A stretch of 64,000 nucleotides of DNA, taken from assembly GCA_964373795.1 (NCBI GenBank), contig CAYJVY010000006.1, forward strand, positions 28,468-92,467, read 5' to 3'. Positions within the stretch are counted from its first letter, which is position 1, and every line of letters starts with the position of its first letter. Shown in pieces: positions 1 through 64,000 of this stretch. The position numbers and the translations under genes are program-made. The DNA comes from an uncultured archaeon. Its GTDB lineage: Archaea > Iainarchaeota > Iainarchaeia > Iainarchaeales > DATDZZ01. The notes beneath the pieces are model-generated. The model saw only the letters and a list, made by a program, of their open reading frames with translations. It had not been told where the DNA came from and did not search any database.

Positions 1-832
1 CAACTTCTTTGAAATCAAATTCAGGAGAAAACTTTGTTTCCTGAATAATTTCTTCAAATGAATTAAATTTTTGAACAAGCTTTAAAGCAGTTTTAGGCCC
101 AATTTTGGGAAATTTTTCATTAAAATCAGTTCCAATTAAAATTCCAATCCAAATAAGTTTTTGCCTTGAAATGCCAAGCCTTTCCAAGTTTTTCTCTAAC
201 TCAATTTTTTCAGGTTCAATGTCTACAAAAATATTTTTTCCTGGAAGTTTTCGCTTGCCTGAAACAGTGATGTTTCGAAAAACCTTTGAAGCACCAAAAA
301 GCAATGAATCATAGTCTTGAGAAACACATCCATACAAATCGTTTTTAGACATCATGAAAGCAATTTGAGCCTCGCCTTCGGAAGAAGCTTCAATTAAAGG
401 CAAACCCATTAATTCAATTAATTTCTTTGCTTCTTTCACCATTTCATCAGTTAAATGCAGTGCTCTCGAGGCAAATTTTTTTGCGTCTTCAAGGTTTCCA
501 ACTTCTAAAGCCTTTTTATACTCTTTTTCAGCATCAGTTCGAATTTCAATTCTTTTCTTCAAGGTTTCAGATTTAAGCTTTGAAGGCTTTCCATCAAAAA
601 CAAAAACAGGTTTAATGCCTTTTTGAATCAAATTAATTGTTCTATAAAACAAGCCACTTAAATGACTTGAAACCCTTCCATTAGAACTCATTAAAAGCGA
701 GCCATCGTAATTCCTTATACTACTTAAAAACTGATACAAAATATTATACGAATCTATTCCAACAATTCTTTGACTTAAAAAATCCAATGAAATAGATTCT
801 CTTTCCAATAAATCTCCAATAGCTGTTCCCAT
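1..832 (-). CDS. fen: Flap endonuclease FEN-1 (XPG/Rad2 family). The 5' part of the gene is in the window and the C-terminus runs off the window start.
   Basis: Reverse-strand translation from the ATG at 830-832 gives MGTAIGDLLERESISLDFLSQRIVGIDSYNILYQFL...GKPSKLKSETLKKR...HLTDEMVKEAKKLIELMGLPLIEASSEGEAQIAFM. This is the typical archaeal FEN-1 N/I-domain. It is missing from the ORF track because it is truncated by the window edge. Confidence 0.85.
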   Translation of the reverse strand, partial: MGTAIGDLLERESISLDFLSQRIVGIDSYNILYQFLSSIRNYDGSLLMSSNGRVSSHLSGLFYRTINLIQKGIKPVFVFDGKPSKLKSETLKKRIEIRTDAEKEYKKALEVGNLEDAKKFASRALHLTDEMVKEAKKLIELMGLPLIEASSEGEAQIAFMMSKNDLYGCVSQDYDSLLFGASKVFRNITVSGKRKLPGKNIFVDIEPEKIELEKNLERLGISRQKLIWIGILIGTDFNEKFPKIGPKTALKLVQKFNSFEEIIQETKFSPEFDFKEV

Positions 833-1234
833 TAAAATCCTCAAAAAATGTTATATATAAGTTGTTTTAGAATAAAAAAATATTCCATTCAAAAAACAAA
901 AAAAACAAGCCATTATGTATACTAATTTTTTGTGTTTTTGGCAGAATATTTAAATATAAGGTTAGAGGCATATATATAGAGAAATTAATGTATTAAAGCA
1001 TTAGTTTCTTAAAAAAGAACTTAGTTGGTGAGCCTATCCAATTCTTCCTAAGTTCAAATAACTCTCTTAGCTTTGGAGAAGACAACTAATAGTTGTCTTT
1101 TCTCTAATTCCTTTAAAATTATGCTTATTTTGCCTGTTTTTAGAAAAAAGCTTTTAGAGGGTTATTTGACTTTAATTTAACAAATTTCCGCAAACTTTTC
1201 GCAACTGGTTTTCGTAAGCCTTTTTCTAAAAGGC

Positions 1235-2416
1235 TTAATGAGTCATTTTTTCAGCAAATTCGTCTTCGTTTGACTCTTCTCCTAAAACTTTTTTCACTGC
1301 TTCTTTGAAGTGATTTAATGAAATGCTTTTTTCATTTGCTCTGATTGCATTAATTCCTGACTCCATGCAAATAGCTTTAATGTCTGCTCCATTAGCTTTT
1401 TCAGTTAATTTAACTAATTCATCAATTGAAACATTTGAATCCATTTTCATTTTCTTTGAATGAATTTTAAATATTTCTTTTCTTGCTTTTTCATCTGGCA
1501 AGGGAACTTCAATTATTCTATCAAATCTTCCTGCTCTAAGCAATGCAGGGTCTAAAATATCTATTCTGTTTGTTGCAGCAATTATTTTCACGTTTTTCAC
1601 TTCATTAAATCCATCAATTTCAGCCAATAATTGCATTAAAGTTCTTTGAACTTCTCTGTCTCCTCCAGTTGTTGCATCAAGTCTTTGCGCGCCAATTGAA
1701 TCAATTTCATCAATGAAAATAATTGAATGCTTTTTTTCTTTAGCCATTTTAAATACATCTCTTACTAGTTTTGCTCCTTCCCCAATATATTTTCTTACTA
1801 ACTCTGAACCAGTTATTCCAATAAAAGTTGAATTAGTTGCATTTGCAACAGCCTTTGCAAGCATTGTTTTACCAGTTCCAGGTTCACCGTACAATAAAAC
1901 TCCGCATGGAGGTTCAATGCCTATTTCTTCAAATTTTTTTGGATGAGTTAAAGGTAAAATAATTGCTTCTTCTAATTCAAGAATTTCTTTTCTCAATCCC
2001 CCAATTTCTTTAAAAGTTACTTTAGGTTTTTCAACTATCTCCATTGCTCTTGCTCTATAATCAGTTGACTCAGTTAATATTTCCACTAAACTTAAATTTC
2101 TTTGATTCAAAGCAACCCTTAAACCGCTTTTAACCTTGCTCTTAAATTCTTCAGTTAAACTAATTAATAATTCAATTCCATTAGAGTTTTTTACAACTAA
2201 TTTGTCTTCCATTACTTCTTGAATTACTCCAACAATTAAAGGAGGTTCTCTTAATTCTTTTAATTCTTTTTGAAGCCTATTCAACTCACTTTCAATCTGA
2301 GAATGCTTCATTGAATTCAATTGTTTTTCTTGTTCTAGAACTCGAATTTTTTCCTCTAAAGTAAACACATAATCATATATGTTGAAAGGGGCTTTCTTAA
2401 CCTCAACTTCACTCAT
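1235..2416 (-). CDS. pan: Proteasome-activating nucleotidase PAN (AAA+ ATPase)
   Basis: N-terminal coiled coil followed by an AAA module. Walker A is GVLLYGEPGTGKTMLAKAVA and Walker B is IIFIDEIDSIGAQR. Length is 393 aa. Confidence 0.9.
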   Translation of the reverse strand: MSEVEVKKAPFNIYDYVFTLEEKIRVLEQEKQLNSMKHSQIESELNRLQKELKELREPPLIVGVIQEVMEDKLVVKNSNGIELLISLTEEFKSKVKSGLRVALNQRNLSLVEILTESTDYRARAMEIVEKPKVTFKEIGGLRKEILELEEAIILPLTHPKKFEEIGIEPPCGVLLYGEPGTGKTMLAKAVANATNSTFIGITGSELVRKYIGEGAKLVRDVFKMAKEKKHSIIFIDEIDSIGAQRLDATTGGDREVQRTLMQLLAEIDGFNEVKNVKIIAATNRIDILDPALLRAGRFDRIIEVPLPDEKARKEIFKIHSKKMKMDSNVSIDELVKLTEKANGADIKAICMESGINAIRANEKSISLNHFKEAVKKVLGEESNEDEFAEKMTH

Positions 2417-2519
2417 TAAATTCCCTCACAGAATAATTATATTACGCGAACAATGTATTTAAAGCTAACGATTTTAATAATATTTAGAGCAAAAATTAGT
2501 TCAAAAATTTAGTGATTTA

Positions 2520-2753
2520 ATGTATTTACAAAACTTGATTGAAGAAATAATTTTTTCCACAATAATATCAATTTTTGTGCTTGGAATTATTTTTATTGGC
2601 GAAAACTCAATTTTTTTAAATGCAGACAAATCAATTAATTATAGTTTGCTGGCAATAATGTTCGCAGTATTTTTTTTAATTATTTTTGTTTTACTTCATT
2701 ATATTTCTGGTGGAAAGATAGGTGAATTTCCAAACGATCCTTGGCTGCCATAA
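2520..2753 (+). CDS. Small hydrophobic hypothetical protein (2 predicted TM helices)
   Basis: ORF of 77 aa, strongly hydrophobic, in an intergenic position. No recognisable motif. Confidence 0.3.
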   Translation: MYLQNLIEEIIFSTIISIFVLGIIFIGENSIFLNADKSINYSLLAIMFAVFFLIIFVLLHYISGGKIGEFPNDPWLP

Positions 2754-2779
2754 AATGAATTGAAAAATTAAGTGATTTC

Positions 2780-3262
2780 ATGCCTTGCGAAATTTGTGGA
2801 GAAATATTAACTCAGGAAAGAAAAATTGAATTAGATGGACTAGTTTTTCTTGTATGCGAGAAATGTGTTCACCACGGCAGAGAATTAATTGAACGCCCGC
2901 AAACAAATAAAAAACAATTCAAAGCATTTGATTTAAGCAAGCAAGTAAAACACGAAATGCAAAGCGATAAAACTGAATTAATTCAAGATTATGGCAAGCA
3001 AATAAAAACAGCAAGAGAAAAAAAAGGTTTAACAATTGAGGATTTAGCAAAAAAAGTATTCGAAAAAAAATCTTTTCTGCACAGAATTGAATCACAAAAC
3101 GCAGTGCCATCAGATGAATTAATTAAAAAACTTGAAAAAGAATTAAATATTTCTCTTACAACAACAGTAAATGAAGTAGAATTAAATGAATTTGAAAGCC
3201 AAAAAGGAATGACTTTAGCTGATTTAATTGATAAAAAGATTTCAGAGCAAAAAAAGAATTAA
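2780..3262 (+). CDS. Archaeal MBF1-like transcription factor (N-terminal Zn ribbon plus C-terminal HTH/XRE domain)
   Basis: CEICG...CEKC zinc ribbon at the N-terminus. The C-terminal half (GLTIEDLAKKVFEKKSFLHRIESQNAVPSDELIKKLEKEL) fits an XRE-type helix-turn-helix. Confidence 0.6.
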   Translation: MPCEICGEILTQERKIELDGLVFLVCEKCVHHGRELIERPQTNKKQFKAFDLSKQVKHEMQSDKTELIQDYGKQIKTAREKKGLTIEDLAKKVFEKKSFLHRIESQNAVPSDELIKKLEKELNISLTTTVNEVELNEFESQKGMTLADLIDKKISEQKKN

Positions 3263-3271
3263 TGTGAATAA

Positions 3272-4669
3272 ATGATTTTAGAAATACTAGCAGGATTTTT
3301 ACTTGTATCACTTATATTTACCTACATTTTAAAGCATTTTAACATCGGAGAAACTCATGTCATTATTACTTTGCTTCGATCTAAAAAAGCAGTAAAATTT
3401 TTTGATTTGTTCACTAAACCAAAACGCTTGCTTGAATTAATTGCTGACTTTGGATTAATTATTGGCTTTGGAGCAATAGGAGTAGATTATTTATTTGGCA
3501 GAAAACTTTCACTTGTAAAAAGAATTGCATTATTTTTTGTTGCAGCAATTTTTTTTACTGCATTTTTTTTCTTTATTCTTTCACCTTTTTTTAAAAACCC
3601 TTTAATTGAAAACGATTATTCAATGCTTTTCTCGTTTTTTTTTGGCATTGCAGGTTTTTCTGGATTAATTTTAGTTACTTTAATTGTTTCAGGAATTGAA
3701 ATTATTTTCAGAACTCTTTCAGGGGAAAAAACTTGTCCAGCTGTAGCCCCAGTAATCCCTGGAGTTGAAATTCCTAATGTTCCAATAACTGTTCCATTGC
3801 ATGGATGGATTTCATTATTATTAATTTTAATTATTCATGAAGGAAGCCATGGAATTTTAATGAGAAAAGTTAAATTAACTGTTAAATCCACTGGAATTAT
3901 TTTGCTTGGCTTTCTCCCAATTGGGGCATTTGTTGAGCCAGAAGACAAGGAATTAAAAAAATTAAACAAATTAGATGCAGTAAGAATTTTTACGTCTGGA
4001 GCAACAGCTAATTTTCTTGCGTTCATTGTATTTGGATTTCTTTCCCTGCTTGCAATAGTTTTCCTAGTAAACCCTTTTCTTGTTCCAACATTTGATTCAT
4101 TGAATAGAATGTCTATTCAAGGAATTCAAATAGGGGAAATGCAAGAATTCTCTGAATTATGTGGAGTCAAATACTCTAATTCTGCTTTTGGAAAACTCTT
4201 GCCTGGAATGAAGTTATTAGAAGTTGAAGGACAAAAAATTCAAATTTTTTCTGACTTCATTAAACACTCTCAAGGAAAAAAAGAAGTAAAAGTCAAACTC
4301 AAATCCTTGGATGGAAAAATAGTTGAAGAAACTCTTTCAAGAAATAAGTTAAACTTGTTTGGTTTTACAGTTAAACCAATTCCAAATCCTGATTTTGAAA
4401 TGCCTTTTCATTTCACAGTAATTGGAATTGTTTTCAGTTTTCTTGCATCATTTATTTTATGGTTTGTTTTATTGAATTTAATGGTTTCACTTGTAAACTT
4501 TTTGCCTACAGAACCATTTGACGGAGGCAAGATTGCAAAAATAGTTTTCACTGAATACTTAGGTTTTACTGGTTGGAGTCAAGAATTTAAAGAAAAAATT
4601 ATTTCCAGATTCTTTGGAATTGGAACACTAATTCTTTTACTAATAAATATAATGCCTTTATTTCTTTAG
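3272..4669 (+). CDS. Site-2 protease family (M50) intramembrane zinc metalloprotease with PDZ-like insert
   Basis: Multi-pass membrane protein with an HExxH motif (IIHEGSHGILM) and a second M50 motif, NFLPTEPFDGGKI (NxxPxxxxDGG). Confidence 0.7.
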   Translation: MILEILAGFLLVSLIFTYILKHFNIGETHVIITLLRSKKAVKFFDLFTKPKRLLELIADFGLIIGFGAIGVDYLFGRKLSLVKRIALFFVAAIFFTAFFFFILSPFFKNPLIENDYSMLFSFFFGIAGFSGLILVTLIVSGIEIIFRTLSGEKTCPAVAPVIPGVEIPNVPITVPLHGWISLLLILIIHEGSHGILMRKVKLTVKSTGIILLGFLPIGAFVEPEDKELKKLNKLDAVRIFTSGATANFLAFIVFGFLSLLAIVFLVNPFLVPTFDSLNRMSIQGIQIGEMQEFSELCGVKYSNSAFGKLLPGMKLLEVEGQKIQIFSDFIKHSQGKKEVKVKLKSLDGKIVEETLSRNKLNLFGFTVKPIPNPDFEMPFHFTVIGIVFSFLASFILWFVLLNLMVSLVNFLPTEPFDGGKIAKIVFTEYLGFTGWSQEFKEKIISRFFGIGTLILLLINIMPLFL

Positions 4670-4755
4670 AAATTAAATTATTTATAAATAGCTTTTTGAA
4701 AAAATAAAAAAAAGATAGAAAGAATATCTTTCTTTTGCCGGGTAAAATATTCTTT

Positions 4756-5841
4756 CTATTTAATATAATCTAAGTCTAATTCTCTGTCTCTTCCGTAATA
4801 GTTTTTTGAGGATTTATTGTTGTTTGAATCAGGTCCTTTAATGTATGGGCTGTGAACTCCTGTAAAGATTGTAATGATTTCAATTTTGTTTTCAAAAGTT
4901 GGATCAACTCTTGCACCCCAAATTACTACTGCTTTTGGATCAATTTTATCAGTTAATCTTTCACCAATAGAGTTTGCTTCTCCTAAAGTCAATTCAGGTC
5001 CACCAGTAATGTGAATTAATGCTCCTGTTGCTCCGGCAATATCAACGTCTAATAAAGCGTTTTTCAAAGTATCTTCAACTACTTCGTTTACTTTATCAAC
5101 TGACTTTGACTCTCCTACAGCAATAACGCTTAATCCTTTATTACTCATTACTGATCTAACATCAGCATAATCTAAGTTAATTAAACTTGGCTGAGTAATT
5201 GTTTCAGTTATTCCTCTAACTGTTCTAGCAATAACTTCATCAGCTACTCTGAAAGCGTCTTGAATTGGCAAGTTTGGAACTAATTCAACTAATCTATTAT
5301 TGTCAATTACTACAACTGTATCAGTAACTTTTCTTAAAGTTTCAATTCCTTCTTCTGCTTTAATTAATCTAGCTTTTTCTAAAGCAAAAGGGTAAGTTAC
5401 AATTGCAATAACAATTGCTCCTTGATCTTTAGCAATTTCTGCAATAATTGGAGCTGCTCCAGTTCCAGTTCCTCCTCCCATTCCGCATGAAAGAAATAAC
5501 ATGTCTACTCCACTTAAAATTTCTTCCAAAGATTGTCTTGAAACCTCTGCAGCTTTTGCACCAATTTCAGGATAACCTCCAGTTCCTAATCCTCTAGTAA
5601 CACTTTTACCAATTAACACTTTAGTCAATTCATCATTAATGATTGCCAAGTGTTGTTTATCAGTGTTAACAGCTACTAGTTGAGCGCCACTAATGCCCAT
5701 ATTAGCCAATCTATTTACCGCATTACAACCTGCTCCTCCAGCACCAATAACCATTATCTTCGGAGCTCCAAATTCTTCAACATGCTCCTCAGTTTTAGTG
5801 TCTGTCTTTTGCATTGCGTCCGAAACTAAGCTTTTCATCAA
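4756..5841 (-). CDS. ftsZ: Cell division GTPase FtsZ
   Basis: Tubulin signature GGGTGTG within LFLSCGMGGGTGTGAAPIIAEIAKDQG, plus IMVIGAGGAGCNAVNRL at the N-terminus. Confidence 0.9.
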   Translation of the reverse strand: MMKSLVSDAMQKTDTKTEEHVEEFGAPKIMVIGAGGAGCNAVNRLANMGISGAQLVAVNTDKQHLAIINDELTKVLIGKSVTRGLGTGGYPEIGAKAAEVSRQSLEEILSGVDMLFLSCGMGGGTGTGAAPIIAEIAKDQGAIVIAIVTYPFALEKARLIKAEEGIETLRKVTDTVVVIDNNRLVELVPNLPIQDAFRVADEVIARTVRGITETITQPSLINLDYADVRSVMSNKGLSVIAVGESKSVDKVNEVVEDTLKNALLDVDIAGATGALIHITGGPELTLGEANSIGERLTDKIDPKAVVIWGARVDPTFENKIEIITIFTGVHSPYIKGPDSNNNKSSKNYYGRDRELDLDYIK

Positions 5842-6092
5842 AATACCACCCCTTAACCATTTAAAACGGTTAAATTAGTTTAAAAAAATACAAATTTTAG
5901 TAAAAAAATTTGTTTATAATAATTAATCCTAACTTATTTAAATACTTTTCGGTTGAAGAGCTCTAATAAGGCTTTTTTTTCAAAAAAGCCCAAAATAAAC
6001 GTTTTTTCCATTCAATTTCTTCTCCAAAATTAGCTTGTCAATTCATGGTTTAAATGGAAAAGTTAATAAAGTTCTTATGTATAATTATTATT

Positions 6093-6398
6093 GTGGGCTA
6101 GGCTGGGCGGGTAGCAGTCGCCTTTTCTGGAAATCTGCTTATGCCAGAGCCGAAGCTTGAAGGGCAGCTAAAGAACTGTGTTTAAGCCTGTTATTTTAGC
6201 CGTAGATCCTCTGTCCTTTAAGATTGTGTGTTCAAGTGAACCCCGCCAGACCTGGAAGGGTGCAACGGTAGCTTTTACATTTAATGCTTAAGGGGAAGCG
6301 GGGGGGAGGCGAATAACAGTTCACTTTTTCATGGTTTCTTTTTCTCACCTTTGAGCGTGCCCGCATTCTTCAATTAACGAACTCCGTGCATCCACGCT
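6093..6398 (+). ncRNA. Signal recognition particle RNA (7S/SRP RNA) candidate
   Basis: About 300-nt G+C-rich island in an AT-rich intergenic region, with no ORF. It contains CAGACCUGGAAGGGUGCAACGGUAGC, which closely resembles the conserved SRP helix-8 motif CAGGUCCGGAAGGAAGCAGC of 4.5S/7S RNA. The 5' end GUGGGCUAGGCUGGGCGGG is typical of archaeal 7S RNA. Boundaries are approximate. Confidence 0.55.
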
Positions 6399-6585
6399 TA
6401 AAACATTCTTAATAAAATAGAAAAACTGTTTAAAATAGGTTTTAACTAATTCTAAACTCAAAAACAAGGCATTTCATCTTTTGAGGCGCGGATTTAGTAT
6501 CTAGATTTGTTATGTATATTGTTCTTTTTGTTTGATTAATTTTTTAATGCATATAATTTAAAGTTTTTAGCTGCCTGTTTTTCTC

Positions 6586-7095
6586 ATGAAAGTAATTCTT
6601 TACATGGCTGTAACTGCTAATGGTTTAATTGCTCGCGAAGATGATTCAGCAGATTTTGTTTCCAAAACATCTTGGAAAAGCTATTTAAAAAAAGTTAGAG
6701 AATCAGATTATGCTGTTATAGGTAAAAGAACATATGAAATTATGCCTGTTGAAGAATTTATTAAAGAAACAAAATATTTAGTTTTTACACATGTCTTGAG
6801 TTTGGAAAAAAAGGTTAAAAATGTTGAATTTACAAACAAACCCCTTAAAGATGTTTTACATGAACTTAAAAATAAGGGGGTAAAAAAAGCCGCCATTTTT
6901 GGTGGCGGAAAACTGAATGCTTCTTTTATGGCTCAAAATTTAGTGGATGAAATTTTTTTGGATGTAATGTCAATAGTTCTTGGAAAAGGAATTCCATTAT
7001 TTAATGGCGAAAATTTTGAAGCAAAATTAAAACTGTTAGGCGTGAAAAAGCTTTCAGCAAATGAAATGCAGTTGCATTTTAAAGTGAAAAAATAG
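6586..7095 (+). CDS. Dihydrofolate reductase-like / RibD C-terminal domain reductase
   Basis: MKVILYMAVTANGLIA...IFGGGKLNASFMAQNLVDEIFLDVMSIVLGKGIPLF matches the DHFR/RibD_C fold signature. Length 169 aa. Confidence 0.6.
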   Translation: MKVILYMAVTANGLIAREDDSADFVSKTSWKSYLKKVRESDYAVIGKRTYEIMPVEEFIKETKYLVFTHVLSLEKKVKNVEFTNKPLKDVLHELKNKGVKKAAIFGGGKLNASFMAQNLVDEIFLDVMSIVLGKGIPLFNGENFEAKLKLLGVKKLSANEMQLHFKVKK

Positions 7096-7177
7096 TTTTT
7101 CCAGATTTAGTAGGAGATAATATTTAAATATTTAAAATCTTAGTTATATTTTTATATCTTGGAAGAGTAAATTCTTT

Positions 7178-8341
7178 ATGCGTAAAAGGCCTGACAGAAA
7201 AATTCGTCTTCAAGGAAGCCAAAGAGCAAATACTTTGAGGATAGCATTAAGGCGTGCTCAAAGTGCTATAGAAATGGCTAAAGAAAGCGGGCATACAGGT
7301 ATTGCTTTGGCCAGGGTTTTGGAAAGATTAATGTCAAAAGCAGAGAACCCTTATCTTAGAAGATTTTATGAAAAAGAAAGAGTTAAACTTCTTTTACAAT
7401 TGGCAGAACAAAAAGCACAAAAAAAGGGTTTGAAAACTACTCAACCAGAAGTATCTTCTACTCAACTTCCTGGAAAAAGAAATGGAAAAGGCAGGCCTTT
7501 GAGTAGAGATGAATTTGATGCTAAAGTTACAAGTCTTTTGCGTGAAAAAAGATATGAAGAAGCTTTAGAAGAATTACGTATTGCTGGAGACAAGGATTGG
7601 ATGCATGGCTTGCTAGTTCCTCCTAATATTTTTTCCAACAAACCAGAGATTGCAGCTAAATGGCTTATGACTACTGCTGGAATGTTTTTATCTTCTTGGC
7701 ACGTTTTAAAAGGAAAAGATCATACTAAAGCCCTTGAATGTAAAGAAATAGCAATTGATTGTCTTGTACATGCTGAACAAATGTATACTAAAATTGGTAC
7801 TAGAGATGCACTTGAAACAGCTGAAAGAAATAGGAAAAGAATTGAAGAGTTACGTGAAGAAAAAAATCTTGACTTTGATGACATTTTAATAGATTCTGAA
7901 GGCGAAGGAGAACAAGAATTATTTGGCGTTGAAGACCCATCTGAGCCTAAAAGGCCTTTTGAAAGGATTCCTCTTGGCATGATGGGTGAGAGATTGATTG
8001 CGGAAGGAAGATTTGAAGAAGGTTTAAGTGCTCTTTGGAATGGTAAAGCACATAATGAGTTATATACTGTTTTAACTACTAATGAGGATTTGCGCTCTAG
8101 TTTGAGGCCTACTAGAAGAGCTATATGGCTTGAAAGAACTTCTGATTTGTTTGATGAAGTTGTAAAAAGAACTGGAGAACTTGAAAAGCCAAAAGAATTT
8201 AGAACAAATGAAAAGCTTGCAATTGAGTGTTTGAGAATTGCTTTAAAAATTTTTTTCAGAATTAAGCAAAAATCAAGGCAAGATTTGAGTAAAATTGTTG
8301 CGCTAAATAAAAAAATTGCTGTACTTAAAAGAAGACCTTAA
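7178..8341 (+). CDS. Hypothetical charged, largely alpha-helical protein
   Basis: Long ORF of 387 aa, rich in K/R/E, with no recognised motif. Confidence 0.45.
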   Translation: MRKRPDRKIRLQGSQRANTLRIALRRAQSAIEMAKESGHTGIALARVLERLMSKAENPYLRRFYEKERVKLLLQLAEQKAQKKGLKTTQPEVSSTQLPGKRNGKGRPLSRDEFDAKVTSLLREKRYEEALEELRIAGDKDWMHGLLVPPNIFSNKPEIAAKWLMTTAGMFLSSWHVLKGKDHTKALECKEIAIDCLVHAEQMYTKIGTRDALETAERNRKRIEELREEKNLDFDDILIDSEGEGEQELFGVEDPSEPKRPFERIPLGMMGERLIAEGRFEEGLSALWNGKAHNELYTVLTTNEDLRSSLRPTRRAIWLERTSDLFDEVVKRTGELEKPKEFRTNEKLAIECLRIALKIFFRIKQKSRQDLSKIVALNKKIAVLKRRP

Positions 8342-8391
8342 AATTTAGTTTTCAGGAACTTATTTATATTGCTTTAAACATTTGATTTTAC

Positions 8392-8934
8392 ATGTTGCCT
8401 CATAAATATTTTGAAGTGTATTTGTTTACTGATTTAAATGAGATGCCTTTTTTTGCAGAGCTTCCATATTTTTTGTGGGGGCCAATTAAATATAATTCGC
8501 TTGGAAACTCTAAAATCCCTAAAGACAAGCATTGGAGTGTATTAGATTTAGAGTCAAGAGAAGATAACAGAATGTTAAACATTTTTTTAGAAAAAAATGA
8601 TAATAAAAAAGTTGACGCCAAATATGTTATTCAATTAACTTCTTATTCTGATTCGCAGAAAATAAAAAAACAAAACATTAAAATAATTGAATCCACAATT
8701 GAAGATGCAGTTAAGGCAGCGATTTTAATAAACAAGTATAGCCCTGTTAAAAAAATTTTGTTTGAAGGAAAAGAATTTTCTTTAGAAAAACTGCAAAAAG
8801 ATTTTTTGCCAGGTTTTGACTTGCAAAAAGCAGAGGAAAATCTTTCACTAATTTTAAACCACTTTAATTCATTGGATGAAAAACTTAATTCTGTTTTGCA
8901 TTGGAGTGAATGGAAATATCATAGACAGTTATAG
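8392..8934 (+). CDS. Hypothetical protein
   Basis: ORF of 180 aa with no recognised motif. Confidence 0.35.
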   Translation: MLPHKYFEVYLFTDLNEMPFFAELPYFLWGPIKYNSLGNSKIPKDKHWSVLDLESREDNRMLNIFLEKNDNKKVDAKYVIQLTSYSDSQKIKKQNIKIIESTIEDAVKAAILINKYSPVKKILFEGKEFSLEKLQKDFLPGFDLQKAEENLSLILNHFNSLDEKLNSVLHWSEWKYHRQL

Positions 8935-8969
8935 AAAACAATTTTAACTCTCTTAATCAATACTTTTTA

Positions 8970-9824
8970 ATGATTTGGCGAAAAAAAACCAATAATGTTT
9001 CTCGAGCTGAAAGAAGGCGAGTTTTAAAAGAAGGAAGAAAGCCTTTTTTTAAAAGAATTATTGGTAAACGAAAACTTGGATTAATTGGATTAGCATTGTT
9101 AGCTGCAATTGGTTTTGGAGTTGTAAAAGTTTATTCAAAATTTGTAAAAGAAAAAGAAAAACCAGTGCCTGTTAGAGAATTGCCGCTTGAAAAACCAGAA
9201 AAATCATTGTTCAAAGTTGAAAGGTTTTCTTTTACAAGAAATTTTTCTTCAGAAGAAATCGAGGAAACAAAAGCGTTAGCAGATATTGCTTCAACTTTAT
9301 TGTTTTCAAATGATCCTGAATTGAAAGACAAATTAAGTGGAAGAAGAGTTTCACTCATGTTTGCTAATGGATTAGAACAACTTGAAGCTGAAGACCCTAT
9401 TGCAGCTAAAACACTTAAAGATACTGGTGCAGATTCTGCAACGGTTTTTATTGGAACTAAAGAACATTTTACTCAAATAGTTATATTTAATTTAGCTGCC
9501 AGAAAAAACAGGGGAGAATTTATTGCTTCATTTGTTCACGAAGTTGGAGGGCATTTGCCTTTCCAAGAACAAGTAGTTATGGCTGCAACCATTGGTGGCA
9601 GAGTTGTTAGAGCTAAAGAAGAAGTTAAAGCATTCCAGTACAGTGTTTCAAAATTAAGCGAAATAATTGAAGACATGAAAAGAAGAAAAGAAAAATTTCA
9701 AGTAAGTGATAGTTTGTATGATGAGACAATTCAACAATTAGAGGGCGCGCTTCAAGAAGAAATGCGTTTAAGAGACAAGTGGATTGGGATTTTGGGAAAC
9801 ATGCAAAATGAACGTGAAAAATAA
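8970..9824 (+). CDS. Hypothetical membrane-anchored protein (single N-terminal TM)
   Basis: Basic N-terminus followed by a hydrophobic helix (LGLIGLALLAAIGFGVV). Contains HEVGGH (HExxxH rather than HExxH), so no protease call is made. Confidence 0.4.
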   Translation: MIWRKKTNNVSRAERRRVLKEGRKPFFKRIIGKRKLGLIGLALLAAIGFGVVKVYSKFVKEKEKPVPVRELPLEKPEKSLFKVERFSFTRNFSSEEIEETKALADIASTLLFSNDPELKDKLSGRRVSLMFANGLEQLEAEDPIAAKTLKDTGADSATVFIGTKEHFTQIVIFNLAARKNRGEFIASFVHEVGGHLPFQEQVVMAATIGGRVVRAKEEVKAFQYSVSKLSEIIEDMKRRKEKFQVSDSLYDETIQQLEGALQEEMRLRDKWIGILGNMQNEREK

Positions 9825-9863
9825 TTTACATTTCGCCTAATTCTCTTAATTTTGCATAGCAAT

Positions 9864-11183
9864 TTAAGTTACTTTTTTTAGAAACTCTTTCAAAACCTTT
9901 TCCAAATTTAGTTTGCCTTTTTCTTGTAATTCATATGAAACCCTTGTCCAAGGCTTTTTAATGTTCAACAACTTGCCTAAATTGATTGGCGTGCCAATTA
10001 CAATTGCTTCTGCATTGCTTGAATTAATTGTATCTTGCAAGTCTTTTAATTGTTGAGGAAAATAACCCATTGCAGGTAACTCTTTTCCAATTTCTGGATA
10101 TTTTTTAAACGTGTTCTTTAAAGAGCCTTTCAAGAAAGGCTTTGGATCAATTATTTTGCAATTAAATTTTTTTGCTGCAATTGATCCAGCTCCAAACTTC
10201 ATTTCACCATGAGTTAATGTAGGGCCATCCTCAATTACTAATACTTTTCTGTTTTTAATTTTTTCAGGGTTTTCAACTGTAATAGGAGAATTTGCATGAA
10301 TTATTTTTGCCTTGGGATTTAATTTTTGCAAATTGCTTTCCACTAATTTAATGTCTTCTTTTTTAGCTGAATCCTCTTTATTGATTATTAATACGTCTGC
10401 AATTCTTGCATTTGTTTCTCCAGGAAAATAATTTAATTCATGTCCAGGCCTTAAAGGGTCTGCAACAGTGAAAGCCAAATCAGGTTTAATGAAAGGAGTA
10501 TCATTATTTCCACCGTCCCATAAAATTATGTCTGCTTCTTTTTCAGCTTTACGTAAAATCTTTTCATAGTCAATTCCTGCAAAAACAATTAATCCTTTTT
10601 CAATGTATGGCTCGAATTCTTCTCTTTCTTCAATAGTGCATTTGTTTTTTTCCAAGTCTTTAAATGATTCAAATCTTTGAATTGCTTCAATTGAAAGATT
10701 TCCATAAGGCATTGGATGTCTTAAAGCAACAACTTTCAATCCTTTTGCTTTCAATAGCTCTATAATTTTCCTGCTTGTCTGGCTTTTTCCAGCACCAGTG
10801 CGTACAGCGCAAACAGATATAACTGGTTTAAATGATTTCAGCATTGTTTTTTCTGGAGAAATTAATTTAAAATCAGCGCCAGCTGCATTTACAAGGGAGG
10901 CGCGATTCATTAAATATTGGTATGAAACATCTGAGTAAGAGAAAACAACTTCTTGTACTTGAAATTTTTTAATTAATTCGCAAAGCCTTTCCTCTGAATA
11001 AATTGGGATTCCTTTTGAATAAAGTTTTCCAGCAAGTTTTGCAGGATATACTTTGTTTTCAATTCCAGGAATTTGAGTTGCAGTGAATGCAATTACTTGA
11101 AATTCTTTTTTGTCTCGAAACAATACATTAAAATTGTGAAAGTCTCTTCCAGCTGCTCCCATTATTAAAATCTTTTTTCTCAT
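9864..11183 (-). CDS. P-loop NTPase-family protein, tentatively related to cyclic 2,3-diphosphoglycerate synthetase-like enzymes
   Basis: N-terminal Rossmann-like ILIMGAAGRDFHNFN and a later P-loop-like VCAVRTGAGKSQTSRKI. The specific family assignment comes from memory of that family and is not verified. Confidence 0.4.
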   Translation of the reverse strand: MRKKILIMGAAGRDFHNFNVLFRDKKEFQVIAFTATQIPGIENKVYPAKLAGKLYSKGIPIYSEERLCELIKKFQVQEVVFSYSDVSYQYLMNRASLVNAAGADFKLISPEKTMLKSFKPVISVCAVRTGAGKSQTSRKIIELLKAKGLKVVALRHPMPYGNLSIEAIQRFESFKDLEKNKCTIEEREEFEPYIEKGLIVFAGIDYEKILRKAEKEADIILWDGGNNDTPFIKPDLAFTVADPLRPGHELNYFPGETNARIADVLIINKEDSAKKEDIKLVESNLQKLNPKAKIIHANSPITVENPEKIKNRKVLVIEDGPTLTHGEMKFGAGSIAAKKFNCKIIDPKPFLKGSLKNTFKKYPEIGKELPAMGYFPQQLKDLQDTINSSNAEAIVIGTPINLGKLLNIKKPWTRVSYELQEKGKLNLEKVLKEFLKKVT

Positions 11184-11274
11184 ATTCCTTCTTTAGAATA
11201 AAATAAAAACAATTTTAAAAAACAATGTGCATATAAAGTTTATATAAAATATTTTTTTTGGAGGAAAAAATTTT

Positions 11275-12564
11275 ATGGATTCGTTGAATTTTTTGTTTTA
11301 TTCGTATGATGCGCTTTCAGGAGATCTTGCTTGGCAAGTAAAAAAAGAAGGACATAACGTTAAAATGTATATTAAAAACCCTGATTACAAGGACAATGCA
11401 GACGGATTTATTGATAAAACAGAGGACTGGGAAAAAGAAGTTGACTGGGCAAACGTAATTGTTTTTGATGATGTTTTAGGGCATGGAAAATTAGCTCAAA
11501 AACTTAGAGAAAAAGGAAAACTAGTTGTAGGAGGAACTCCTAACACTGATTTATTAGAGGATAGCCGTGAATATGGTCAAGAGCAATTAAAAAATGTTGG
11601 AGTAAGCATTATTCCTCAAAAGAATTTCACTTCATTTGAAGAAGCAATTGAATTTGTTAAACAAAACCCAAATAAATATGTTATAAAGCCTAGTGGAGCA
11701 GCTGGAAACACTAAAAGACTTTTATTTATTGGACAAGAAGAGGATGGAAAAGATGTTTTAGATGTATTAGAGCATTACAGGAGAGTTTGGTCAAACAAAA
11801 TTAAGGATTTTCAGCTTCAAAAAAAGATTAGTGGAGTAGAAGTAGCTGTTGGAGCATTCTTTAATGGAAAAGACTTTATTACTCCAATTAATGTAAACTT
11901 TGAGCATAAAAAACTTTTTCCAGGAGAAGTTGGCCCTGCAGTTGGAGAAATGGGGACAACTATGTTTTGGAGTGAGCCAAACAAATTATTTAATTCAACG
12001 CTTGCAAAAATGAAAGATTTTTTAGCGCAAGAAAAATATGTAGGGTATGCAGATGTTAATTGTATTGTGAATTCTCAAGGAATTTATCCATTGGAATTCA
12101 CAACACGTTTTGGTTATCCAACGATTAGCATTCAACAAGAAGGAATGGTTTCACCAATTGGAAACTTTTTATATGAATTAGCTCAAGGAATTGAACCAAA
12201 ATTGAAAGTAAAAAAAGGGTTTCAAATAGGAGTAAGAGTTGTTGTTCCTCCTTTTCCTTTTGATGACAAAAAAACATTTGAAAATGAATCAAAAGAATCA
12301 GTAATTATTTTTAAAAAAGATGGAGTGGAAGGAATTCATATTGAAGACGTGAAAATGAAAAACAATGAATGGGTTGTAGCAGGAAATTCTGGAGTAATAT
12401 TAATTGCATGTGGTTGTGCAACTTCAATGGAGCAAGCAAGAATCCAAGCATACAATAGAGTAAACAATATTTTAATTCCAAACATGTATTATAGAACAGA
12501 TATTGGTGAAAGATGGAGAGAGGATTCAGATAAATTACATACCTGGGAATATTTGAGGCCTTAA
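11275..12564 (+). CDS. ATP-grasp enzyme of the phosphoribosylamine-glycine ligase (PurD) family, divergent
   Basis: The PurD-like motif EFTTRFGYPT aligns with the EFNxRFGDPE motif. YVIKPSGAAGNTKRLLFIG aligns with the VVKADGLAAGKGV region. Length 429 aa, similar to PurD. The N-terminal GGREHAL motif is not conserved. Confidence 0.55.
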   Translation: MDSLNFLFYSYDALSGDLAWQVKKEGHNVKMYIKNPDYKDNADGFIDKTEDWEKEVDWANVIVFDDVLGHGKLAQKLREKGKLVVGGTPNTDLLEDSREYGQEQLKNVGVSIIPQKNFTSFEEAIEFVKQNPNKYVIKPSGAAGNTKRLLFIGQEEDGKDVLDVLEHYRRVWSNKIKDFQLQKKISGVEVAVGAFFNGKDFITPINVNFEHKKLFPGEVGPAVGEMGTTMFWSEPNKLFNSTLAKMKDFLAQEKYVGYADVNCIVNSQGIYPLEFTTRFGYPTISIQQEGMVSPIGNFLYELAQGIEPKLKVKKGFQIGVRVVVPPFPFDDKKTFENESKESVIIFKKDGVEGIHIEDVKMKNNEWVVAGNSGVILIACGCATSMEQARIQAYNRVNNILIPNMYYRTDIGERWREDSDKLHTWEYLRP

Positions 12565-12598
12565 ATTAAGGGAATTAAAAATGCATTTATTTGTATGA

Positions 12599-13525
12599 TT
12601 AAATTGAAAGCAAGTAAATTCCAAAAATCATTACAATAAATGCAATGCCTTTAATTGCAATGCTTTTCTTATCAATTTCTTCTTTAAATAATTTTGGAAA
12701 AAACCTTGAAAACAAAATTGCGTATAATAAAACAATTAATGGTTGAATGCTTTCAACTACTGATATAAGGGATACGCTTGCAATGCTTAATGCATATAAG
12801 TGAGCAAGAGATGAAATTATTACTAAAATTGCTCCAACTAAGAAAATTAAAACAGTTTTTGTTTGTTTTAATACCTTAAAATGTTCTTCTCTAATTTTTT
12901 TATTAATTAAAAGAATTTGACTAATAATTGATCTGAAAAAAAATATTAAAATAAATAAAGTAATAAAATGAATTCCTTTAACTAAAATAAATTTTTGAAC
13001 AATTGATACAAATGCAATGAAAAGCGATGCAAAAACCATTAAAAATAATCCTTTACTTGGTTTAAACAAGTTTTTAGTATCACGTATTGAAATAATAAAA
13101 CTGCTAATCAAGATTAATGGAATTGCTAAATATTCATTTAATCTAAGTCTTTCATTCAAAAAAATGAAGGCAATTATTGGAACAAATAACGAACCAATAT
13201 TCCAGTAAGCAATAACATGTGAAGTGTCTTCAGATTTTAAGGCTTTAAGGTAACACAGAATTGACAAATTATATAAAATGCCTGCAGCTATTAAAAGAAT
13301 TAAAATAGATGATTCAATTTCCAAAATATTTGGTCTGAATGCAATGAACACTGCAATGCTTGCCAATAAATTGAAAAACCCCCAAAGAGTAAGTAAAGCA
13401 AGAGAGCTTTTAACAATTTTATTTGACAAGTAATTATCCATTACATTTAATGCAGCCCAAATAGTTATTGCAATAAAAGTAAAACCAATCCATTCAAGAG
13501 ACATAAAAAATAAAGAGAAATGCAT
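12599..13525 (-). CDS. EamA/DMT-superfamily transporter (10 TM)
   Basis: Hydrophobic protein of 308 aa with two internally repeated 5-TM halves, typical of EamA-type carriers. Confidence 0.6.
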   Translation of the reverse strand: MHFSLFFMSLEWIGFTFIAITIWAALNVMDNYLSNKIVKSSLALLTLWGFFNLLASIAVFIAFRPNILEIESSILILLIAAGILYNLSILCYLKALKSEDTSHVIAYWNIGSLFVPIIAFIFLNERLRLNEYLAIPLILISSFIISIRDTKNLFKPSKGLFLMVFASLFIAFVSIVQKFILVKGIHFITLFILIFFFRSIISQILLINKKIREEHFKVLKQTKTVLIFLVGAILVIISSLAHLYALSIASVSLISVVESIQPLIVLLYAILFSRFFPKLFKEEIDKKSIAIKGIAFIVMIFGIYLLSI

Positions 13526-13535
13526 TACTTAAAGC

Positions 13536-14717
13536 TTGCTTTTTAGCTTCAAACAATTCTGTGTAGGAGAAAAATATTTAAGCAAGTTAAACCATACTAG
13601 TTATTGTGGAAATGTGAAATCTTTATGGTTTAAAAAAATTTTAATTTTTTTGCTAATAATTTTATTCATTAGTGGATGCATTGACAATTCTACAACAAAT
13701 TTGACAAAAAATGAAATAAAAAATGCAAACAATGTTGTCAAAAATGATTCTCTTAATGATGTTAAAAACCAATCTGTAGACAAGGAATCCCAAAATAAAA
13801 CTTCTGAACAGTCAAAGCAGGAAGCAATTGAAGTAAAACAGTATGCTTCAGCGCAAAACCAATTCTCAATAGATTATCCAAAAAATTCAAGCATTAAAGA
13901 AAATGGCTCAGACCCAACAGATGGGCCTTTCTTGGTTCGATTCATTTACAAATCAACTAGTTCTATTACTGTGAGAAGAGGAAACCTTGTTAGAAATGTT
14001 CAAAATATGTCTGATTTAGTGAAAAGATCTTTGAAGGAAATTGAATCAGTGAGCAATGGAAAAACAACAGTAAAAGTTGAAAGTGAAGGCGCTTTAAAAA
14101 TTGGCGACAATGAGGCTTATCAATTAACTCTAGAAATTGGTGCCCCTGAATTAGGTCAAGGAGGGGAATTCGTTTTCAAATATGTGTTCGTTGACACAAA
14201 AGACTCAAAGGCTTATAGATTGGATTTTAAGTCAAAAAAATCAGACTATGAATGGTTTTCAAAAATTATTGAAAAATCAATAAACTCGTTTAATGCAATT
14301 TCACAAGAACAAGAAAACACTTCAACAACTGTGGAAGTTACTGCACAAAACGATGCAGGTTCAGGAAAAGATGCTCCAAATTCCAAAGAAGATTCTATTG
14401 AATTACTTAAAGAAAAAACATACAAAGCAGAACTTGATCCAGAAAATAATGATTCAAAAGATTACTATAAAATTTTAGTAGCACCAAACAAAAAAATGAA
14501 TGTAAAATTCACAAGAGACACTAATGCATTAGCGTTTTACTTGCATGCCGTGGAAAACAAAGAACCATTTGCAGACAGTGTAATAAAAATTCAAAAGGAA
14601 TTAGAATCAGCAACAATAGTAATTGAAACAGAAGCAGACCAAGAAGAAGCACTAATAGATATATCTTCTACAACTAAAGGAAAATACACAATAGAAACAA
14701 CTGAAACAACTAAATAA
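13536..14717 (+). CDS. Secreted or lipoprotein-like hypothetical protein (probable true start near 13614)
   Basis: Signal-like KKILIFLLIILFISGC followed by a lipobox-like Cys. The rest is polar and N/S/T/E-rich. Confidence 0.45.
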   Translation: MLFSFKQFCVGEKYLSKLNHTSYCGNVKSLWFKKILIFLLIILFISGCIDNSTTNLTKNEIKNANNVVKNDSLNDVKNQSVDKESQNKTSEQSKQEAIEVKQYASAQNQFSIDYPKNSSIKENGSDPTDGPFLVRFIYKSTSSITVRRGNLVRNVQNMSDLVKRSLKEIESVSNGKTTVKVESEGALKIGDNEAYQLTLEIGAPELGQGGEFVFKYVFVDTKDSKAYRLDFKSKKSDYEWFSKIIEKSINSFNAISQEQENTSTTVEVTAQNDAGSGKDAPNSKEDSIELLKEKTYKAELDPENNDSKDYYKILVAPNKKMNVKFTRDTNALAFYLHAVENKEPFADSVIKIQKELESATIVIETEADQEEALIDISSTTKGKYTIETTETTK

Positions 14718-14837
14718 GTCTAATTTCTTTCTTTATTTTTTTCTTTGCAAAAAAACTAATTGGTTTTGTCATTGAATTTAAAAATTACGCTAAACAATTT
14801 TTAAATGGTTTTAATAAATAATTTTTAGGAGTTAGAC

Positions 14838-15581
14838 ATGTTTAAAGGTTTGTTCACTAGAGTTGCTAAAAAAATCAAGGACAAGTTTACTAGAAAGCCT
14901 AGAGAATACTTATTTTTAAAAGAGACTAAAGAAAACCTACCTGATTTGCCTGAAGGAGTTTTTCATAAAAGAGGAAGAGTTCACACAATTGTCTCCCATT
15001 ATGGAATTGTTTCTTTTGTTATTAGAGAAGGAAAGCCACTTGTTAGAAAAATTTTCAAAGACACCGCAGGTGGAAAACAGATTAATACAAAAAAAGAGTA
15101 TTATGCTTTAAAGATTGCAAACCTATTAATTCCTGGACATGTAATTAATCCAAGGTTTGCAAGGCTTTCAAGAAAACAAGTTGAAGCAATTAAAGGAAAA
15201 CTCTCGGAAAGTGAAGCAAAAAAGTTGGCAGAAAAACCAGTGCTTTATTCTGATCCAATTCCGGTTCCACAAAAATACTTGCAAATGATTGCAGAAATCT
15301 ATGAGGATTCAGTTCCGTGGGGACAAGCTTATGGATTACAAGAAGTTAACCAACGGAAGGCTCAAAAGCTTAGTCAAAGCTTTAGAGAACTTGGAATTAA
15401 TGTTAATACTCATGAACATAACTATACAATCAATACTGAAACTGGTAAAATTGTTTTCTTTGAAATAATAAATATTGATGAAGAAAAACTAGCCAACACA
15501 ATTCTCCAAGTACAAGATCTAGAAACAAGAAGAAAACTTGAAAACTATTTTAAAAGATTCAAAGCGCTTAAATGGAGTTAA
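14838..15581 (+). CDS. Hypothetical protein
   Basis: ORF of 247 aa, basic, with no recognised motif. Confidence 0.4.
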   Translation: MFKGLFTRVAKKIKDKFTRKPREYLFLKETKENLPDLPEGVFHKRGRVHTIVSHYGIVSFVIREGKPLVRKIFKDTAGGKQINTKKEYYALKIANLLIPGHVINPRFARLSRKQVEAIKGKLSESEAKKLAEKPVLYSDPIPVPQKYLQMIAEIYEDSVPWGQAYGLQEVNQRKAQKLSQSFRELGINVNTHEHNYTINTETGKIVFFEIINIDEEKLANTILQVQDLETRRKLENYFKRFKALKWS

Positions 15582-15583
15582 AA

Positions 15584-15656
15584 ACGCCCCAGGGAAGATT
15601 CGAACTTCCGACCCTTCGGTTAACAGCCGAATGCTCCACCACTAAGCTACCGGGGC
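15584..15656 (-). tRNA. tRNA-Asn (anticodon GTT), no encoded CCA
   Basis: The reverse complement folds as a cloverleaf: GCCCCGG acceptor, anticodon stem TTCGG/CCGAA with loop CTGTTAA, T-arm GGAAG-TTCGAAT-CTTCC, discriminator G. Confidence 0.9.
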
Positions 15657-15693
15657 ACAGTTTTTCTTTTTAAAAGAAAAGTTGGCAAAAGAA
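15657..15693 (-). promoter_or_regulatory. Conserved tRNA upstream promoter-like element (TTCTTTTGCCAACTTTTCTTTTAAAAAG)
   Basis: The sequence immediately 5' of tRNA-Asn is nearly identical to the sequence 5' of tRNA-Ser (34281-34317) and similar to that 5' of tRNA-Leu (40203-40244). Confidence 0.5.
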
Positions 15694-15728
15694 ATTTTCT
15701 AATATATAAAAGTAGAATTATAATAGTT

Positions 15729-16472
15729 TTAAAAAAGTTGTTGCAAGTGGCTTCCGCCATCGACAAAAATTATTTCTCCAGTAATGAAATCACTTCCTTC
15801 AATTAAAAAAACAACTACGTTAGCAATGTCTTTAGGCAAACCACTTTTCTTCAGCAAAGTTTTATTGATTAATTTTCTTTCTAATTTTTTATTTACAAAT
15901 TTAGGCATTAAAATTAATCCAGGAGCAATTCCATTTACTTGAATAATTGGAGCTAATTCTTTTGCCAATCCCTGCGTTAAAGAAATTAATCCTCCTTTTG
16001 AAACAGTGTATGGCAGAAAATTTTTTCCAGGATTAAATGCAAGTGAATCAATTAAATTAATTATTTTTCCTTTTCGTTGTTTTTTCATATGCTTTGCTGC
16101 AAACAAAGAACAAAGAAATGGCGCTTTTAAATTTACTTCAAAATTTTCATTAATGTCTTTTTCAGTAATTTTTTCAAAAAGGGTTCTCTTGAAAATTGAA
16201 GCATTATTAATTAATACATCAATTGATCCAAGTTTTTTTACAGTGAAATCAATTAATTTTTTTATTTCATTTGAATTTGAAAGATTTGCTTTAAACTTGA
16301 ATGCTTTCACTCCAAATTTTTGAATTTCTTTAACTGTTTTTTCAGCTTCTTTTTCAGAAGACTTAAAATGAACTACTACGTTCGCGCCCTTCAATGCAAG
16401 AGTTAAAGCAATTTCTTTTCCAATTCTTTTTGCTGCGCCAGTAATTAATACATTGCAGTTGTTTAAGTTCAT
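15729..16472 (-). CDS. Short-chain dehydrogenase/reductase (SDR) family oxidoreductase
   Basis: TGAAKRIGKEIA cofactor-binding motif, NNAS, and catalytic YTVSK (YxxxK). Confidence 0.8.
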   Translation of the reverse strand: MNLNNCNVLITGAAKRIGKEIALTLALKGANVVVHFKSSEKEAEKTVKEIQKFGVKAFKFKANLSNSNEIKKLIDFTVKKLGSIDVLINNASIFKRTLFEKITEKDINENFEVNLKAPFLCSLFAAKHMKKQRKGKIINLIDSLAFNPGKNFLPYTVSKGGLISLTQGLAKELAPIIQVNGIAPGLILMPKFVNKKLERKLINKTLLKKSGLPKDIANVVVFLIEGSDFITGEIIFVDGGSHLQQLF

Positions 16473-16516
16473 TTCAACTCCCTAGAGCAGTTCACAAAGT
16501 TTTATTTTTGCGCCAA

Positions 16517-16903
16517 TTAGTATGTTTCTACTGGCACGCCTGTTTTGTCAAAGTCTTTTTTGTTTCTTGTTAGTACTTTTTCATGTTTTGTTTTAGCAAT
16601 CCCTGCAATCATTGCGTCTATTGGTTCAATGGAATTATTTTTTGTAATCTTGCCAAAGATTCTTCCGCCTTCCTCTGAACTTTCTTTATCAAATTCAAGT
16701 ATTGTTTGGCCAAGCAATACTTCAGCTATCTTTCTTTTTTCCTCTTCTGGTTTGTTGCATAACATTACTCCTGACCAAACTTCGAACAAGGAAGGAGTAG
16801 TAATAATTAAAGGAGTTCTTTGTTGAATAAGTTGCCCCAGTTTTTCTATTGCTTTCAAGTCTTTTCTCATTACATTTATGATAAAAGTTGTATCCAAAAT
16901 CAT
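16517..16903 (-). CDS. vapC: PIN-domain ribonuclease, VapC-like toxin
   Basis: N-terminal MILDTTFIINVMRKD is typical of the PIN acidic pocket. Length 128 aa. The start overlaps the stop of the upstream small ORF. Confidence 0.65.
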   Translation of the reverse strand: MILDTTFIINVMRKDLKAIEKLGQLIQQRTPLIITTPSLFEVWSGVMLCNKPEEEKRKIAEVLLGQTILEFDKESSEEGGRIFGKITKNNSIEPIDAMIAGIAKTKHEKVLTRNKKDFDKTGVPVETY

Positions 16904-17142
16904 TATTTGATTGCCCCTGATATTTTGTGTATTCTTTTACCTATTTTCTGATTGGTTTCTTTTACATGTTTTTGAATTGTTTTTGCTTCTTCGTCTGTTA
17001 AAATCCCGGCAAGCTCCAAAAGAGATCTTTGCCTGGCTATGCGTTTTATAACATCAGTAAAGCTTTCATATTCTTTTTTTTGGGAAGCAAGAATGTCATA
17101 GGCGTCTTCCCCAATTGAAATAGTTTTTGTAGCCATGTACAT
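16903..17142 (-). CDS. vapB: Putative VapB-type antitoxin (small 79-aa partner)
   Basis: 79-aa ORF whose stop overlaps the start of the PIN gene by 1 nt. This is the arrangement typical of archaeal vapBC pairs. Confidence 0.5.
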   Translation of the reverse strand: MYMATKTISIGEDAYDILASQKKEYESFTDVIKRIARQRSLLELAGILTDEEAKTIQKHVKETNQKIGKRIHKISGAIK

Positions 17143-17429
17143 GTATATATGTGTATGTAATATAAAAGCATTTTGTATGCCATAACTTAGTTGAATTTTG
17201 ACACTATGTTTTTTAAGTCCATTTAAATTCCCATCATTTTTTTTAAGGCTTGTACTCTTCTTTTTAGGGTTTTGATTTTCGTTTTCCAGATTTTTTTGCG
17301 CGTGAATTAAATTGTTCTTGTGTTACTCTTAGTCCTTGAAGAAATATTGCAAAATCTTGATCAGCTCTTATTTTTCTAGAACTGCGTTTTCTAAGCATTA
17401 TAAAAAATTAGGAAAAGAAATTAATATAT

Positions 17430-19718
17430 TTACCTATTTTTCTTTTTTCTCTTAACAGTGAATAAATAGTATCCTGTAATTAAAAGCAATAAAACTGCTC
17501 CTATTCCTAGTGCAGTGTTTTCAATTCCTCCAAGTCCAAGTAAACCAGTTGGAGGAGTCTTCAATTCAATTGCTACACAGCTTCCATTACTACAAACCTT
17601 GTTATCTGCACAAGAAATTCCGTTTACTTCATTTGAATAACTACAAGTTCCATTAGAAGAATTACAAGAATCAATTGTACAAGGATTATTATCGTTACAG
17701 CTTATGCTCTCACATAAGTTAGATGTTTTTGGCTCTGAAGTAATTGTTTTGGATTTTTCAGGCAAGGTTAAATCAACAACTAAAGGAGCAGCAAATAAAT
17801 TAAATGCTTCTTGAGTAACTTTTTTCTTTACAGTGTAACTTAGTTTAACTGTCTCTCCAGCCTTTAATTCTTTTACAATGAATTGAATTACTGGATCAGA
17901 TTTTAATACAATGAATTCAAAGCTGCTTGAAAGCTCGTTTGCATCAAATGCAATTTCTTTTGGCACTACTTCAACTACTTTAACATTTTTCAAAATTTCT
18001 GTTCCAGGATTTGAAACGCTTACCCCAATAGTTGAAGCAAAGCTTTCCTTGCTTCCTTGAACAGTTTTTTCTACTTTTAAGTCTCTTGAAAATTCAACTC
18101 TATTATTTAATGCTTCTAATGCAACTGAATTTTTTTCAACATTAATTTCTTCTAAAACTTTTTTAATTGAATCAGGAGTTACTTTAACTTCTTTATTTGT
18201 TTCCAATTCAATAGTTGTTTTAGGCTGTAAAGGAGTTGTAGGACTTCCGCCAGGTGCAGGAGGATTAGTTGTTCCTCCACCACTATTTTGACTAGGAGCA
18301 GCATTAACTACTACTGAGACACTTAAATTATTGTCTGTTTCACTTGATTCATTGAAAGAGTTTTCAGGATCTAATGAAAAAGTATAAGTGTGAGTTGCAA
18401 CACTTGAAGGAGTAATTGAATAAGTTAAAGTTTTTTCTTGTCCTGCAGTTAAATCAAGTGATTGACTATTTAAATCAGTTGAACCTTCTTTTAATTTCAC
18501 TGTAACTCCAATTACAGAGCTTACTTGAGACTTGAATACAGCAGTTAAAGTTACACTGCTTCCAACAGTAATGCTTGAACTTGAAGCAGTAAAGGAAACT
18601 GCATTTAAATCAAAGCTTCCAGGATTGCTTGGTTGAACAGTAATTAATTGATTTAAATCATTGTTTGTTTCACTGCATTCAGCAATTGCTTTAGAGCCAT
18701 CTGCTACTACTTTTACTACATGATTTCCTGTTTTATTCGAAGTATTCCAATCTATTGAAACAGTTACAGAACTATTTGCATCCAAAGAAGAAACAGTATT
18801 CTTGTCAATTTGTCCTTGAGAATTCAAGAAATTAACATCAAAAGGAGTTGAAATATTTGTATCTCCAGTGTTTTGAATAACTGCGGAAATTCTTACAATG
18901 TTTCCATCAATTGGATTAGAGTTATTAAAAGTTAAATCTGAAACCCTTAAATTAGGGCCAACAAAATTAAAGTCCTTGCTTATACTAACGCTTGGCTTTG
19001 GAGTTCCATTCAAGTTTTGATAAGTAACAATTGCTCCAAGAGAAGTGCTTCCACAAGTTAAAGGATTTACATTAAAATGCCTTGAATTAGAAGCATTAGA
19101 TCCGGCTAATTGAAATCCAGCATAAGCTGAAACATTTGAATCAAATACAGTTGAAGTAGAAGGATTTAATGACACAACTACATGATTTGCATCTTGAGCT
19201 CCTTTATTTGTCATTAAAACTCCAAAAGTAAAAGGCACTCCAAGAGTCTGAGTTCCTGAAACAGAAGGAGAAATTCCTGCATTCAAATCAGCTTCATATT
19301 CAACAGTATGATTAATGTCACATAAAGGTAAAACACTGTTTACATCAGTTAATTTAAAGTTTACATCAAAAGACGTAGTTGAATTATTCATGTCAAAAGA
19401 ATAACTTGCAGTTGAATGACTAATTGAAACATTATTTGAACTAATTAAGTTCACTCCAGCTGGAACAAAAATATTCAAGTCTTCAAAAGCATTTGCATTG
19501 CTTGTTCCAAAATATTTTGGAGGAGGTAATCCATCTATATATCCATTTTGATCTGTAACTGAAACAGTGAAAGTTCCATTTGAATAATCAGAGGTAACTT
19601 TAAAACTAATATTTGAACAAACAGTTGTAGAACTAGTAGCAGCTTGAACGCTGGACAAGAATGCAAGTAATGCAATCAAAACAAAAAACTTTGAATAATT
19701 CACTTCTTCACCATACAA
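17430..19718 (-). CDS. Secreted S/T/N-rich surface protein with C-terminal Cys-rich module and single C-terminal TM anchor
   Basis: N-terminal signal-like hydrophobic segment. The C-terminus is CESISCNDNNPCTIDSCNSSNGTCSYSNE...GSCV, then GAVLLLLITGYYLFTV, then KRKKKNR. It lies 63 bp downstream of the giant gene on the same strand. Confidence 0.7.
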   Translation of the reverse strand: MYGEEVNYSKFFVLIALLAFLSSVQAATSSTTVCSNISFKVTSDYSNGTFTVSVTDQNGYIDGLPPPKYFGTSNANAFEDLNIFVPAGVNLISSNNVSISHSTASYSFDMNNSTTSFDVNFKLTDVNSVLPLCDINHTVEYEADLNAGISPSVSGTQTLGVPFTFGVLMTNKGAQDANHVVVSLNPSTSTVFDSNVSAYAGFQLAGSNASNSRHFNVNPLTCGSTSLGAIVTYQNLNGTPKPSVSISKDFNFVGPNLRVSDLTFNNSNPIDGNIVRISAVIQNTGDTNISTPFDVNFLNSQGQIDKNTVSSLDANSSVTVSIDWNTSNKTGNHVVKVVADGSKAIAECSETNNDLNQLITVQPSNPGSFDLNAVSFTASSSSITVGSSVTLTAVFKSQVSSVIGVTVKLKEGSTDLNSQSLDLTAGQEKTLTYSITPSSVATHTYTFSLDPENSFNESSETDNNLSVSVVVNAAPSQNSGGGTTNPPAPGGSPTTPLQPKTTIELETNKEVKVTPDSIKKVLEEINVEKNSVALEALNNRVEFSRDLKVEKTVQGSKESFASTIGVSVSNPGTEILKNVKVVEVVPKEIAFDANELSSSFEFIVLKSDPVIQFIVKELKAGETVKLSYTVKKKVTQEAFNLFAAPLVVDLTLPEKSKTITSEPKTSNLCESISCNDNNPCTIDSCNSSNGTCSYSNEVNGISCADNKVCSNGSCVAIELKTPPTGLLGLGGIENTALGIGAVLLLLITGYYLFTVKRKKKNR

Positions 19719-19781
19719 AATAAATCTTAAATGTTGTATATATTACTGATTTTTAATATATAAATATTCTTCTTTTAAACA

Positions 19782-22700
19782 TTATGTAACAGTTACAACC
19801 CTTGTTACAGTTGCCTGATCTAATGTATTTGCTCCTGCTTTAACTGTAACTAGATAACTTCCAGGGTTTGGCATATTCATTTGCCAATAATAATCTTCAC
19901 TTGATAACTTGTTTACATCTAGTGAAGCATTTGCATTTGCTCCAGCTGATTCTGATGCAACTACATTGAATACTCCGTTTACATCTACTTGGATTGGCAA
20001 ACTCTTGAAATTCTCTTGGCTTTGAGTAAAGTTTTCAAACACAGCTATTGTGAAAAAGTTTGCCCCAGCAGTTACACTTGAAGGAGGGTAATTGCTTGAA
20101 TTAAAGAATCTTGCATTAATTGTGTCTACAACACTCCAAACAGTTAAACTATAGTCTTTTGAATTATCTGTAGTACTAGTTTCTCCTGTTACTGGAACTG
20201 CATGAACTGTTAAAATAGTTGAACCCTTGTTATTTGCATCCCATGAAAACCTCATTGGAAGAGTTTGACCTGCAGCAATCCTCACTACATTGTAATCAAA
20301 TATAATTGTTCCAGTGGATGGATTGAATGCCTTTAATTGAACATTTACATCTTCTGAAACATTTCCTGCATTGAATACATTTGCATCAACTGAAATGTCT
20401 TGGTTATACAAATAAGTTGTAGTGCTTGCTTTTCCGTAAACAATTGAATCAACTCTTACATCATGTGTTGCTTGAACAGTTACATTTTTTGTTTTATTAT
20501 TATCACTTAAATTTACTTCTCCTGTTACAGAGTCAACTGAAACCTTTAATTCAAATACTCCTTCACTTGTTGGAGTGAAATTAAATGAATAAATTGCAAT
20601 TTGTCCTGGAGCAAGATTAGTTAAAGTAACTGTTTCTTGTAATACTCCATTCACAAAAAAGCGAACATTACTTGACTCTAAAACATTTCCAATATTTGAT
20701 ATATTTGCATCAACTACTGTAGTTGAATTAATTGCTACTGTTCCAGGAGCGGAAAGAGAATCTGTTCTCAAATCATGACTTGCAATGCTTACAACATTAA
20801 ATGAAAAAGATTTCACTGCTTGAGTTCCAAGTTTATCTGAAACAAATACATTTACATCATGGCTTCCAACACTTAAATTACTTAAAGAAGTAAAAGTTAC
20901 TTTATTTGCTGAAACATTTGCATTAGCAGTTACGTTATTGCCGTCCAAAAATAATTGCACTGAATTCAAGTCAACTCCGCTTAAAGCATCGTTAAAGTCA
21001 GCAGAAATTGTTGGAGTTTGATCTGAAGTATTTTGATCTTGTCCTGGAATTAAATTAGTTATTGTTGGAGCATTACTATCAAAAAACACTGTATCTAATA
21101 CACTTGAACTAGTGTTTCCTACTGCATCAACAAATTTAACGTACACTCCAACTAATCCATTAATTCCATTACATCCAAACGCAGTGTCCATTATATTAAA
21201 GTCTGAGTAAGTTGTAGCGAATGCAATGTTGCTTGTGTATGCAATGTCATTACAAGAAAATTTCATGAATTGAACAGATGTTGTAGCATCGCTTGCAGTT
21301 AATGCAAGTGAAGGTTTTTGATTTTTAGTGAAAGTATTTCCATCTGCAACTACAATTGAAGTTCCTGTTGGAGCAGTTTTATCAACTCTTACATTTAATG
21401 TTGTATTTGATTGATTGTTATCTGCAAAGTCAACTGGCTTTACTCTAAATAAATGATTTCCATCACTTAAAGTATTTGAAACAACAAAGCTCCAATTAGT
21501 TGAACCATTCGCGTCTGTAAAAGAGTTTCCATCAACATTTAATTGAACTTTTCTTATTCCTGTTTCATTGTCAACAGCTGTTCCACTTAAAGTTAGTGGG
21601 AAGTCTGAAGCATTTAAGTCAACATTATTTGTTGGAGAAGTAAATGATGCACTTGGATTATTTAAATCAACATGAATTGTTATAATAGATGAATTTAATC
21701 CATTTAAATCTAAATTATCTTGAGCTTTTACTACTAAATTATAATCTGCCTGAGTTAGTGCACTTAAAGTGAAACTCCAGGAAGTAGTTCCATTAGCGTC
21801 TTGGAAGCTTGTTCCGTTATCTGTTGAAACAAATACTTTTTGTACTCCGCTTCCAGTTCCATCTGAAGCAGTTCCTGAAACAGTTAATGGGAAAGAATTA
21901 TTTCCAGCATTAAAGTCTGAAACAGGGGAAGTAATTAAAGCAGTTGGTTGAGTTGAATCAAATGAAACTGAGTCTGAAACCGCAGTTGAAGAATTTCCAA
22001 TTACATCTTCAAATCCTGCGTAAACTGTTTTCAATCCATCTCCACTAGTACATCCAAATGCTGGATCTAACATATTGAAATCAGAGTAACTTGTAGCAAA
22101 AGGAATATTTGAAGTGAAAGTTATATTATCACAACTGAAACGCATGAATGCAACTCCTGTTCCACTTCCGTCTGAGGCATTTAAAGTTAAAACAGGTTTT
22201 TGCGCATTAGTGAATCCTAAAAGATTTGCAATTGAAATACCTGTATCAGTTGGAGGAGTTTTATCAACAGTTAAAGTAATTGAAGCAGGAGTTAAATCAT
22301 TATTGTCTGCATAATCTCTTGCTTTTGCTTTCAAAGTATAATTTCCATCAACTAAAGTTGGAACATTAAAAGTCCAAGAACTTAAATCATTTGCGTCTGC
22401 AAAAGTCAAACCATTATCTAGGCTTACAAATACTTTTGTTAAACCTGTTCCAACATCTGAAGCTGTTCCAGTAATTGTTAAAGGAAATTGAGCTGCATTT
22501 AAGTCTCCTGAAGGGAAAGTAATTACAGTATTTGGATCAACTAAATCTACATGTAATAATTGAGTTGTTAAACTTACTTGGTTTTGATCTAAATTGTCTT
22601 GAGCTTTTGAAATAATATTATAATCTCCTGAAGTTAGAGATGCAATTGAAAAACTCCAGTTAGTTGAACCATTTGCGTCTGCAAATGTTGCACCATTATC

Positions 22701-25700
22701 TAAGCTTATGAATACTTTTTTCACTCCTGCACCTGAATCAAAAGAGGTTCCTGAAACAGTTAATGGAAATGCATTTAATCCTGCATTGAAATCATTTACA
22801 GGACTTGAAACACTTGAAGTAGGAGGAGTTGTGTCAAAGAAAATTGAATCCAAAACTGAAGCAGATTCATTTCCAACTGCATCAGTGAATTTAACATAAA
22901 TTCCAGTTAAACCATTTAATCCACTGCAACCAAATGCAGGATCTATCATGTTGAAGTCTGAGTAAGTTGTTGCAAAAGCAATGTTGTTTGTGTATGCAAT
23001 ATCATTACAAGAAAATTTCATGAATTGAACAGATGTTGTAGCATCGCTTGCTGTTAAAGTTAGATCTGGTTTTTGATCGTTTGAAAAATTATCTCCATTT
23101 TGAATTACAATTGAAGCTCCAATTGGAGGAGTGGAATCAACTATAATGTTTACGTCAGTGAAACTTGTTTGATTATTGTCAGCGAAATCGTTTGCTTTTG
23201 ATTTCAAGGTATGAACTCCATCTGTTAAAGGAGTTGAAATTACAAAGCTCCAAGCATTAGAGCCATTTGCGTCTGTAAAACTTGTTCCACCATTAGTTGA
23301 AAGGAATACTTTTCTTACCCCAGTAAATGCATCGCTTGCAGTTCCGGAAATTGTTATTGGAAATTCATTTGCATTAAAATCTGATCCATTTAACGGGCTT
23401 GTAATTGTGCTTGAAGGAACAACTGTGTCAATGTGTAATACTAAAGGACCAATTGAAGGAGAATTTTGATCTAAGTTATCTACTACTCTAATGAATATAT
23501 TATAGTTTCCATCTACTGGGCTTCCAAGGTTTCTAGTCCAATTAGTTGTTCCAGTTGCCAAGTTAGGAAAAGTTAATCCTCCATTAGTTGAAACAAATAC
23601 TTGTTTTACTCCACTTCCTGCATCGCTTGCAGTTCCAGTTAAAGTTAAAGGCAATGCATTTGCTCCTGCATTAAAGTCTTGAACAGGTGAAACAAATGCT
23701 CCAGTTGGAGCAGTAGTGTCAAAGAATATTCCATCTGAAACAGCTGTTGAAACATTATTCAAATCATCTGCAAATCTTGCAAAAATTGTTTTATTTCCAT
23801 CTACAGAATTACATCCAAATGTTGAGTCAAGCATATTAAAGTCTGAATATGAAGAAGCAAATGAAACATATGAAGTGAAACTTACATTATCACAAGAGAA
23901 TTGCATGGATGCAACATTTGTTAATGCATCAGTTGATGCAAGAGTTAATGAAGGCTTTTGAACATTAGTAAAGTTTGCTCCGGATGCAATTGAAATTAAA
24001 TTATTTATTGGAGGAGTGGAATCAAATAAAAAGTTCACATCAGTCGAAACTGATTGATTATTGTCTGCAAAGTCTTGAGCTTTAACTTTAATTGAGTAAT
24101 TGCCGTCTGGAAGAGAGGGAATTGAAAAACTCCAAGAATTTGTTCCAGTTGCTTCAGTGAAAGAAATTCCTCCATTAGTTGAAACCAAAACCTTTTTCAC
24201 TCCAACATTATTATCTGAAGCAGTTCCAGTTAAAGTAAAAGGCATGTTTGCATCTGAAAGCCTTGCATTATTGGCTAGATTTGAAATCACTGAATTAGGA
24301 GGAGTTAAATCAACATGCAATAAAACAGTTGAAACACTGGATTGATTTTGATCCAAGTTATCCATTGCTTTTACTTGAACTAAATAATCTCCTGCAGTTA
24401 AACTTGATTTTGAAAAACTCCAGGAAGTAGTTCCATTTGCGTCTTGGAATGAAGCTCCTGAATCAAATGAAAGCCATACAGTTTTCACTCCGCTTCCAGT
24501 TCCATCGCTTGCAGTTCCACTTAAAGTTAATGGGAAAGAATTATTTCCAGCATTAAAGTCTGAAACAGGACTTGAAACATTTGAAGTAGGAGGAGTTGTA
24601 TCGTAATTAACTACTTTACTAATTTGAGTTGAAGAATTTCCTGTAAAGTCTTCAAATACAACGAATACTGTTTTGTTTCCATTTCCTCCAATGCAACCAT
24701 TTACTGGATCTAAAATATTGAAATCAGAATGACTTGAAGCAAATGCAACATTTGCAGGGTAATTCAAGTTATCACAAGAAAATCTCATGAATTTTACTCC
24801 TGTAACAGCATCTAGAGCAGCTAATGAAAGTAATGGTTTGGATAAATTAGTGTATCCAACTCCGTTTGCAATATTCATGTCAGCATTAGTTGGAGGCAAA
24901 TTATCTACTCTGAAATTCAAATCCGCAGTTAAAGAATTATTGTCTGCAAAGTCTTGAGCTTTAACTTTTACTTGATACAATCCATCTGCAGGCAAAGAAA
25001 TAGATTTACTCCAAGAAGTTGTGCCAGTTGCAAGAGTAAAAGTTAAACCATTGTCAGTTGAAAGCCATGCCTGTTTCACTCCAGTTCCAAACCCATCTAA
25101 AGAAGTTCCATTAACATTTAATGGGAACGCACTTGAAGTATAATTTGAATCATTTGAAGGAGAAGAAATTGCAATAGTTGGAATGGTTTTGTCTACGTGA
25201 ATTAAAATTCTTTGAGGAACCTCATTTTGATCTAAATTGTCTTGACCTTTAACTAATACATTGTAATCTCCATCTGATAAATCTGAAATTATAAAGCTCC
25301 AAACACTTGTACCAGTTGCTTCAGCAAATGTTACTCCATTATTTGTTGAAACAAATACTTTTTTCACTCCACTTCCAGTTGAATCAGCTGAAATTCCGGA
25401 AACAGTTAAAGGGAATTTACTTGCATTAAAATTTGAATCATCTGCTGGACTTAAGATAACTGAACTAGGGGCAGTTGAATCAAAGAAAATTGCATCTTGA
25501 AATGCATTTGATTCATTTCCAGCAGTATCACTAAATTTAACATAAACTGTTTTGTTTCCATCACTTGAAGTGCAACCAAATGCTGAGTCAAGCAAATTGA
25601 AGTCTGAGTAAGTTGTAGCGAATGCAATGTTGCTTGTGTAAGCAATATCATTACAAGAAAATTTCATGAATTGAACAGAGGTAGTAACATCTAAAGCTGT

Positions 25701-28700
25701 TAAAGTTAGTGAAGGTTTTTGTGCATTAGTAAAGTTTGCTCCAGATGCAATTAATATTGTTCCAGTTGGAGCAACTGAATCAACTACTACATTAATATCT
25801 GTTAAAACGCTTTGATTGTTGTCTGCAAAGTCATTTGATTTTACTGAGATTGAATAATTTCCATCTATTGGTTGAGTAAATACATTATTCCAGTTACTTG
25901 TTCCAGAAGCCAATTCAAAGTTATTACTTGAACCAAATCTAATCCAAACTTTTTGCACTCCAGTATTGTTATCTGAAGCAGTTCCAGTAACAGTTAAAGG
26001 AAAATTACTTGCCTTAAGTTCAGCTCCATTTAAAGGAGAAACAATTACTGAACTTGGATTAGTTAAATCAACATGTAATAGTTGTGGAATAGTTGTTGAA
26101 CCATTTAAATCTAAATTATCTTGAGCTTTTACTACAAGAGTATAGTCTCCTTGAGTTAAAGACGTTAAAGTATAAGTCCAATTAGTTGTCCCTGTAGCTA
26201 AGTCAAATGAATTTCCATTGTTTGTTGAAACCCAAACTTTTTGCACTCCTGATCCAGTTCCATCGCTTGCAGTTCCGGAAACAGTTAATGGAAAGGAATT
26301 ATTTCCTGCATTAAAATCACTTATTGGATTAACTAAAACAGCATTAGCTCCAGTTGAATCAAAGAAAATTGTTTCACTTGCAATTGCATTATTATCTACA
26401 AGATCTTCAAATGCAACGAAAACAGTTCTATTTCCATCTATAGTTGAACAACCAAATAATGGATCAACTATATTGAAATCAGAATGAGTTGAATTAAATG
26501 CAATGCGTGAAGTAAATGGACCGCTTGCAGAGCAACTGAATTTCATGAATTGCACTCCTGTTGTTGCATCACTTGCATTCAAAGACAAAGAAGGTTTTTG
26601 TTTATTTGTATACAAAGCATTACTTTCAATATTTACATCAGCATTAGTCGGAGAAGTTGAATCAACTCTTACATTAATTGAAGTTAAAGATAATTGATTA
26701 TTGTCAGCTGCATCTTGAGCTTTAATAATTAAATTATGATTTCCATCAGTTAAAGGATTGGAAACAATAAAATTCCAAGAAGTAGTTCCAGTTGCTAAAT
26801 TAAATGAAACTCCTTCATCTAATGAATACCAAATCTTTGAAACCCCTGAATTATTGTCAGCAGCTGTTCCGGAAACAGTTAAAGGAAAATTTCTTGCATT
26901 CAAATCAGCATTATTTAATGGACTTGAAATTATTGAAGTTGGACGAGTTTTATCTACTTGGAATACGCCTCCTAAAAATTCAACAAAATTATTATCCAAG
27001 TTATCTATTACTTTAACATATAAATCATGAGTTCCTTCACTTAAATCAAATACTAAAAAATTCCAATCATTTGCTGTAACTTGATTTCCATCAACAAAGT
27101 TTCCTGAATCTAATTTAAATTGAACTTTATTTAATCCTGATCCTGAATCACTTGAATTAATTGGATAATTAAATGGGAATGCATTCAATCCATATCCTCC
27201 TGGAGGGGTTGCGCCAACTGCATTAATTTGAGGAGCAGTTGAGTCAAAGAAAATATTTTTACTTACAGTTGAAGAAAAACCAACATAGTCAGTAAATTTT
27301 GCATAAACAGTTCTATTTCCATCAGCAGTAGTACAACCGGTTGCAGGATCTAAGATATTGAAATCCGAATGAGTAGTTGCATAAGCAACATTTGAAGAAT
27401 AATTTACATTGTTGCAAGAAAACTGCATGAAGTTAATTCCTGTAACAGAGTCTTCAGCTCTCAAACTCAAAGCAGGTTTTTGTTTTCTAGTAAAGTTTGC
27501 TCCTCCTTCAATGTTTAAATCCAAATTTGTTGGAGCAATGAAATCTAACCTGTAATTCACATCAGTTGTTATAGATTGATTATTGTCAGCGAAATCTTGA
27601 GCTTTAACTTTTAAAGTATAAAATCCTTCTTGCAATGCATCTGGATTAAAAGTATAACTCCAATTAGTTGAACCATTTGCATCTCTGAAAGTAACTCCAC
27701 TGTCAAGTGAAACAAATACTTTTTTTACTCCAACATTATTGTCAGCAGCAGTTCCACTAAAAGTAATTAAACTAAATTGATTAAAATTTGCGTCGCTTAC
27801 TGGAACAGTAACAGTACTAGTTGGAGGAGTTAAATCAACATGAACAACTGTAAAAGTATTGTCAGCTGTGTTTGCTAAATTATCTGTTAATCTAAGAATT
27901 ACTGCATGATCTCCTGCAGTAATAGAGTTGAAAATAAATGAAACAATTGGAACACTTATATTATTTGCATCAACAAAAGTTAAACCATTATCTAAACTCA
28001 ATTGAGCTCTTAAAAGACCAGATCCATTATTTGGATCACTTGCATCAAATGCAAATGTGTAAGGGAAAGAATTTACTCCAATGTTTGCGTCAACGTTTGA
28101 AGCTGAAATTCCTGCAGTAGGAGCTGTTGAATCATAAAACACTTCATCTGAAACAGCAGTTGATTCGTTTCCCACTTCATCTAAAAATTTCACGAAAACA
28201 GATTTATTTCCATCACTTGAATTACATCCAAAAGCTGAATCTAATAAATTAAAATCTGAGTAAGTTGTTGCAAAAGCAATGTTGTTTGTGTATGCAATGT
28301 CATTACAAGAAAATTTCATGAATTGAACAGATGTTGTAGCATCGCTTGCAGTTAATGCAAGTGAAGGTTTTTGATTTTTAGTGAAAGCATTTCCATCTGC
28401 TACAACAATTGATCCAGTTGGAGCAATAGTGTCAAAAACAAAGTTTACATCAGTTAAAACTAATTGATCGTTGTCAGCGAAATCTATTCCAGTTACTTTT
28501 AAATTATTTAATCCTTCAATTGGAGTCAAACTTGGAATACTCCAAGAAGTTGTTCCAGAAGCATTTTGGAATTGCGCTCCATTTAAAGAATATAAAACCT
28601 TTTTTGCCCCAGTAAACGCATCTGAAGAAGTTCCTGAAACAGTGCTTGCGAAAAAACTTGTAGAACTATATTTTGCATTATTTGTTGGAAAAGAAATTGT

Positions 28701-31700
28701 GCTTGAAGGCCTTGTTAAATCAACTGTAATTCTTCTAGAACTTGGTTGAGAGTTTTGATCTAAATTATCTGTAACCTTTGCTTGAATTTCTTTTGCTCCC
28801 TCAGTTAAAGAATTAATTACATAATTCCAATCTCCTGTTCCTGAAGCTAAATTAAATGTTAATCCATTGTTGTCTGAAACCCATACTTGTTTTACTCCAC
28901 TTCCTGCATCGCTTGCAGTTCCAGTTAAAGTAAATGGAAAGAAACTAATTCCTGCATTATAATCTTCCGGAGGGAATAAACTTATTCCAGGCAACCCTGG
29001 AGTTGAGTCAAAGAAAATTCCATCTGAAACAGCTGTAGAAATATTTCCTAAGTCATCAGTGAATTTCACGAAAACTGTTTTATTTCCATCAGAGGAAGTG
29101 CAACCAACTGTTGAATCCAATATATTAAAATCCGAATGACTTGATGCAAACGCTACATTTGAAGTAAAGCTAGTTCCATTACAGCTAAACTGCATTTGAG
29201 TAACAGTTCCAAGTGCATCACTTGAAGCAAGAGTTAATGAAGGCTTTTGAGCATTAGTGAAATTTGCTCCTCCAGAAATTGAAATTGAATTATTTGTCGG
29301 AGGAGTTGTATCTACTATGAAATTTCTGTCAACAACTATTGCATTGTTGTCAGCGAAATCTGAAGCCAAAACTCTTACATTATGGGATCCATCTGCAGGC
29401 AAAGAAATTGTTTTACTCCAAGAAGTTGTGCCAGTTACAAGAGTAAATGCTGCATTGTCAAGACTTACATATACTTCTTTTACTCCAGTGAATGCATCTG
29501 AAGTTGCACCAGTTAAAGTAAAAGGAAAATTACCTGCATTTAATTTAGTTGTTCCAGCCAAAGCCAAATTAATTGATCCAGGTTCTGGAGCAGTTGGAAG
29601 AGTTAAATCAACTTTTACTGTTAATTTTTTATTACTTAAAGGGGTTTCGACTTGCCCTAAATTGTCTGTTGCTTTTGAAACAAAAATATAAGTTCCTTCA
29701 GTTAGAGAATTAATTACTGTATTCCAATTATTTGTTCCAGTAACATTTGAAAAAGTTGCTTCATTATTTGTTGAGAGTTGAACTAACTGTACTCCGGCTC
29801 CTGCGCCATCGCTTGCAGTTCCAGAAACACTTAAAGGAAATTTGCTTGCATTCAAATTTGAATCATTTGTTAAAGAAATACTTGAAGTAGGAGAAGTTAA
29901 ATCCAAAGTAAAAGAATCGCTTACAGCTGTTGAAGAATTTTGCAATTCGTCTTCAAATATTGCGAAAATTGTTTTCAATCCATCAACTGAATTACAACCA
30001 AATTGATTTGAACTCAAATCAAGTTGACTTGAAGTTGTTGTGAATGAAAAATTTGAAGTATAAGGCCCTGTTTGAGAACAACTAAATCTCATAAATGCAA
30101 CGCTTGTAGTTGTATCGCTTGAACTCAAAGTAAGAGTAGGAGTTACGTCGTTTGAAAACCCATTTGTTTTAGAAATTGAAACTGAATTACTTGCAGGAGC
30201 AGTAGTGTCTAAGGTTAGAGTTAAATTTGTTGTAACAGTTTGTTCATTGAATGCATTATCTAATGCTTTTACAACTAAATTAATTGCTCCATCAGTAAAA
30301 GAAGAACCAAAACTAATGCTCCAATTAGATCCATTTAAAGTTGTTTCTTGAAATGTTATTCCACCATCTTTTGAAGCAAATACTTTTTTCACTCCACTCA
30401 AAGAATCGCTTGCAGTTCCTGAAACAATTAATGGAAGATTACTTGAATTAATTTTTTGCCCATTAGAATGAGAAGTAATAGTTGAAGTAGGTTTAGTTGC
30501 ATCAAAAGTAATTGCATCTGAAACACTTGAAGAAGTGTTTCCTAAATCATCTAAGAATTTTACGAAAACGTTTTTAGTTCCTTCAGTTGAATTACATCCA
30601 GTTGCTCCATTTGTTAAATTAAATTGAGAGTAAGTTGTTGCAAAGTTTACTGCAGGAGAAAAATTTGTTCCATCACAAGAAAACTGCATTTGAGTAACAG
30701 TTCCTAAAGCATCTTGAGATGCAAGAGTTAATTTTGGATTTGAAGAATTTGAAAATTGATTTCCATCCGCTATTACAATAGAATTATTTGTCGGAGGAGT
30801 AGTGTCTACTTGAATTGTTATTCCTGCAGAAGGAGTTTCAAGATTTCCAGTTCCATCAGTTGCACGAGTTTGAATTAAGTGATTTCCATTACTTAAAGCA
30901 CTTGAAGGAGTAAAACTCCAACTAGTTGTACCAGTTGCTTGAGTAAAACTTCCTCCATCAATTGAAACTTCCACTTTTGTTATTCCACTAAATAAATCTG
31001 AAGCTGTTCCAGTAAAAGTTGGACTTGTATTGCTTGTTCTTTGTCCATTTGAATGAGAAGAAATACTTGAAGTTGGAGCAGTTATATCGTAAACAATTGA
31101 ATCCAAAATTGAAGCTGAAACATTTCCAACTCCATCCTTTAATTGCAAGTAAACGTTTTTTGTTCCTTCACTTAAAGTACAACCTAGAGCAGAATCGAGT
31201 AAATTAAATCCATTAACTAAAGGAGCTAATGCAGTGAAAGTTGAAAAAGTTGAATCATTGCATGAAAATCTCATTAAAGATGTTCCAACAATATTGTCTG
31301 AAGCAGTTACAGCTAAACTCACTAATCCGTTTGCAGTAAAAGCATTTCCATTATTAATTGCAAGAGTTCCAGTTGGAGCAGTTGAATCAATTGTTACAGT
31401 TACATTTGCATCCGAAACATTTCCAGCATTATCTGTTGCATTTACGCTGTATCTAAAGCTACCATTTTTTCCTGTAATGCTGCGAGGCTCAACAATTAAA
31501 TCAGTTAAAGTTAAAGAAGAATAATTTTTTGAATTTCCTTGAGTTGTAAGTGGAGTTACATTTAGCTTTGTTTCCCCATAAGTTGTTTGATTTAATCCGC
31601 TTACATTATCAGTTAAATTAAATTTTAAAGCAAAATTTGCAGAATTATCAGGGCCATAACTTACTCCATTAACTGGTTCAGTTATTGAAATTGTTGGAGG

Positions 31701-32354
31701 AGTTACATCAAAAATAATTTGATCTGAAACAGTTAAAGGATTGTTACTTAAATCAAATCCTTTTACATAAACAGTTCTAATTCCTTCAGTTGAATTACAT
31801 CCTGCTCCTGATTCATTTGATAAATTAAATGACTTGCTTGAAGTGAATGCTTGCTGTGAAGTGAAGTTCACATTGTCACAACTGAATTGAAGAGAATTAA
31901 TATTGTTTCCATCAACTGTTAAAGTAACTTGAGCATTGTTGGAATAAGTTGCTGCATTATTAATTGAAGCACTTAAACTTCCAACCGCTGGAGGAGCAGT
32001 GTCTAAAAGAATTGCACTTGTTTGAGTTCCCAAATCAAAAGTGCTTCCGTTTGAAGCAATTCCAATTCCTGTTACTCCAACAACTTTTAATCCATCTCCA
32101 CCAATTAAATTCCATGAATGAGTATAAGTTCCAGCAGGCTTTGTAAAGCTTTGTTGCTGGCTTTGACCATCAAATACTGTGTAAACATGTGAAATTCCTC
32201 CTGAAACAGAAACAGTTACATTTATTGCAGGATTATTAGTTGTAGTTGAACCATTATTTAATGAAACACTTAAAGCAGCGAAAGCTATAGAAGAAACTAT
32301 AAGTAATCCAATTAATACGTAGAGATATCTAAAGGTTGAACTAAATGATCCCAC
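19782..32354 (-). CDS. Giant (4190 aa) secreted surface protein with about 14 tandem two-domain repeat units and C-terminal CARDB-like domains
   Basis: N-terminal signal peptide MGSFSSTFRYLYVLIGLLIVSSIAFA. There is a repeated roughly 200-aa unit. It contains M(K/R/Q)FSC(N/D)...F(A/S)...DFN(L/I/M)LD...GC(N/T)S.DGNK.V(F/Y)VKF.D and TGTASD..(S/T)GV(K/Q)KV.VS.D.G..F..A.GT..WS. The last ~500 aa show CARDB-like segments (DLRTDSLSAPGTVAINSTTVVDANISNIGNV...). Antisense ORFs inside the gene are artefacts. Confidence 0.85.
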   Translation of the reverse strand: MGSFSSTFRYLYVLIGLLIVSSIAFAALSVSLNNGSTTTNNPAINVTVSVSGGISHVYTVFDGQSQQQSFTKPAGTYTHSWNLIGGDGLKVVGVTGIGIASNGSTFDLGTQTSAILLDTAPPAVGSLSASINNAATYSNNAQVTLTVDGNNINSLQFSCDNVNFTSQQAFTSSKSFNLSNESGAGCNSTEGIRTVYVKGFDLSNNPLTVSDQIIFDVTPPTISITEPVNGVSYGPDNSANFALKFNLTDNVSGLNQTTYGETKLNVTPLTTQGNSKNYSSLTLTDLIVEPRSITGKNGSFRYSVNATDNAGNVSDANVTVTIDSTAPTGTLAINNGNAFTANGLVSLAVTASDNIVGTSLMRFSCNDSTFSTFTALAPLVNGFNLLDSALGCTLSEGTKNVYLQLKDGVGNVSASILDSIVYDITAPTSSISSHSNGQRTSNTSPTFTGTASDLFSGITKVEVSIDGGSFTQATGTTSWSFTPSSALSNGNHLIQTRATDGTGNLETPSAGITIQVDTTPPTNNSIVIADGNQFSNSSNPKLTLASQDALGTVTQMQFSCDGTNFSPAVNFATTYSQFNLTNGATGCNSTEGTKNVFVKFLDDLGNTSSSVSDAITFDATKPTSTITSHSNGQKINSSNLPLIVSGTASDSLSGVKKVFASKDGGITFQETTLNGSNWSISFGSSFTDGAINLVVKALDNAFNEQTVTTNLTLTLDTTAPASNSVSISKTNGFSNDVTPTLTLSSSDTTTSVAFMRFSCSQTGPYTSNFSFTTTSSQLDLSSNQFGCNSVDGLKTIFAIFEDELQNSSTAVSDSFTLDLTSPTSSISLTNDSNLNASKFPLSVSGTASDGAGAGVQLVQLSTNNEATFSNVTGTNNWNTVINSLTEGTYIFVSKATDNLGQVETPLSNKKLTVKVDLTLPTAPEPGSINLALAGTTKLNAGNFPFTLTGATSDAFTGVKEVYVSLDNAAFTLVTGTTSWSKTISLPADGSHNVRVLASDFADNNAIVVDRNFIVDTTPPTNNSISISGGANFTNAQKPSLTLASSDALGTVTQMQFSCNGTSFTSNVAFASSHSDFNILDSTVGCTSSDGNKTVFVKFTDDLGNISTAVSDGIFFDSTPGLPGISLFPPEDYNAGISFFPFTLTGTASDAGSGVKQVWVSDNNGLTFNLASGTGDWNYVINSLTEGAKEIQAKVTDNLDQNSQPSSRRITVDLTRPSSTISFPTNNAKYSSTSFFASTVSGTSSDAFTGAKKVLYSLNGAQFQNASGTTSWSIPSLTPIEGLNNLKVTGIDFADNDQLVLTDVNFVFDTIAPTGSIVVADGNAFTKNQKPSLALTASDATTSVQFMKFSCNDIAYTNNIAFATTYSDFNLLDSAFGCNSSDGNKSVFVKFLDEVGNESTAVSDEVFYDSTAPTAGISASNVDANIGVNSFPYTFAFDASDPNNGSGLLRAQLSLDNGLTFVDANNISVPIVSFIFNSITAGDHAVILRLTDNLANTADNTFTVVHVDLTPPTSTVTVPVSDANFNQFSLITFSGTAADNNVGVKKVFVSLDSGVTFRDANGSTNWSYTFNPDALQEGFYTLKVKAQDFADNNQSITTDVNYRLDFIAPTNLDLNIEGGANFTRKQKPALSLRAEDSVTGINFMQFSCNNVNYSSNVAYATTHSDFNILDPATGCTTADGNRTVYAKFTDYVGFSSTVSKNIFFDSTAPQINAVGATPPGGYGLNAFPFNYPINSSDSGSGLNKVQFKLDSGNFVDGNQVTANDWNFLVFDLSEGTHDLYVKVIDNLDNNFVEFLGGVFQVDKTRPTSIISSPLNNADLNARNFPLTVSGTAADNNSGVSKIWYSLDEGVSFNLATGTTSWNFIVSNPLTDGNHNLIIKAQDAADNNQLSLTSINVRVDSTSPTNADVNIESNALYTNKQKPSLSLNASDATTGVQFMKFSCSASGPFTSRIAFNSTHSDFNIVDPLFGCSTIDGNRTVFVAFEDLVDNNAIASETIFFDSTGANAVLVNPISDFNAGNNSFPLTVSGTASDGTGSGVQKVWVSTNNGNSFDLATGTTNWTYTLTSLTQGDYTLVVKAQDNLDLNGSTTIPQLLHVDLTNPSSVIVSPLNGAELKASNFPLTVTGTASDNNTGVQKVWIRFGSSNNFELASGTSNWNNVFTQPIDGNYSISVKSNDFADNNQSVLTDINVVVDSVAPTGTILIASGANFTNAQKPSLTLTALDVTTSVQFMKFSCNDIAYTSNIAFATTYSDFNLLDSAFGCTSSDGNKTVYVKFSDTAGNESNAFQDAIFFDSTAPSSVILSPADDSNFNASKFPLTVSGISADSTGSGVKKVFVSTNNGVTFAEATGTSVWSFIISDLSDGDYNVLVKGQDNLDQNEVPQRILIHVDKTIPTIAISSPSNDSNYTSSAFPLNVNGTSLDGFGTGVKQAWLSTDNGLTFTLATGTTSWSKSISLPADGLYQVKVKAQDFADNNSLTADLNFRVDNLPPTNADMNIANGVGYTNLSKPLLSLAALDAVTGVKFMRFSCDNLNYPANVAFASSHSDFNILDPVNGCIGGNGNKTVFVVFEDFTGNSSTQISKVVNYDTTPPTSNVSSPVSDFNAGNNSFPLTLSGTASDGTGSGVKTVWLSFDSGASFQDANGTTSWSFSKSSLTAGDYLVQVKAMDNLDQNQSSVSTVLLHVDLTPPNSVISNLANNARLSDANMPFTLTGTASDNNVGVKKVLVSTNGGISFTEATGTNSWSFSIPSLPDGNYSIKVKAQDFADNNQSVSTDVNFLFDSTPPINNLISIASGANFTNVQKPSLTLASTDALTNVASMQFSCDNVSFTSYVSFASSYSDFNMLDSTFGCNSVDGNKTIFARFADDLNNVSTAVSDGIFFDTTAPTGAFVSPVQDFNAGANALPLTLTGTASDAGSGVKQVFVSTNGGLTFPNLATGTTNWTRNLGSPVDGNYNIFIRVVDNLDQNSPSIGPLVLHIDTVVPSSTITSPLNGSDFNANEFPITISGTASDAFTGVRKVFLSTNGGTSFTDANGSNAWSFVISTPLTDGVHTLKSKANDFADNNQTSFTDVNIIVDSTPPIGASIVIQNGDNFSNDQKPDLTLTASDATTSVQFMKFSCNDIAYTNNIAFATTYSDFNMIDPAFGCSGLNGLTGIYVKFTDAVGNESASVLDSIFFDTTPPTSSVSSPVNDFNAGLNAFPLTVSGTSFDSGAGVKKVFISLDNGATFADANGSTNWSFSIASLTSGDYNIISKAQDNLDQNQVSLTTQLLHVDLVDPNTVITFPSGDLNAAQFPLTITGTASDVGTGLTKVFVSLDNGLTFADANDLSSWTFNVPTLVDGNYTLKAKARDYADNNDLTPASITLTVDKTPPTDTGISIANLLGFTNAQKPVLTLNASDGSGTGVAFMRFSCDNITFTSNIPFATSYSDFNMLDPAFGCTSGDGLKTVYAGFEDVIGNSSTAVSDSVSFDSTQPTALITSPVSDFNAGNNSFPLTVSGTASDGTGSGVQKVFVSTDNGTSFQDANGTTSWSFTLSALTQADYNLVVKAQDNLDLNGLNSSIITIHVDLNNPSASFTSPTNNVDLNASDFPLTLSGTAVDNETGIRKVQLNVDGNSFTDANGSTNWSFVVSNTLSDGNHLFRVKPVDFADNNQSNTTLNVRVDKTAPTGTSIVVADGNTFTKNQKPSLALTASDATTSVQFMKFSCNDIAYTSNIAFATTYSDFNIMDTAFGCNGINGLVGVYVKFVDAVGNTSSSVLDTVFFDSNAPTITNLIPGQDQNTSDQTPTISADFNDALSGVDLNSVQLFLDGNNVTANANVSANKVTFTSLSNLSVGSHDVNVFVSDKLGTQAVKSFSFNVVSIASHDLRTDSLSAPGTVAINSTTVVDANISNIGNVLESSNVRFFVNGVLQETVTLTNLAPGQIAIYSFNFTPTSEGVFELKVSVDSVTGEVNLSDNNKTKNVTVQATHDVRVDSIVYGKASTTTYLYNQDISVDANVFNAGNVSEDVNVQLKAFNPSTGTIIFDYNVVRIAAGQTLPMRFSWDANNKGSTILTVHAVPVTGETSTTDNSKDYSLTVWSVVDTINARFFNSSNYPPSSVTAGANFFTIAVFENFTQSQENFKSLPIQVDVNGVFNVVASESAGANANASLDVNKLSSEDYYWQMNMPNPGSYLVTVKAGANTLDQATVTRVVTVT

Positions 32355-32543
32355 GACTTCACCAAAAATTCTTTTTTTTTACTAAAAAAATTGATTAGAA
32401 CTAGTAAACATTTGTGGCATGCATTGTATTTAAATGTTTCTATAATTGTACTTAAAGAAAAATTTTATAAATCTTCACTTTTTCAAGTAAAAAAATTACT
32501 TCACTCGCTTTTTAATAAAAAATTTGGTTGCAAAAAAATGAAT

Positions 32544-34082
32544 TTATTTTCTTGTTTTTGCTAGAAATCCTTGTTGTTCTCGAGTCATTCCAGTCCTTTG
32601 AGGTGAAAGTTTTCGTGCCTGGCCTGCAACTGCATTGAATAAACTTCCTACATCAACGTTAACGCTTCCTTGCCAAGCATTTCTATCAGCCATTTCAAAT
32701 TCAGCTGTAAAATTTACTCCATTGCCTGTAGTCCACCAACCTCTTAACCCTCCACCAAATTCTTTTCCAAAAGTTAATTCTCTTCTTCCAAGTTTATCAA
32801 AAGTTAAAAATGCTTCAATTCCTCTACCTCTTTCAAGATTTTCTAAACCAATTCCTCCAACAGTTCTTAAAGTATCAGCTGCTTCTTGAATTGATTGATA
32901 ATCTAATTGCAATCTATAAGAAATATTCCATCTATTTCCTGAAGGAGTAAGTTGTGCTCCAGCTTTTTCTAATTCAATTTTTTGATCTGGAGTTAAAGTT
33001 TTTCCTTCAACTCTAATTGATCCATCTCTTCCAATTGGAATTCTTCCAACAAGTAATCCTCTTAGAGAATGAGATCTTAAAATTGGATCGTCTTGAAATG
33101 CATGTTGTAAAGATAAATCAACTTTTCCACCTAAAGCTCTTCTTAAATCAATTCCTGTTACAACTCTTCTACCACTTTCTTTTGTTCCTTCTAGAGGGCC
33201 ATGAACTACTTCTGTTTTAGTCCAACCAGGACCTAAAGCTAAATCAATTCTTCTTCCAAATAAATCAAATTCATGTCCAAACATTAAATCAAATGTTTCC
33301 CTTCTTCTAACATCTCTTAACCTTGTTTTAACATCAATTGGACCAAAAGGAATTGGAGGTTGTGCAACTCCGCCAATTTCAGTTTGAACTTGTCCTGAAA
33401 CAGCTTTATTAGTAGTTGTTTCACTTGATTCATGTTCTCTTAAATATCTTCCACCTAATTTAATATCTGGCAAGTCAAGTGGAAATCTATGAATTACATC
33501 ACTTCCAGTTGTTTTATCTCTTCTAAGAAATTCTATAAACACTCCATCAATTATTCCTAAATCAAAATCTAATTGATTTACTTCTCTTCCAGCATTTTTT
33601 TGAATTCTTGAAACAGTTTCAGTATCAGTTGTAATAACAATTGGAGTTCCATGAATTTCTTGACTTGAAACGCTTCTTGAAGAAGCTGTAGAAGTCTTTG
33701 AAGGTTTTCCTCCAGTTCTTACTCCATAACCATAACTTAAACCAACTTGTCCATCAGGTAAATGAACTGTATTCAAAGAATTTCTAGTTGACCTAGGCAA
33801 GTCAACTCCAGTTTTTTCTCCTGACTTCATTAAAACACAACCTGCAAGCAAAGGAAGAACTAATAATGCAGCTCTGCCACCTCTTTTCCCAGGAAAAACA
33901 GCTGCAACTGGTTTGTTTCCTTTTCTAACAATTACTGCCCCTCTTTTTTTAAAATTTGCAATTTCAGCAGGAGTAGCAGGAGATAATGGTCTAAAAAGTT
34001 TTGCGCCTCTTTCTCTTACGCCTCGTAAAGCTGCACCAGCTTTTTTAAATTCTCTAACAAGTCTTCTTTCAGGTCTTGGCAT
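32544..34082 (-). CDS. Hypothetical beta-rich protein with bacterial-type lipobox (LLAGC) in a G+C-richer segment; true start unclear
   Basis: ORF of 512 aa in a segment visibly richer in G+C than its flanks. LLVLPLLAGC resembles a lipoprotein signal or lipobox. The body is G/R/D/T-rich with alternating patterns. The N-terminal 70 aa of the ORF are probably upstream read-through. Confidence 0.45.
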   Translation of the reverse strand: MPRPERRLVREFKKAGAALRGVRERGAKLFRPLSPATPAEIANFKKRGAVIVRKGNKPVAAVFPGKRGGRAALLVLPLLAGCVLMKSGEKTGVDLPRSTRNSLNTVHLPDGQVGLSYGYGVRTGGKPSKTSTASSRSVSSQEIHGTPIVITTDTETVSRIQKNAGREVNQLDFDLGIIDGVFIEFLRRDKTTGSDVIHRFPLDLPDIKLGGRYLREHESSETTTNKAVSGQVQTEIGGVAQPPIPFGPIDVKTRLRDVRRRETFDLMFGHEFDLFGRRIDLALGPGWTKTEVVHGPLEGTKESGRRVVTGIDLRRALGGKVDLSLQHAFQDDPILRSHSLRGLLVGRIPIGRDGSIRVEGKTLTPDQKIELEKAGAQLTPSGNRWNISYRLQLDYQSIQEAADTLRTVGGIGLENLERGRGIEAFLTFDKLGRRELTFGKEFGGGLRGWWTTGNGVNFTAEFEMADRNAWQGSVNVDVGSLFNAVAGQARKLSPQRTGMTREQQGFLAKTRK

Positions 34083-34167
34083 TACACATCACATCTTTTT
34101 ATTCTTTTAATTTGATATATTTATATTAATATCAACATTCTTGATATTTAAATAAGTTATGGTTATT

Positions 34168-34296
34168 TTATTAACATTCATTTGACAAAATTTTGACAAA
34201 TCTTTTGTTAACATTTTTTGCCAACATTCTTTTGTTAGCATTCTTTTGTCAACATTCAGTTGTTAACATTTTTTGTTAACATTCTTTTGTCAACTT
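34168..34296. repeat. About 9 tandem copies of a 14-bp unit (consensus ATTCTTTTGTTAAC / TTTTGTCAACATTC)
   Basis: Read directly from the sequence: ttaacattcattt / tgacaaaatttt / tgacaaatctttt / gttaacatttttt / gccaacattctttt / gttagcattctttt / gtcaacattcagt / tgttaacatttttt / gttaacattctttt / gtcaac. The unit equals the distal half of the conserved tRNA upstream element. Confidence 0.75.
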
Positions 34297-34317
34297 TTCT
34301 TTTTAAGAAAAGTTGTT
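34281..34317 (+). promoter_or_regulatory. tRNA-Ser upstream promoter-like element (TTCTTTTGTCAACTTTTCTTTTTAAGAAAAG)
   Basis: Near-identical to the 5' flank of tRNA-Asn and similar to that of tRNA-Leu. Positioned about -37 to -1. Confidence 0.5.
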
Positions 34318-34401
34318 GCAGAGGTGGCGGAGTGGCCTAACGCGGCAGCCTGCTAAGCTGTTTCTCGAAAGGGAGCGCGAGTTCAAATCTCGCCCTCTGC
34401 G
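34318..34401 (+). tRNA. tRNA-Ser (anticodon GCT), long variable arm, no encoded CCA
   Basis: GCAGAGG acceptor, anticodon stem GCAGC/GCTGT with loop CTGCTAA, long variable arm, T-arm GCGAG-TTCAAAT-CTCGC, 3' acceptor CCTCTGC, discriminator G. Confidence 0.9.
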
Positions 34402-34486
34402 TTCAAAAACTTTTAGAAAAAGTTTTTGTGATCAAAAGTTTTTTGCTTAGAGCAAAAAAGAAAAAGTAGGTTACAAGGAATGTTTT

Positions 34487-35149
34487 ATGTTTAAAAAAAT
34501 ATCAAGAATTGTAAGACTTAGGAGAAGGCTTGCAAAAGGAGATCAACACAGAATTGAAAGACGAAGAGAATTGATTGAACTTCGATATACAAATGAAGTA
34601 ATTGGGAAACTTTCTAGAGAATTAAATAAATTGCGTAGCAGAGTAGAAAATTGGGATAAAATTAATCCTGGAAATGATTCTAGACAAAGACAAGTAACTC
34701 GTTATGGTTCGCTTGTTATAGAGTTATGGAGTATTAATACTTTGGCACGAAACCTTGTAGGGAGTACAATTTATCCAAAACTATTGTTAAAAGTAAAAAT
34801 AGAGGAAGGACCAAAAAAAGATAGAAGAACGCATTTAGTTCAACTACAAGATTTAGAAAAAATTGGAGCCACCTGTCAAAAAATTGCAACAGGAGCAAAT
34901 TATACTGTAAGAGAATTAGCTGATGATTTAGTTAATCATGAAAGTGATTTAGGAAATAAAAAAGCAGAACAAGTTAAGCAAAGTTTAGATATAATCATAA
35001 CTGATTTAAAGCAAATTATTGGATGGACTGCCCCTTATGCAGAGGAAATTAAAAATAGTCTTAAGCGATCAAAAATTAGTGGAACAGCTTTATTTCTTGG
35101 CACTGCAAGAAAACTTAAATCATTACGCAAAAAATTCATGAGCAATTAA
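34487..35149 (+). CDS. Hypothetical basic protein
   Basis: ORF of 220 aa immediately downstream of tRNA-Ser. R/K-rich N-terminus (RIVRLRRRLAKGDQHRIERRREL). No recognised motif. Confidence 0.4.
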   Translation: MFKKISRIVRLRRRLAKGDQHRIERRRELIELRYTNEVIGKLSRELNKLRSRVENWDKINPGNDSRQRQVTRYGSLVIELWSINTLARNLVGSTIYPKLLLKVKIEEGPKKDRRTHLVQLQDLEKIGATCQKIATGANYTVRELADDLVNHESDLGNKKAEQVKQSLDIIITDLKQIIGWTAPYAEEIKNSLKRSKISGTALFLGTARKLKSLRKKFMSN

Positions 35150-35215
35150 TAAAATAAAAAACACATTCAACCTCTAAAACAATAGATTTAAATTTATTAA
35201 AGTTTTTATAATGTC

Positions 35216-36472
35216 ATGTCAAAAAAATTTGTAATTGTTTTTGTTGCATTTATTTTTTTAATTTTTTTAATTGGTTGTGTTGGAAAAAATTTGGGGGAAG
35301 GAATTCTTCCAACTGGTTTTGGAATAGGTGATGGCGCAACTGGAACTAGTTCTTCTTCAGGAAGTAGTGGAAGCAATCAAGGCACTGGAACTAGTGATTC
35401 TGGAACTGGAACTTCTCCAAATGGATCTTCAGACGGTAGCAAAAGTGATGGTGGAGAAAAAATTCCTGATGAATTGAAAAAACAAACTGAAGGCGCTGGA
35501 AGACAGTTTATTGAATCTGTTTTAAGCATGGAAAATCCTCCAAGATTAAATCTTTTAACTGCATTGGAAATGGCTCAAGGACTTGGTTGGAAAGCAGAGG
35601 AAGAAGCCTTAATGAAAAAATTAATTGATAAAATTGAATTCGAAATTAATTCTACTTTAAATAATCCAGGTGCATCTATTAGAGAACTATTAGAGGCAAT
35701 GCAGTTATCTCAACAACTTGGAGTAAGCGAAGAAAAAACTTATGAACAAGTTCTAGCTAGAATTGAACAAATACTTAAACAAAAATTGCAAGACTCAAAG
35801 CTTTGCAAACAACAATTGCTTGATGCAGCAGCTCTTGCACAACAACTAGGAATTAAAGAAATTGATGCAATTGCTTTGGAAAGAGTTCCAAATGCTTCAG
35901 CTATTTGTGGTACTTTAGATTTTAAAAAAGAAACAATTTACATAAAAACAGGTGAAAAAACAACTGTAACTGCAAATGTTGAAGGAACTATCAAGGAATT
36001 TGCATTCGGAGGATTTGCAGGAGAATTAAAACAATATTTTTTCGCAAATGCAAAACTGCGGTGGAGTTATTCCAAGTCTCCTGAAGAAAGTGAATGTATT
36101 TCAATTGAAAGAAAAGGAAATGGAACTGAAGCTCTTGAAAAAGAATTGGATAGTTTTATAATAGTTAAACCTGATGGCGCATATGAGGGGGGCATAAATA
36201 AAACAGTAAAACTAATTGTTACTAAAAAGAAAATTCCTTCTCCTCCAGACGATCCTGAAAGATGTGACGGGGTAGACATAGATGAATCCACTGAAGAAGA
36301 AAATTATCAATTAAATATCAAATTTAATGGAAACACTGATACAAAAACTTATTTGAAAGGAAGTTTGAATGAATTAACAAAAGCGGACGCATTTTCAGAC
36401 GAAACTAATTCAACTACTGCAAATTGGGAACTAAAATTATCGGATATTGGTTCAACAATAAAAATAGGATAA
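35216..36472 (+). CDS. Secreted lipoprotein-like protein with G/S/T-rich linker
   Basis: Signal peptide with LIGC lipobox-like Cys, followed by a GTSSSSGSSGSNQGTGTSDSGTGTS low-complexity linker. Confidence 0.5.
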   Translation: MSKKFVIVFVAFIFLIFLIGCVGKNLGEGILPTGFGIGDGATGTSSSSGSSGSNQGTGTSDSGTGTSPNGSSDGSKSDGGEKIPDELKKQTEGAGRQFIESVLSMENPPRLNLLTALEMAQGLGWKAEEEALMKKLIDKIEFEINSTLNNPGASIRELLEAMQLSQQLGVSEEKTYEQVLARIEQILKQKLQDSKLCKQQLLDAAALAQQLGIKEIDAIALERVPNASAICGTLDFKKETIYIKTGEKTTVTANVEGTIKEFAFGGFAGELKQYFFANAKLRWSYSKSPEESECISIERKGNGTEALEKELDSFIIVKPDGAYEGGINKTVKLIVTKKKIPSPPDDPERCDGVDIDESTEEENYQLNIKFNGNTDTKTYLKGSLNELTKADAFSDETNSTTANWELKLSDIGSTIKIG

Positions 36473-36586
36473 CATACAAAATTTTTGTTCCCCATTAATT
36501 GTTTTTTGATTAGCTAATTAAAAATTATCAAAAAAATAATGGATCCAGCGCTAATTTTGTTGAAATTCAGTAGCTTAAGTATTATT

Positions 36587-37234
36587 TTATCTTGGCTCTT
36601 TCCAGAAATGATTGAAGTATTTCATGTAGCTGTCCCGAATGTTTTTTGAATCCAGAATAAATGCAAACATTTCGCTCCAGAGCACTTGCGCAACCTTTTT
36701 TCCGAATATGATTATTACCATTGGCGAATTCAAGTCTTTAGGCAGTTGGCAATACTTGTAATGCATTTTTTTGTGTTTTTCGGTCTTGTCTGGCTCGTAG
36801 CCTTTGAGATATGTGCCATTATCGACAAGATCATACATTGTGTGCTTTTGTTGTGCACGCCTATCCATCCAGTGCCAGAACCATGTGTGCATACTTTGCG
36901 GAACCGCCTTTGATTGCGGGAAATTCTTTCCGCCAAGCGTGCTATTGCCCCCGATCCAATAGGATTCCTTGTAGTCAAGTAATTCATTCAGGAGAGATTT
37001 CATAGATTCATTTCCCCGGTAAACTTCAGCTTTAATCGAAGGTTTTGAGGCGCCATAAAGACTCTTTATTTCAGGAATTTTTTTCTCAAGTTGTTTTAGG
37101 GAATTTTCTTTTTTTCTTATTTCTTCCAATATTTTGTTGGGGTGCGTGCACTGATATGTCCTTTTTCCTTCTGCAATGCCGAACATATTCACGGGGTTGA
37201 GAATAGCAATGGGCATGTCGTGGGTTCTGCTCAT
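36587..37234 (-). CDS. Hypothetical protein encoded in a G+C-richer segment, overlapping the ABC permease remnant in antisense
   Basis: ORF of 215 aa. The segment 36540-38300 is visibly G+C-richer than its neighbours. W/H-rich stretch HTWFWHWMDRRAQQKH. No recognised motif. It may not be a real gene. Confidence 0.3.
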   Translation of the reverse strand: MSRTHDMPIAILNPVNMFGIAEGKRTYQCTHPNKILEEIRKKENSLKQLEKKIPEIKSLYGASKPSIKAEVYRGNESMKSLLNELLDYKESYWIGGNSTLGGKNFPQSKAVPQSMHTWFWHWMDRRAQQKHTMYDLVDNGTYLKGYEPDKTEKHKKMHYKYCQLPKDLNSPMVIIIFGKKVAQVLWSEMFAFILDSKNIRDSYMKYFNHFWKEPR

Positions 37235-37424
37235 AGCGTCGGAACTTATCGCCTCTTCAAAAGGGTTGGGCTGGTTGATTCAGGATTCACGGAGCTTTTC
37301 AAGGCCTGACGATATGCTTGTTGCAGTTATAACAATTGGTCTTTTAGGCGCGATTAGCGACAGGCTGCTTGTAATGTTTGAAAAGCGGATGCTTGCATGG
37401 AGAGAAACTTTCATAGGAGAATGA
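37176..37424 (+). pseudogene. C-terminal fragment (about 80 aa) of an ABC transporter permease (NitT/TauT, SsuC/TauC-like); the N-terminal ~170 aa are missing
   Basis: MPNIFTGLRIAMGMSWVLLIASELIASSKGLGWLIQDSRSFSRPDDMLVAVITIGLLGAISDRLLVMFEKRMLAWR matches the conserved C-terminal region of TauC/SsuC-type permeases. There is no upstream in-frame continuation. It overlaps the downstream ATPase start, as in intact operons. Confidence 0.55.
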
Positions 37425-38158
37425 CAATGAACAAACTACTTGAAGTTGACATAAAGAAAAAAGCATTTCAAAATAATCTTGTGCTTTCAGAAATGTCTCT
37501 CGATCTGGAGAAAAACAAGTTCACAACAATTCTTGGTCCAAGCGGATGCGGAAAATCAACGCTCCTTAAGGCGATTGTAGGACTTGACAACGAATACGAT
37601 GGCATGATCAGGCTAAATGGAACAGATGTCTCAGAACCAGTCAAGGAATGCAGCATGGTCTTCCAAGAGCCGAGGCTATTGCCCTGGGCGTCAGTTGAAG
37701 AAAATGTCATGTTCCCTTTGGAAAAAAGCAACGGCGAAAATCTCAGCGAATTGCTTACAATACTAACGCTTGAGAATTTTTCCCAAAACCTGCCAAAAGA
37801 ACTCTCCGGTGGGATGGCACAGAGAGTTTCACTTGCAAGAGCACTTATTAATCTTCCAGAAATTATTCTGCTGGATGAGCCATTCAGCGCACTTGACATA
37901 ATAACAAGACACAAGCTACAAGACAAGCTCATTGAGACCCTTGAAAAAAGGAAAACAACTGCATTGATGGTCACACACGACATTGAGGAAGCGGTCTATC
38001 TCAGTGACACAATACACGTGATGAAGCAAAGGCCTTCTGCAATAGTAAAAACCTACAGAATAGCTCTCCCTAAACCAAGGAATAGGACAAGTCCAGAATT
38101 CACCAAAAAAGTTTCTGAAATATACAAAGATCTTAGAGACCGACTAAAAATACTATAA
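37397..38158 (+). CDS. ABC transporter ATP-binding protein (NitT/TauT family, SsuB/TauB-like)
   Basis: Walker A GPSGCGKST, signature LSGGMAQRVSLARAL, Walker B IILLDEPFSALD, H-loop VTHD. Confidence 0.8.
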   Translation: MERNFHRRMTMNKLLEVDIKKKAFQNNLVLSEMSLDLEKNKFTTILGPSGCGKSTLLKAIVGLDNEYDGMIRLNGTDVSEPVKECSMVFQEPRLLPWASVEENVMFPLEKSNGENLSELLTILTLENFSQNLPKELSGGMAQRVSLARALINLPEIILLDEPFSALDIITRHKLQDKLIETLEKRKTTALMVTHDIEEAVYLSDTIHVMKQRPSAIVKTYRIALPKPRNRTSPEFTKKVSEIYKDLRDRLKIL

Positions 38159-38393
38159 AGTTCAACTGCCCTATCTGGACATGCAGTCGATACAGATCAG
38201 TTAATCCCCTATGTCGCTAAAACCCCTTAAAAAGCCCCAAAATTGACTTCTTAAACAGACCTCTAAAACCGATAGTTCTTAAACAAAGCCGTTTTTTCAA
38301 GAAAAGATTTATTAATAACGAAGTGCTACTTGTATTCAATTAATTGTTTAAATTGGAGGGGAAAAAATCAAAAGAAATATTTTTTGGATAGTA

Positions 38394-38951
38394 TTGTTAC
38401 TGATTTTAGCATCTCAAATAGTTTTTTCAAGCATTTTAGGAATGCCTTTTACATTTAATGGCACTAATGCAGAGGCTTCTCTAGAAATTATTCATGCAAA
38501 TTTTCCCACTTATGTTGGCTCAATAGTTGCATTTAGTGGTCCTGGTTATAATGCAAATGTAAGCGAAGTAACAGGCCAGCCAGGAGTTCTTCAAGTTAAT
38601 GAAGTTAAATTCAAGCCATTAGTAATTGAAAAAAAGATTCAACCTTTTATGATTAAACAAGCTCAAACAGAGAACACTGCACAATACACAATAGATAATG
38701 TAATTACAACAGATAACTCTTTATGGGCACTAGCTTCAAAAGTTTTCAAAAAAGAATTAACAAATGCAGATAAAAAAACAGTACATTTCCGTATAGCTAC
38801 CATTGGTCCTGGAACAAGAAGTGAAAAATATATATTGGAAAAATCTTTCCCTGTTTCTTGGGAGTTATCAGATATAAGAATAAATCAAAACCTCGAAGTA
38901 ACTGAAAAATACAGCTTTGTTTACGAAAACCTTGAAAGACAAACAACATAA
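38394..38951 (+). CDS. Secreted hypothetical protein
   Basis: N-terminal signal-like hydrophobic segment. Length 185 aa. Confidence 0.4.
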   Translation: MLLILASQIVFSSILGMPFTFNGTNAEASLEIIHANFPTYVGSIVAFSGPGYNANVSEVTGQPGVLQVNEVKFKPLVIEKKIQPFMIKQAQTENTAQYTIDNVITTDNSLWALASKVFKKELTNADKKTVHFRIATIGPGTRSEKYILEKSFPVSWELSDIRINQNLEVTEKYSFVYENLERQTT

Positions 38952-38960
38952 AAAGGTTTT

Positions 38961-39608
38961 ATGAATCTTCAAATACTAAAACAAAAAAGTCATTTAATTA
39001 TCATATGTATTTGGATTATTTTATTTTCATTTTTTGAATTAATCAAAGTTCAATTTTTTGCGTTGGATTTTTTTTCTTCAACTTTATTTTATTTTTTCGA
39101 ATTTGCAGTTCTACCACTTGTTTTGATTTATTTATTCAAACTCAAATTTTCAGAAAATGGCTTGACTTTAAATAACTGGAAATCTTCATTAAAGTTTTTT
39201 GCAATATTTTTTCTTTTAGCTTTGCCGATAATGTTTTTTGCTGCAAGAATGCCTGAATTTAATTCTTTTTATCCATTAATTAAAGAAGCAAAAACTAGTT
39301 GGCAAATATTTCTTGTAATGGAGTTTTTTATTTTACTCTCAATGTTTGCAACTGAATTCTTTTTTCGTGGATTTTTATATTTCAATTTAGAGAAAATTTT
39401 TGGCTGGCAGTTGGCTGTTGTTTTACAAGCAATTCCATATGCTTTAACACATGTGGGAAAACCTTTTCTTGAAGTCCCTTATTCGTTTTTTGTTGGAATA
39501 ATTTTTGCATTAATAGTTTATAGAACTCGCTCAATTTTATTTCCATTAATGCTTCATTTTCTAGGATCAATGATATTTGATTTAATTATAATTTTTATAC
39601 AAAACTAG
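38961..39608 (+). CDS. CPBP-family (CAAX/Abi) intramembrane metalloprotease
   Basis: Multi-TM protein with TEFFFRGFLY (E-ExxxR-like motif 1), ALTHVGK (motif 2) and MLHFLGSMIFD (HxxxN/D-like motif 3). Confidence 0.5.
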   Translation: MNLQILKQKSHLIIICIWIILFSFFELIKVQFFALDFFSSTLFYFFEFAVLPLVLIYLFKLKFSENGLTLNNWKSSLKFFAIFFLLALPIMFFAARMPEFNSFYPLIKEAKTSWQIFLVMEFFILLSMFATEFFFRGFLYFNLEKIFGWQLAVVLQAIPYALTHVGKPFLEVPYSFFVGIIFALIVYRTRSILFPLMLHFLGSMIFDLIIIFIQN

Positions 39609-40150
39609 TCAACAATTTTATACCAATAACCCTTGAATTTTTTAAAACCAAATCTTTGAAAAATTCTTATAAAGGCAGGAGTTAGTTTTTGTGGTTTACC
39701 AATCAATAATCTTATTCCTCTTTCTTTTGCAAGACTTAACATTGATTCATATAATTGCTTGCCAATTCCTTGTTCTCGAAAACCTTTTGTTACATTAACT
39801 GCTCTCCACCAATATGTGAATGGAGGCGTTTTAAGAAGTTCTTTAACAATTTTTTCAATACTTGGATGTTTTGATAACCATACTTTTCCTAACACTCTTC
39901 TTTTATTATGTAAATCTCTTAACGTAATTGTTGTAATTGGCGTTCTTTTATTTCTACTAGCGCCAAAGACTGATTTTCCTTGAGAGGTTCCTTTCAATTG
40001 AATTTTTTTTGCAGTAACATCTTCAACAAATTCCCCTACAAGTGTTTCTCCAATTATAAAAACTTGTCTAGCAGTTTCTCTTTGGCTTCCAACATATCTT
40101 ACTGGAATAATTCTTTTACGTGCTCTTTGTCGCGGCCTTCTTTGAAGCAT
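39605..40150 (-). CDS. GNAT-family acetyltransferase with basic N-terminal extension
   Basis: The C-terminal half has the GNAT motif A-like GFREQGIGKQLYESMLSLAKERG. Confidence 0.45.
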   Translation of the reverse strand: MLQRRPRQRARKRIIPVRYVGSQRETARQVFIIGETLVGEFVEDVTAKKIQLKGTSQGKSVFGASRNKRTPITTITLRDLHNKRRVLGKVWLSKHPSIEKIVKELLKTPPFTYWWRAVNVTKGFREQGIGKQLYESMLSLAKERGIRLLIGKPQKLTPAFIRIFQRFGFKKFKGYWYKIVD

Positions 40151-40202
40151 TTTGTAACCTTAAATTTAAATAAATAGTTAACTTAAATCATTTATATTAA
40201 TT

Positions 40203-40244
40203 TCTTTTGTTAACATGCATATTTTTTGATTAAAAAAGATTAAA
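40203..40244 (+). promoter_or_regulatory. tRNA-Leu upstream promoter-like element (TTCTTTTGTTAACAT...TTTTTGATTAAAAAAG)
   Basis: Shares TTCTTTTGTTAAC and the T-run/AAAAAG pattern with the 5' flanks of tRNA-Ser and tRNA-Asn. Confidence 0.45.
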
Positions 40245-40328
40245 GCACGGGTACCGAAGCGGTTAAACGGACCGGACTCAAGATCCGGTGACTTAGTGTC
40301 TTCACAGGTTCAAATCCTGTCCCGTGCA
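40245..40328 (+). tRNA. tRNA-Leu (anticodon CAA), long variable arm, no encoded CCA
   Basis: GCACGGG acceptor, anticodon stem CCGGA/TCCGG with loop CTCAAGA, long variable arm, T-arm CAGG-TTCAAAT-CCTG, 3' CCCGTGC, discriminator A. Confidence 0.85.
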
Positions 40329-40610
40329 TTTTGAAGTTTATGAATAAAGAAAATAGTATTTTGCGTTTTGTTTCACTTGATTTGTTTAGAACTCTAATAA
40401 TTTTAGCATTCCTTTTTTTCAATCTCCTGGAAATTTTTGTTTCACAAGAAAAAATTCCTCTTTTTTTTAAAACACAATCAAGGACAAATTTTATTGCCAG
40501 TTAATTTAATTGCACCTTCATTTGCATTCATTATTGGAGCTGCATTATTTGTTACATTTTTAAGTAAAAATTCTTTACTGCTTTGGATTTCGCAATTCGA
40601 TTGGATTTTT

Positions 40611-41411
40611 TTAAGTCAAAAAATTAGCATGCTTTTTTTCCAAGAAAAAAATTAGTTCAGTTGCCAAATCAATTCCTGAATTAGCTTTTTGAAATTTCTC
40701 AAAATTTGGTTGAAAAGAAATATTTGAAACAAAATGGTTTTCATTTGAATCAACTTTAAATGAAATGCTTGCAAAATCAAAAGAATAGTTCAGTAAAAAG
40801 TTTGTTGAAAGCTCAATTAAATTGCTTGAAAGTTTTTGGCCTTTAATTTTATTAGTTGTAATTGAAGTTGCGCACACAACTTTGGATCCTATAGCAAGGC
40901 ATTCAATTTCTTTTTCATAATCCAGTCGTTCTTGAATTAAATATCTATTAGTTGAACTGAGTTTTTTGATTATTGAATCAAATTCATTTAGTTTGACTGC
41001 ATTAATTTCAGTTGAATCGTTTGCTCCAAAAATATTAATTTCATTGTTTTGAAATGATTCAATTAATTCGTTTAACTTTAATTTACTGAATTTAGGCATA
41101 TCTAATACTATTGTCTTTGGAATCAATACATTTGATTTTTTTGATAAAATATATAATTCATATTTTGTTGGATTGATTTTCAAAACATTTTTGTTTGCAA
41201 GAAAAGTTGTAAATGAAAGATTATTCAAAACTGCATTTATTTTTTCAAAACTAGTTGGAGATTCAATTATTACTGAATTAGGCGAATACTCTTCGAGTTT
41301 GTTTAAATCTTTTTCAAGAATAAAGTCGAAAATATGTTCTCTTTCCTCAGCAGTTTTAATTAGTTTTTTATGAAAAGAATTTAATTCTTTTGAAATCCAT
41401 AAAATTTTCAT
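40611..41411 (-). CDS. Hypothetical protein with RimK/LysX-like ATP-grasp C-terminal region (tentative)
   Basis: The C-terminal segment YLIQERLDYEKEIECLAIGSKVV...NYSFDFASISFKV...GIDLATELIFFL resembles the ATP-grasp C-domain pattern of RimK-type ligases. No clear Walker-like motif. Confidence 0.3.
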   Translation of the reverse strand: MKILWISKELNSFHKKLIKTAEEREHIFDFILEKDLNKLEEYSPNSVIIESPTSFEKINAVLNNLSFTTFLANKNVLKINPTKYELYILSKKSNVLIPKTIVLDMPKFSKLKLNELIESFQNNEINIFGANDSTEINAVKLNEFDSIIKKLSSTNRYLIQERLDYEKEIECLAIGSKVVCATSITTNKIKGQKLSSNLIELSTNFLLNYSFDFASISFKVDSNENHFVSNISFQPNFEKFQKANSGIDLATELIFFLEKKHANFLT

Positions 41412-41420
41412 TTTAACACT

Positions 41421-41753
41421 TTAAGGTTTTTTTTGAGTTTTAAGTTCAGAGTACAAAGAAGTTAAAAGCGCTTTTCGTTGATCTATTAAACCTCTAGGAA
41501 TTTGTTGTCCGCGAGATTGTAAAACTAATAATTCGCTTTCAACTTTTTTTAAGTTTAAAAAAATTGAATGCGCACGAGACCCTTTTTCAACTGCATGACT
41601 TTCATGTCCAAATCTTCCTAAAAAATTAATTCCAACCTTTTCAATTTTTGGAGGCATTGCAGCTTGGCGTCTTTTTTCAGCCTCTACAAATATTTGAGCA
41701 AACGCTCTAAATCGACGAGTTGTTGGTTCTCTTCTTGCAGCAAGTATAGGCAT
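41421..41753 (-). CDS. Hypothetical small basic protein
   Basis: ORF of 110 aa, R/K-rich, with no recognised motif. Confidence 0.3.
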   Translation of the reverse strand: MPILAARREPTTRRFRAFAQIFVEAEKRRQAAMPPKIEKVGINFLGRFGHESHAVEKGSRAHSIFLNLKKVESELLVLQSRGQQIPRGLIDQRKALLTSLYSELKTQKKP

Positions 41754-41777
41754 ACTAATAAATTGTTTTTGAATTAT

Positions 41778-42206
41778 TTAATTCTTTTGATTTTTTATTT
41801 TTTCTTTAATTTTACTTGTTTTATGAATTTCAGGTTTAAAAGGACTTAATCTAATGATTTGAGTTCGGCAATTGTTTTCTTTTAAGAATTGAATTAATTT
41901 TTTTTCATCAACTCTTTGATCATACCCTAGAGCAATAATGTCTGGATTAATTTCAAGAACTGTTTTAAAAATCTCTTTTTTTCTGCCTAAAACAGCGTTG
42001 TCCACAACTTTTAACTCTTTAATTAATTGAAGTCTATGTAATTCGGAATTAGAGGGATAAAATCCTTTAATTTTTTTAACATTTTCATCTCTTGCAATTA
42101 CTACTATTAATTTACTTCCAAGTTCTTTGGCTCGTTTTAAGTATTGCAAATGCCCTGGATGAAGTAAATCAAATGTCCCAAAAGCTAGTACTGTTTTTTC
42201 ATTCAT
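41778..42206 (-). CDS. ribL: FAD synthase RibL (archaeal FMN adenylyltransferase, cytidylyltransferase fold)
   Basis: VLAFGTFDLLHPGHLQYLKRAKELGSKLIVVIARDENV carries the HxGH nucleotidyltransferase motif. Length 142 aa. Confidence 0.8.
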   Translation of the reverse strand: MNEKTVLAFGTFDLLHPGHLQYLKRAKELGSKLIVVIARDENVKKIKGFYPSNSELHRLQLIKELKVVDNAVLGRKKEIFKTVLEINPDIIALGYDQRVDEKKLIQFLKENNCRTQIIRLSPFKPEIHKTSKIKEKIKNQKN

Positions 42207-42288
42207 TTTTTTGCCTTGAATTTTTAGTAAAACAATTGTACTGGAAATAATTTAAATTGATTGTTATTATTTCAGTTAAAGTGATTTA

Positions 42289-43257
42289 ATGGATTTAGAG
42301 GAAAAACTTGCTTTAATTAAAAGAAACACTGTTGAATTAATTGAGGAAAAAGAATTAACTGAAATTCTTCAAACAAAGTCAAATCCAGTAACTTATTGCG
42401 GGTATGAACCAAGCGGGGAAATGCATTTAGGGCATTTTGTTACTTTAACTAAATTAGTTGACTTGGAGAAAGCAGGGTTTAAAGTAAAAGTTTTACTTGC
42501 TGACTGGCATGCATGGTTAAACAAAAAAGGTTCTTGGGAGCAAATTCATGAAATTGCAAAAGTTTGGGAAAAAGCATTCAAAGCATTGGGGTTGAAAAAT
42601 GCTGAATATGTTTTAGGATCAAGTTTTCAACGAAAAAATGAATACTTGGATGATGTTTTAACTCTGGCATTGAATACAACTGTTAATCGTTCAATTCGTT
42701 CAATGCAAGAAGTTGCAAGAGACGTTGAAAATGCAACTGTTTCTCAAATGATTTACCCCTTAATGCAAATAACTGACATTAAATACTTAAAAGTAGATGT
42801 AACAGAGGCAGGAATAGAGCAAAGAAAAATTCACATGCTTGGAAGAGAAATAATGGAAAAAATTAATTATCCAAAGCCTTGTTTAGTTCATACTCCTTTA
42901 ATTAATTCCTTGCTTGGCCCTGGAAAAAAAATGAGTTCCTCCGAACCAAATTCACTTATAAGTGTTCGAGATTCCGAACAAGACGTTTTAAAGAAAATCA
43001 ATAAAGCTTATTGCCCTGAAGGCATAACTGAAAACAATCCTGTTCTAGAAATAACTAAGTTAATTATTTTTCCAAGAATTAAATCTTTTGAAGTTTCTCG
43101 CCCAGAAAAATTTGGAGGAAATGTTTCCTTTGAAAACTTTACTGAGTTAGAAAAAGCTTTTGCTGAAAAAAAGTTGCATCCAATGGATTTAAAAAATACA
43201 GTTTCAAAATATTTGCTAGAAATATTAGAACCAGTAAGAAAGGCATTCAATAATTAA
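42289..43257 (+). CDS. tyrS: Tyrosyl-tRNA synthetase, archaeal type
   Basis: Class I HIGH-like HLGH (EPSGEMHLGHFV) and KMSKS-like KMSSS. Length 322 aa, typical of archaeal TyrRS. Confidence 0.8.
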   Translation: MDLEEKLALIKRNTVELIEEKELTEILQTKSNPVTYCGYEPSGEMHLGHFVTLTKLVDLEKAGFKVKVLLADWHAWLNKKGSWEQIHEIAKVWEKAFKALGLKNAEYVLGSSFQRKNEYLDDVLTLALNTTVNRSIRSMQEVARDVENATVSQMIYPLMQITDIKYLKVDVTEAGIEQRKIHMLGREIMEKINYPKPCLVHTPLINSLLGPGKKMSSSEPNSLISVRDSEQDVLKKINKAYCPEGITENNPVLEITKLIIFPRIKSFEVSRPEKFGGNVSFENFTELEKAFAEKKLHPMDLKNTVSKYLLEILEPVRKAFNN

Positions 43258-43300
43258 AAAAGGTTTAAATAGTAGTTTACCTATTATTTTTTCGATTAAA

Positions 43301-43948
43301 ATGAATTTATTCAACTTATTTGTTAACCCTAGACAGGCAGTGAAGGATTCTCTTTCAAATCCAAATACGGCATTAATTGGAGTATTATTAATCGCACATG
43401 TATTGGTTGGATTAATAATTTTTGTTTTAAGAGGTTTAACGCTTAACTTGGTTCAAAGCGTTTTGCAAGTCGTTAACTCAATTATATTGGTTTTAGTTTT
43501 AACAGTTATAGTTTATTTTTTTTCAAAGTTTTCCAAGCAACAAAAATCTTTAATTGATCGAAACAAATTATTTTTAGGTTTAATTCAAGCTTTTGCTTTA
43601 ACTTTTTTCTATATTTTACTTGGAACAATTTTTTATGGAGTTCCAATTTTGTTGTTGAATAAAGAATTAGCAAAACCAATTCAAGATGCAACTGCTGGAA
43701 CTATTACTTCTCAAGAATTATTTACTGTGTTAGACAGCAAGCTTTCAACTGAAAGTACTTTCCCATTATCAATTATTTTAGGAGCATCACTTGTATTAAT
43801 TTCATTAATGTTTTTGTATATTCTTTATCTATGGTATTTAGTGGTTTCTGAAACCCTTCAAGCAGGGTTTGTGAAGAATATTATTTTCTTTGTAATACTG
43901 TTATTGCTTGGATACCTTGTAATGGCTTTAAAGGGATTCTTATTCTAG
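43301..43948 (+). CDS. Hypothetical polytopic membrane protein
   Basis: 215 aa with 5 or more hydrophobic helices. No motif. Confidence 0.4.
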   Translation: MNLFNLFVNPRQAVKDSLSNPNTALIGVLLIAHVLVGLIIFVLRGLTLNLVQSVLQVVNSIILVLVLTVIVYFFSKFSKQQKSLIDRNKLFLGLIQAFALTFFYILLGTIFYGVPILLLNKELAKPIQDATAGTITSQELFTVLDSKLSTESTFPLSIILGASLVLISLMFLYILYLWYLVVSETLQAGFVKNIIFFVILLLLGYLVMALKGFLF

Positions 43949-44044
43949 TTAAGCTTTAAATAAATGCAAAAATTGAAACAAAAAATATAAATACTTGTTT
44001 TACTGGTAAAATATTATTTAATATTACTGAAAAGGCGATTAAAC

Positions 44045-44242
44045 ATGAAAGTGAAATGCCCTGGATGTGAAGAACGATTTGATGTAGACAAAAATGAATA
44101 TGATGAAGACGATGTATTAGATTGCCCTGAATGCGAGGAAACCTTGATTTTAAAGGTTAAAGGTGGAAAATTTGTAGCCAAACTAGATAAAGAAAAATAT
44201 GATGAAGATCTAGAAGATTATTACAATGAAGAAGACGAATAA
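44045..44242 (+). CDS. LysW-like zinc-ribbon protein with acidic C-terminal tail ending in Glu (amino-group carrier protein-like)
   Basis: KCPGCEERFDV...LDCPECEETLILKVKGG parallels the LysW pattern CPxCGAELxL...CxDCGAELEV. The C-terminal DEDLEDYYNEEDE tail ends in E, as does the LysW EDWGE tail. Confidence 0.45.
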   Translation: MKVKCPGCEERFDVDKNEYDEDDVLDCPECEETLILKVKGGKFVAKLDKEKYDEDLEDYYNEEDE

Positions 44243-44329
44243 GCCTTTAATGCAAGAATTAATTTTAGCTATTCTTTTATTATAACTTTTATTCCTTTCT
44301 TATTTTAATTTACATTTAAGTTGATTTAA

Positions 44330-45724
44330 ATGAGTTTTGAAATATTTAATTCTCTTTCAAAGAAAAAAGAAGAATTCAAGCCATTAGAAGAAAATGAAGT
44401 AAAGATGTATGTTTGTGGACCCACAGTTTATGGTCCAGGCCATATAGGTCATGCAAAAACGTATACTGCTTTTGATATTATTAGAAGATATTTGGAATAC
44501 TCTGGATTTAAAGTTAAATTTGTTGTAAACCTTACTGATGTGCATGATGACATGATTTCAAAAGCAAACGAACAAGGAATAACTATTTTTGAATTAGCTG
44601 AAAAAAACATTAAGCTTTTTTTTAAAGACATGGATGAATTAGGAATTAAAAAAGCAGATATTAATCCAAGGGTAACTGAAACCATTCCTGAAATAATTGA
44701 ACTGGTTAAAACCTTGCAAGAAAAAGGTTTTGCCTATGAAACAGAAGACGGAGTTTATTTTAATGTACAAAAGTTTAAAGATTATGGAAAACTAGCAGGA
44801 ATTAAAATTGAAAAAACTTTAACTGGAACAAGAGTTAAAACAGATAAATATGATAAAGAAAATGTTCAAGACTTTGCTTTATGGAAAAAACAAAAACTCG
44901 GAGAACCTTTTTGGGAAAGTCCTTGGGGAAGAGGCAGACCTGGATGGCATATTGAATGTTCTGCCATGAGTAAAAAGCACTTAGGAGAACAAATAGATAT
45001 TCACGGAGGCGCAGTTGACTTAATTTTTCCACATCATCAAAACGAAATAGCTCAAAGCGAAGCTGCTAGCGGGAAAAAACCTTTTGTAAAATATTGGTTG
45101 CATTCAGGGTTTCTAAATGTTGAAGGAGAAAAAATGTCTAAAAGTTTGGGAAACTATATCGAGATTCCAAAGCTTTTAGAAAAATACGATCCAAAAGTTT
45201 TCAGATTTTTTGTTGCAGGAATTCATTATAGAAGCCCAATTGATTTCACTGATTCAGCAATGCAAATAGCCAAAAAAACTCTTGAAAAATTAAATGACTT
45301 CATTAGAAGAATGCACGAAATTCAAAACGAAAAAAATAATTCCAAAATAATTGAATTAATTACTGAAACCAGAAAAAAGTTCATTAAAGAAATGAATGAA
45401 GACTTTAATACTCCTAATGCGTGGGCAACAATATTTGATTTTGTTTCAACAATAAATAAATTTGAAGCTGAAAATAACTTAAGTAAAAAAGATGCTGAAC
45501 AAGTGATGGATTTTATGAAAGAATTAGACACAATCTTTAAGGTTTTTAATTTTGAACAAAAAAATGAATTAGATAAAGAAGTTGAAGAATTAATTCAGAA
45601 AAGAGAAGAATTTAGAAAACAAAAAAAGTTTTCAGAAGCAGATGAAATTCGTGCACAATTAACTGCAAAAGGAATTCAATTGCTTGACACTCCTGAAGGA
45701 GTTAAATGGAAAAAAATAAGTTAA
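44330..45724 (+). CDS. cysS: Cysteinyl-tRNA synthetase
   Basis: CGPTVYGPGHIGHAKTY (HIGH motif), KMSKSLGN (KMSKS motif), and the Zn-binding Cys and His residues. Length 464 aa. Confidence 0.9.
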   Translation: MSFEIFNSLSKKKEEFKPLEENEVKMYVCGPTVYGPGHIGHAKTYTAFDIIRRYLEYSGFKVKFVVNLTDVHDDMISKANEQGITIFELAEKNIKLFFKDMDELGIKKADINPRVTETIPEIIELVKTLQEKGFAYETEDGVYFNVQKFKDYGKLAGIKIEKTLTGTRVKTDKYDKENVQDFALWKKQKLGEPFWESPWGRGRPGWHIECSAMSKKHLGEQIDIHGGAVDLIFPHHQNEIAQSEAASGKKPFVKYWLHSGFLNVEGEKMSKSLGNYIEIPKLLEKYDPKVFRFFVAGIHYRSPIDFTDSAMQIAKKTLEKLNDFIRRMHEIQNEKNNSKIIELITETRKKFIKEMNEDFNTPNAWATIFDFVSTINKFEAENNLSKKDAEQVMDFMKELDTIFKVFNFEQKNELDKEVEELIQKREEFRKQKKFSEADEIRAQLTAKGIQLLDTPEGVKWKKIS

Positions 45725-45772
45725 ATATCAAGCAAATAATTAAATACATTAAAAACCATTTTTTTAGTTATT

Positions 45773-47560
45773 ATGGCAATGCTTGACTTAACTTTATTGC
45801 TTGACTTGGGACTAATTATAATAGCTGCAACTGTGCTAGGATATGTTGCTAAAGCATTAAAGCAACCTCCACTAATTGCATATATTGCAGCAGGATTGCT
45901 TATAGGGCCATATGCATTAGGTTCATTGGGAATAAGGTTTGGTCCAATTCCAGTACTAGGAGTTGGCCCTGAACAAATAAATAATATAATAATTTTATCC
46001 GAATTAGGAGTAGCATTTCTATTATTTTCAATTGCTGCTGAAACAAATTTTTCTAAAATGTTTCAATTAAGAAACATTTTATTTGCAGGAGGAATTCTTC
46101 AAGTACTTTTAAGCACTGTTCTAGTATTCTTTTTAACTTTTTTAATTCTTCCAAATGCAATTCAAGCAATTTACATCGGATTCATTCTAGCGTTTAGTTC
46201 TACTATGATGGTTGTAAAAGTTTTATCAGACAAACAAGAAATTAATACAATTCATGGAAGGTTAATGGTTGGATTTCTTCTAGTGCAAGATGTAATAGTT
46301 ATTCTTTTACTTCCTTTAATTGCAAAAATCTCTACTCAACTATCTTTTTTTCTTTTATTAGAGGTTTTCTTAAAAGCATTCATTCTTTTTGCAATAGGAT
46401 TTTTATTTAACAAATTTATTTTACCAAAATTAATTTCTTATTCAAGTAAATCAGTTGAATTGTTTTATTTAAGTAGTTTAAGTGTTTGCTTTTTATTCAT
46501 CATTTTATCTCATTTAATGAATTTTTCAATTGCAGTAGGAGCATTTATTGGAGGACTAGCAATTTCAAATTTATTATTTAATTTAGAAATTGTTAGCAAC
46601 ATTAAGGGTTTAAGAAATTTTTTTGCCACAATATTTTTTGTAACACTTGGAATGCAAATAAATTTTTCTTTTATAAATTTTTCCATTCCATTATTTGCTT
46701 TAATGTTGTTTGCTGTTTTCATTTTAAAACCAATTATTTTCAGCATTATTACTTTTTTTAGTGGCTATGGAGGAAGAATTTCTTTATTAGTTGGATTAGG
46801 CTTAGCTCAAGTAAGTGAATTTTCTTTTATTTTATTAAATCAAGGATTTAATGGAGGGCAAGGCCCTTTAAGTCAAGAAGTTTTTTCGAGTTCAATACTT
46901 GTAATTGGATTATCAATGGCTTTAACTCCTTACATTATAAAATACGACGACAAAATAAGTTTCTTTTTTAGAAACCGCTTAAGGAAAATAGATTTCTTGG
47001 CAAAATTTTTTGACAAACACAAACAAAATCTTGACAAATTAAGTAATGTTCCATTAAAATTAAACAAACACATTGTATTATTTGGTTGTGGGGAAACAGG
47101 TAAAGGATTTGTTTCGACTTTTAATGAAACTCAAAACCTTGTAGTAGTTGACAACGATCCAAAAGTAATAGAAGAACTAATAAGTAAAGACGCTTATGCA
47201 ATTTATGGCTCAGTTGAACATTTAGAGGCATTAGAAAAAGCTGGCTTGACTAGAGCTGATTTATTGGTTATTACAATTCCAAACGAAGAAGCATCAATTT
47301 ATTTAACTGAATTAGCTAAACAAATAAATCCAGACATCATAATTTTTGCAAGAGCACATCATAACGAAGGCGTAATAAAATTATATGAAAAAGGAGCAGA
47401 CTTAGTTATTGCTCCTGAAACACTTGCATCAACTGAATTAATTAAAAATGTTTCAAATTATTTAGAGAAAGGGAAAAAGTTTAAAATAAAATTAAGAAAA
47501 CAATATTTAGACTATGTAAAAAATGGATTAAGAAATAAAGAAAATAATTTCAAAATCTAA
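45773..47560 (+). CDS. Monovalent cation:proton antiporter (CPA2/Kef-type) with C-terminal RCK/TrkA-N domain
   Basis: About 11 TM helices, then a Rossmann-like HIVLFGCGETGKGFV domain of about 140 aa. Confidence 0.75.
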   Translation: MAMLDLTLLLDLGLIIIAATVLGYVAKALKQPPLIAYIAAGLLIGPYALGSLGIRFGPIPVLGVGPEQINNIIILSELGVAFLLFSIAAETNFSKMFQLRNILFAGGILQVLLSTVLVFFLTFLILPNAIQAIYIGFILAFSSTMMVVKVLSDKQEINTIHGRLMVGFLLVQDVIVILLLPLIAKISTQLSFFLLLEVFLKAFILFAIGFLFNKFILPKLISYSSKSVELFYLSSLSVCFLFIILSHLMNFSIAVGAFIGGLAISNLLFNLEIVSNIKGLRNFFATIFFVTLGMQINFSFINFSIPLFALMLFAVFILKPIIFSIITFFSGYGGRISLLVGLGLAQVSEFSFILLNQGFNGGQGPLSQEVFSSSILVIGLSMALTPYIIKYDDKISFFFRNRLRKIDFLAKFFDKHKQNLDKLSNVPLKLNKHIVLFGCGETGKGFVSTFNETQNLVVVDNDPKVIEELISKDAYAIYGSVEHLEALEKAGLTRADLLVITIPNEEASIYLTELAKQINPDIIIFARAHHNEGVIKLYEKGADLVIAPETLASTELIKNVSNYLEKGKKFKIKLRKQYLDYVKNGLRNKENNFKI

Positions 47561-48202
47561 CTATAAAAGTTTTTCTTTTAATTCTTGAATTGCTTTTTTT
47601 CTATCTGTTTGACCAAAAATTGCATTTCCGGCAACCAAAACATTTGCTCCTGCTTTCACTACCTTTTGCACTGTATCAAGATTAATTCCGCCATCAACTT
47701 CAATATCTAAATTTGGTTTTAATTTTCGTAGTTTAGAAATTTTTGGTAAAACTGATTCAATAAATGTTTGCCCGCCAAAACCAGGGTTAACTGTCATCAA
47801 TAAAACCATGTCTAATTCATCTAAAACATCTTCAATTGAATTCAAAGAGGTTGCAGGGTTTAATGCAACTGCAGCTTTTACTCCGCAAGACTTTATTTGC
47901 TGAATAACTCTATGCAAATGAGGACACGCTTCAACATGAACTGTAATAGAAGCTGCTCCTGCTTTAACAAATTCTTCAACAAATTTTTCGGGTTCAACAA
48001 TCATTAAATGACAATCCAATGGTTTTGAAGATTTCAATTTTTTTACTACAGGTGGCCCAATAGTAATATTTGGAACAAACCTTCCATCCATTACATCTAC
48101 ATGAATTAAATCAACTTTTGATTCAACTAAAGCAATTTCTTCATTAATTTTTCCAAAATCAGCTGATAAAATGCTTGGAGCAATTAAAACTTTTTTATTC
48201 AT
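47561..48202 (-). CDS. rpe: Ribulose-phosphate 3-epimerase
   Basis: IAPSILSADFGKINEEI...DLIHVDVMDGRFVPNITIGPPVV...HLMIVEPEKFVEEF...VDGGIN. Classic RPE motifs. Confidence 0.9.
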   Translation of the reverse strand: MNKKVLIAPSILSADFGKINEEIALVESKVDLIHVDVMDGRFVPNITIGPPVVKKLKSSKPLDCHLMIVEPEKFVEEFVKAGAASITVHVEACPHLHRVIQQIKSCGVKAAVALNPATSLNSIEDVLDELDMVLLMTVNPGFGGQTFIESVLPKISKLRKLKPNLDIEVDGGINLDTVQKVVKAGANVLVAGNAIFGQTDRKKAIQELKEKLL

Positions 48203-48783
48203 TTAAATGGTCCTCCAGGAATTAAAAAAAATATAATTAAATTTGCAATAATAATTCCAAGAATTTCAGCAACAATTAAAAGTATTATAGGCAATAAAGT
48301 TTTAAAATGAAATATAATGTTCAAAAATTCAAGCAAAACAAAATTAGCATAATACCATGAAAAATTTAAATAATATGAGAACGGAATTGGTTTTTTTGAA
48401 AACAAACTTCCAAAATATATTAAAAAAATTGAAAAAAACACTAAAGCAATTGTTAAAAAAATAACCATTAAAGAAATATAAAAAGTTAAAAACCAAATCA
48501 TTCCTAATACAAAAATTATCAAATTATTTTCAGGTTGAACATATTTGTTAAAAAAAGGAATAATTGGAAAAATAAAAATCAATGGCAAAAGGCAGGCAAT
48601 TGGAATTAAAATAATTACTCCCAGAAATGAAACTGCTCTTTCAATGTCATTTTCAGGAGTAAATCCTTTATATAAATCCAAACGAGAATTAATTGAATTA
48701 AATAAATTTTGGTCAACTGAAATCAAGTTATTTTTTAATTTAATTACAAAACTCGCATACGGTTTAAGAAAAAAATCAAACAT
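48199..48783 (-). CDS. Hypothetical polytopic membrane protein
   Basis: 194 aa, very hydrophobic. The start overlaps rpe by 4 nt. Confidence 0.4.
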   Translation of the reverse strand: MFDFFLKPYASFVIKLKNNLISVDQNLFNSINSRLDLYKGFTPENDIERAVSFLGVIILIPIACLLPLIFIFPIIPFFNKYVQPENNLIIFVLGMIWFLTFYISLMVIFLTIALVFFSIFLIYFGSLFSKKPIPFSYYLNFSWYYANFVLLEFLNIIFHFKTLLPIILLIVAEILGIIIANLIIFFLIPGGPFK

Positions 48784-48800
48784 TTTAATCAGCTATTTTC

Positions 48801-49277
48801 TCAATTTGGTTTAAGAAATTGCTTTTCTATCTCTTTAATTTTATTCAATCTACGCAAATGCCTTTCATTTTCTGGTTTGCTTCCTTCAAACTTTGTTTTT
48901 AAAAAAATTTCTACAAACTTTAATGCATCTTCTTGATTTAAAAGTTTTTCACCTAAACATAAGACATTTGTATCTCCATGTTCTCGACATTGTTTTGCAG
49001 ATGCTTCACTGAATACAACTGCTGCCCTTATGCCTGGAACCTTATTTGCTGTTAAAGCCATTCCCATTCCAGTTCCACAAACTAAAATTCCTTGAGAATT
49101 AGGATTTTTTACAACATTTTGTGCAACGCTTAAAGCAAAATCAGGGTAATCACAACTTTCTTCAGAATTAGTGCCAATGTCAGTGAATTTAAAGCCCAGT
49201 TCTTTTAATTTTTCTTTAATTGCTTTCTTTAATTTAAACCCAGCATGATCTGATCCAATAAAAATTTTCAAACACAT
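48801..49277 (-). CDS. rpiB: Ribose-5-phosphate isomerase B (RpiB/LacAB family)
   Basis: KIFIGSDHAGFKLKKAIKEKL...GILVCGTGMGMALTANKVPGIRAA is the RpiB signature. Confidence 0.85.
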   Translation of the reverse strand: MCLKIFIGSDHAGFKLKKAIKEKLKELGFKFTDIGTNSEESCDYPDFALSVAQNVVKNPNSQGILVCGTGMGMALTANKVPGIRAAVVFSEASAKQCREHGDTNVLCLGEKLLNQEDALKFVEIFLKTKFEGSKPENERHLRRLNKIKEIEKQFLKPN

Positions 49278-49372
49278 AAAAACTAATTAAATAAAGAACT
49301 CGTTATTCTTAAATACTTATTTTTTAGTTTTGAACTAGTCAACATATTTAAATACTATAAACCTGTATTTGA

Positions 49373-49828
49373 TTGATGAAATTAAAAATTTGCATTACAG
49401 CTTCTGCAGGAGGGCATTTAACTGAAATACTACAACTACGACAGCATTATTCAAAATATATTCATTTTTATGTTTCAGATTATAGAACTAATGCAATTGA
49501 TTTAAGCAAAAAAGAACAAGTTTTTTTTGTTGAATGCCCTAGGAGAAATCCATTAAATCTTTTAAAGAATTTTTTTCAGTCAATTAAAATTTTTTTAAAA
49601 GAAAAACCTGATTTAGTTATTTCAACTGGTGCAGATACTGCTTTTTCTATTTGCTTGCTTGCAAAATTATTCGGAAAAAAACTAATTTTCATTGAATCGT
49701 TCGCAAGAATTGACCAGCCATCCTTGAGTGGAAAAATTTTTTATCCAATAGCGGATTTATTTTTTATTCAATGGCCTGAAAATAAAAAGTTTTTTCCAAA
49801 AGCAGTTTATGTTGGAGCAGTATTTTAA
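49373..49828 (+). CDS. Alg14-like glycosyltransferase accessory subunit (PssD/Cps14F-like)
   Basis: MMKLKICITASAGGHLTEILQL...LVISTGADTAF fits the Alg14/PssD pattern and is paired with the Alg13-like ORF immediately downstream. Confidence 0.55.
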   Translation: MMKLKICITASAGGHLTEILQLRQHYSKYIHFYVSDYRTNAIDLSKKEQVFFVECPRRNPLNLLKNFFQSIKIFLKEKPDLVISTGADTAFSICLLAKLFGKKLIFIESFARIDQPSLSGKIFYPIADLFFIQWPENKKFFPKAVYVGAVF

Positions 49829-49837
49829 GGTGAGAAA

Positions 49838-50320
49838 ATGAATATCTTTGTAACAGTTGGCACTCACCCGATGAGTTTTCATAGATTAACAAATGAATTA
49901 GATTTTTTAATTGAAAAATGCATGCTTGAAGACAAAATTTTTGCTCAAATTGGGTCAACTACTCCAAAACCAAAAAACTTTGATTTTGTGGAATTGCTTT
50001 CAGAAAAAGAATATTCTAAATGGTTTGATTGGGCTGATATAGTAATATCTCACGGTGGAGCTGGAAGCATAATAAATGCTTTGGCCAGAAATAAAAAATT
50101 AATTGTAGTTCCAAGGTTAAAAAAATTCTCTGAACATACAAATGATCATCAAATAGATTTAGCTCGCTTGCTTGAAAAACAAAAAAAGGTTTTAGGAGTA
50201 TATAATATTAAATCTCTTGGCACAATAATTGAAAAAGCAAAAAAATTCAAATTCAATGTTAAAAAAGAAGAAAACCAAATTGGAAAAAAAATCGAAGAAT
50301 TTATTTCAACAAATTTTTAA
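49838..50320 (+). CDS. Alg13-like glycosyltransferase catalytic subunit (GT28 C-terminal domain, PssE/Cps14G-like)
   Basis: MNIFVTVGTHPMSFHRL...ISHGGAGSIINALARNKKLIVVPR...HQIDLARLL matches the Alg13/MurG C-terminal motifs. Confidence 0.6.
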   Translation: MNIFVTVGTHPMSFHRLTNELDFLIEKCMLEDKIFAQIGSTTPKPKNFDFVELLSEKEYSKWFDWADIVISHGGAGSIINALARNKKLIVVPRLKKFSEHTNDHQIDLARLLEKQKKVLGVYNIKSLGTIIEKAKKFKFNVKKEENQIGKKIEEFISTNF

Positions 50321-50350
50321 TTTGAGTTGAGAGATTTTCTGCAGTGAAAC
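50300..50350. repeat. 51-bp perfect direct repeat, copy 1 (contains the stop codon of the Alg13-like gene)
   Basis: tttatttcaacaaatttttaatttgagttgagagattttctgcagtgaaac is identical to 50837-50887. Confidence 0.9.
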
Positions 50351-50359
50351 AAAATTTGT

Positions 50360-50587
50360 TTATAAGAGTTTCAGAAAATTTTCTCGTTTCATTTGCAAAT
50401 CGTGTTTTACTATTTTATTCAAAAGGCTTCTATCAATGTCTTCTCCACCATGATTTGGGATTACAGTTGTTCTACCATCTGGATGTTCAAAAAACATATG
50501 ACTTCCTTGTTGTCTTTTCAATTCAAATCCAAGTCGCTTTAGAATTTTCGCCAATTCAAGAGCATTCATTAGCGGAAGCTTTGACAT
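50360..50587 (-). CDS. hicA: HicA-family mRNA interferase toxin (YcfA-like)
   Basis: MSKLPLMNALELAKILKRLGFELKRQQGSHMFFEHPDGRTTVIPNHGGEDIDRSLLNKIVK is a canonical HicA sequence. Confidence 0.75.
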   Translation of the reverse strand: MSKLPLMNALELAKILKRLGFELKRQQGSHMFFEHPDGRTTVIPNHGGEDIDRSLLNKIVKHDLQMKRENFLKLL

Positions 50588-50588
50588 T

Positions 50589-50798
50589 TCAAACCTCTAT
50601 TTGTTGCAAACTCAAAAATTTAGTCTCAAAATTATCTAGATTTTTAACTGCAAGATAAATAGAAATTGCTTCTTTTGTTCTCTTAATTAGTTCATCATAA
50701 CTTTTTGCCTGAGTATGACAACCAGGCAAACCTATTACCTCTGAAATTAAATATCCATCTTCTCCTTGCTCAACAATTACATTAAATTTTCTTGTCAT
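50589..50798 (-). CDS. hicB: HicB-family antitoxin (UPF0150-like)
   Basis: 69 aa, MTRKFNVIVEQGEDGYLISEVIGLPGCHTQAKSYDELIKRTKEAISIYL. Its stop lies 2 nt upstream of the hicA start. Confidence 0.65.
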   Translation of the reverse strand: MTRKFNVIVEQGEDGYLISEVIGLPGCHTQAKSYDELIKRTKEAISIYLAVKNLDNFETKFLSLQQIEV

Positions 50799-50836
50799 AA
50801 TATAATACTTCTAAATGTTCTATAAATAGTTATCGT

Positions 50837-50887
50837 TTTATTTCAACAAATTTTTAATTTGAGTTGAGAGATTTTCTGCAGTGAAAC
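50837..50887. repeat. 51-bp perfect direct repeat, copy 2 (contains the stop codon of the transketolase C-terminal subunit gene)
   Basis: Identical to 50300-50350. Confidence 0.9.
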
Positions 50888-51800
50888 CGTATTTTGTATA
50901 TAACTCTAATGGCTTGCCTGATTCTCCAAAACGATTTTGCATTCCAATTCTCTTAAAAGGAATTGAACAAGAATTTTCAGCTAATACTTCACTTACAGCT
51001 GAGCCAAGCCCGCCAATTATTTGATGATCTTCTGCAGTAATTAATGCATTTGTTTCTTTTGCTGCTTTTAAAATAATTTTTTCATCAATGGGTTTAATTG
51101 AATGAATATTTATTACTCTGCAAGAAATTTTTTCTTGTTCTAAAAGTTTTGCGGCATTTAATGCAATATAAACTAGTCCTCCAGTTGCAATAATGGTTGC
51201 ATCACTTCCTTCATGTAATTGAACTCCTTTTCCAAGTTCAAATTCATAATCTGCATTGTTTACTGTAGGAGTTTTTTCTCTGTTTGTACGCAAATAACTT
51301 GCTTCTTTAAATTCTGCTAAAAATTTTGTTGCCTCGCGAGTTTCAATTCCATCGCATGGCACTATTACATTCATGAAAGGCAGTGTTCGAAAATAAGAAA
51401 TGTCTTCCAAGCATTGCGCTGTTGCTCCATCTTGTCCTGTAAGTAATCCTGCATGCGAGCCCACAAGCTTTACTGGAACTTGTGCATAGCAAACGCTTTG
51501 TCTAATTATTTCAATTGCTCGAGTTAAAAAAATTGCAAAAGTTGAAGCAAAAACTTTTTTTCCTTCAAGAGTTAAACCAACAGACATTCCAACCATGTTT
51601 TGCTCGCAAATTCCTACATAGTGAAACCTGTTTGGATCAACTTCTTTTACAGTAATGCTTTTAGTGGATAAAGCTAAATCAGCATCTAAAGCAATAATGT
51701 TTTTGTCCTTTGCAGCTAATTCTTTTAAAGCTTCTCCATAAGCATCTCTTGTTGCAATCATTTCAATTTTTTGTTCAGTCATCTGATCAACTCTATCCAT
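50838..51800 (-). CDS. tktC: Transketolase, C-terminal subunit (pyrimidine-binding plus C-terminal domains)
   Basis: ATRDAYGEALKEL...VGICEQNMVGMSVGL...HAGLLTGQDGATAQCLEDISYFRTLP. The likely true start is MTEQ at 51782. Confidence 0.9.
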   Translation of the reverse strand: MDRVDQMTEQKIEMIATRDAYGEALKELAAKDKNIIALDADLALSTKSITVKEVDPNRFHYVGICEQNMVGMSVGLTLEGKKVFASTFAIFLTRAIEIIRQSVCYAQVPVKLVGSHAGLLTGQDGATAQCLEDISYFRTLPFMNVIVPCDGIETREATKFLAEFKEASYLRTNREKTPTVNNADYEFELGKGVQLHEGSDATIIATGGLVYIALNAAKLLEQEKISCRVINIHSIKPIDEKIILKAAKETNALITAEDHQIIGGLGSAVSEVLAENSCSIPFKRIGMQNRFGESGKPLELYTKYGFTAENLSTQIKNLLK

Positions 51801-52533
51801 GAATTACGTCAAAAAATATTAATTTGTTATCCCACTTACTAAAAAAGGCGTTCCAGGGAGCCAATGAAGTTTGAGTTCTTAACATGTTTCGCAATTGTGC
51901 AATAAATCTTTCAAGCTGAGTTCCTTTACTTTTATCCTCAAACTTTTTGCTTTGCAATAAGTCTTGAACTGTTTGAACTTCTCCAAGTTGATGTAATTCA
52001 GTAATAATTATTCCAGGCAAACCCTCTTTTCCGGAATGTCCATAATGATATTTTACTACCTCAAAAGTAATTCCAGGAAATTTTGCTTGAAGTTCTTGTT
52101 TTCGCGCTAAGAGTTCTTTTCTCAAATCCTGTGCAACTTTAATTTGATCAATGTCTCCTTGACTTGGAAGTATTTTAACAAAAAAACTTTTTCCTTCAAT
52201 CTCTAATTTGAATACTCCTCTATTTCTTCTACCTTCATATCTTGAAGTAAATGGATGAGAAAGTTTTACAGTTACAAGTGAATGAAATTCATTGTTAAGC
52301 CTTATTTCTCGAGTAACCTTTTCCCCTACTTTTAACCCGCCTTCGTGTTCTTTTATTATTTGCCATAGCTTGGGAAGAAGGCCTTTATTTCTAACTAAAA
52401 ATTCTCTGAATTCTTTTGAATAAAATGCGCGCGGACGTTGAGCAACTTTTTTTCTTATGCTAGAAGGTTTTCTAGGTAAACGCTTTTCAGCCGATTTTCT
52501 GTTTCTTTGATTTATGCGCATTAATCTCACCAA
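51793..52533 (-). CDS. Unknown protein with basic N-terminus and protein-kinase-like N-lobe, ending at an ...DVIHG motif
   Basis: 246-aa ORF lying exactly between tktN and tktC, with overlapping boundaries on both sides. Contains GVFKLEIEGKSFFVKI (beta-hairpin plus Lys, kinase N-lobe-like), IIITELHQLGE (hinge-like), and C-terminal FFDVIHG, which ends where a kinase catalytic HGD loop would begin. Confidence 0.4.
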   Translation of the reverse strand: MVRLMRINQRNRKSAEKRLPRKPSSIRKKVAQRPRAFYSKEFREFLVRNKGLLPKLWQIIKEHEGGLKVGEKVTREIRLNNEFHSLVTVKLSHPFTSRYEGRRNRGVFKLEIEGKSFFVKILPSQGDIDQIKVAQDLRKELLARKQELQAKFPGITFEVVKYHYGHSGKEGLPGIIITELHQLGEVQTVQDLLQSKKFEDKSKGTQLERFIAQLRNMLRTQTSLAPWNAFFSKWDNKLIFFDVIHG

Positions 52534-53390
52534 GTTCCGTCAACTAGTTTTTCGTTTAGTTCGCGAATAGCTTGCTCTAATTGTTCTTGAGTTGGAGCCT
52601 TGCCGTGAAAAGAAGGATTATTGTTAATAAATGAAACCCCCTTGCCTTTCACTGTATTACAAATTATTGCAAAAGGTTTGTCTGAAGAATCTGCTTCATT
52701 TAATGCTTGAATTATTTCTTCAACTTTATGGCCGTTAACTACTCTTACATTCCAATTAAAGGCTTCAAATTTTTTGTCTAAGGGATCTACGCTTAAAATT
52801 TCGTTTACAAATCCATCGTTTTGAATTCCGTTTTTATCGATTACTGCAACCAAGTTATGTAATTTTTTGAATCCAGCAAAAGCAGCTGTTTCCCATATAA
52901 TTCCTTCTTGGGTTTCTCCATCGCCTAGCCATGCAAAAACTTTGTGTTTTTTTTCATCAAGTTTTGCAGCTAAAGCCATTCCACATGCAACTGAAAATCC
53001 TTGTCCTAGGCTTCCAGAAGACATTTCAACTCCAGGGGTTTTCAATCTATCTGGATGGCCTTGAAGCATTCCTCCAAGTGCGCGGAGTTTTTCTAATTCT
53101 AAGTCAGGAATTATTTTTAATTTATTTAATGCTGCATAAACAATTGGGCAAGCATGTCCTTTACTCATTACAAATCTGTCCCGAGAAGGATCATGTAAAT
53201 CATTTAAATTGAAATGCATTTTGTAAAAATACAAAGCAGTAATTATTTCCGCGCTTGAAAGGCTTCCACCTGGATGCCCTGAATTAGCTTTAGTAATCAT
53301 TTTCAAAGCAGAAATTCTTAAGTCTCGAGCAATTTCTCTTAATTCTTGAATTTTGTCTTTTGAAAGTGTTTTCTGCATTTCCGTCGCCAC
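52527..53390 (-). CDS. tktN: Transketolase, N-terminal subunit (TPP-binding)
   Basis: ANSGHPGGSLSSAEII...SKGHACPIVYA...GSLGQGFSVACGMALA...LGDGETQEGIIWE. Confidence 0.9.
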   Translation of the reverse strand: MATEMQKTLSKDKIQELREIARDLRISALKMITKANSGHPGGSLSSAEIITALYFYKMHFNLNDLHDPSRDRFVMSKGHACPIVYAALNKLKIIPDLELEKLRALGGMLQGHPDRLKTPGVEMSSGSLGQGFSVACGMALAAKLDEKKHKVFAWLGDGETQEGIIWETAAFAGFKKLHNLVAVIDKNGIQNDGFVNEILSVDPLDKKFEAFNWNVRVVNGHKVEEIIQALNEADSSDKPFAIICNTVKGKGVSFINNNPSFHGKAPTQEQLEQAIRELNEKLVDGTW

Positions 53391-53393
53391 AAA

Positions 53394-54047
53394 TTATACT
53401 TTTAATCCAGCTTTTTTTGCATCATCTAAAAACTTTTTCAAGCCATTGTCAGTTAAAGGGTGTTGAAACATTTTTTCTAATACATTGAAAGGCATTGTAC
53501 AATACTCTGCTCCAAGCCTTGCAGATTCAACTACATGCCTTGGATGTCTAATGCTTGCAACTAAAATTTTTGTTTGAATGTAGGAATATTTTTCAAATAT
53601 TTCTTTAATCTCTTTAATTAAATTCATTCCATCTTCAGAAATATCGTCTAAGCGGCCAATGAATGGTGAAACAAATTCTGCTCCAGCTTTTGCAGCAATT
53701 AATGCTTGATTTGAAGAAAAAATTAAAGTGCAATTAATTTTAATTCCTTCAGAGGAAAGAGTTTTAATTGCTTTAACCCCTTCTGGAATAAATGGAACTT
53801 TTACTACAATGTTTTTATGCAGTGCTGCAAGAATTCTTGCTTCTTTTAAAATCTCGTTATACTCTGTTGCCAAAACCTCTGCTGAAATTGGGCCATCAAC
53901 TAGTTTAGTTATTTCTTTAACTCTTTGCTTGAAGTCAACTCCTTCTTTTGCAATTAGGGATGGATTAGTTGTAATGCCGTCACATAAACCCCATTCAACT
54001 GCTTGTTTGATTTCATTTAAATTAGCTGTGTCTAAAAAAAATTTCAT
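53394..54047 (-). CDS. tal: Transaldolase / fructose-6-phosphate aldolase family (TalC/MipB-type)
   Basis: MKFFLDTANLNEIKQAVEWGLCDGITTNPSLIAKEG...VVKVPFIPEGVKAIKTL...INCTLIFS has the Schiff-base Lys in the VKVP region. Confidence 0.85.
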   Translation of the reverse strand: MKFFLDTANLNEIKQAVEWGLCDGITTNPSLIAKEGVDFKQRVKEITKLVDGPISAEVLATEYNEILKEARILAALHKNIVVKVPFIPEGVKAIKTLSSEGIKINCTLIFSSNQALIAAKAGAEFVSPFIGRLDDISEDGMNLIKEIKEIFEKYSYIQTKILVASIRHPRHVVESARLGAEYCTMPFNVLEKMFQHPLTDNGLKKFLDDAKKAGLKV

Positions 54048-54106
54048 TCATTCACCTTTAATTAACTTGTAAAAAACTAGCGTCAAAAAATTTAAATACC
54101 TATTAA

Positions 54107-54397
54107 TTAAGCTACTTTTTTGGAAAATTTTTTCAAAGCCTCTATTGAAGCTCTTTTAACTGCGTCAGGCTCGTTTGCTCTAATAAGTCCTTGAAGGAAT
54201 GGAACAAAAACAGGATTTCTTGAATTGCCTGCTTGACTTACTAGTGAAACTTTTTCAGGCAGTGAACGGCTTTCACCAAATCTTTTAATTAACAGTTCAG
54301 AGTTAACAGCTGCTGTTGGTAAAACTCGTTGTTTTAAAGGAGTTCTTCTTCGCTCCAAAGAAATAATGCTTGCAGGCCTACGCGGTTTCAACATCAA
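54107..54397 (-). CDS. Small hypothetical protein with a HEAT/PBS-lyase-like repeat
   Basis: 96 aa. PDAVKRASIEALKK resembles a HEAT-like repeat. Weak call. Confidence 0.3.
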   Translation of the reverse strand: MMLKPRRPASIISLERRRTPLKQRVLPTAAVNSELLIKRFGESRSLPEKVSLVSQAGNSRNPVFVPFLQGLIRANEPDAVKRASIEALKKFSKKVA

Positions 54398-54451
54398 TCA
54401 CATTAAAATTGTTGTTAAAGTATTATAAAAAGCTTTTGCAACAAAAGAGCC

Positions 54452-55642
54452 TTATTTTTGTTTTTTCAAAGCAATTTCAATTTCCTTCATTCCTTTTTCT
54501 ATTAGCTTCAAATTTGTTGCAAAACTGAATCTAAGAAAGCCTTCACCTGCATTGCCAAACTCTGTTCCTGGAATTGTTACAACTTTTGCTTTTTTAATTA
54601 GCCATTCGCAAAACTGAATTGAAGATCCGTGCCTGGAATCAAATTTTGGAAAAGCATAAAATGCTCCTTCAGGTTGAACTTTTAAATCAAATTCAGGAAT
54701 TTCTTGAAATCGTTTGCAAATAAATTTATTTCTTTTTTCGTATTCTTTTCGCATTAATTCAACTGATTTTTTTGATTCAGGGTTACGTAAAGCCTCTAAA
54801 GCTGCAAGCTGAGAAATGGTTGAAGTTGCAAGAGAAGTATATACATGTGTTTTTTCCATGTCTTGAATTAACCATTCAGGGCCAACAGCATACCCTACTC
54901 TAAATCCTGGCATTGCAAAGGTTTTAGAAAAACTTTGAAAAGATACAACATTTTCCTGCAAGCCATTAAATGAAGCAATTGAAACATGTTTTGCTTTTCT
55001 AAAAACAAATTTTTCATAAGCTTCATCTGAAAAAATAATTAAATCATGTTCAATTGCAATGTCTGCAATTTCTTCAAGCAAGTTTTTTTTAAAAACAGTT
55101 CCAGTGGGATTTGAAGGAGAATTAAGAATTAATGCTCTTGTTTTAGGAGAAACAAGTTTTTTTATTTCATCAGGGTTTACTTGAAAACCATTTTCATCAG
55201 ACAATTTAAGTGAAACAGGAACTGCTGAAATTAATTCAGCCATTGGCTTGTAAGCAAGAAAACCCGGATCAGGAATAATTATTTCTTCAGTTACATCTAA
55301 TACTCCAGTCATTGCCAAAAACAAGGCTTCAGTAGAACCAGCAGTAACAATTACTTGTTTTTGCGAGTCATTCACAAAAATCTTGTTTTCTTTTTTCACT
55401 TTTTTTGCAATTGCATCTCTTAAGTCAGGTCTTCCTCCAGAAGAAGAATAATGAGTAAAACCTTCATCCAATTTTTTTTTCGCAAAATCAATTATGTGTT
55501 TTGGAGTTGAAAAATCTGGTTCTCCAGGGCCTAAAGAAATAATTCCTTTAACGTTTTCAGCCATTGCAAAAAGCTTTGGAAAAATCGTTTTAGGCAATTC
55601 AAGGGTTCTCTCTGATTCCAAGAATCTTAAACTCTTTGACAT
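54452..55642 (-). CDS. Class I/II PLP-dependent aminotransferase (aspartate/aromatic aminotransferase family)
   Basis: SFSKTFAMPGFRVGY (PLP-Lys motif), NSPSNPTG, DEAYEKF. Confidence 0.85.
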   Translation of the reverse strand: MSKSLRFLESERTLELPKTIFPKLFAMAENVKGIISLGPGEPDFSTPKHIIDFAKKKLDEGFTHYSSSGGRPDLRDAIAKKVKKENKIFVNDSQKQVIVTAGSTEALFLAMTGVLDVTEEIIIPDPGFLAYKPMAELISAVPVSLKLSDENGFQVNPDEIKKLVSPKTRALILNSPSNPTGTVFKKNLLEEIADIAIEHDLIIFSDEAYEKFVFRKAKHVSIASFNGLQENVVSFQSFSKTFAMPGFRVGYAVGPEWLIQDMEKTHVYTSLATSTISQLAALEALRNPESKKSVELMRKEYEKRNKFICKRFQEIPEFDLKVQPEGAFYAFPKFDSRHGSSIQFCEWLIKKAKVVTIPGTEFGNAGEGFLRFSFATNLKLIEKGMKEIEIALKKQK

Positions 55643-55694
55643 GACACATTAAAGCATTTCCAGTTTTTAAACTTAATTTTCTACAAATAATGTC

Positions 55695-56267
55695 ATGAAT
55701 TTAATTTCTTTTTTTGAATTAGTTGGAAAACTAAAAGAATTCAAAAGAGCTGGCTGGATTTATAAAAAAGTTTCAAATCCTGAAAGCATTGCAGATCACA
55801 TGTACAGAGTAGCATTAATGACTTATGTTTTAGCTCCTCAATTTAAATTAAATCAAAGCAAATGCATTAAAATGGCTTTAGTTCATGATTTGTGTGAAGC
55901 AATTCATGGCGATATAGCAGACCCTCAAAATGGAGATATGTATTTTAATGGTAAAAAAATCTCACGTGAAGAAAAAAGCAAGTTAGAAGAAGACTCACTT
56001 GAACAAATAACTTCTTTTCTTAATCCAAAAATGAAAAAAGAAATAATTAAAATGTTCCTCGAAACTGAAAAAAAAGAAACTGAAGAGGGAAAATTTGTTA
56101 AACAATTAGATAGACTGGATTTGGCTTTTCAATTACTTGAATATGAATGCAAGCGTTCAACTGAAAACTTTGATGAATTCTGGGAAGACTGTGAAAGCAA
56201 AATTTATTGGCCTAAATTAAAAAAAATTTTAAATGAGTTGAAAAAGAAGCGAGTAAAGTTTTCATAA
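55695..56267 (+). CDS. HD-domain phosphohydrolase (YfbR-like 5'-deoxynucleotidase family)
   Basis: ESIADHMYRVALMTYVL...LVHDLCEAIHGDI has the H...HD...D metal-binding pattern. Confidence 0.75.
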   Translation: MNLISFFELVGKLKEFKRAGWIYKKVSNPESIADHMYRVALMTYVLAPQFKLNQSKCIKMALVHDLCEAIHGDIADPQNGDMYFNGKKISREEKSKLEEDSLEQITSFLNPKMKKEIIKMFLETEKKETEEGKFVKQLDRLDLAFQLLEYECKRSTENFDEFWEDCESKIYWPKLKKILNELKKKRVKFS

Positions 56268-56915
56268 TAGAATTGATTTTTTTCCATAAACTAGTTCATG
56301 AAGTCGTTTATATTCATCTAACTCAGGTTTACCATATCCTACTTCAAAAAAAATTTTAAACCCTAAATCCATTAAGTCTTTTAATGCTGCTTGTTTGGTT
56401 AGTTCACTTAAACCTTTTGCATCTAAAAATTGTCTTATTTTATGCGTAGAACCAAAAACATCTCCATTAATAAATAAAAACAATGCATCATGTTCTTCTC
56501 TTTCAATAGGAACATCTGTTTTTGCTTGCATCTTTTTGAACAACTCTGTTTGCCTATTCCAAACATCTGTTCTTTTATTAGGACTTAATCCTTGGAAATC
56601 CTCTGTAAATTCCCCTTTTTTAGTTATTCTTCTCTCTTTTTCAGGTAATCTTTCTTCAAGATTTAAAGTCTGACCAAAAATTTTTTCATGCAACCTAACA
56701 AAGGTTTTACGAAGCTCTTGAGCTTCAGCACTATCATGCGGAATAGATGAAATTTTTTCAATAAGGGCATCGTGTTCTCTTAACAAAACATCTCTTTCTC
56801 GTTCAGGCAAAGCACTAAAAGTATGACTATATACTATTGCCCTTGATTTAGGAGCTGTAACTATAGGTCGCTTTCCACGACGACCAGTTGTCCTTCTTTC
56901 AATCATTTTTGTCAC
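56262..56915 (-). CDS. Hypothetical protein immediately downstream of the methyltransferase on the same strand (candidate partner)
   Basis: 217 aa. Basic N-terminus (RRTTGRRGKRPIV). No recognised nuclease motif, apart from a weak D...ELDEYK pattern near the C-terminus. Confidence 0.4.
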   Translation of the reverse strand: MTKMIERRTTGRRGKRPIVTAPKSRAIVYSHTFSALPERERDVLLREHDALIEKISSIPHDSAEAQELRKTFVRLHEKIFGQTLNLEERLPEKERRITKKGEFTEDFQGLSPNKRTDVWNRQTELFKKMQAKTDVPIEREEHDALFLFINGDVFGSTHKIRQFLDAKGLSELTKQAALKDLMDLGFKIFFEVGYGKPELDEYKRLHELVYGKKSILL

Positions 56916-56969
56916 AATTTAATATTGATATAAATTAGTTTAGGAATTCAAAAATATAAATCTTTGCAC

Positions 56970-58112
56970 TCAGTTTTTGAGTAGAAAAACAATGCTTTCC
57001 TTCATTACTCCCACTTTTTCAGTTCTGTTTCGCATGCAAAACCTTTTGTTTACAACAATTATTTCTTGAACTTGAAAACCAATTTTTTCTGCAAGAACTG
57101 CAAGTAATTCATCTGATTCAATTACTTTTTCGGGAAAACATCCTTGTCCTATAATTAAGGCTGCTTTTCCTTTTGGCTTTAATACTCTGAACATTTCTTT
57201 TAAAGCTAAATTCATGTCAAAAAAATATGCTTTAGCAATTTCAGGCAATTTTTTGTCAAAACCTTCTTCAAAAACTTGTTTAATTTCTTGTGAAACATTT
57301 TCTCCAATAAAAGATCGAACTGCAGGTTTGCCTGGCTCGTTAAAGAAAAGGTTTTGCTCTATTGCATAAACATTTGCATACTCAATTTTATTCAAGTAAG
57401 GAGGGGAAGAAATAATTGCGTCAACAGAGTTTTCAGGCAAAGGCAAATTCCTTGCATCAGCTTTTTCTACAACTATTTTTGAAGAACTCGAATGAAAGGA
57501 TTTTAATTCTTTAAAGAATTTTTGCATTACTTGTTTGAAAAGCTTTCTAAAAGGAGGCAAGTGACGTTTTTTATTAAACTTAATTGCTCCTCCATGTTTT
57601 TCAGCGTAAGTGCATTTAGTTGAAGCATTAATTAATCCAAGCAAAAACAAGTCTTGAATTTCTTTTTCTTGAATTAATTCAATAATTTTTGTTTTAAAAA
57701 AAATTATGTCTTCTAATGCATAAATTGAAAACGCGCGTTTAATAAATTTAGGCAATTCACCAATTTTTATGCGTTGAAATTTTTCTGCAAACAATTTCTT
57801 TGCAGCAGCATGCAATTTTTCTAAATCATAGTTTTGAGTTTTAACTTTTGCTGCAAAAACTGCTACAGTTGAAACATCAAATGCAAAGCAATTCAATTCT
57901 AATTCCTTGCATGCAAGAGGAGTTGTTCCAACTCCACAAAAAGAATCTAACACTGTTTGTCCTTCTTGCAAGCCAAATTTTTTTGCAAGCAAAAAAACTA
58001 GTTCGCGAGAAAAACCTTCCTTATAGTAAAGCCAGTTATAAATTCCCAGTTTTTTGTTTGAAACAAAAGTAGCCAATTCACCTAATCCTAATTGTTCTAA
58101 AGATTTGAACAT
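56970..58112 (-). CDS. SAM-dependent DNA methyltransferase-like protein (N6-adenine/N4-cytosine type; motif I precedes motif IV)
   Basis: VLDSFCGVGTTPLACKELELNCFAFDVS is a PF01555-style motif I. The SPPY (S/D/N-PP-Y/F) motif IV lies about 170 aa downstream, AIISSPPYLNKIEY. Confidence 0.55.
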   Translation of the reverse strand: MFKSLEQLGLGELATFVSNKKLGIYNWLYYKEGFSRELVFLLAKKFGLQEGQTVLDSFCGVGTTPLACKELELNCFAFDVSTVAVFAAKVKTQNYDLEKLHAAAKKLFAEKFQRIKIGELPKFIKRAFSIYALEDIIFFKTKIIELIQEKEIQDLFLLGLINASTKCTYAEKHGGAIKFNKKRHLPPFRKLFKQVMQKFFKELKSFHSSSSKIVVEKADARNLPLPENSVDAIISSPPYLNKIEYANVYAIEQNLFFNEPGKPAVRSFIGENVSQEIKQVFEEGFDKKLPEIAKAYFFDMNLALKEMFRVLKPKGKAALIIGQGCFPEKVIESDELLAVLAEKIGFQVQEIIVVNKRFCMRNRTEKVGVMKESIVFLLKN

Positions 58113-58149
58113 ACTAGAAATTGATGTGAAAAGAAATTAAAATACATCT

Positions 58150-58353
58150 TTGTTTGATTTTTACATGATTAAAAAGAAACCTGAAAAAGCATTTGTTTTA
58201 GACTTGAAAGGAAAAAGATATTACTATGCCGTTGGCAACACAAAAAGCTATATTGCTGCACATGAAGCAAGAGCAAGAAAAAATAAATGGTATGTGCAAG
58301 AAGAAAGAAAAAAATTCAAGGAAAAAGTGAAAAGAATTCAAAGAAGAAAATAA
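58150..58353 (+). CDS. Small basic hypothetical protein
   Basis: 67 aa, K/R-rich. May be spurious. Confidence 0.2.
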   Translation: MFDFYMIKKKPEKAFVLDLKGKRYYYAVGNTKSYIAAHEARARKNKWYVQEERKKFKEKVKRIQRRK

Positions 58354-58359
58354 TTCAAT

Positions 58360-59655
58360 TCATTTCGGCTTTAAATGACCCCATTTTTCTAGTGCTTGAG
58401 CTAATTCTTTGTGTTGTTTTGCTGCTTCTTCTAAGGTTTTTCCTTCAAGAGTTGCATTTATTGCTTGCATTGAAGCCACTGCACCACTTAAAGTGCCTTT
58501 TGGATGTCCATGAATTCCTCCAGAAACAAGAATTACGCAGTCATTGCCAAAAATTTTCATTACATCTGGAACTAATCCGGGATGTAACCCTCCGGATGAA
58601 ACAGGAAAAGCAGGTTTAATGTTTTGCCAGTCTTGTTTTAAAACTCCTTCACTTTCTTTTACTTGTTTTTCACGCAAAGTATTAGCTATTTCTATAACTT
58701 CGTGCTTTGATCCAACTAGTTTTCCTACAGCTGTTCCTGCATGAATTTGGTCAACTCCAATTAAGCGATTAATTTTTGCTAAAAACTGCATTGAAATTCC
58801 GTGTTTTGGATTGCGATCAAAGGATGCATGCATTGCTCTATGAGCATGAATAGCCATTCCCATGTCTCCAAGTTCATTGCGCAAAGTTTGCACTGCAGCA
58901 GCTCCAACTACAACTACGTCAATCATTGCATATCTCCATCCATGTTCATGCAAAAATTTTGCTCGCTTAATCATTTCCTTTGTTTCAGCAGTAATATTTA
59001 GAAGCGCGTCTTTTTGTTCGCCAGTAATTTTTTCAGCTTTGTCTCTAAGCTTTGTCATTAATTTCACGCGTTCAAAAAAATTATTAAATGAAGTAGAGGA
59101 AAGATTTTCATCGTCTTTCACTAAATCAAATCCTCCCATCCAGGTTTGAAAACCAATTTCTGCATGTTCTTTTGCAGAAAAACCAATTTTTGGTTTTGGA
59201 ACAGCTCCTGTTAGAGGACGTTTTTGAACTTTGAATAATTTTCTTAGTCCTTGAATTCCTTGTCTAGGACCTTTAAAAGAATTCACATATTCTTTTGGAA
59301 AACATGCATCAATTAATTTCAAATTTTTCAATGCTTTCATTCCAAAAATATTGCCTGCAATTCCTGAAAGCATTTGAGGCATGTTTCCTTTTTCCCATAA
59401 ACCAAGTGGATAAGCAATTTTCACTAAATTTCCGCGAACTTCAAAAGCAGTTGCCATTAAGCCTTTCATTCTAGGAGGCAATTTGAATAAAGTAGTCCAA
59501 GTTCCAGTTGAACTCTCTGAAGCAATTCTTCCAATTGCTTCATTTCTGGAAATTCCTGCAGCTGGTTCAAAATAATATAAAACAATTACATCGCTTTTAG
59601 TTGGAGAGTAATGCAAGTTAATGAATTCATCATACCAATCAATTTTTTTAGTCAT
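58360..59655 (-). CDS. rbcL: Ribulose-1,5-bisphosphate carboxylase/oxygenase, form III (archaeal type, large subunit only)
   Basis: MTKKIDWYDEFINL...GTWTTLF...GGFDLVKDDENL (GGxDxxKDDE active-site motif) ...VSGGLHPGLV. Length 431 aa. No small-subunit gene nearby. Confidence 0.9.
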   Translation of the reverse strand: MTKKIDWYDEFINLHYSPTKSDVIVLYYFEPAAGISRNEAIGRIASESSTGTWTTLFKLPPRMKGLMATAFEVRGNLVKIAYPLGLWEKGNMPQMLSGIAGNIFGMKALKNLKLIDACFPKEYVNSFKGPRQGIQGLRKLFKVQKRPLTGAVPKPKIGFSAKEHAEIGFQTWMGGFDLVKDDENLSSTSFNNFFERVKLMTKLRDKAEKITGEQKDALLNITAETKEMIKRAKFLHEHGWRYAMIDVVVVGAAAVQTLRNELGDMGMAIHAHRAMHASFDRNPKHGISMQFLAKINRLIGVDQIHAGTAVGKLVGSKHEVIEIANTLREKQVKESEGVLKQDWQNIKPAFPVSSGGLHPGLVPDVMKIFGNDCVILVSGGIHGHPKGTLSGAVASMQAINATLEGKTLEEAAKQHKELAQALEKWGHLKPK

Positions 59656-59734
59656 GAAAGTAATAGGAAAAAGGGATATAAAAAGTTTTCGGCTTGCAAA
59701 AGTTTATTAAGATCTTTCAACTTTTAAGAATTAA

Positions 59735-62635
59735 ATGCATGAAAAAAAATTAGTAATTCAGAAAAAGTTTTTACCAAAATTTTTATTCCTAGGAATTTTG
59801 TTAATTATTTTGATTTTATTAGCTGGTTGCATAAATTTAAATCTATTTCAACCTGAACAAGGAGTAATTAATTTAAGGGTTTTCGATGGGTTTGGAGTGC
59901 CATTAAATGAAGTGAAAGTCTTTAATAAAACTGAATTACTTGGAAAAACAAACAATGAAGGATATTTTAATTATAAATTTCCTGCAACGAAAAGACTATT
60001 GTTAAACTTTAAAAAAGAAGGAAAAATAACTTTTTTTAAAATATTTGAAATAACTCCAAATAAAACAACTTTTTATTCAATTAAACTTGACTCCAAAGCA
60101 GAACCTGTTTTAATTAATTCACTTGAAGGCGGTTCAATAGGATTGCAAGGAAAAAGAATTGAAATTCCTGCAAATTCTTTGTTTTTTGAAAATGGAAAAA
60201 AAGTTGAAGGCAATGTAGAGGTTTCAGTAAATTTTTTCGATCCAACAAAACCTCAAGACTTGGAGAGTTTTCCAGGAGATTTTAGTGGAATTGATTCTCA
60301 AAACAAGGAACAATTAATTGAATCATTTGGATTTGTAAACATTGAAGTAGAAAAAGAAAAACAAAAAGTTAACCTTAAAGAAAATCAAGCAATACTAGAA
60401 ATTCCTATTTCAGAAGATGCAAATGCCCCTCAAGAAACAGGGTTGTGGTTTTTTGATGAAGAAAAAGGAACTTGGGTTGAAACAGGAACACTAGAAAAAA
60501 AATGCGTTAACAGTAAATGCTTTTACAGCGGAAAAATCTCTCACTTTTCAACTTGGAATGCAGACAAATCATATGAAGTTTTAACAGTGCATGGATTAAT
60601 TTTTAAAAGCTCAATGATAAAAGAAGCATTATTTGTTACACTTGGATTAGCATTTCCTCAATACAGAATAGGATTATTTGCTTTCAAAGTAGGATATGAC
60701 GTAATTTTTAGTGGTAAAAGTTTTTCAAAAGCAATTACAGATAACGTTTTATCTTTTGTTGGAGGAAATATTGCAAGACAGTTTGGTTTGGGAGATGCAT
60801 ATAATTTAGGAAAAGTTCAATATGCAATTTTTAAGGATGTTTCAAAAATTCAAACACGCATATTAATGGAAACCTTTCAAAGTGATCCAAATAATTGGAC
60901 TTCTTCAAATATTGAGGAAAAAATTTATAATGGAATGATTGAAAGATATAATCAGCCTTTCAAGACAGATGAAGAATTAGATATAAGACTTCCTCCAAAA
61001 ATGGACACTCCAATAGAAGGCGATTTTATTACCGATCTAACTTACAATGTTAACAAATTACCTGAACCAAGAGAAGTTAGACTAGATGTTGACAAACCTT
61101 TATTGAGAGAAGCCATTAGAGAAACTACGCCTAGTTTAATGGATTTAATTACAAGAAAAACTGGAAAACAACCAGGATCAAAGTTAACTGAAAAAGAAAT
61201 CGAAAAAATTAATCAAGAAATGCCTGACGAGGTATTCCATGCAACTGTGACAAGAGTTGTATTGGGTTTGCCTGAAAAAGAAGCAGAAAAAACTTTTATA
61301 AATAAATCAGGAAAACCACAAAAAATTGAAGAAATATTAGTTGAATTAACAAAGGCTTCACTTAATGCCGCAAAATTATTTAAAGAAGGCAATATTTCTC
61401 CAATTGAAAATGCAAGCGTAAAAGCAAATGGATTAGACTATTCTTCTCAAACTAGAAGTAATTCAAATAAATCAGGAGAATACACAATTGCTACAAAAAA
61501 AAATTCTAAAGTAGAAATACAAGCATTTGTTCCAGGGTTGGCTGTAACTCCTTTAGAAATTAAAACAGATAATAGAAATGTTCGTCCCACAGATAATTCT
61601 GAATCATTTCAAAGAATCCTACCAATACTGTTAACAAAACCAGACAAAAAAGCGGTAATAGTATTAGATGTTTCTGGTTCAATGGAATGGCCAATAGGTT
61701 TTCCGAACGACTTTAATTATGAAGACAAAAACGTTCAACAAATTTTATTTGATTTTAATGCAGAAAAAAATAGGGATGAATATACAGAAGAACTCTTAAA
61801 ATATTTAAAAGAAAAAAATATTGATAAAAGCGAGTATATTAGAATTGATGCAGCTAAAAAAGCACTTCTTTCATCAATTGATTTATTTAAAGAAAATAAT
61901 TATGCAGTTTCATTTATTACTTTTTCTAGCTCTGCAAAAATAGAAATGCCTTTAACGTTTGAATACAATAAGTTAAAAGAAAAAATAGAAAACCTTTCCA
62001 TAAGTGGTGGAACAGATATTGAAGGCGCAATAAGTGAAGCATTAAATGTATTAGGAGAAAATGGAATAATAATTTTTATCACAGACGGCGAAGATCCTGA
62101 TAGTAAAAAAAGAATTATGCAAAAAATTGATGAATACAATGTAGTTGAAATAGCCAAAAATAAGAATGTAAGAATTTGCACTATTGGAATAGGCTTTCCT
62201 ACAACAGTTGATTCAGAACTTTTAAGTTATATTGCAAATAAAGCAAGTTGCAACTACAAGTTTGGGGAAAACCTTAGCAAAATTAAGTCATCAATTTTAG
62301 AAAATATTTATACTGAAACAGGAATTATATTTATTACGGAAACAAATAAACTTAAATCAAATGAAAAGCAAGTTATAACTAAATTCAATGCAGGAAATGA
62401 AACTAATAAACTAAAAATATATTTAGTTTCAAATGGTTCTCCAGAAATTGCATTAATTGATAAAAGTGGAAATGAATCAAAAAAACAAGCGGAAGAAGAC
62501 ACTCCTCTAATTATAGAGATAGATAAACCAACTGTAAACCAGGAATATTCTGTAGAAGTAAGAAATAATTCTGAAAAAGAATTAAATTTCACTATAACTA
62601 TTTCCTCTGAGGGACAAGCTCTTCAACCAATTTAA
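59735..62635 (+). CDS. Large secreted or membrane-anchored protein with C-terminal von Willebrand factor A (VWA) domain
   Basis: N-terminal TM/signal (FLPKFLFLGILLIILILLAGC). The MIDAS motif is VLDVSGSMEWP (DxSxS) ...SGGTDIEGAI...IFITDGEDPD. Confidence 0.7.
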   Translation: MHEKKLVIQKKFLPKFLFLGILLIILILLAGCINLNLFQPEQGVINLRVFDGFGVPLNEVKVFNKTELLGKTNNEGYFNYKFPATKRLLLNFKKEGKITFFKIFEITPNKTTFYSIKLDSKAEPVLINSLEGGSIGLQGKRIEIPANSLFFENGKKVEGNVEVSVNFFDPTKPQDLESFPGDFSGIDSQNKEQLIESFGFVNIEVEKEKQKVNLKENQAILEIPISEDANAPQETGLWFFDEEKGTWVETGTLEKKCVNSKCFYSGKISHFSTWNADKSYEVLTVHGLIFKSSMIKEALFVTLGLAFPQYRIGLFAFKVGYDVIFSGKSFSKAITDNVLSFVGGNIARQFGLGDAYNLGKVQYAIFKDVSKIQTRILMETFQSDPNNWTSSNIEEKIYNGMIERYNQPFKTDEELDIRLPPKMDTPIEGDFITDLTYNVNKLPEPREVRLDVDKPLLREAIRETTPSLMDLITRKTGKQPGSKLTEKEIEKINQEMPDEVFHATVTRVVLGLPEKEAEKTFINKSGKPQKIEEILVELTKASLNAAKLFKEGNISPIENASVKANGLDYSSQTRSNSNKSGEYTIATKKNSKVEIQAFVPGLAVTPLEIKTDNRNVRPTDNSESFQRILPILLTKPDKKAVIVLDVSGSMEWPIGFPNDFNYEDKNVQQILFDFNAEKNRDEYTEELLKYLKEKNIDKSEYIRIDAAKKALLSSIDLFKENNYAVSFITFSSSAKIEMPLTFEYNKLKEKIENLSISGGTDIEGAISEALNVLGENGIIIFITDGEDPDSKKRIMQKIDEYNVVEIAKNKNVRICTIGIGFPTTVDSELLSYIANKASCNYKFGENLSKIKSSILENIYTETGIIFITETNKLKSNEKQVITKFNAGNETNKLKIYLVSNGSPEIALIDKSGNESKKQAEEDTPLIIEIDKPTVNQEYSVEVRNNSEKELNFTITISSEGQALQPI

Positions 62636-62637
62636 AT

Positions 62638-63162
62638 TTAAGTTGAAGGCCCTGTTCCTGTGCGCCAGTTAGTTTCTCCTTTTGGACGCCAAAAATCTTC
62701 ATCTTTAAATCCCCCATCAGAAGTTCCAGTGCGAATTTTTTTTCTTTCAATTGGATTGCCTTTTGAATCTTCTTTCCAAGCCCATTCTCCATCAATTTTC
62801 CAAGGCTTTGAAGTTGGCTCTGGACAAATTTCTTGACCATGTCTTTCAAACTCTGTTTCTATGAATTGATCAAATTCTTGTGATTTATCATTTGTTACTT
62901 GATGTCCTGTAACATATCCACAAGGAATAGTTGGAGAAGTTACTTCTAATAAACAAGCACTTGGAATTTCAGGAGGAGATGGAAAAGGGAACTCAAAAAC
63001 TCCATTTACTGCATTCATTTTAGTTGGTAAGACAGGGCATTTTGTGTTATATTCAAAAACTTTCAAGTTTATTTCATCGTTTGCATTAGAAATTAATTTA
63101 CAATCAGAGTCAACTATGTGAAAAATGGCAATCCTCTTCAGTTGGAGTAAAATTTTCTTCAC
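62638..63162 (-). CDS. Hypothetical Cys-containing secreted-protein fragment (possibly the 3' part of a frameshifted lipoprotein gene)
   Basis: 174-aa ORF that overlaps the upstream lipobox ORF (63110-63379) by about 50 nt in a different frame. Confidence 0.3.
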   Translation of the reverse strand: MKKILLQLKRIAIFHIVDSDCKLISNANDEINLKVFEYNTKCPVLPTKMNAVNGVFEFPFPSPPEIPSACLLEVTSPTIPCGYVTGHQVTNDKSQEFDQFIETEFERHGQEICPEPTSKPWKIDGEWAWKEDSKGNPIERKKIRTGTSDGGFKDEDFWRPKGETNWRTGTGPST

Positions 63163-63379
63163 TTGTATCTGTTTTTGGATTTGTTTCTGATGAAAGATTG
63201 TCTTCTTTGCTTGAAAAATCTTTTCCTGAAACAGGTTTATCTGAATCGACAGCAGGTTTATCTTGTTTAGAAATTTTATTAGTTATGCTATCCAAGAGGT
63301 CAGGTGAAAGTGATTGGTTAATACAACCAGTTAAAAAAATTAATACAAAGATTAGTGCAATGAATAAAATTTTTTGCAT
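63110..63379 (-). CDS. Small lipoprotein-like ORF (signal plus LTGC lipobox), possibly the 5' part of a frameshifted gene
   Basis: MQKILFIALIFVLIFLTGCINQS, followed by a D/S/K-rich low-complexity region. Confidence 0.3.
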   Translation of the reverse strand: MQKILFIALIFVLIFLTGCINQSLSPDLLDSITNKISKQDKPAVDSDKPVSGKDFSSKEDNLSSETNPKTDTSEENFTPTEEDCHFSHS

Positions 63380-63407
63380 GAAATTAAATGGAAAAAGAAG
63401 TATTTAA

Positions 63408-64000
63408 TTATTGCTGCTTATTTTGTGGGAGTTGTGCCAATATTTGCAATGATTGGAATAGAGCCTTCAGTTGGAACTAAAACAGTGTTAACTCCGCCTG
63501 ATTTTTCAAGTGCTTGCAAGTATCTATATGAAAGTAAATCCTTATTTTTAGATAATGCTTCATTAACCTTTTGTAATCCAGCTGCTTCTCCTTCAGAAAT
63601 TGAGCGAATTGCATCTGCTTCTCCTTTAGCTCTTTCTCTTCTAGCATCTGCATCTCCTTTTGCTTGAATTACAGCTGCATCAGCTAATCCTTGCTGTTCT
63701 TGTCTAACTCTTTCAGCTTCTTGCTTGGCAATTTCTACTTCATTCTTTTTTTGAGTAATTCTTTCTTCAGCAGCTCTCTTGGCTTCAATTGCTTCAGTAA
63801 TAGTTTTAGGTAAAATAATTGCTCTAATTAAAACCTTTTCAATTACAAATCCATCTCCTTCAAATGAAGGCTTTAAGTTGTCAAAGATTTGTTGTTCAAG
63901 TTTTTCTCTTCCAGATCCATATAACTCAGTTGCTAAAGATCCTCCGGTTACTTCTCTTGCAGCACTTCTAATTCTTGGAATAACAGTGTTAGCTCTATAA
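63408..64000 (-). CDS. SPFH/band-7 (stomatin/prohibitin/HflC-like) protein. The C-terminal part is in the window and the N-terminus runs beyond the window end.
   Basis: Reverse-strand translation gives ...SVIPRIRSAAREVTGGSLATELYGSGREKLEQQIFDNLKPSFEGDGFVIEKVLIRAIILPKTITEAIEAKRAAEERITQKKNEVEIAKQEAERVRQEQQGLADAAVIQAKGDADA...SKNKDLLSYRYLQALEKSGG. This is the conserved band-7 core plus a coiled-coil. The stop is at 63408-63410. Confidence 0.75.

Follow-up and report, generated by a model that had tools for sequence, protein, structure and literature searches.

A giant gene and its smaller neighbour

The window, by which we mean the whole stretch of 64,000 nucleotides analyzed in this work, has an archaeal context: it carries an archaeal SRP RNA and has a GC content of ~31%. 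Two of its open reading frames are neighbours on the minus strand (Table 1): a giant gene starting with GTG (19782-32354, 4190 aa) and, downstream, the gene of a smaller protein (17430-19718, 762 aa when read from a TTG), hereafter the anchor gene. The ORF calls and translations agree with a preliminary description of this DNA, in which the two frames adjoin at a distance of 63 nt and both products have a signal peptide: each protein indeed starts with a hydrophobic N-terminal signal sequence. The length of 762 aa given there for the downstream protein is the one obtained from the TTG, but the GTG at 19703 (757 aa) is the more likely start, because it has a GGTGA 4 nt upstream, as in the giant gene. 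With this start the two genes have the same GGTGA-to-GTG geometry, and the 757-aa form is already present in the protein collection (P0001). The spacer, 63-78 nt long, includes a TATA-like box, hence independent transcription of the anchor gene is possible. The pair may or may not share one transcript.

Table 1. Features of the gene pair, in window coordinates.
Feature	Position	Strand	Evidence and remarks
Giant gene	19782-32354	-	ORF, translation, Pfam; 4190 aa, secreted, anchorless, ~42 β-sandwich domains
GGTGA of giant gene, Shine-Dalgarno-like	32359-32363	-	4 nt 5' of the GTG start
Giant signal peptide, residues 1-27 (...SSIAFA/AL)	32274-32354	-	Translation and hydropathy; putative cleavage site
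Giant N-terminal Ig domain, residues 28-116	32007-32273	-	Pfam Big_7, E 4.5e-5 on fragment
Three A-B units, residues 117-716	30207-32006	-	Cys positions, unit segmentation; A is the Cys-pair domain
Ten A-B-C units of ~293 aa, residues 717-3658	21381-30206	-	Alignment A1, AlphaFold2, Foldseek
14th, lone A domain, residues 3659-3758	21081-21380	-	Cys positions, segmentation
Giant C-terminal module, residues 3759-4190: Ig, two CARDB, ~130-aa C-terminal domain	19785-21080	-	Pfam, L091 homologue
Spacer between giant and anchor genes	19719-19781	-	63 nt; read from sequence
TATA-like TTTATATA in spacer	19757-19764	-	Read from sequence; putative
Anchor gene	17430-19718	-	ORF, translation; 762 aa (TTG) or probably 757 aa (GTG 19703); type I membrane protein
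GGTGA of anchor gene	19708-19712	-	Just past the 63-nt spacer, 4 nt before GTG 19703
Anchor signal peptide (MNYSKFFVLIALLAFLSSVQA)	19641-19703	-	Translation, sequence, hydropathy
Anchor N-terminal ectodomain region, residues 27-250	18969-19640	-	Without family match; 27-29% identical to P0111
Anchor CARDB domains (two), residues ~251-475	18294-18968	-	Pfam CARDB E 2.6e-20, 2 stretches; PDB 2l0d match
C-terminal cassette, residues 500-762	17433-18221	-	Family search, alignment A2, AlphaFold2
Cassette β-sandwich, residues 542-651, DUF11-like	17766-18095	-	
8-Cys module, residues 669-714, Dicty_CTDC-like CxDxNPCTxDSC	17577-17714	-	Cys positions, Pfam, A2
TM helix (residues 736-755) and KRKKKNR cytoplasmic tail	17433-17513	-	Translation, model, hydropathy

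The two ORFs are real. The preliminary description had considered that the two frames might be a single broken gene or that the number of repeats might be an artefact. The first concern is answered by an independent Logan assembly, which is 100% identical over the two-gene junction (window 16021-21228). As for the second, the repeats of the giant gene are diverged (mostly 60-80% DNA identity), and Tandem Repeats Finder reports nothing at the 880-nt period in this gene because the copies are too dissimilar. No exact DNA repeat in the gene is longer than 102 nt (copies at 21233 and 28286); the Logan assembly stops 5 nt from this 102-nt repeat, so the number of repeats is known from one assembly. 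The contig is carried by the run ERR3478686.

The frequent N-x-S/T sequons noted earlier are confirmed by counting: there are 2.86 and 2.62 per 100 aa in the two proteins against 0.71 in the other proteins of the window, a density ~4 times higher. As for the glycosylation context, Alg14-like and Alg13-like genes are present in the window. Further surface or lipobox proteins are also encoded there.

Domain anatomy of the giant protein

The giant protein consists of a signal peptide, an Ig domain, three A-B units, ten A-B-C units, a lone A domain, a second Ig domain, two CARDB domains, and a C-terminal domain, for a total of ~42 β-sandwich domains. The ~14 two-domain repeats initially described correspond in number to the 14 Cys-pair A domains, but only the first three units (~200 aa) have two domains, while the next ten (~293 aa) have three and the last is an A domain alone. 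The two conserved Cys per unit, with the pattern FSC...GC, were correctly recognized: each of the 14 A domains has one pair, which accounts for all 28 Cys of the protein; the spacing is 27-28 residues, and the members of each pair are probably joined by a disulfide. The A-B-C units share 47-55% protein identity (alignment A1), with C43 and C70 invariant. Asp and Asn residues are conserved at the domain borders of the units, a pattern compatible with stiffening by Ca2+.

Searched as a whole against Pfam, the giant protein matches Big_7 (378.8 bits, E 1e-115, 16 stretches) and Big_13 (278.1 bits, E 4e-84, 10 stretches). Both scores are above the gathering scores and, together with the β-sandwich fold of the model, place the repeats in these families; an A domain searched by itself matches Big_13 weakly (21.5 bits against a cut-off of 27). 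The C-terminal CARDB-like domains of the preliminary description are found as well, since the C-terminal module taken as a fragment matches CARDB (E 1.6e-10) and Big_13 (E 1.2e-5), with CARDB (PF07705) scores of 32-41.6 bits for a cut-off of 22.7. Structure predictions had been proposed for one repeat unit and for the Cys module of the anchor protein. For the former, AlphaFold2 predicts three β-sandwiches in one A-B-C unit (pLDDT 88). The top PDB matches of this model in Foldseek are 2yn5, 4p99, 5irb, and 6xi3 (E 1e-10 to 7e-9), and the best structural matches are extender regions, those of SiiE, MpIBP, and a large adhesion protein.

In line with the initial view that this protein has neither an anchor nor a sorting signal of its own, a hydropathy scan revealed no TM segment apart from the signal peptide, and sorting-signal models had no match in the giant protein. 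We propose that its C-terminal module (residues 3759-4190) is the docking end.

The anchor protein ends in a widespread cassette

The anchor protein has its own signal peptide, followed by an N-terminal region, two CARDB domains, and a C-terminal cassette that makes up the last 260 aa. Pfam gave no match for residues 27-250, and this N-terminal ectodomain is proposed to be the cargo-binding part. The CARDB domains score well above the cut-off of PF07705 (72.9 against 22.7 bits, in 2 stretches). They are the only feature shared with the C-terminal module of the giant protein; a paralogy of the two was considered and rejected (BLASTP E 0.1). The translation and the model agree with the earlier picture of an S/T/N-rich protein whose C-terminal end comprises a Cys-rich module, a single TM helix, and the tail KRKKKNR. 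The count of nine Cys in this module was in error, as there are eight, matched by eight Cys columns in the family alignment.

More precisely, the cassette is composed of a strand, a helical hairpin, a β-sandwich, the 8-Cys module, a linker, the TM helix, and a basic tail. AlphaFold2 folds it, Cys module included, with confidence (pLDDT 89), with the TM helix at the end. Known families lie close to their cut-offs: Dicty_CTDC (PF00526, cut-off 27) scores 28.7 bits when the C-terminal fragment is searched and 26.9 with the whole anchor, and DUF11 (PF01345, cut-off 24.6) scores 26.4 and 21.9, respectively. Across 24 cassette members, Dicty_CTDC matches 14 at E<=0.01, and DUF11 matches 6. We found neither a dedicated Pfam family nor a solved relative for the cassette.

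The cassette family surfaced by exhaustive HMMER searches only, and word-indexed protein searches were nearly blank. In the latter, the whole anchor recovered itself and partial CARDB matches, the C-terminus of the giant protein had one weak match, and a cassette profile had 11 matches, mostly to the Cys motif. With a limit of E<=1e-3, the exhaustive search with the cassette identified 722 representative proteins, most of them matching at the C-terminus, and the cassette (over more than 150 positions) is present in 123 of the best 150 representative matches. A looser phmmer scan (score >65) gave 110 cassette-bearing matches in proteins of 165-2080 aa, nearly always at the C-terminus. In the alignment of the family (A2), an N, a PK, a DP, and an F are invariant, as are seven of the Cys, the eighth being present in >=90% of the sequences. 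The window anchor, query and first row of A2, has all these invariant positions and is a full member of the family.

The genomes that match the full cassette are DPANN archaeal MAGs throughout, and 5 of the 9 are labelled Iainarchaeum. About 70 of the 80 loci of the genome-contig scan belong to Myxococcota and other bacteria and share only the Cys motif C[DN]D[SN]NPCT. The scan provided 9 usable archaeal loci, to which a metagenome scan added 9 loci. Most cassette proteins bring their own ectodomain. B/C-type Ig domains are fused to the cassette in 20 of the 123 relatives, and an A-type Cys domain shares a polypeptide with it in P0101. These distributions indicate that the cassette is a modular and promiscuous C-terminal anchor rather than a dedicated anchor family.

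The end of the cassette resembles the PGF-CTERM, PEP-CTERM, and LPXTG signals in its three-part layout, with a TM helix between a short motif and a basic tail. However, it lacks the PGF, PEP, or LPXTG motif of archaeosortase and sortase substrates: the LPXTG_anchor model reaches 10.9-11.3 bits (cut-off 15.9), PEP_CTERM reaches 7.6 (cut-off 16), and PGF-CTERM has no match. A canonical sorting signal was thus rejected for both proteins of the pair, no model reaching its cut-off. We looked for a pre-TM motif common to the whole cassette family and found none. No archaeosortase homologue was found in the 64-kb window; archaeosortase-like genes occur near cassette genes in two loci.

The pair is conserved and its layout recurs

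The same gene pair is found in a JGI metagenome contig (L091) with a GC content of 41%, compared with 31% in the window. Its upstream gene, truncated by the end of the contig, matches the C-terminal ~380 aa of the giant protein (38% identity over 378 aa, E 1e-80), has no TM segment at its end, and is followed after 8 nt by the gene of P0111. The latter is homologous to the anchor over its full length (residues 3-759, E 1.6e-40) and has its own signal peptide, and the two pairs are split at the same point. This is the only orthologous pair that we found, and none of the other proteins of the window has a match in L091. The stop codon of the upstream gene overlaps the GGTGA of P0111, which, with the gap of 8 nt, argues for co-transcription in L091. 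The product of a third gene of this contig combines giant-type Ig repeats, among them a match to the A domain, with a C-terminal TM segment and a region that matches the cassette β-sandwich. Since the giant and anchor genes each have their own signal peptide and GGTGA, and since the same split pair occurs in L091, the comparison supports the view that these are two separate genes that belong together.

The arrangement is not restricted to this pair. A non-homologous pair family, with a protein of ~1500 aa followed by one of ~510 aa, is present in three genomes with a GC content of 35-50% and intergenic gaps of 23, 6, and -1 nt, and further pairs of an anchorless protein followed by a cassette protein have 550/435, 1717/335, >=1562/372, and 863/437 aa. 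An anchorless secreted protein is encoded directly upstream of 8 of the 22 cassette genes, against 6 of 196 other genes of the same loci (Fisher p 6e-6), a comparison of non-independent data, since orthologous loci are among them and two loci were picked as orthologues of a known pair. Because the layout recurs in non-homologous families, the arrangement of an anchorless cargo and an anchored partner gains real support from these gene neighbourhoods. The co-occurrence with giant repeat proteins that the preliminary description proposed to examine is seen in L091, and other anchorless partners appear in the neighbour counts, but the cassette occurs mostly on proteins that have their own ectodomain. 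Of the cassette genes inspected, ~60% lack an anchorless neighbour, and adjacency could thus reflect the clustering of surface-protein genes.

Comparison with known surface systems

Archaeal S-layers anchored through co-expressed accessory proteins have been described (bioRxiv 10.1101/2024.05.28.596244), and SlaA/SlaB of Sulfolobales are anchored in this mode in the literature. As in the window pair, a large Sec-exported anchorless protein is encoded directly upstream of a smaller TM-anchored one, an arrangement that is also kept in L091, and SlaB resembles the window anchor in having a signal peptide, β-sandwich domains, and a single C-terminal TM helix. We found no trace of homology, as the Pfam and NCBIfam matches of the window pair include no S-layer family. 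The stalk is modelled as a β-sandwich and an 8-Cys module where SlaB has a coiled coil, and the giant protein strings ~42 Ig-like domains in a row, has three times the length of SlaA, and gives no indication of a lattice.

The giant protein has in common with adhesins of the SiiE, MpIBP, and LapA/Bap type a long tandem extender of ~95-100-aa β-sandwich domains, in agreement with the Foldseek matches. These adhesins use type I secretion, with a C-terminal signal and an N-terminal plug in an outer-membrane pore, whereas the giant protein carries a Sec signal peptide, is made by an archaeon without outer membrane, and is presumably held C-terminally by a separate protein. In line with this difference, Pfam and NCBIfam searches of the giant protein gave no match to RTX repeats or T1SS families.

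The SPEARE giants of nanohaloarchaea (SVXNc_0300, BNXNv_0298) have a signal peptide and mostly tandem Ig-like domains, and were proposed to contact the host; their own TM segment is followed by a cytoplasmic VirB4/TraG-like ATPase domain (PMC10266531). In both cases a small-genome DPANN archaeon spends >12 kb on one Ig-array protein. The window giant differs from SPEARE in having neither TM segment nor ATPase domain, its anchoring being presumably left to a second gene.

A probable anchorless fibre and its membrane holder

In our interpretation, this DPANN-type archaeon has a conserved surface module of two genes, for an anchorless fibre and a membrane holder, a reading to which we give a probability of roughly 0.55. 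The two probably work together, because the same pair occurs in a distant relative. Relatives in which giant-type domains and the cassette share one polypeptide, and the third gene of L091, also speak for this reading. The product of the first gene is a Sec-exported, probably N-glycosylated rod of ~42 tandem β-sandwich domains, whose length would be roughly 140-170 nm by analogy with the giant adhesin SiiE. The product of the second is a type I membrane protein with a variable ectodomain upon a constant C-terminal cassette, in which a helical hairpin, a β-sandwich, the disulfide-rich 8-Cys module, and a flexible linker lead to the TM helix and the basic tail. Its ectodomain would make a non-covalent contact with the C-terminal module of the giant, and the fibre would thereby be held on the cell with its N-terminus outward, as SlaB holds the anchorless SlaA in Sulfolobales. 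Such a fibre may serve in attachment to a host or a substrate. The anchored complex suggested in the preliminary description thus retains its two separate genes and gains a conserved pair and a recurring layout, but the idea of a dedicated anchor family is lost, since the cassette is promiscuous.

The two proteins could instead be independent surface proteins whose genes are merely clustered, with the giant protein released, or held by an S-layer, glycans, or another protein, and the downstream protein being an ordinary cassette protein. This is a less likely alternative that nevertheless accounts for several observations: the cassette occurs on very diverse proteins, mostly with large ectodomains of their own, many cassette genes lack an anchorless neighbour, the spacer has a TATA-like box, and the window encodes other surface or lipobox proteins. 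Against it, the pair is kept adjacent, with an 8-nt gap, in a contig that differs by 10 points of GC and has no other gene in common with the window, the upstream position of anchorless proteins is enriched 18-fold over other genes of the same loci, and a second pair family is kept in three genomes.

We consider improbable a two-component coat of S-layer type, in which the giant protein would form a lattice or canopy, rather than an adhesive fibre, on a membrane stalk provided by the downstream protein. The SlaA/SlaB-like layout and the dense sequons would fit such a coat, and the ~1500 and ~510 aa of the non-homologous pair family in related archaea are SlaA/SlaB-like sizes. However, 42 tandem domains of nearly identical fold are best matched by the extenders of fibrillar adhesins (SiiE, MpIBP), no S-layer family is among the Pfam and NCBIfam matches, and 4190 aa is far above the ~750-1040 aa of the S-layer proteins tabulated for DPANN phyla (supplement of bioRxiv 10.1101/2024.05.28.596244). 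Finally, it is very unlikely that one gene was broken in two by an error of sequencing or assembly, or that mis-assembly distorted the repeat number: the 102-nt exact repeat, the break of the short-read assembly beside it, and the relatives in which Ig repeats and cassette are fused point that way, but the downstream gene comes with a signal peptide and a Shine-Dalgarno-like motif of its own, the junction is identical in the independent assembly, the genes of the L091 pair are separated at the same place and the second of them has a signal peptide too, the repeats are only 60-80% identical in DNA, and an open frame of 12.6 kb at 31% GC is not due to chance.

The reading as a fibre and its holder may be extended, more tentatively, to the whole cassette family. 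Cassette proteins could be a general two-component system of surface display in Iainarchaeota-like DPANN, where a constant stalk and anchor, made of β-sandwich, Cys module, and TM helix, carries a variable N-terminal socket that docks the cognate anchorless cargo encoded upstream, here a fibre of ~150 nm reaching a host or substrate. The cargo types under this reading are the giant fibre of ~42 Ig domains, an S-layer-like protein of ~1500 aa, and a YadA-head-like protein.

Little is understood of how DPANN archaea build their surface and hold their partners, and annotation is missing for most of the proteins on that surface. What is new here is a widespread and confidently folding C-terminal anchor module that has neither a dedicated family nor a solved structure. 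The locus offers a testable hypothesis, namely that surface proteins without an anchor, giant fibres among them, are each held by a cognate cassette protein encoded beside them. If it is false, the pair consists of two ordinary neighbouring surface proteins. If it is true, surface complexes, possibly including an S-layer and its anchor, would become predictable from sequence in uncultivated archaea.

A giant anchorless protein and its membrane-anchored neighbor

The window is archaeal, since it carries an archaeal SRP RNA and encodes a proteasome-activating ATPase, FtsZ, and a form III-type RuBisCO; its GC content is ~31%. The two-gene arrangement reported in the preliminary description is real, with three corrections. 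ORF calls and translation recover two adjacent genes on the minus strand, separated by 63 nt, the first encoding the giant protein and the second the anchor protein. If the anchor gene begins at GTG 19703, its product has 757 aa, the same length as the record in the protein collection, and a GGTGA then lies 4 nt ahead of each of the two starts.

The segmentation of the giant protein gives, from N- to C-terminus, a signal peptide, an Ig domain, three A-B units, ten A-B-C units (~293 aa each), a 14th A domain, an Ig domain, two CARDB domains (as described initially near this end), and a C-terminal domain of ~130 aa without family match, for a total of ~42 beta-sandwich domains. The description of ~14 two-domain units therefore holds for the first three, but the next ten have three domains and the last A stands alone. 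The 28 Cys fall into 14 pairs spaced by 27-28 residues, one per A domain, in agreement with the two conserved Cys assigned to each unit. The ten A-B-C units are 47-55% identical in protein alignments, with both Cys and many Asp/Asn at domain borders invariant, and DNA identity between repeat copies is mostly 60-80%. The two copies of the longest exact DNA repeat (102 nt) lie 7053 nt apart, i.e., eight units. The A domains of units 6, 9, 12, and 14 are near-identical over ~35 aa, pointing to either recent gene conversion or a higher-order repeat of three units. AlphaFold2 confidently modeled one A-B-C unit as three beta-sandwiches (pLDDT 88, the ten units serving as alignment), whose closest PDB matches are giant-adhesin extenders, from SiiE, the Marinomonas ice-binding adhesin, and a large adhesion protein. 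Across the whole protein, the signal peptide is the sole hydrophobic segment and no sorting-signal model matched, canonical signals included; the model search placed neither the giant nor the anchor protein in a sorting-signal family.

The anchor protein likewise begins with a signal peptide, after which come an N-terminal region (~220 aa) that matches no family, two CARDB domains (E 2.6e-20), a Ser/Gly/Pro linker, and a C-terminal region of ~260 aa, hereafter the cassette. The AlphaFold2 model of the cassette, built from an alignment of 24 family members (pLDDT 89), shows a strand and helical hairpin, a beta-sandwich, a compact Cys module, a floppy linker, the single TM helix described initially, and then the KRKKKNR tail. 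The module, previously credited with nine Cys, has eight.

Several observations concern the surroundings of the pair. The 512-aa product encoded 190 nt upstream of the giant gene, on the same strand, has no Pfam or NCBIfam match. Its N-terminus is very rich in Arg, and a lipobox-like GRAALLVLPLLAGC comes next, at residues ~68-85; its true start may be an internal GTG, giving a predicted lipoprotein of ~450 aa. Strongly Arg/Lys-rich N-termini occur on many other ORFs of the window, seven of which are listed in the table (six without Pfam match, one matching GNAT acetyltransferases), and three related loci from archaea (L005, L085, and L086) have comparable ones.

Coordinates of the features (window positions unless a contig, L, is given)
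Feature	Position	Strand	Remarks
Archaeal SRP RNA	6091-6366		
PIN/VapC gene and small ORF upstream of it	16517-17137	-	just 3' of anchor gene
Anchor gene	17430-19718	-	ORF, 762 aa if TTG start
PTG[LF][LF]GLG site, anchor (TPPTGLLGLGG)	17514-17558		residues ~721-735
Giant gene	19782-32354	-	ORF, 4190 aa, GTG start
102-nt exact repeat	21233-21334; 28286-28387		
Gene upstream of giant gene	32544-34082	-	512 aa
Predicted surface protein	35216-36472	+	lipobox LIFLIGC
Alg14-like (PF08660, E 2e-21) and adjacent Alg13-like (Glyco_tran_28_C, E 5e-16) genes	49373-50320	+	
Predicted surface protein	59735-62635	+	966 aa, lipobox LLAGC, von Willebrand factor A domain
ORFs with Arg/Lys-rich N-termini	7178-8341; 8970-9824; 34487-35149; 39605-40150; 41421-41753; 51793-52533; 56262-56915		39605-40150: GNAT match
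PTG[LF][LF]GLG site, P0111 (GPTGFFGLGA)	L091 ~3480-3530		
ParE and small ORF	L091 3775-4278		just 3' of P0111 gene
Archaeosortase-like genes	L092 8996-9577; L101 3179-3739		Pfam Exosortase_EpsH
Secreted protein, ~590 aa	L002 5644-7446; L003 4595-6376; L004 2473-4320; L012 1712-3478		3' of cassette gene
~1500-aa and ~510-aa pairs	L094/L095 3295-9536; L097 1-6042; L099 1509-7474		

The pair is conserved as two genes

The anchor protein is homologous end to end (residues 3-759, 26-29% identity, E 1.6e-40) to P0111, a protein of 841 aa encoded on L091, a JGI metagenome contig with 41% GC and no match to any other protein of the window. This contig provides the main evidence that the two genes are linked. 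P0111 is directly preceded by a gene truncated by the contig end, and what remains of that gene matches the Ig-CARDB-CARDB-C-terminal module of the giant protein (38% identity over 378 aa, E 1e-80). Its product ends without a TM segment, and its stop overlaps a GGTGA located 8 nt before the start of P0111. Since both members match, the pair is maintained as two separate genes, with the split at an identical point, in a clearly different organism. The alternative that a single gene was artificially split, raised in the preliminary description, is argued against by this shared split and by an independent assembly that is 100% identical over the junction. The two anchors also share the juxtamembrane motif PTG[LF][LF]GLG, despite their low overall identity, and in both organisms a toxin-antitoxin pair, of different type, lies just 3' of the anchor gene.

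The cassette is widespread among DPANN archaea

With residues 500-762 of the anchor protein as query, exhaustive HMMER searching matched 722 representative proteins at E<=1e-3, of which 216 reach E<=1e-10; among the 150 best matches, 123 contain >150 cassette positions. Under looser settings (phmmer score >65), 110 cassette-bearing matches of 165-2080 aa were obtained. The match is nearly always at the extreme C-terminus, and the tails consist simply of a TM helix and a basic end. The 24-sequence alignment has an invariant Asn, Pro-Lys, Asp-Pro, and Phe as well as seven invariant Cys, and the eighth Cys is >=90% conserved. Pfam covers these members only partially (Dicty_CTDC in 14, DUF11 in 6, and ADAMTS_CR_2 in 6), and structure comparison found no solved structure specifically related to the cassette. 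Within the collection of species-level genomes, the complete cassette was matched in DPANN MAGs only; 5 of the 9 archaeal ones are labeled Candidatus Iainarchaeum, including I. andersonii. The cassette is an undescribed element that is widespread among DPANN.

The numerous bacterial matches, chiefly in Myxococcota, have only the Cys motif in common with it. This motif, C[DN]D[SN]NPCT, is very frequent in MAGs of Myxococcota and other bacteria, usually in multi-copy Cys-rich repeat proteins (L006, L008-L011, L013-L017, and ~60 further loci), and the 8-Cys module therefore extends far beyond the archaeal cassette.

Some cassette proteins also carry giant-type domains. B/C-type Ig domains occur on the same chain in 20 of the 123 proteins, P0101 combines an A-type Cys domain with the cassette, and the third gene of L091 encodes giant-type Ig repeats (including an A-domain match), a cassette beta-sandwich match, and a C-terminal TM segment. 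Short motifs before the TM helix are kept within sub-clades, e.g., D[YN][TS] at the beginning of the helix in one different from that of the anchor; none was found to be universal across the family. Archaeosortase-like genes with conserved ELCTG and NHIRI motifs lie 1-5 kb from the cassette proteins P0082 and P0125, adjoining genes of YadA-head-like anchorless proteins; some cassette tails might thus be sorting signals that undergo processing. The 64-kb window has no archaeosortase gene. In four archaeal loci, the conserved secreted protein encoded 3' of the cassette gene ends in ...MYF..K.I.K.EY..FM..Y.

The cassette recurs with other partners

At several loci, a large anchorless protein with a signal peptide is encoded directly upstream of a cassette protein, on the same strand, the partners being non-homologous to the window pair.

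Anchorless proteins encoded upstream of cassette proteins
Locus	Anchorless protein (aa)	Cassette protein (aa)	Gap (nt)
L094/95	1560	511	23
L097/98	at least 1494	516	6
L099/100	1480	507	-1
L092/93	550 (YadA-head-like)	435	98
L018	1717	335	13
L063	at least 1562	372	9
L005	863	437	83

Such neighbors precede 8 of 22 cassette genes and 6 of the 196 remaining genes of the same 24 loci (odds ratio 18, Fisher p 6e-6), counts that are not phylogenetically independent and include two loci picked as orthologs of a known pair, leaving ~6 independent pair families. Between pair families, neither the C-termini of the cargo, i.e., the anchorless proteins, nor the N-terminal domains of the anchors are related, which fits a constant stalk with a variable cognate binding domain. 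The interpretation as anchored partners is strengthened by the conserved synteny, yet unproven.

Proposed mechanism and known systems

Both proteins would be exported via Sec. A C-terminal helix would hold the anchor in the membrane, its 8-Cys module and beta-sandwich would form a short stalk, and its ectodomain would bind the giant protein at the conserved C-terminal module, so that the fiber projects outward from the cell. SiiE reportedly spans 3.3-4 nm per domain; at this value the fiber would measure roughly 140-170 nm. The docking, the orientation, the disulfides, Ca2+ binding, and any role in host attachment are inferred. Sequons, noted initially as very frequent, reach 2.9 and 2.6 per 100 aa in the giant and anchor proteins. 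The rest of the window has 0.7 per 100 aa, and for the giant protein the excess over composition corresponds to z ~2.4. The Alg14-like/Alg13-like pair is predicted to act early in N-glycan assembly, as would fit sequon-rich surface proteins. Both the sequon density and this gene pair are compatible with heavy N-glycosylation of the two proteins.

An anchorless surface protein kept by a separately encoded membrane subunit, as proposed here, is an arrangement already known. Bacterial giant BIg adhesins resemble the giant protein in structure, as the A-B-C model indicates, but their type I secretion and retention by an N-terminal plug are inapplicable to it. Nanohaloarchaeal giant proteins are likewise Ig arrays, but come with a TM segment of their own and a VirB4-like ATPase (PMC10266531). 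The nearest functional analog is SlaA/SlaB of Sulfolobales, an accessory-protein mode of S-layer anchoring (bioRxiv 10.1101/2024.05.28.596244), with the differences that the window pair has no sequence relationship to it, its stalk is built differently, and its cargo is fiber-like rather than a lattice protein. The pairs of L094/95, L097/98, and L099/100 form one family, found in three DPANN genomes (GC 35-50%), with large proteins 26-27% identical pairwise. Since their sizes and layout resemble SlaA/SlaB, they may represent the S-layer of these archaea together with its anchor.

Follow-up and report, generated by a model that had tools for sequence, protein, structure and literature searches.

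Three tRNA genes, for tRNA-Asn(GTT), tRNA-Ser(GCT) and tRNA-Leu(CAA), are encoded in the window, as the whole 64-kb stretch of DNA analysed here is called (Table 1). The exact 13-mer TTCTTTTGYYAAC occurs four times in these 64 kb, each time 5' of one of the three genes, at positions 15693-15681 (minus strand), 34241, 34282 and 40202. With one mismatch allowed, seven matches were found in the window against 1.96 expected, a number reached in none of 100 shuffles, which bears out the view of the initial annotation that a non-random element is linked to the tRNAs. Between the end of the 13-mer and the tRNA lie 23 nt at tRNA-Ser, 24 nt at tRNA-Asn and 30 nt at tRNA-Leu; at the first two genes, the motif spans approximately -36 to -24 relative to tRNA position +1. 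The near-identity of the 5' flanks that had been described for all three genes applies only to tRNA-Ser and tRNA-Asn, which have the 22 nt TTCTTTTGYCAACTTTTCTTTT in common; the tRNA-Leu flank shares just a 13-14-mer with them, and its hairpin is different and weak. The GTTAAC palindrome, pointed out earlier, does not form the conserved core, being mostly replaced by GCCAAC in relatives, and a restriction-type palindrome (HincII, GTYRAC) was rejected on the same grounds. The gene for a 512-aa protein, described as G+C-rich, has a GC content of 35.1%, compared to 31.5% for the window. This protein and one of 220 aa, the neighbours of tRNA-Ser, are orphans among 5.8 billion proteins. Upstream of the SRP RNA gene at 6091-6366 of the window, the sequence is of the ordinary TATA type and does not contain the motif.

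Table 1. Features of the window discussed in the text (coordinates in the window; putative boxes are assigned from their sequence).
Feature	Position	Strand	Basis	Remarks
tRNA-Asn(GTT)	15585-15656	-	ARAGORN, Rfam	
tRNA-Asn element	15662-15694	-	mirror match 8/8	
tRNA-Asn third strand TTTCTTTT	15694-15687	-		
tRNA-Asn linker GCCAAC	15686-15681	-		
tRNA-Asn pyrimidine arm TTTTCTTT	15680-15673	-		
tRNA-Asn loop	15672-15670	-		
tRNA-Asn purine arm AAAGAAAA	15669-15662	-		tRNA starts at 15656
Putative TATA-like box TTTATATA	15703-15710	-	sequence	9 nt 5' of Asn motif
Tandem array, consensus ATTCTTTTGTYAAC	34163-34294	+	Tandem Repeats Finder, manual unit parsing	10 units of 11-14 nt
tRNA-Ser Hoogsteen-type third strand TTCTTTT	34282-34288	+	mirror match 7/8	gap 4 nt
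tRNA-Ser hairpin CAACTTTTCTT / TTT / AAGAAAAGTTG	34291-34315	+	inverted repeat, 100% complementary	11 bp
tRNA-Ser(GCT)	34318-34401	+	ARAGORN, Rfam	
Putative TATA-like box TTTATATT	40191-40198	+	sequence	3 nt 5' of Leu motif
tRNA-Leu degenerate copy	40201-40238	+	sequence	
tRNA-Leu copy, TTTCTTTTGTTAAC	40201-40214	+		followed by 7-nt spacer with ATGC
Putative ATGC initiator-like box near tRNA-Leu	40215-40218	+		
tRNA-Leu weak hairpin TTTTTT / GATT / AAAAAA	40222-40227 / 40232-40237	+		
tRNA-Leu(CAA)	40245-40328	+	ARAGORN, Rfam	

The motif shared by the tRNA flanks is the outer third of a composite unit of about 35 nt, consisting of a mirror repeat plus a hairpin. The layout of the unit is 5'-TTCTTTT-G-YCAA-CTTTTCTT-loop-AAGAAAAG-TTG-tRNA. 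The motif comprises the pyrimidine strand TTCTTTT and a linker, and it mirrors the 5' arm of the hairpin CAAC-TTTTCTT/AAGAAAA-GTTG, which adjoins the tRNA and in which blocks 2 and 3 of the unit pair. Since block 1 is the mirror of block 2, it provides a parallel pyrimidine match (T.A-T, C+.G-C) of the purine arm. With the Hoogsteen, the Watson-Crick pyrimidine and the purine strand following each other in order on one strand, the unit is laid out as an intrastrand pyrimidine-motif triplex. Such motifs are defined by three consecutive homopyrimidine/homopurine blocks with stems of at least 6-8 nt and short loops; this block order is present at tRNA-Ser (TTCTTTT/CTTTTCTT/AAGAAAAG, with a 5-nt linker and a 3-nt loop) and at tRNA-Asn (TTTCTTTT/TTTTCTTT/AAAGAAAA). 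In the scheme of Holder et al. (2015, PMC4666352), this is a class IV intrastrand triplex, and the opposite strand is arranged as a purine-motif one of class II. At tRNA-Ser, the third strand, a parallel pyrimidine match of the purine arm AAGAAAA, is followed by G34289 and the linker TCAA. The hairpin (pyrimidine arm 34294-34301, purine arm 34305-34312) stops 2 nt short of the tRNA and folds with a dG of -9.3 kcal/mol as DNA (z -4.1) and -10.2 kcal/mol as RNA (z -3.4), values that refer to the hairpin only, as modelled with ViennaRNA. The tRNA-Asn hairpin is weak by itself (dG -4.5 kcal/mol, z -1.1). In the tRNA-Leu copy, the C of the third strand does not match the purine arm, and the fold is no better than that of shuffles (z -0.25). 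Mixed C/T hairpins with a mirror flank are found only twice in the 64 kb, at tRNA-Ser (7/8) and tRNA-Asn (8/8). The element could fold into a triple helix, as predicted from its sequence symmetry alone; the C+.G-C triple requires protonation.

The window belongs to a DPANN archaeon of the Diapherotrites/Iainarchaeota type. Sequence variants of the element in Diapherotrites-type DPANN relatives alter all three strands jointly and keep the triplex pairing rule, by which a third strand running parallel to the purine strand has T opposite A and C opposite G. In 25 of 25 archaeal elements, which represent at least seven distinct patterns, third strand and pyrimidine arm have the same run-length pattern. 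Covarying variants (third strand/pyrimidine arm/purine arm) are, for instance, TTCTTTC/CCTTTCTT/AAGAAAGG from L007, TCTTTCTTTTT/CTTTTTCTTTCT/AGAAAGAAAAAG and TTCTTTTT/CTTTTTCTT/AAGAAAAAG. A perfect mirror strand was detected in the 5' flank of 14 out of 87 hairpins lying outside the search patterns, compared to 0.7 expected from shuffled flanks (maximum 4 in 1000 shuffles). Over all loci, 63 perfect mirrors and 19 perfect direct copies were counted, 16 of them being both (mirror-only 47, direct-only 3). Copies on the same contig differ in sequence, each with its own three-strand symmetry (L007 and L109), which argues for selection on the structure at each site and not for recent copying. A chance likeness of low-complexity sequence in an AT-rich genome can practically be dismissed. 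It is true that there are 27 occurrences of the bare 8-mer TTCTTTTG in the window and that some metagenome matches without the TTC extension look accidental. However, the 13-mer is confined to tRNAs in the window at a count that no shuffle reached, an identical 34-mer is located 5' of tRNA-Pro in another MAG, and the mirror statistics far exceed those of the shuffled controls. TTC before TTTTG is present in nearly all family matches, although it was outside the metagenome search pattern.

In the relatives, units that differ in sequence but share the three-way symmetry mark the borders of stable-RNA genes. They are found 5' of tRNAs (three copies each in the window and L007, as well as in L109 and L014) and, in inverted orientation, 3' of tRNAs (L013, L020, L066, L131, L109, L007 and L100) as well as 3' of SRP RNA and of RNase P RNA, the gene for the latter being present in the lineage. 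Further copies are located in rRNA spacers, in a 23S mini-intron and, next to the 5' splice site, in introns of tRNA-Ser, tRNA-Ala and tRNA-Arg. At gene ends, the hairpin lies on the gene-proximal side and the third strand is distal. The hairpin is found within 0-6 nt of the mature RNA ends (5' side, 0-2 nt; 3' side, 0-6 nt), and its distance to the 5' splice site of introns is 0-4 nt. Not every tRNA gene has the element: the orthologous tRNA-Asn and tRNA-Leu genes of the syntenic relative L061 and the tRNA-Trp gene of L146 do without it. As a control, 79 kb from four Diapherotrites relatives holding a single tRNA contained no element. The "intron" of the L061 tRNA-Ser(GCT) gene consists of a 3'-flank-type module followed by a 5'-flank-type module, an inverted element pair flanking GC hairpins. 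With its two modules, this locus may be an adjacent split tRNA gene, the halves of which would possess their own terminator and promoter. The G.U versus A.C asymmetry of the outer stem, considered as a sign of which strand folds as RNA, came out at 33 to 11 for the strand that reads away from the gene, a ratio confounded by bulges and sub-families. At the gathering threshold, no Rfam 15 family covers the element in the window and 51 loci; the matches obtained were the stable-RNA genes themselves (tRNA, SRP RNA, rRNA, RNase P RNA) and one group I intron (RF00028). A scan of viral contigs gave no matches. The same pattern was observed in bacterial contigs (gut Clostridia, Bacteroidota and bacteria of 23-26% GC); these matches are tentatively read as other members of the general triplex-motif class caught by the pattern rather than as proof of common descent.

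The array upstream of tRNA-Ser is a tandem reiteration of the module formed by third strand and linker, each unit comprising a third-strand-type pyrimidine tract, a G and YYAAC. Units 4 to 10 (34201-34294, n = 7) are clean, while units 1 to 3 are degenerate; Tandem Repeats Finder reported 34201-34303 with a period of 14, 7.4 copies and 79% matches. The earlier estimate of about nine copies over 34168-34296 is fairly close to the ten units of the manual parse, and the array was rightly taken for an amplified distal half of the element. It is the same in the window and in Logan contigs from two independent read sets (ERR3478686 and ERR4904391). The recombination or instability hotspot suggested by the annotation weakly matches the literature, in which intrastrand-triplex repeats are linked to instability of the genome (Holder et al. 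2015, PMC4666352), and the third-strand module is reiterated in several lineages; the array, however, is identical in the three assemblies. The distal module is also reiterated in L007 and L109 (3' side, two copies each) and in L058. Gene-flanking reiterations (window, L007 and L109) lie on the side away from the gene and have their T-tracts on the strand reading toward it; the one in L058 has no stable-RNA gene within 3.6 kb. Two Logan contigs terminate within the hairpin, and the element would account for assembly breaks at tRNA genes in these genomes.

The reading tentatively favoured here, with a confidence somewhat short of even, is that of a structure-forming boundary element of stable-RNA transcription units. 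The gene-ward strand, when single-stranded (as non-template DNA or read-through RNA), would fold into a hairpin clamped by the T-rich third strand, and its T-tracts (T4-T6) would face polymerases approaching the gene. Oligo-T of this length is the archaeal termination signal, so the element may set off the stable-RNA gene from its surroundings, or insulate it, by making incoming polymerases pause or terminate. Additional third-strand units would supply more T-tracts and alternative third strands. The terminator/insulator step of this model is weak, because the copies in tRNA and 23S rRNA introns must be transcribed through T4-T6 runs. Moreover, the upstream neighbours of tRNA-Ser and tRNA-Leu in the window are divergent, so that no incoming sense transcription is obvious there, and the orientation of the neighbouring genes in relatives is mixed. 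The low thermodynamic stability of the Asn and Leu hairpins and the tRNA genes of L061 and L146 that do without the element also speak against the boundary model. A role at the RNA level would explain at least as well why copies lie in introns and so close (0-6 nt) to mature RNA ends.

Three other explanations were weighed against the boundary element. The initial annotation had considered a reiterated BRE/TATA-type promoter and a motif of stable-RNA promoters in general; in a wider form, TTCTTTTGYYAAC would be a tRNA-specific core-promoter element or transcription-factor site between TATA box and transcription start, multiplied as an operator array at tRNA-Ser. This is improbable. At tRNA-Asn and tRNA-Leu, a TATA-like box does stand shortly before the motif, the 5' copies of L014, L007 and L109 follow A/T-rich sequences that are likewise TATA-like, the distance from third strand to purine arm (approximately 24-26 nt) equals the spacing of usually about 26 nt between an archaeal TATA box and the start, and within the window the motif is restricted to tRNAs. 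From the position of its TATA box, transcription of tRNA-Asn would start at about the CAAC at the hairpin base. TTCTTTTGYYAAC itself, however, is not TATA-like: an A/T-rich TTTAWATA-like box about 26 nt before the start with a purine-rich BRE 5' of it is not contained in the motif, and the TATA boxes at tRNA-Asn and tRNA-Leu are separate from it. The spacing from TATA box to motif varies (9 nt for Asn, 3 nt for Leu and 0-1 nt in relatives), whereas that of motif, hairpin and tRNA is fixed. Copies of the element are neither confined to the upstream side nor to one orientation or a fixed distance from the start, and a promoter function is impossible for those that lie in introns or follow tRNA, SRP RNA and RNase P RNA genes. 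Together with these copies, the orthologous L061 tRNAs without the element leave the BRE/TATA reading unsupported. These tRNAs and the element-free tRNA-Trp of L146, which has a TATA-like TTTTTATA in the usual place, have plain TATA promoters, the SRP RNA promoter of the window manages without the motif, and mirror symmetry with a hairpin arm has no rationale in a protein-binding site. A bacterial sigma-70 promoter with TTGTCA/TTGACA as -35 box was rejected as well, the window being archaeal (SRP RNA, PAN, FtsZ) and lacking a -10 box.

According to the second explanation, which is unlikely on the present evidence, the element acts in the precursor RNA as a structure of leader, trailer or intron. 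In the 5' copies, a hairpin clamped by a U.A-U/C+.G-C triplex would lie against the processing site and seal the flanking RNA end released by RNase P or RNase Z, as in MALAT1, or alternatively protect the tRNA fold against invasion by AU-rich flanks; the array would then represent a leader RNA that is rich in U and capped at its 3' end by a triple helix. Every location of the element is an excised segment directly beside mature stable-RNA sequence, and the order of Hoogsteen U-strand, Watson-Crick U-strand, A-rich strand and tRNA matches that of MALAT1 ENE, A-rich tract and mascRNA. In addition, the purine arm of the tRNA-Ser leader is 78% complementary to its own 3' trailer, echoing the leader-trailer interaction of MALAT1, and an RNase P RNA gene is available in the lineage. 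Against this, the TATA boxes of tRNA-Asn and tRNA-Leu predict a start past the third strand, so that these transcripts would lack it. In copies at 3' ends and in introns, the sense RNA runs from the pyrimidine arm through the purine arm to a purine third strand, a purine-motif order that is not known to form stable RNA triplexes. Upstream of tRNA-Ser and tRNA-Leu, moreover, no gene points in the same direction, so there is no 3' end to protect. A selfish or neutral, structure-prone repeat of the REP/MITE/PIT type, spreading or tolerated only beside the stable-RNA genes and introns of compact genomes and without host function, is likewise rather unlikely. Its proneness to slippage would produce the array, and its patchy presence between syntenic relatives, the MITE-looking inverted pair around GC hairpins in the L061 tRNA-Ser intron, the reiterated modules, the vicinity of insertion scars and an integrated element, the linkage of bacterial triplex repeats to rearrangements and the similar two-hairpin modules in bacterial intergenic DNA are in line with this explanation. 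Opposed to it are the same-contig copies of L007 and L109 with their individual three-strand symmetry, the lack of target-site duplications and of an associated transposase, the negative scan of viral contigs and the identity of the array in three assemblies. Specific repeat classes did not apply. MITE/REP elements (REP/RAYT) are recognised by many near-identical copies, to which MITEs add terminal inverted repeats and a duplicated target site, and REPs a GTAG/GTGG head and a RAYT transposase; here, same-contig copies differ, target-site duplications are absent, the only inverted pair is that of the L061 intron and no transposase is encoded in the window. Integron attC sites are 57-141 nt long, have RYYYAAC...GTTRRRY cores and extrahelical bases, and lie beside an integron integrase or in a cassette array; the likeness is limited to the YYAAC/GTTRR ends; the hairpin of the element has 25-30 nt, is perfectly paired and lies outside any integrase or cassette context. 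IS200/IS605 ends were considered for the RYYAAC...GTTRR ends and the hairpins and were rejected, as their defining features are missing.

Natural triple helices with a defined role are rare; most of them stabilise eukaryotic or viral RNAs or belong to riboswitches and ribozymes. Intrastrand-triplex repeats of prokaryotes have been catalogued, to our knowledge without an established function or gene association. The co-variation of three strands, the strict position and orientation and the presence in introns offer a concrete setting for asking what triplex motifs do, candidate roles being the insulation of transcription, the protection or processing of RNA ends and induced instability. The furthest-reaching reading would be that DPANN archaea (Diapherotrites and relatives) use a dedicated triplex-forming element functional in stable-RNA biogenesis, as counterpart of the MALAT1 module or as polar barrier, a claim we regard as rather unlikely. 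If true, the counterpart version would cap RNAs released by tRNA processing and the barrier version would insulate tRNA, SRP RNA, RNase P RNA and rRNA genes, with third-strand modules amplifiable as arrays under either. This would add an unrecognised feature to tRNA gene architecture in poorly known DPANN archaea. Searches in PMC and bioRxiv found no paper describing such an element at stable-RNA genes.

Among known systems, the archaeal oligo-T terminators, of which TTTTAATTTT after Methanococcus tRNA genes is an example, resemble the element in that interrupted T-tracts (TTTTCTTT) of the relatives begin a few nt past the 3' ends of tRNA, SRP RNA and RNase P RNA, and in that several signals may occur in a row, as in the array. 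In contrast to the element, terminators require neither a hairpin nor mirror symmetry, and the copies of the window are located 5' of tRNAs and other copies inside transcribed introns. Archaeal BRE/TATA promoters include those at a fixed distance from the tRNAs of Nanoarchaeum equitans, reportedly described by Randau et al. in 2008. The element sits where BRE/TATA would be expected for a leaderless tRNA, but it is not TATA-like, canonical TATA boxes are separate and further upstream, it is also found inverted at 3' ends, and its lineage, unlike N. equitans, has an RNase P RNA gene. The MALAT1/MEN-beta ENE, for which Brown et al. reportedly assigned the strand roles in the MALAT1 triple helix in 2012 and 2014, shares the U-rich Hoogsteen strand, the U-rich Watson-Crick strand and the A-rich tract immediately 5' of a tRNA-type RNase P site, the single C+.G-C among U.A-U triples and an A-rich leader able to pair with the 3' trailer. 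It differs in being part of a eukaryotic lncRNA with a proven RNA triple helix, whereas the triplex of the archaeal element is predicted from sequence, half of the archaeal copies are inverted (3' flanks, introns), and two of the three window tRNAs have no upstream gene. In an ENE-type RNA triple helix, a 3'-terminal A-rich tract, produced by processing at the tRNA-like structure downstream, is clamped by two U-rich strands. The MALAT1 layout, with ENE, A-rich tract and then mascRNA (PMC8457004), is found in the 5' copies with respect to order and RNase P-site adjacency, while transcription of the third strand is doubtful from the TATA positions and the polarity of 3' and intron copies is opposite.

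In the genomes of prokaryotes, repeats with an intrastrand triplex motif are numerous and not randomly distributed (Holder et al. 2015, PMC4666352). They are also known from archaea, where G-rich repeats of Methanomicrobiaceae have triplex potential (PMC8044849). PIT elements, BoxC and TMECO (Hoyne & Maher 2000/2002; PMC4666352) have in common with the element three consecutive homopurine/homopyrimidine blocks by which a strand folds back twice, a complementary strand of the complementary class (IV vs II), and a repeated, intergenic and non-random occurrence linked to instability. The element is placed beside them by likeness and is rated a probable variant of the known intrastrand-triplex repeats. 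Those repeats belong to the G/C-rich purine-motif class II of Proteobacteria, cyanobacteria and methanogens with no reported gene link, whereas the archaeal element is A/T-rich (T.A-T with a single C+.G-C), its pyrimidine-motif strand always reads toward the stable-RNA gene, it abuts mature RNA ends and splice sites, and its third-strand module is tandemly reiterated.

The exact 13-mer TTCTTTTGYYAAC, the outer part of an element of approximately 35 nt, occurs four times in the window, each time 5' of one of the three tRNAs. With one mismatch allowed, seven matches were found (1.96 expected), a number reached in 0 of 100 dinucleotide shuffles. The shorter 8-mer TTCTTTTG is frequent (27 matches in the window), so that specificity resides in the full motif. 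The near-identity of the 5' flanks reported in the initial annotation applies to tRNA-Ser and tRNA-Asn, which have 22 nt in common, but not to tRNA-Leu, which shares the 13-14-mer alone. The 14-bp array of about nine copies described upstream of tRNA-Ser was recovered by Tandem Repeats Finder (period 14, 7.4 copies, 79% matches) and comprises ten units when delimited by hand, seven clean and three degenerate. Its unit, A-TTCTTTT-G-TYAAC, corresponds to a putative third strand with linker and stem base but lacks the hairpin arms; the array thus repeats the distal module in tandem, with a hairpin attached to the last unit only. Two Logan assemblies (ERR3478686 and ERR4904391) contain an identical array, and the same array in three assemblies gives no indication of ongoing instability. 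Both Logan contigs (L001 and L002, from independent runs) terminate at window position 34310, within the hairpin, which is consistent with a k-mer that recurs at further tRNA loci in this genome.

Features of the window and locations of the element in retrieved loci (L-numbers)
Locus	Feature	Position	Strand or orientation	Remark
Window	Archaeal SRP RNA	6091-6366		
Window	tRNA-Asn(GTT)	15585-15656	minus	
Window	Canonical TATA box of tRNA-Asn	15710-15703		9 nt upstream of motif
Window	CARDB/DUF11 protein, 762 aa	17430-19718	minus	
Window	Giant ORF, 4190 aa	19782-32354	minus	
Window	512-aa gene	32544-34082	minus	
Window	Array, delimited by hand	34163-34294		
Window	Array, Tandem Repeats Finder	34201-34303		
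Window	tRNA-Ser(GCT)	34318-34401	plus	
Window	tRNA-Ser trailer hairpins	34404-34459	plus	
Window	220-aa gene	34487-35149	plus	
Window	Canonical TATA box of tRNA-Leu	40191-40198		3 nt upstream of motif
Window	tRNA-Leu(CAA)	40245-40328	plus	
L007/L106	Element 5' of tRNA-Leu(GAG), Ser(TGA), Ser(GGA)			different sequence version at each
L109	Element 5' of tRNA-Ala			
L014	Element 5' of tRNA-Pro			34-mer identical to window Ser element
L013, L020, L066, L131, L109, L007	Element at tRNA 3' end		inverted	immediately after gene
L100	Element past tRNA 3' end		inverted	63 nt past 3' end
L061	Element at SRP RNA 3' end		inverted	immediately after gene
L118	Element at RNase P RNA 3' end		inverted	immediately after gene
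L061	Element in tRNA-Ser(GCT) intron			at 5' splice site; second, forward copy near 3' splice site
L112	Element in tRNA-Ala(TGC) intron			at 5' splice site
L118	Element in tRNA-Arg(TCT) intron			at 5' splice site
	Further element copies in rRNA spacers			
L007	Insertion after tRNA-Ser(TGA)	3800-4640	minus	
L016 (= L123)	Duplication and insert	1240-1500		
L037	Region with 23S rRNA and spacer tRNA-Ala	2950-7010		
L037	Group I intron	5482-5804		
L037	Mini-insertion	about 6238-6300		
L071	Tandem elements	2538-2661		
L072, L078, L101, L113, L117, L119, L120	Bacterial copies			gut, 57-65% GC
L029, L082, L092, L079	Bacterial copies			Bacteroidota
L073, L087	Bacterial copies			23-26% GC

The motif is directly followed by a hairpin abutting the tRNA. 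That of tRNA-Ser (CAACTTTTCTT/TTT/AAGAAAAGTTG; 11 bp, 100% complementary) ends 2 nt short of G1 of the tRNA; its folding energy is -9.3 kcal/mol for DNA (z -4.1) and -10.2 kcal/mol for RNA (z -3.4). The hairpin of tRNA-Asn (TTTTCTTT/AAAGAAAA) is weak in folding and that of tRNA-Leu is a degenerate T6/A6 stem. The T-rich part of the motif, TTCTTTT, mirrors the pyrimidine arm TTTTCTT and hence complements the purine arm AAGAAAA base by base without reversal. Judged from the sequence, this mirror relation is the one that obeys the parallel pyrimidine third-strand rule (T.A-T and C+.G-C). The order on one strand, Hoogsteen strand, Watson-Crick pyrimidine strand and purine strand, is the layout of class IV intrastrand triplexes, or of class II on the complementary strand (Holder et al. 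2015, PMC4666352). Only two mixed C/T hairpins with a mirror flank are present in the window, those of tRNA-Ser (7/8) and tRNA-Asn (8/8).

Relatives were obtained by using the shared 22-mer to scan one genome for each species and a motif-plus-hairpin pattern to scan metagenomes, which yielded a coherent archaeal set besides bacterial and chance-like matches. All were retrieved via the element itself, except for a 79-kb control, and the taxonomic labels of MAGs are those deposited. Co-varying three-strand variants were found 5' (TTCTTTC / CCTTTCTT / AAGAAAGG) and 3' (TCTTTCTTTTT / CTTTTTCTTTCT / AGAAAGAAAAAG) of tRNA-Ser in L007, in L109 (TCTTTCTTTT / CTTTTCTTTCT / AGAAAGAAAAG), and in L061 (TTCTTTTT / CTTTTTCTT / AAGAAAAAG), there also at the SRP RNA (TTTCTTTC / CCTTTCTTT / AAAGAAAGG). 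In 25/25 archaeal elements, third strand and pyrimidine arm have the same T-run pattern when the former is read from the linker outward. Among the informative hairpins of all loci, a perfect mirror is present in the 5' flank of 63 and a perfect direct copy in 19, of which 16 are also mirrors. For hairpin sides outside the search patterns, 14 of 87 have a perfect mirror (0.7 expected with shuffled flanks, at most 4 in 1000 shuffles), and the mirror-completing TTC, outside the metagenome search pattern as well, was found in nearly all family matches. To our knowledge, no replication-based mechanism yields a non-reversed complement; the natural explanation of the mirror symmetry is selection for Hoogsteen pairing. 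We infer that the element may indeed form a triple helix.

Whether 5' or 3' of the gene or within an intron, every copy has its hairpin on the side of the exon or mature RNA and its third strand farther away, so that the pyrimidine-motif strand always reads toward the gene. No element was found in the control, four Diapherotrites loci retrieved with CysRS (79 kb, one tRNA), whose tRNA-Trp has a plain TTTTTATA promoter. L061, from a Ca. Iainarchaeum MAG with 52% GC, is syntenic with the window (935-6973 and 6091-40328, respectively): SRP RNA, tRNA-Asn, tRNA-Ser(GCT) and tRNA-Leu(CAA) follow in the same order, within 6 kb compared to 34 kb. The element is absent from tRNA-Asn and tRNA-Leu of L061 and is thus optional. 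Reiterated distal modules (two units of linker and third strand) are found 3' of tRNA-Ser in L007 and of tRNA-Ala in L109, the latter gene being preceded by tandem modules of hairpin B, third strand and linker. In gene-flanking cases extra units lie on the gene-distal side, while L058 harbors several units without a stable-RNA gene within 3.6 kb. A metagenome contig with 38% GC (L071) contains a tandem of three complete triplex-type elements, each of which has a matching third strand of its own.

Several of these loci contain introns or insertions. The tRNA-Ser intron of L061 (approximately 130 nt) consists of a module of 3'-flank type (hairpin, purine strand, GC hairpin) followed by one of 5'-flank type (GC hairpin, third strand, hairpin), an arrangement reminiscent of an adjacent split tRNA or of a MITE-like insertion. 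The archaeal 23S rRNA gene of L037 harbors a group I intron (RF00028, 70 bits) and a mini-insertion of approximately 62 nt with a reverse element; the spacer tRNA-Ala apparently has two introns. Directly after tRNA-Ser(TGA) of L007, an insertion of 0.8 kb that contains two small ORFs displaces the original 3' triplex-type element; a duplicate of the tRNA 3' end (gcgtgagttcgaatctcaccccctgcg) borders the insertion, the signature of an integrated element. In L016, a duplicate of approximately 70 nt of a protein-gene 3' end flanks an insert of approximately 140 bp, of which the element forms the final 35 nt, possibly a scar left by insertion or recombination.

The window (31.5% GC), part of an NCBI contig of 100,324 bp, has an archaeal gene content, including SRP RNA, PAN ATPase, FtsZ and CARDB proteins. 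Its CysRS is most similar to proteins labelled 'Candidatus Diapherotrites archaeon' (68% identity), which identifies the source as a DPANN archaeon. The 512-aa neighbour of tRNA-Ser, with 35% GC, is hardly G+C-rich, in contrast to the initial annotation. Neither this protein nor the 220-aa neighbour has a Pfam domain, and each matched only itself among 5.8 billion proteins searched, which places the tRNA and its array in an orphan-gene pocket. The giant ORF adjoins the CARDB/DUF11 protein, a pair typical in style of DPANN surface-protein loci, and this locus splits the RNA genes clustered within 6 kb in L061. Directly 3' of tRNA-Ser, two strong tandem hairpins are located (CAAAAACTTTT/AAAAGTTTTTG and TTTTTTGC/GCAAAAAA; dG -15.7 kcal/mol, z -5.3), the first of which has its 3' arm present again as a direct repeat. 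With this trailer, the purine arm of the leader shows 78% complementarity.

A BRE/TATA-type promoter, as initially proposed, is unlikely, since the motif is not TATA-like and separate TATA boxes lie at variable distances from it, in contrast to the fixed spacing of motif, hairpin and tRNA; such a role is impossible for copies that lie inverted at 3' ends or within introns. The element might instead form a MALAT1-like RNA triple helix (PMC8457004) in the leader of the pre-tRNA; its strand order and its adjacency to the RNase P site are a good fit, and RNase P RNA is present in the lineage. From the TATA positions, however, transcription would start past the third strand, and the sense RNA of 3' and intron copies has purine-motif polarity. 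Patchy occupancy and the inverted pair within the L061 intron would suit a selfish or neutral repeat, which the element might be, whereas the site-specific three-strand co-variation favours structural selection at each site.

The reading ranked first is that the element forms a structure and serves as a boundary module for stable-RNA transcription units, where it would terminate or insulate against polymerases nearing the gene from either side. Of this explanation, the last step is the least secure. Gene-flanking copies carry T-tracts (T4-T6) and, where present, the reiterations on the strand read by gene-approaching polymerases; in relatives of higher GC content, the first T-tract follows a GC hairpin, a terminator-like arrangement. 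The co-oriented gene ending 39 nt before tRNA-Asn argues for termination or insulation, while the divergent upstream neighbours of tRNA-Ser and tRNA-Leu, and the intron copies, through which transcription must pass, argue against it.

A triplex-type hairpin with a TTC-TTTTG third strand also occurs in clearly bacterial intergenic regions, often 2 nt past the stop codon of convergent genes or approximately 35 nt upstream of a start codon. The gut group has a second, co-varying hairpin in front (GCGAAAC-GAA-GTTTCGC and variants), and the bacterial copies matched no Rfam family. Either common descent or convergence could underlie the archaeal and bacterial pattern. The nearest known class comprises the intrastrand triplex repeats PIT, BoxC and TMECO of bacteria and the G-rich repeats of Methanomicrobiaceae (PMC4666352, PMC8044849). 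Full-text literature searches returned no description of A/T-rich triplex-type elements at the boundaries of archaeal tRNA or other stable-RNA genes. By its layout the element would be an A/T-rich member of this class, in contrast to the known repeats, which are G/C-rich and without known gene association or function.

Follow-up and report, generated by a model that had tools for sequence, protein, structure and literature searches.

A complete gene between the halves of a split archaeal transketolase and its previously undescribed kinase-like family

The open reading frame between the two halves of a split transketolase in an archaeal genome, here called X, is, judged from its sequence, a complete and genuine gene and the founding member of a previously undescribed kinase-like family whose function is unproven. 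It belongs to a tal-tktN-X-tktC string on one strand of the window, the whole 64,000-nucleotide stretch of DNA analysed (Table 1). An earlier note had placed a 246-aa ORF here, and we found it at that position with exactly the quoted sequence, including the basic N-terminus, GVFKLEIEGKSFFVKI, the segment IIITELHQLGE and the ending FFDVIHG. The flanking tktN and tktC are separate genes that together encode the full transketolase domain complement according to Pfam. The ORF had been called unannotated, which is incorrect, as an identical 245-aa product with a GTG start one codon downstream is already recorded in NCBI and Logan.

Table 1. Positions of X, the neighbouring genes and the sequence features of X in the window (residues in TTG numbering).
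Feature	Position	Strand	Basis or remark
Transaldolase (tal)	53394..54047	-	Heads the tal-tktN-X-tktC string, 3 nt from tktN
tktN, N-terminal (TPP-binding) half of split transketolase	52527..53390	-	Pfam Transketolase_N, E 2.7e-53
X ORF	51793..52533	-	246 aa from TTG; ORF list with homologue, profile and model evidence
tktC, C-terminal half of split transketolase	50838..51800	-	Pfam Transket_pyr and Transketolase_C
GGTGA, Shine-Dalgarno-like	52527..52531	-	Last tktN codons TGG-TGA; 5 nt upstream of the X ATG
ATG, likelier true start of X (residue 5)	52519..52521	-	Sequence; L011 equivalent
Residues 1-35, disordered basic tail	52429..52533	-	pLDDT 39-52; 14 K/R, 1 D/E, net +13
Residues 36-62, conserved extension (short strand and two helices)	52348..52428	-	Alignment, AF2 model
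Residues 72-179, kinase N-lobe	51997..52320	-	Alignment, AF2 model, fold search, hhalign
Lys120 (AAA) in FFVK	52174..52176	-	Invariant; putative ATP-binding beta3 lysine
Residues 175-186, beta5 end and hinge	51976..52011	-	IIITELHQLGEV; family consensus LVTDFYxxGEV
Residues 198-228, alphaE helix and catalytic loop	51850..51942	-	AF2 model, WaaY hhalign
Ser223, catalytic-base position	51865..51867	-	Five residues ahead of Asn228; family alignment
Asn228, putative catalytic-loop (Mg-binding) Asn	51850..51852	-	Invariant; weak match to N of WaaY GDPHRGN
Asp242 in FFD, putative DFG-type metal-binding Asp	51808..51810	-	Invariant; X ends 4 residues later

Three in-frame start codons would yield X products of 246 aa (TTG), 245 aa (GTG, 52530), and 242 aa (ATG, 52521). 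From the sequence, the ATG is more likely to be the start, and the GGTGA ahead of it would be the ribosome-binding site; the same GGTGA-N4-ATG layout is present at the homologous locus L011, where the ATG lies 4 nt past the tktN stop. The reported overlaps of 7 nt with tktN and 8 nt with tktC are true for the mechanical TTG start, but the overlap with tktN disappears if translation begins at the ATG, and tktC could equally well start at a second ATG (51782). Co-transcription of X with tkt, also suggested in the earlier note, is plausible because intergenic space is absent. A sigma-70 promoter and terminator scan gave no signal above shuffled sequences, this model being uninformative for an archaeon, and the composition profile contained no foreign-DNA signature around X. 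The DNA downstream of X is tktC, and two further window ORFs (48199..48783 and 56262..56915), checked as X paralogues or as a missing C-lobe, were unrelated. MJ0679-0681 of M. jannaschii is presumably a precedent for a split tkt; a literature search for this precedent found no paper, and it was not used as evidence.

Exhaustive HMMER and profile searches retrieved about 30 homologues of X (209-266 aa, essentially uniform in length), which aligned end to end, were mostly 40% identical or less and came, so far, only from Diapherotrites/Iainarchaeota-type (DPANN) MAGs. A profile search extended to E 10 returned members of the X family alone. No significant match to the X protein or the family profile was found in Pfam, NCBIfam, PADLOC, PHROGs, or the PDB sequences, and the profile-HMM check proposed earlier thus revealed no confident homology to an unrelated known family. 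Profile matches of X to L28 (E 0.0045) and YfiA (E 0.03-0.1) were judged compositional and not significant. When a single X sequence was used, a word-indexed protein search recovered X itself only and a scan of GTDB genomes gave no match; a metagenome scan for further members of X's own subclade was likewise negative. The third member of this subclade, P0003, has no contig on record.

The earlier note had left room for a decayed gene remnant. This reading, together with that of a non-coding spacer kept open by chance, is effectively refuted. It can draw on the fast divergence of X, whose dN of 0.54 against its closest relative compares with 0.11 for tktN, a rate about five times higher at non-synonymous sites, and on an in-frame stop in one lineage. 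The tktN-X-tktC order, which the earlier note suggested looking for in related archaea, occurs a second time in GCA_030650135.1 (locus L011); in this second genome TktN is 85% identical and X 41%, indicating that the constraint on X is much weaker. However, a conserved length and four invariant residues across about 30 sequences of such low identity argue against a remnant, as do the structural end point shared by every member and the confident AF2 model obtained from the family MSA. The substitution pattern is also of the coding type, with identities to the closest relative of 0.58, 0.65, and 0.48 at the three codon positions and dS at or above saturation. Together with the full-length homologues, this pattern sets X well apart from an ORF open by chance. 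The reading frame of X is intact and its length and end point are those of all its homologues, which is not the picture of a pseudogene.

Structure prediction, another check proposed earlier, gave a confident kinase-type fold. The AF2 model of X built from a 20-sequence MSA had a pLDDT of 87.3 and a pTM of 0.79, all five models falling at 85-87, and the top 50 Foldseek matches in the PDB were all kinase-fold proteins, mostly with a probability of 0.9-0.99. A model from the single sequence reached a pLDDT of 63, and its Foldseek output was meaningless. In the MSA-based model, X displays the bilobal layout of protein-kinase-like (PKL) proteins, in which an N-lobe sheet with alphaC is followed by the hinge, alphaE, the catalytic loop, and a beta-hairpin; the modelling thus shows that X belongs to the PKL fold class. 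The beta3 lysine is present, and the catalytic-loop Asn and the DFG-type Asp lie on either side of the hairpin. An HRD-type catalytic Asp and the C-lobe helices past the DFG position (activation segment, alphaF onward) are absent.

The N-lobe comprises beta strands, a TGSYxGxxN loop equivalent to the glycine loop (G101), beta3 with FFVK, alphaC (129-151), and beta4/beta5, in which H163 is near-invariant in the family. In the full-length members H163 never varies, as is also true of K120, N228, and D242. K120 is invariant in the 20-sequence alignment, and its strand precedes a long helix in the AF2 model. N228 and D242 occur in every one of the 30 family sequences, always 14 residues apart, and the strands between them (229-232 and 237-240) form the modelled hairpin. 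Ahead of the kinase domain, the extension carries the motif (A)YS(P/K)EF(K/R)xF with an invariant F42. Functions were assigned to residues by the fold class, the order of the secondary-structure elements, and the spacing of the motifs; on these grounds, Lys120, Asn228, and Asp242 would be expected to bind ATP-Mg in the way known from other PKL proteins. The kinase-like N-lobe and hinge recognised in the earlier note agree with these data, GKSFFVK corresponding to the beta3-lysine strand and IIITE to the hinge, in line with the secondary structure of the model and with weak hhalign alignments to WaaP and WaaY. Its proposal that the N-lobe is cut off where an HGD loop would start was mistaken, as N228 and D242 precede the terminal VIHG. 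X has its native length, since every family member ends within 1-19 residues of the DFG-type Asp.

The catalytic-base position is occupied by D or E in 22 of 30 family members and by S, H, or I in X's subclade, in which the relatives P0002 and P0004 carry His and Ile, respectively. With Ser223 replacing the HRD-equivalent Asp, X lacks one canonical catalytic residue, as a pseudokinase does, and its activity may be lost. The description of X as pseudokinase-like is therefore partly apt for this subclade, but not for the reason given, a supposed truncation, and most relatives retain the acidic residue. At the acidic position of alphaC, 11 of 18 members have D or E and X has Arg138.

The likeness of X to any described kinase family was non-significant at the level of sequence and HMMs (Pfam, NCBIfam, PDB, profiles, hhalign). 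The WaaP/WaaY/Kdo kinases (PF06293 lineage), which phosphorylate sugars, are likewise small single-domain PKL proteins (265 aa for E. coli WaaP and 232 aa for WaaY). When the X profile was aligned with E. coli WaaP by hhalign, FFVK paired with the FLK of GKSYFLK, which resembles GKSFFVK of X (E 0.019, 29 columns, non-significant); with WaaY, the hinge, N228, and D242 paired in equal order with IIEY, GDPHRGN, and IIDL (E 0.16, non-significant). No alignment was obtained with manually entered sequences of PKA C-alpha and APH(3')-IIa. In contrast to the Kdo/WaaP family, X has no conserved catalytic Asp and gives no match to the Pfam family; WaaY has Asp at the catalytic base and continues for about 50 residues past the metal-binding Asp, whereas X has Ser and continues for 4. 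X is also archaeal and adds the polybasic tail and the YSPEFKxF extension. These sole sequence-level hints raise the question of whether X could be a membrane-peripheral kinase of a lipid-linked sugar or lipid, of the WaaP/WaaY/Kdo kinase or UbiB type, with the tail anchoring it on acidic lipids. A PcrB/GGGP-synthase-like gene next to X in L015 and an Alg14/Alg13-like glycosyltransferase pair about 1.5 kb downstream of X in the window would fit such a role. Nevertheless, we regard it as improbable, given the non-significant hhalign scores, a single lipid-related neighbour among about 13 lineages, and the lack of any identified transmembrane or amphipathic element in X. UbiB/ABC1/ADCK3 proteins, moreover, have 400 aa or more and a full C-lobe; one X family member gives a non-significant ABC1 match (E 0.12). 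Among the minimal bacterial effector kinases, OspG/NleH and HopBF1, the kinase domain is still longer than that of X, which ends right after the DFG-type Asp. These effectors share no sequence similarity with X and come from bacteria rather than archaea; they are secreted virulence factors with host proteins as their substrates or activators.

A basic tail of 27-43 aa with a net charge of +5 to +13 is present in every member of the family, and the whole proteins have a pI of 9.7-10.4. X itself, with a pI of 10.4, is the second most basic product among the 47 window ORFs, whereas the tkt and tal products have a pI of 5.7-7.7. Such a disordered polybasic tail would suit an atypical kinase or ATPase directed at RNA or the ribosome in the manner of RIO and Bud32; the tail would dock on RNA or RNP, ATP binding or hydrolysis would act as a switch, and the metabolic neighbours of X would be incidental in compact DPANN genomes. 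Bud32 and RIO are mainly ATPases, and a protein of this type could do without a catalytic base. Archease or RtcB adjoins X in three loci, and TFIIB, EF-1alpha/S10, or LSM lies nearby in others. However, informational genes dominate DPANN genomes and are expected as neighbours by chance, which is not the case for pentose and nucleotide genes. X matches no RIO or Bud32 HMM in Pfam or NCBIfam, lacks both the HGD and the helices past the DFG-type Asp, and in the fold search is no more similar to RIO/Bud32 than to sugar or antibiotic kinases. The L28 and YfiA profile matches are weak (E 0.005-0.1) and non-significant, and RIO/Bud32 are universal, unlike the taxonomically narrow X family. Overall, an RNA-directed role appears rather unlikely.

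Among the roughly 13 lineages, 7 have X beside tkt or beside a gene for RpiB, an R15P-isomerase-like protein, or archaeal CMP kinase. An IF-2B family gene is followed by X in three loci, and the full-length one tested, from L005, scored best as ribose-1,5-bisphosphate isomerase. An archaeal (d)CMP kinase precedes X in two loci, one of them beside a type III RuBisCO, and one locus has the order Archease, X, RpiB. In the window, tal, tkt, rpiB, rpe, and a type III RuBisCO all lie within 12 kb. The tkt linkage is confined to X's own subclade. On balance, the best explanation, to which we give modest preference, is that X is an ATP-binding minimal kinase or pseudokinase of ribose-phosphate and nucleotide carbon metabolism. 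The protein would be expressed together with tal, tktN, and tktC. It consists of a disordered, basic tail (about 35 aa), the two-helix extension, and a minimal PKL domain whose chain stops just past the DFG-type Asp, so that the usual alphaF-alphaI of the C-lobe is absent. The small, fast-evolving family, so far limited to these archaea, may have had phosphotransfer as its ancestral activity, because most members have D or E where the catalytic base is expected. The substrate is likely derived from ribose and part of the network of pentose-phosphate, nucleotide-salvage, and type III RuBisCO reactions, because X repeatedly neighbours the genes named above. Because the window X has Ser in place of the catalytic base and Arg where alphaC is usually acidic, it most likely is a kinase of weak or atypical activity or else partners the transketolase module as an ATP-binding, pseudokinase-like protein.

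Several observations count against this best explanation. About half of the X lineages have unrelated neighbours (RtcB/Archease, Cdc6, TFIIB, PcrB, CutA1), the window X lacks the catalytic base, and X has no substrate-binding C-lobe. A soluble sugar kinase would not usually have a 35-aa polybasic tail and a pI of 10.4, and the low identity of X relative to TktN and the non-significant sequence links to kinases weigh in the same direction. The position of X within the operon of a TPP-dependent enzyme would be explained if X were a thiamine or thiamine-phosphate kinase serving the transketolase cofactor, analogous to the APH-fold ThiK. The E. coli thiamine kinase ThiK belongs to the APH/PKL fold class, consistent with the modelled PKL/APH-type fold of X, and X lies between the tkt halves in two genomes. 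Yet only X's subclade is linked to tkt, and it is this subclade that is without the catalytic base; other members adjoin enzymes that do not use TPP. We therefore consider a thiamine kinase highly improbable.

A bolder form of the ribose-phosphate explanation, which we hold to be unlikely, is that the family is an unrecognised metabolite kinase whose phosphorylated ribose derivative feeds R15P isomerase and type III RuBisCO, the tkt-embedded subclade being a catalytically degenerate, ATP-sensing transketolase partner. Its substrate would be either a nucleoside or one of R5P and ribose-1-phosphate, the latter two giving ribose-1,5-bisphosphate. In Diapherotrites, such an enzyme would connect RuBisCO with the non-oxidative pentose-phosphate pathway, and its PKL fold, with the DFG aspartate as its end point, would be smaller than any seen before. 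A known system for comparison is methionine salvage, where MtnK (5-methylthioribose kinase, APH/PKL fold) acts with MtnA (IF-2B family) and a RuBisCO-like protein. However, the MTR kinase matched by fold has 411 aa compared with 246 for X, which is thus about 180 residues shorter and without the substrate-binding C-lobe. The RuBisCOs near X are bona fide type III enzymes rather than the RLPs of the MtnK system, and the IF-2B neighbour tested is best assigned as R15P isomerase, not MtnA.

None of the libraries searched currently assigns a domain to the X family. Provided that the model is correct, a PKL domain would be viable even when it ends at the metal-binding Asp, setting a new lower size limit for the fold, and the roles of the missing C-lobe would be supplied otherwise, for example, by the N-terminal extension, a partner protein, or dimerisation. 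Diapherotrites have been proposed to live largely by nucleotide salvage via RuBisCO (PMC5905446, PMC6389311). As a lineage-specific protein whose gene recurs beside tkt and beside the genes for RpiB, an R15P-isomerase-like protein, and CMP kinase, X can be tested as a candidate regulator, or as the candidate for a step not yet assigned, in the nucleotide-salvage and RuBisCO network of these archaea.

The earlier note placed a 246-aa ORF, here called X, between the two halves of a split transketolase, and an ORF with that position and an identical sequence is present in the window (see the table). The described overlaps of 7 nt with tktN and 8 nt with tktC are correct when the mechanical TTG start is used. 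X is not unannotated, however: both NCBI and Logan call it from a GTG one codon downstream as a 245-aa protein (P0001). The ATG at 52521 is more likely than the other candidates to be the start, because GGTGA, built from the final tktN codons TGG-TGA, lies 5 nt before it and the GGTGA-N4-ATG arrangement is repeated at the closest homologous locus; this GGTGA may be the ribosome-binding site. ORF and Pfam annotation of the window put a transaldolase gene 3 nt upstream of tktN. An archaeal SRP RNA indicates that the window is archaeal, and GC content around X is ~30-35%, with no break in composition at X. The next genes after tktC, likewise on the minus strand, encode a HicA toxin (E 6e-19) and a HicB-like antitoxin (E 1.6e-4, below the Pfam cut-off).

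Coordinates of genes in the window, elements of X and X-family loci. Residues are counted from the TTG start; element order is from the family-MSA model and invariance from conserved alignment columns.
Feature	Position	Strand	Remark
X	51793..52533	-	246-aa ORF
tktN, N-terminal half of split transketolase	52527..53390	-	Transketolase_N, E 2.7e-53
tktC, C-terminal half of split transketolase	50838..51800	-	Transket_pyr + Transketolase_C
rpiB	48801-49277	-	
rpe	47561-48202	-	
RuBisCO, type III	58360-59655	-	TIGR03326, 569 bits (cut-off 497)
HicA/HicB-like pair	50360-50798	-	
194-aa ORF	48199-48783	-	4-nt overlap with rpe
96-aa ORF	54107-54397	-	basic N-terminus
217-aa ORF	56262-56915	-	
4190-aa ORF	19782-32354	-	Big_7 x11, Big_13 x9, CARDB
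762-aa CARDB protein	17430-19718		next after the 4190-aa ORF
X: loop TGSYxGxxN	residues 93-105		glycine-loop position; G101 nearly invariant
X: strand ending FFVK	residues 115-122		K120 invariant
X: long helix	residues 129-151		alphaC position
X: two strands	residues 156-166		H163 near-invariant
X: strand and hinge	residues 174-188		IIITE; family consensus LVTDF
X: helix	residues 198-218		alphaE position
X: [D/E]-x4-N	to N228		N228 invariant
X: beta-hairpin	residues 229-240		
X: F-D	D242		D242 invariant
L011 (GCA_030650135.1)	tktN 34-888; X 893-1624		
L016, TIM barrel	5146-5883		PF01261
L026, TIM barrel	531-1361		PF01261
L008, TIM barrel	1301-2137		PF01261
L006 and L007, interrupted X gene	6001-6741		P0020 lineage
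L021, tandem X-family copies	2-370 and 595-1278		Ga0213870_1040753

Searches of Pfam, NCBIfam and PDB sequences with the single protein gave nothing significant, and a word-indexed protein search returned only X itself. Scanning 1.84 billion representatives exhaustively with HMMER yielded 11 relatives, ten of them 220-243 aa long and matching X end to end and one a 128-aa fragment. Profile searches, which the earlier note had suggested, together with GTDB genome and JGI metagenome scans, enlarged the family to ~30 sequences, with no match to any described family. Searched to E = 10, the family profile recovered members only (all E <= 3e-40); as judged from sequence, the family is isolated, and pairwise identity within it is mostly <=40%. 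By record name, the carriers comprise MAGs of 'Candidatus Iainarchaeum archaeon' together with one 'Candidatus Diapherotrites archaeon' and one 'uncultured archaeon'; this distribution suggests that the window, too, comes from a DPANN archaeon of the Diapherotrites/Iainarchaeota type. A further carrier, the 5.9-kb contig L016 (DAOWAC010000069.1), sits in a Chloroflexota bin; because an archaeal Cdc6/Orc1 gene accompanies the DPANN-specific X gene, this contig is probably archaeal DNA placed in the wrong bin.

Compared with its nearest relative, P0002, X showed identities of 0.58/0.65/0.48 by codon position and a dN of 0.54 with saturated dS, whereas the adjacent tktN gave a dN of 0.11 and a dS of 2.8. 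These figures indicate that X is under purifying selection yet is evolving ~5 times faster than its neighbour. The suggestion that X is a decayed remnant is effectively excluded by a family of ~30 sequences sharing one end point and by this selection. In the P0020 lineage (Ga0172369_10000015 and others; seven contigs on record), L006 and L007, identical but from separate samples, carry one in-frame TAA just past the hinge (...VLISDFYYVG, stop, VCPVSK MEPQ...), and the downstream 66-aa ORF still has E-x4-N...LFD; possible explanations are a pseudogene created by the nonsense codon, a gene split into an N-lobe piece and a C-part piece, or readthrough of the stop. In the L021 lineage, which has two tandem copies, the catalytic-base position is G, N, Y or D.

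The single-sequence AlphaFold model of X was poor (pLDDT 63) and its structural matches were meaningless. With an MSA of 20 family sequences, the model reached a pLDDT of 87.3 and a pTM of 0.79 (five models, 85-87), and disorder was confined to residues 1-35. All of the 50 best Foldseek matches in the PDB were kinase-fold, with probabilities mostly of 0.9-0.99, E values of 6e-4 to 9e-3 and TM-scores of 0.24-0.39. The resemblance to a kinase fold proposed in the earlier note is thus borne out by prediction, and the fold class is well supported; on the same model, X is about equally far from every described protein-kinase-like (PKL) family.

The earlier note read X as truncated before an HGD catalytic loop. 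The terminal VIHG instead follows the catalytic machinery, because the Asn (N228) and the Asp (D242) are kept in all 30 family sequences, always 14 residues apart, and every protein ends 1-19 residues past the Asp. This spacing would correspond to the canonical geometry of the catalytic-loop Asn and DFG-Asp; in PKA, Asn171 and Asp184 are 13 residues apart. In hhalign, GKSFFVK of X paired with GKSYFLK of E. coli WaaP (E 0.019), and its hinge, N228 and D242 paired with IIEY/GDPHRGN/IIDL of E. coli WaaY (E 0.16); neither is significant alone, and both appear to agree with the residue mapping. A kinase C-lobe in another frame is impossible, because tktC begins immediately after X.

After the DFG-type Asp, X has no activation segment and nothing from alphaF onward, and its C-lobe is shorter still than those of the 'minimal' effector kinase HopBF1 (176-residue chain; PMC9950578) and of the effector kinase OspG (169-residue chain). 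Ahead of the kinase core, the family has a YSPEFKxF two-helix extension with an invariant F42, and every member carries a disordered basic tail of 27-43 residues (net charge +5 to +13; pI 9.7-10.4). The pI of X is 10.36 (9.7 for the core alone), second in basicity among the 47 window ORFs of >=120 aa, versus 5.7 for TktC, 6.8 for TktN and 7.7 for Tal. Five residues ahead of N228, at the position of the catalytic base, 22 of 30 members have D/E (P0022, one of these, was read by eye), whereas X has Ser and its nearest relatives P0002 and P0004 have His and Ile, respectively. One alphaC column, D/E in 11/18 members, is Arg in X and P0002. The tkt-linked subclade thus seems to have lost the usual base while keeping the nucleotide and metal ligands, which partly supports the pseudokinase idea of the earlier note.

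The order tktN-X-tktC, whose occurrence in related archaea the earlier note had raised, was found once more, in GCA_030650135.1, where X is followed by a ~37-nt spacer and the tktC N-terminus, MSSQEQKTEQSGQVVEMVAT. Because these genomes share 85% identity in TktN but only 41% in X, this synteny is, by sequence comparison, between fairly close relatives. Most of the contexts were read from short MAG or metagenome contigs. At three loci (two lineages), X is immediately preceded by an IF-2B-family gene and has carA or ATCase/OTCase downstream; the full-length IF-2B gene at L005 scored best as ribose-1,5-bisphosphate isomerase (226 bits, under the equivalog but over the eIF-2B_rel subfamily cut-off). 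An archaeal (d)CMP kinase gene, above the NCBIfam cut-off, is directly upstream in two divergent lineages, one with a type III RuBisCO divergently adjacent. Archease, X and RpiB are consecutive at one locus, and RtcB/Archease is near X at two. A xylose-isomerase-like TIM barrel adjoins X at three loci (about two lineages); because the L016 barrel scores 50 bits against a deoxyribonuclease IV cut-off of 130, its role may be that of a sugar isomerase or epimerase instead of Endo IV. Cdc6, RPA/PcrB, TFIIB, CutA1 or small genes of no known family occupy the remaining loci. By our count, 7 of ~13 lineages (<=45% identity) have an immediate pentose or nucleotide-carbon neighbour; the binomial probability of this by chance is ~1e-6, a rough estimate assuming that such genes make up 2-3% of a DPANN genome (~5% per two neighbours).

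In the window itself, tal, tktN, tktC, rpiB, rpe and type III RuBisCO all lie within 12 kb, RuBisCO 5 kb from the tal-tkt string and rpiB and rpe on its other side. Neither AMP phosphorylase nor R15P isomerase was found among the scanned window ORFs, which lie mainly at 32-63 kb; annotation covered the window beyond its first 17 kb. The 194-aa ORF between rpiB and rpe is unrelated to X and had no Pfam, NCBIfam or PDB match; in the pentose/RuBisCO neighbourhood, the 96-aa and 217-aa ORFs had no Pfam match, nor the latter an NCBIfam match. The 4190-aa protein, largely bacterial Ig-like repeats, and the 762-aa CARDB protein are probably surface or adhesion proteins, as described for DPANN (PMC5905446).

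Every functional statement on X made here comes from in silico work. Methionine salvage, in which the PKL-fold ribose-1-kinase MtnK acts with MtnA, an isomerase of the IF-2B family, and with an enzyme of the RuBisCO family, would be an attractive analogy. The polybasic tail, high pI, missing substrate-binding lobe, heterogeneous contexts and fast evolution count against a simple metabolic kinase and keep two alternatives live: a RIO/Bud32-like RNA-directed ATPase, which we consider unlikely, and a WaaP/UbiB-like membrane-associated kinase, which is distinctly less probable. A thiamine-related kinase, somewhat less probable again, would account only for the tkt-linked subclade, the very one without the base.

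X would work like a PKL nucleotide-binding domain, and predicted fold and motif geometry support superfamily membership, although X departs from the usual PKL pattern in two respects: this copy lacks the HRD Asp, and no C-lobe follows the DFG-type Asp. In the limited literature searchable here, no paper describing the family was found, and we regard X as founding a new, taxonomically narrow PKL family of unusually minimal architecture. We propose that K120, N228 and D242 are the residues with which X binds ATP-Mg, and that the substrate or partner of X lies within the network of ribose-phosphate, nucleotide-salvage and RuBisCO reactions that has been described in Diapherotrites and other DPANN (PMC5905446, PMC6389311). 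The ancestral activity of the family would have been phosphate transfer, because most members have the acidic base; since the base is absent from the window protein, X itself may be a kinase of weak or atypical activity, or else a pseudokinase-like protein that binds ATP and partners the transketolase module.
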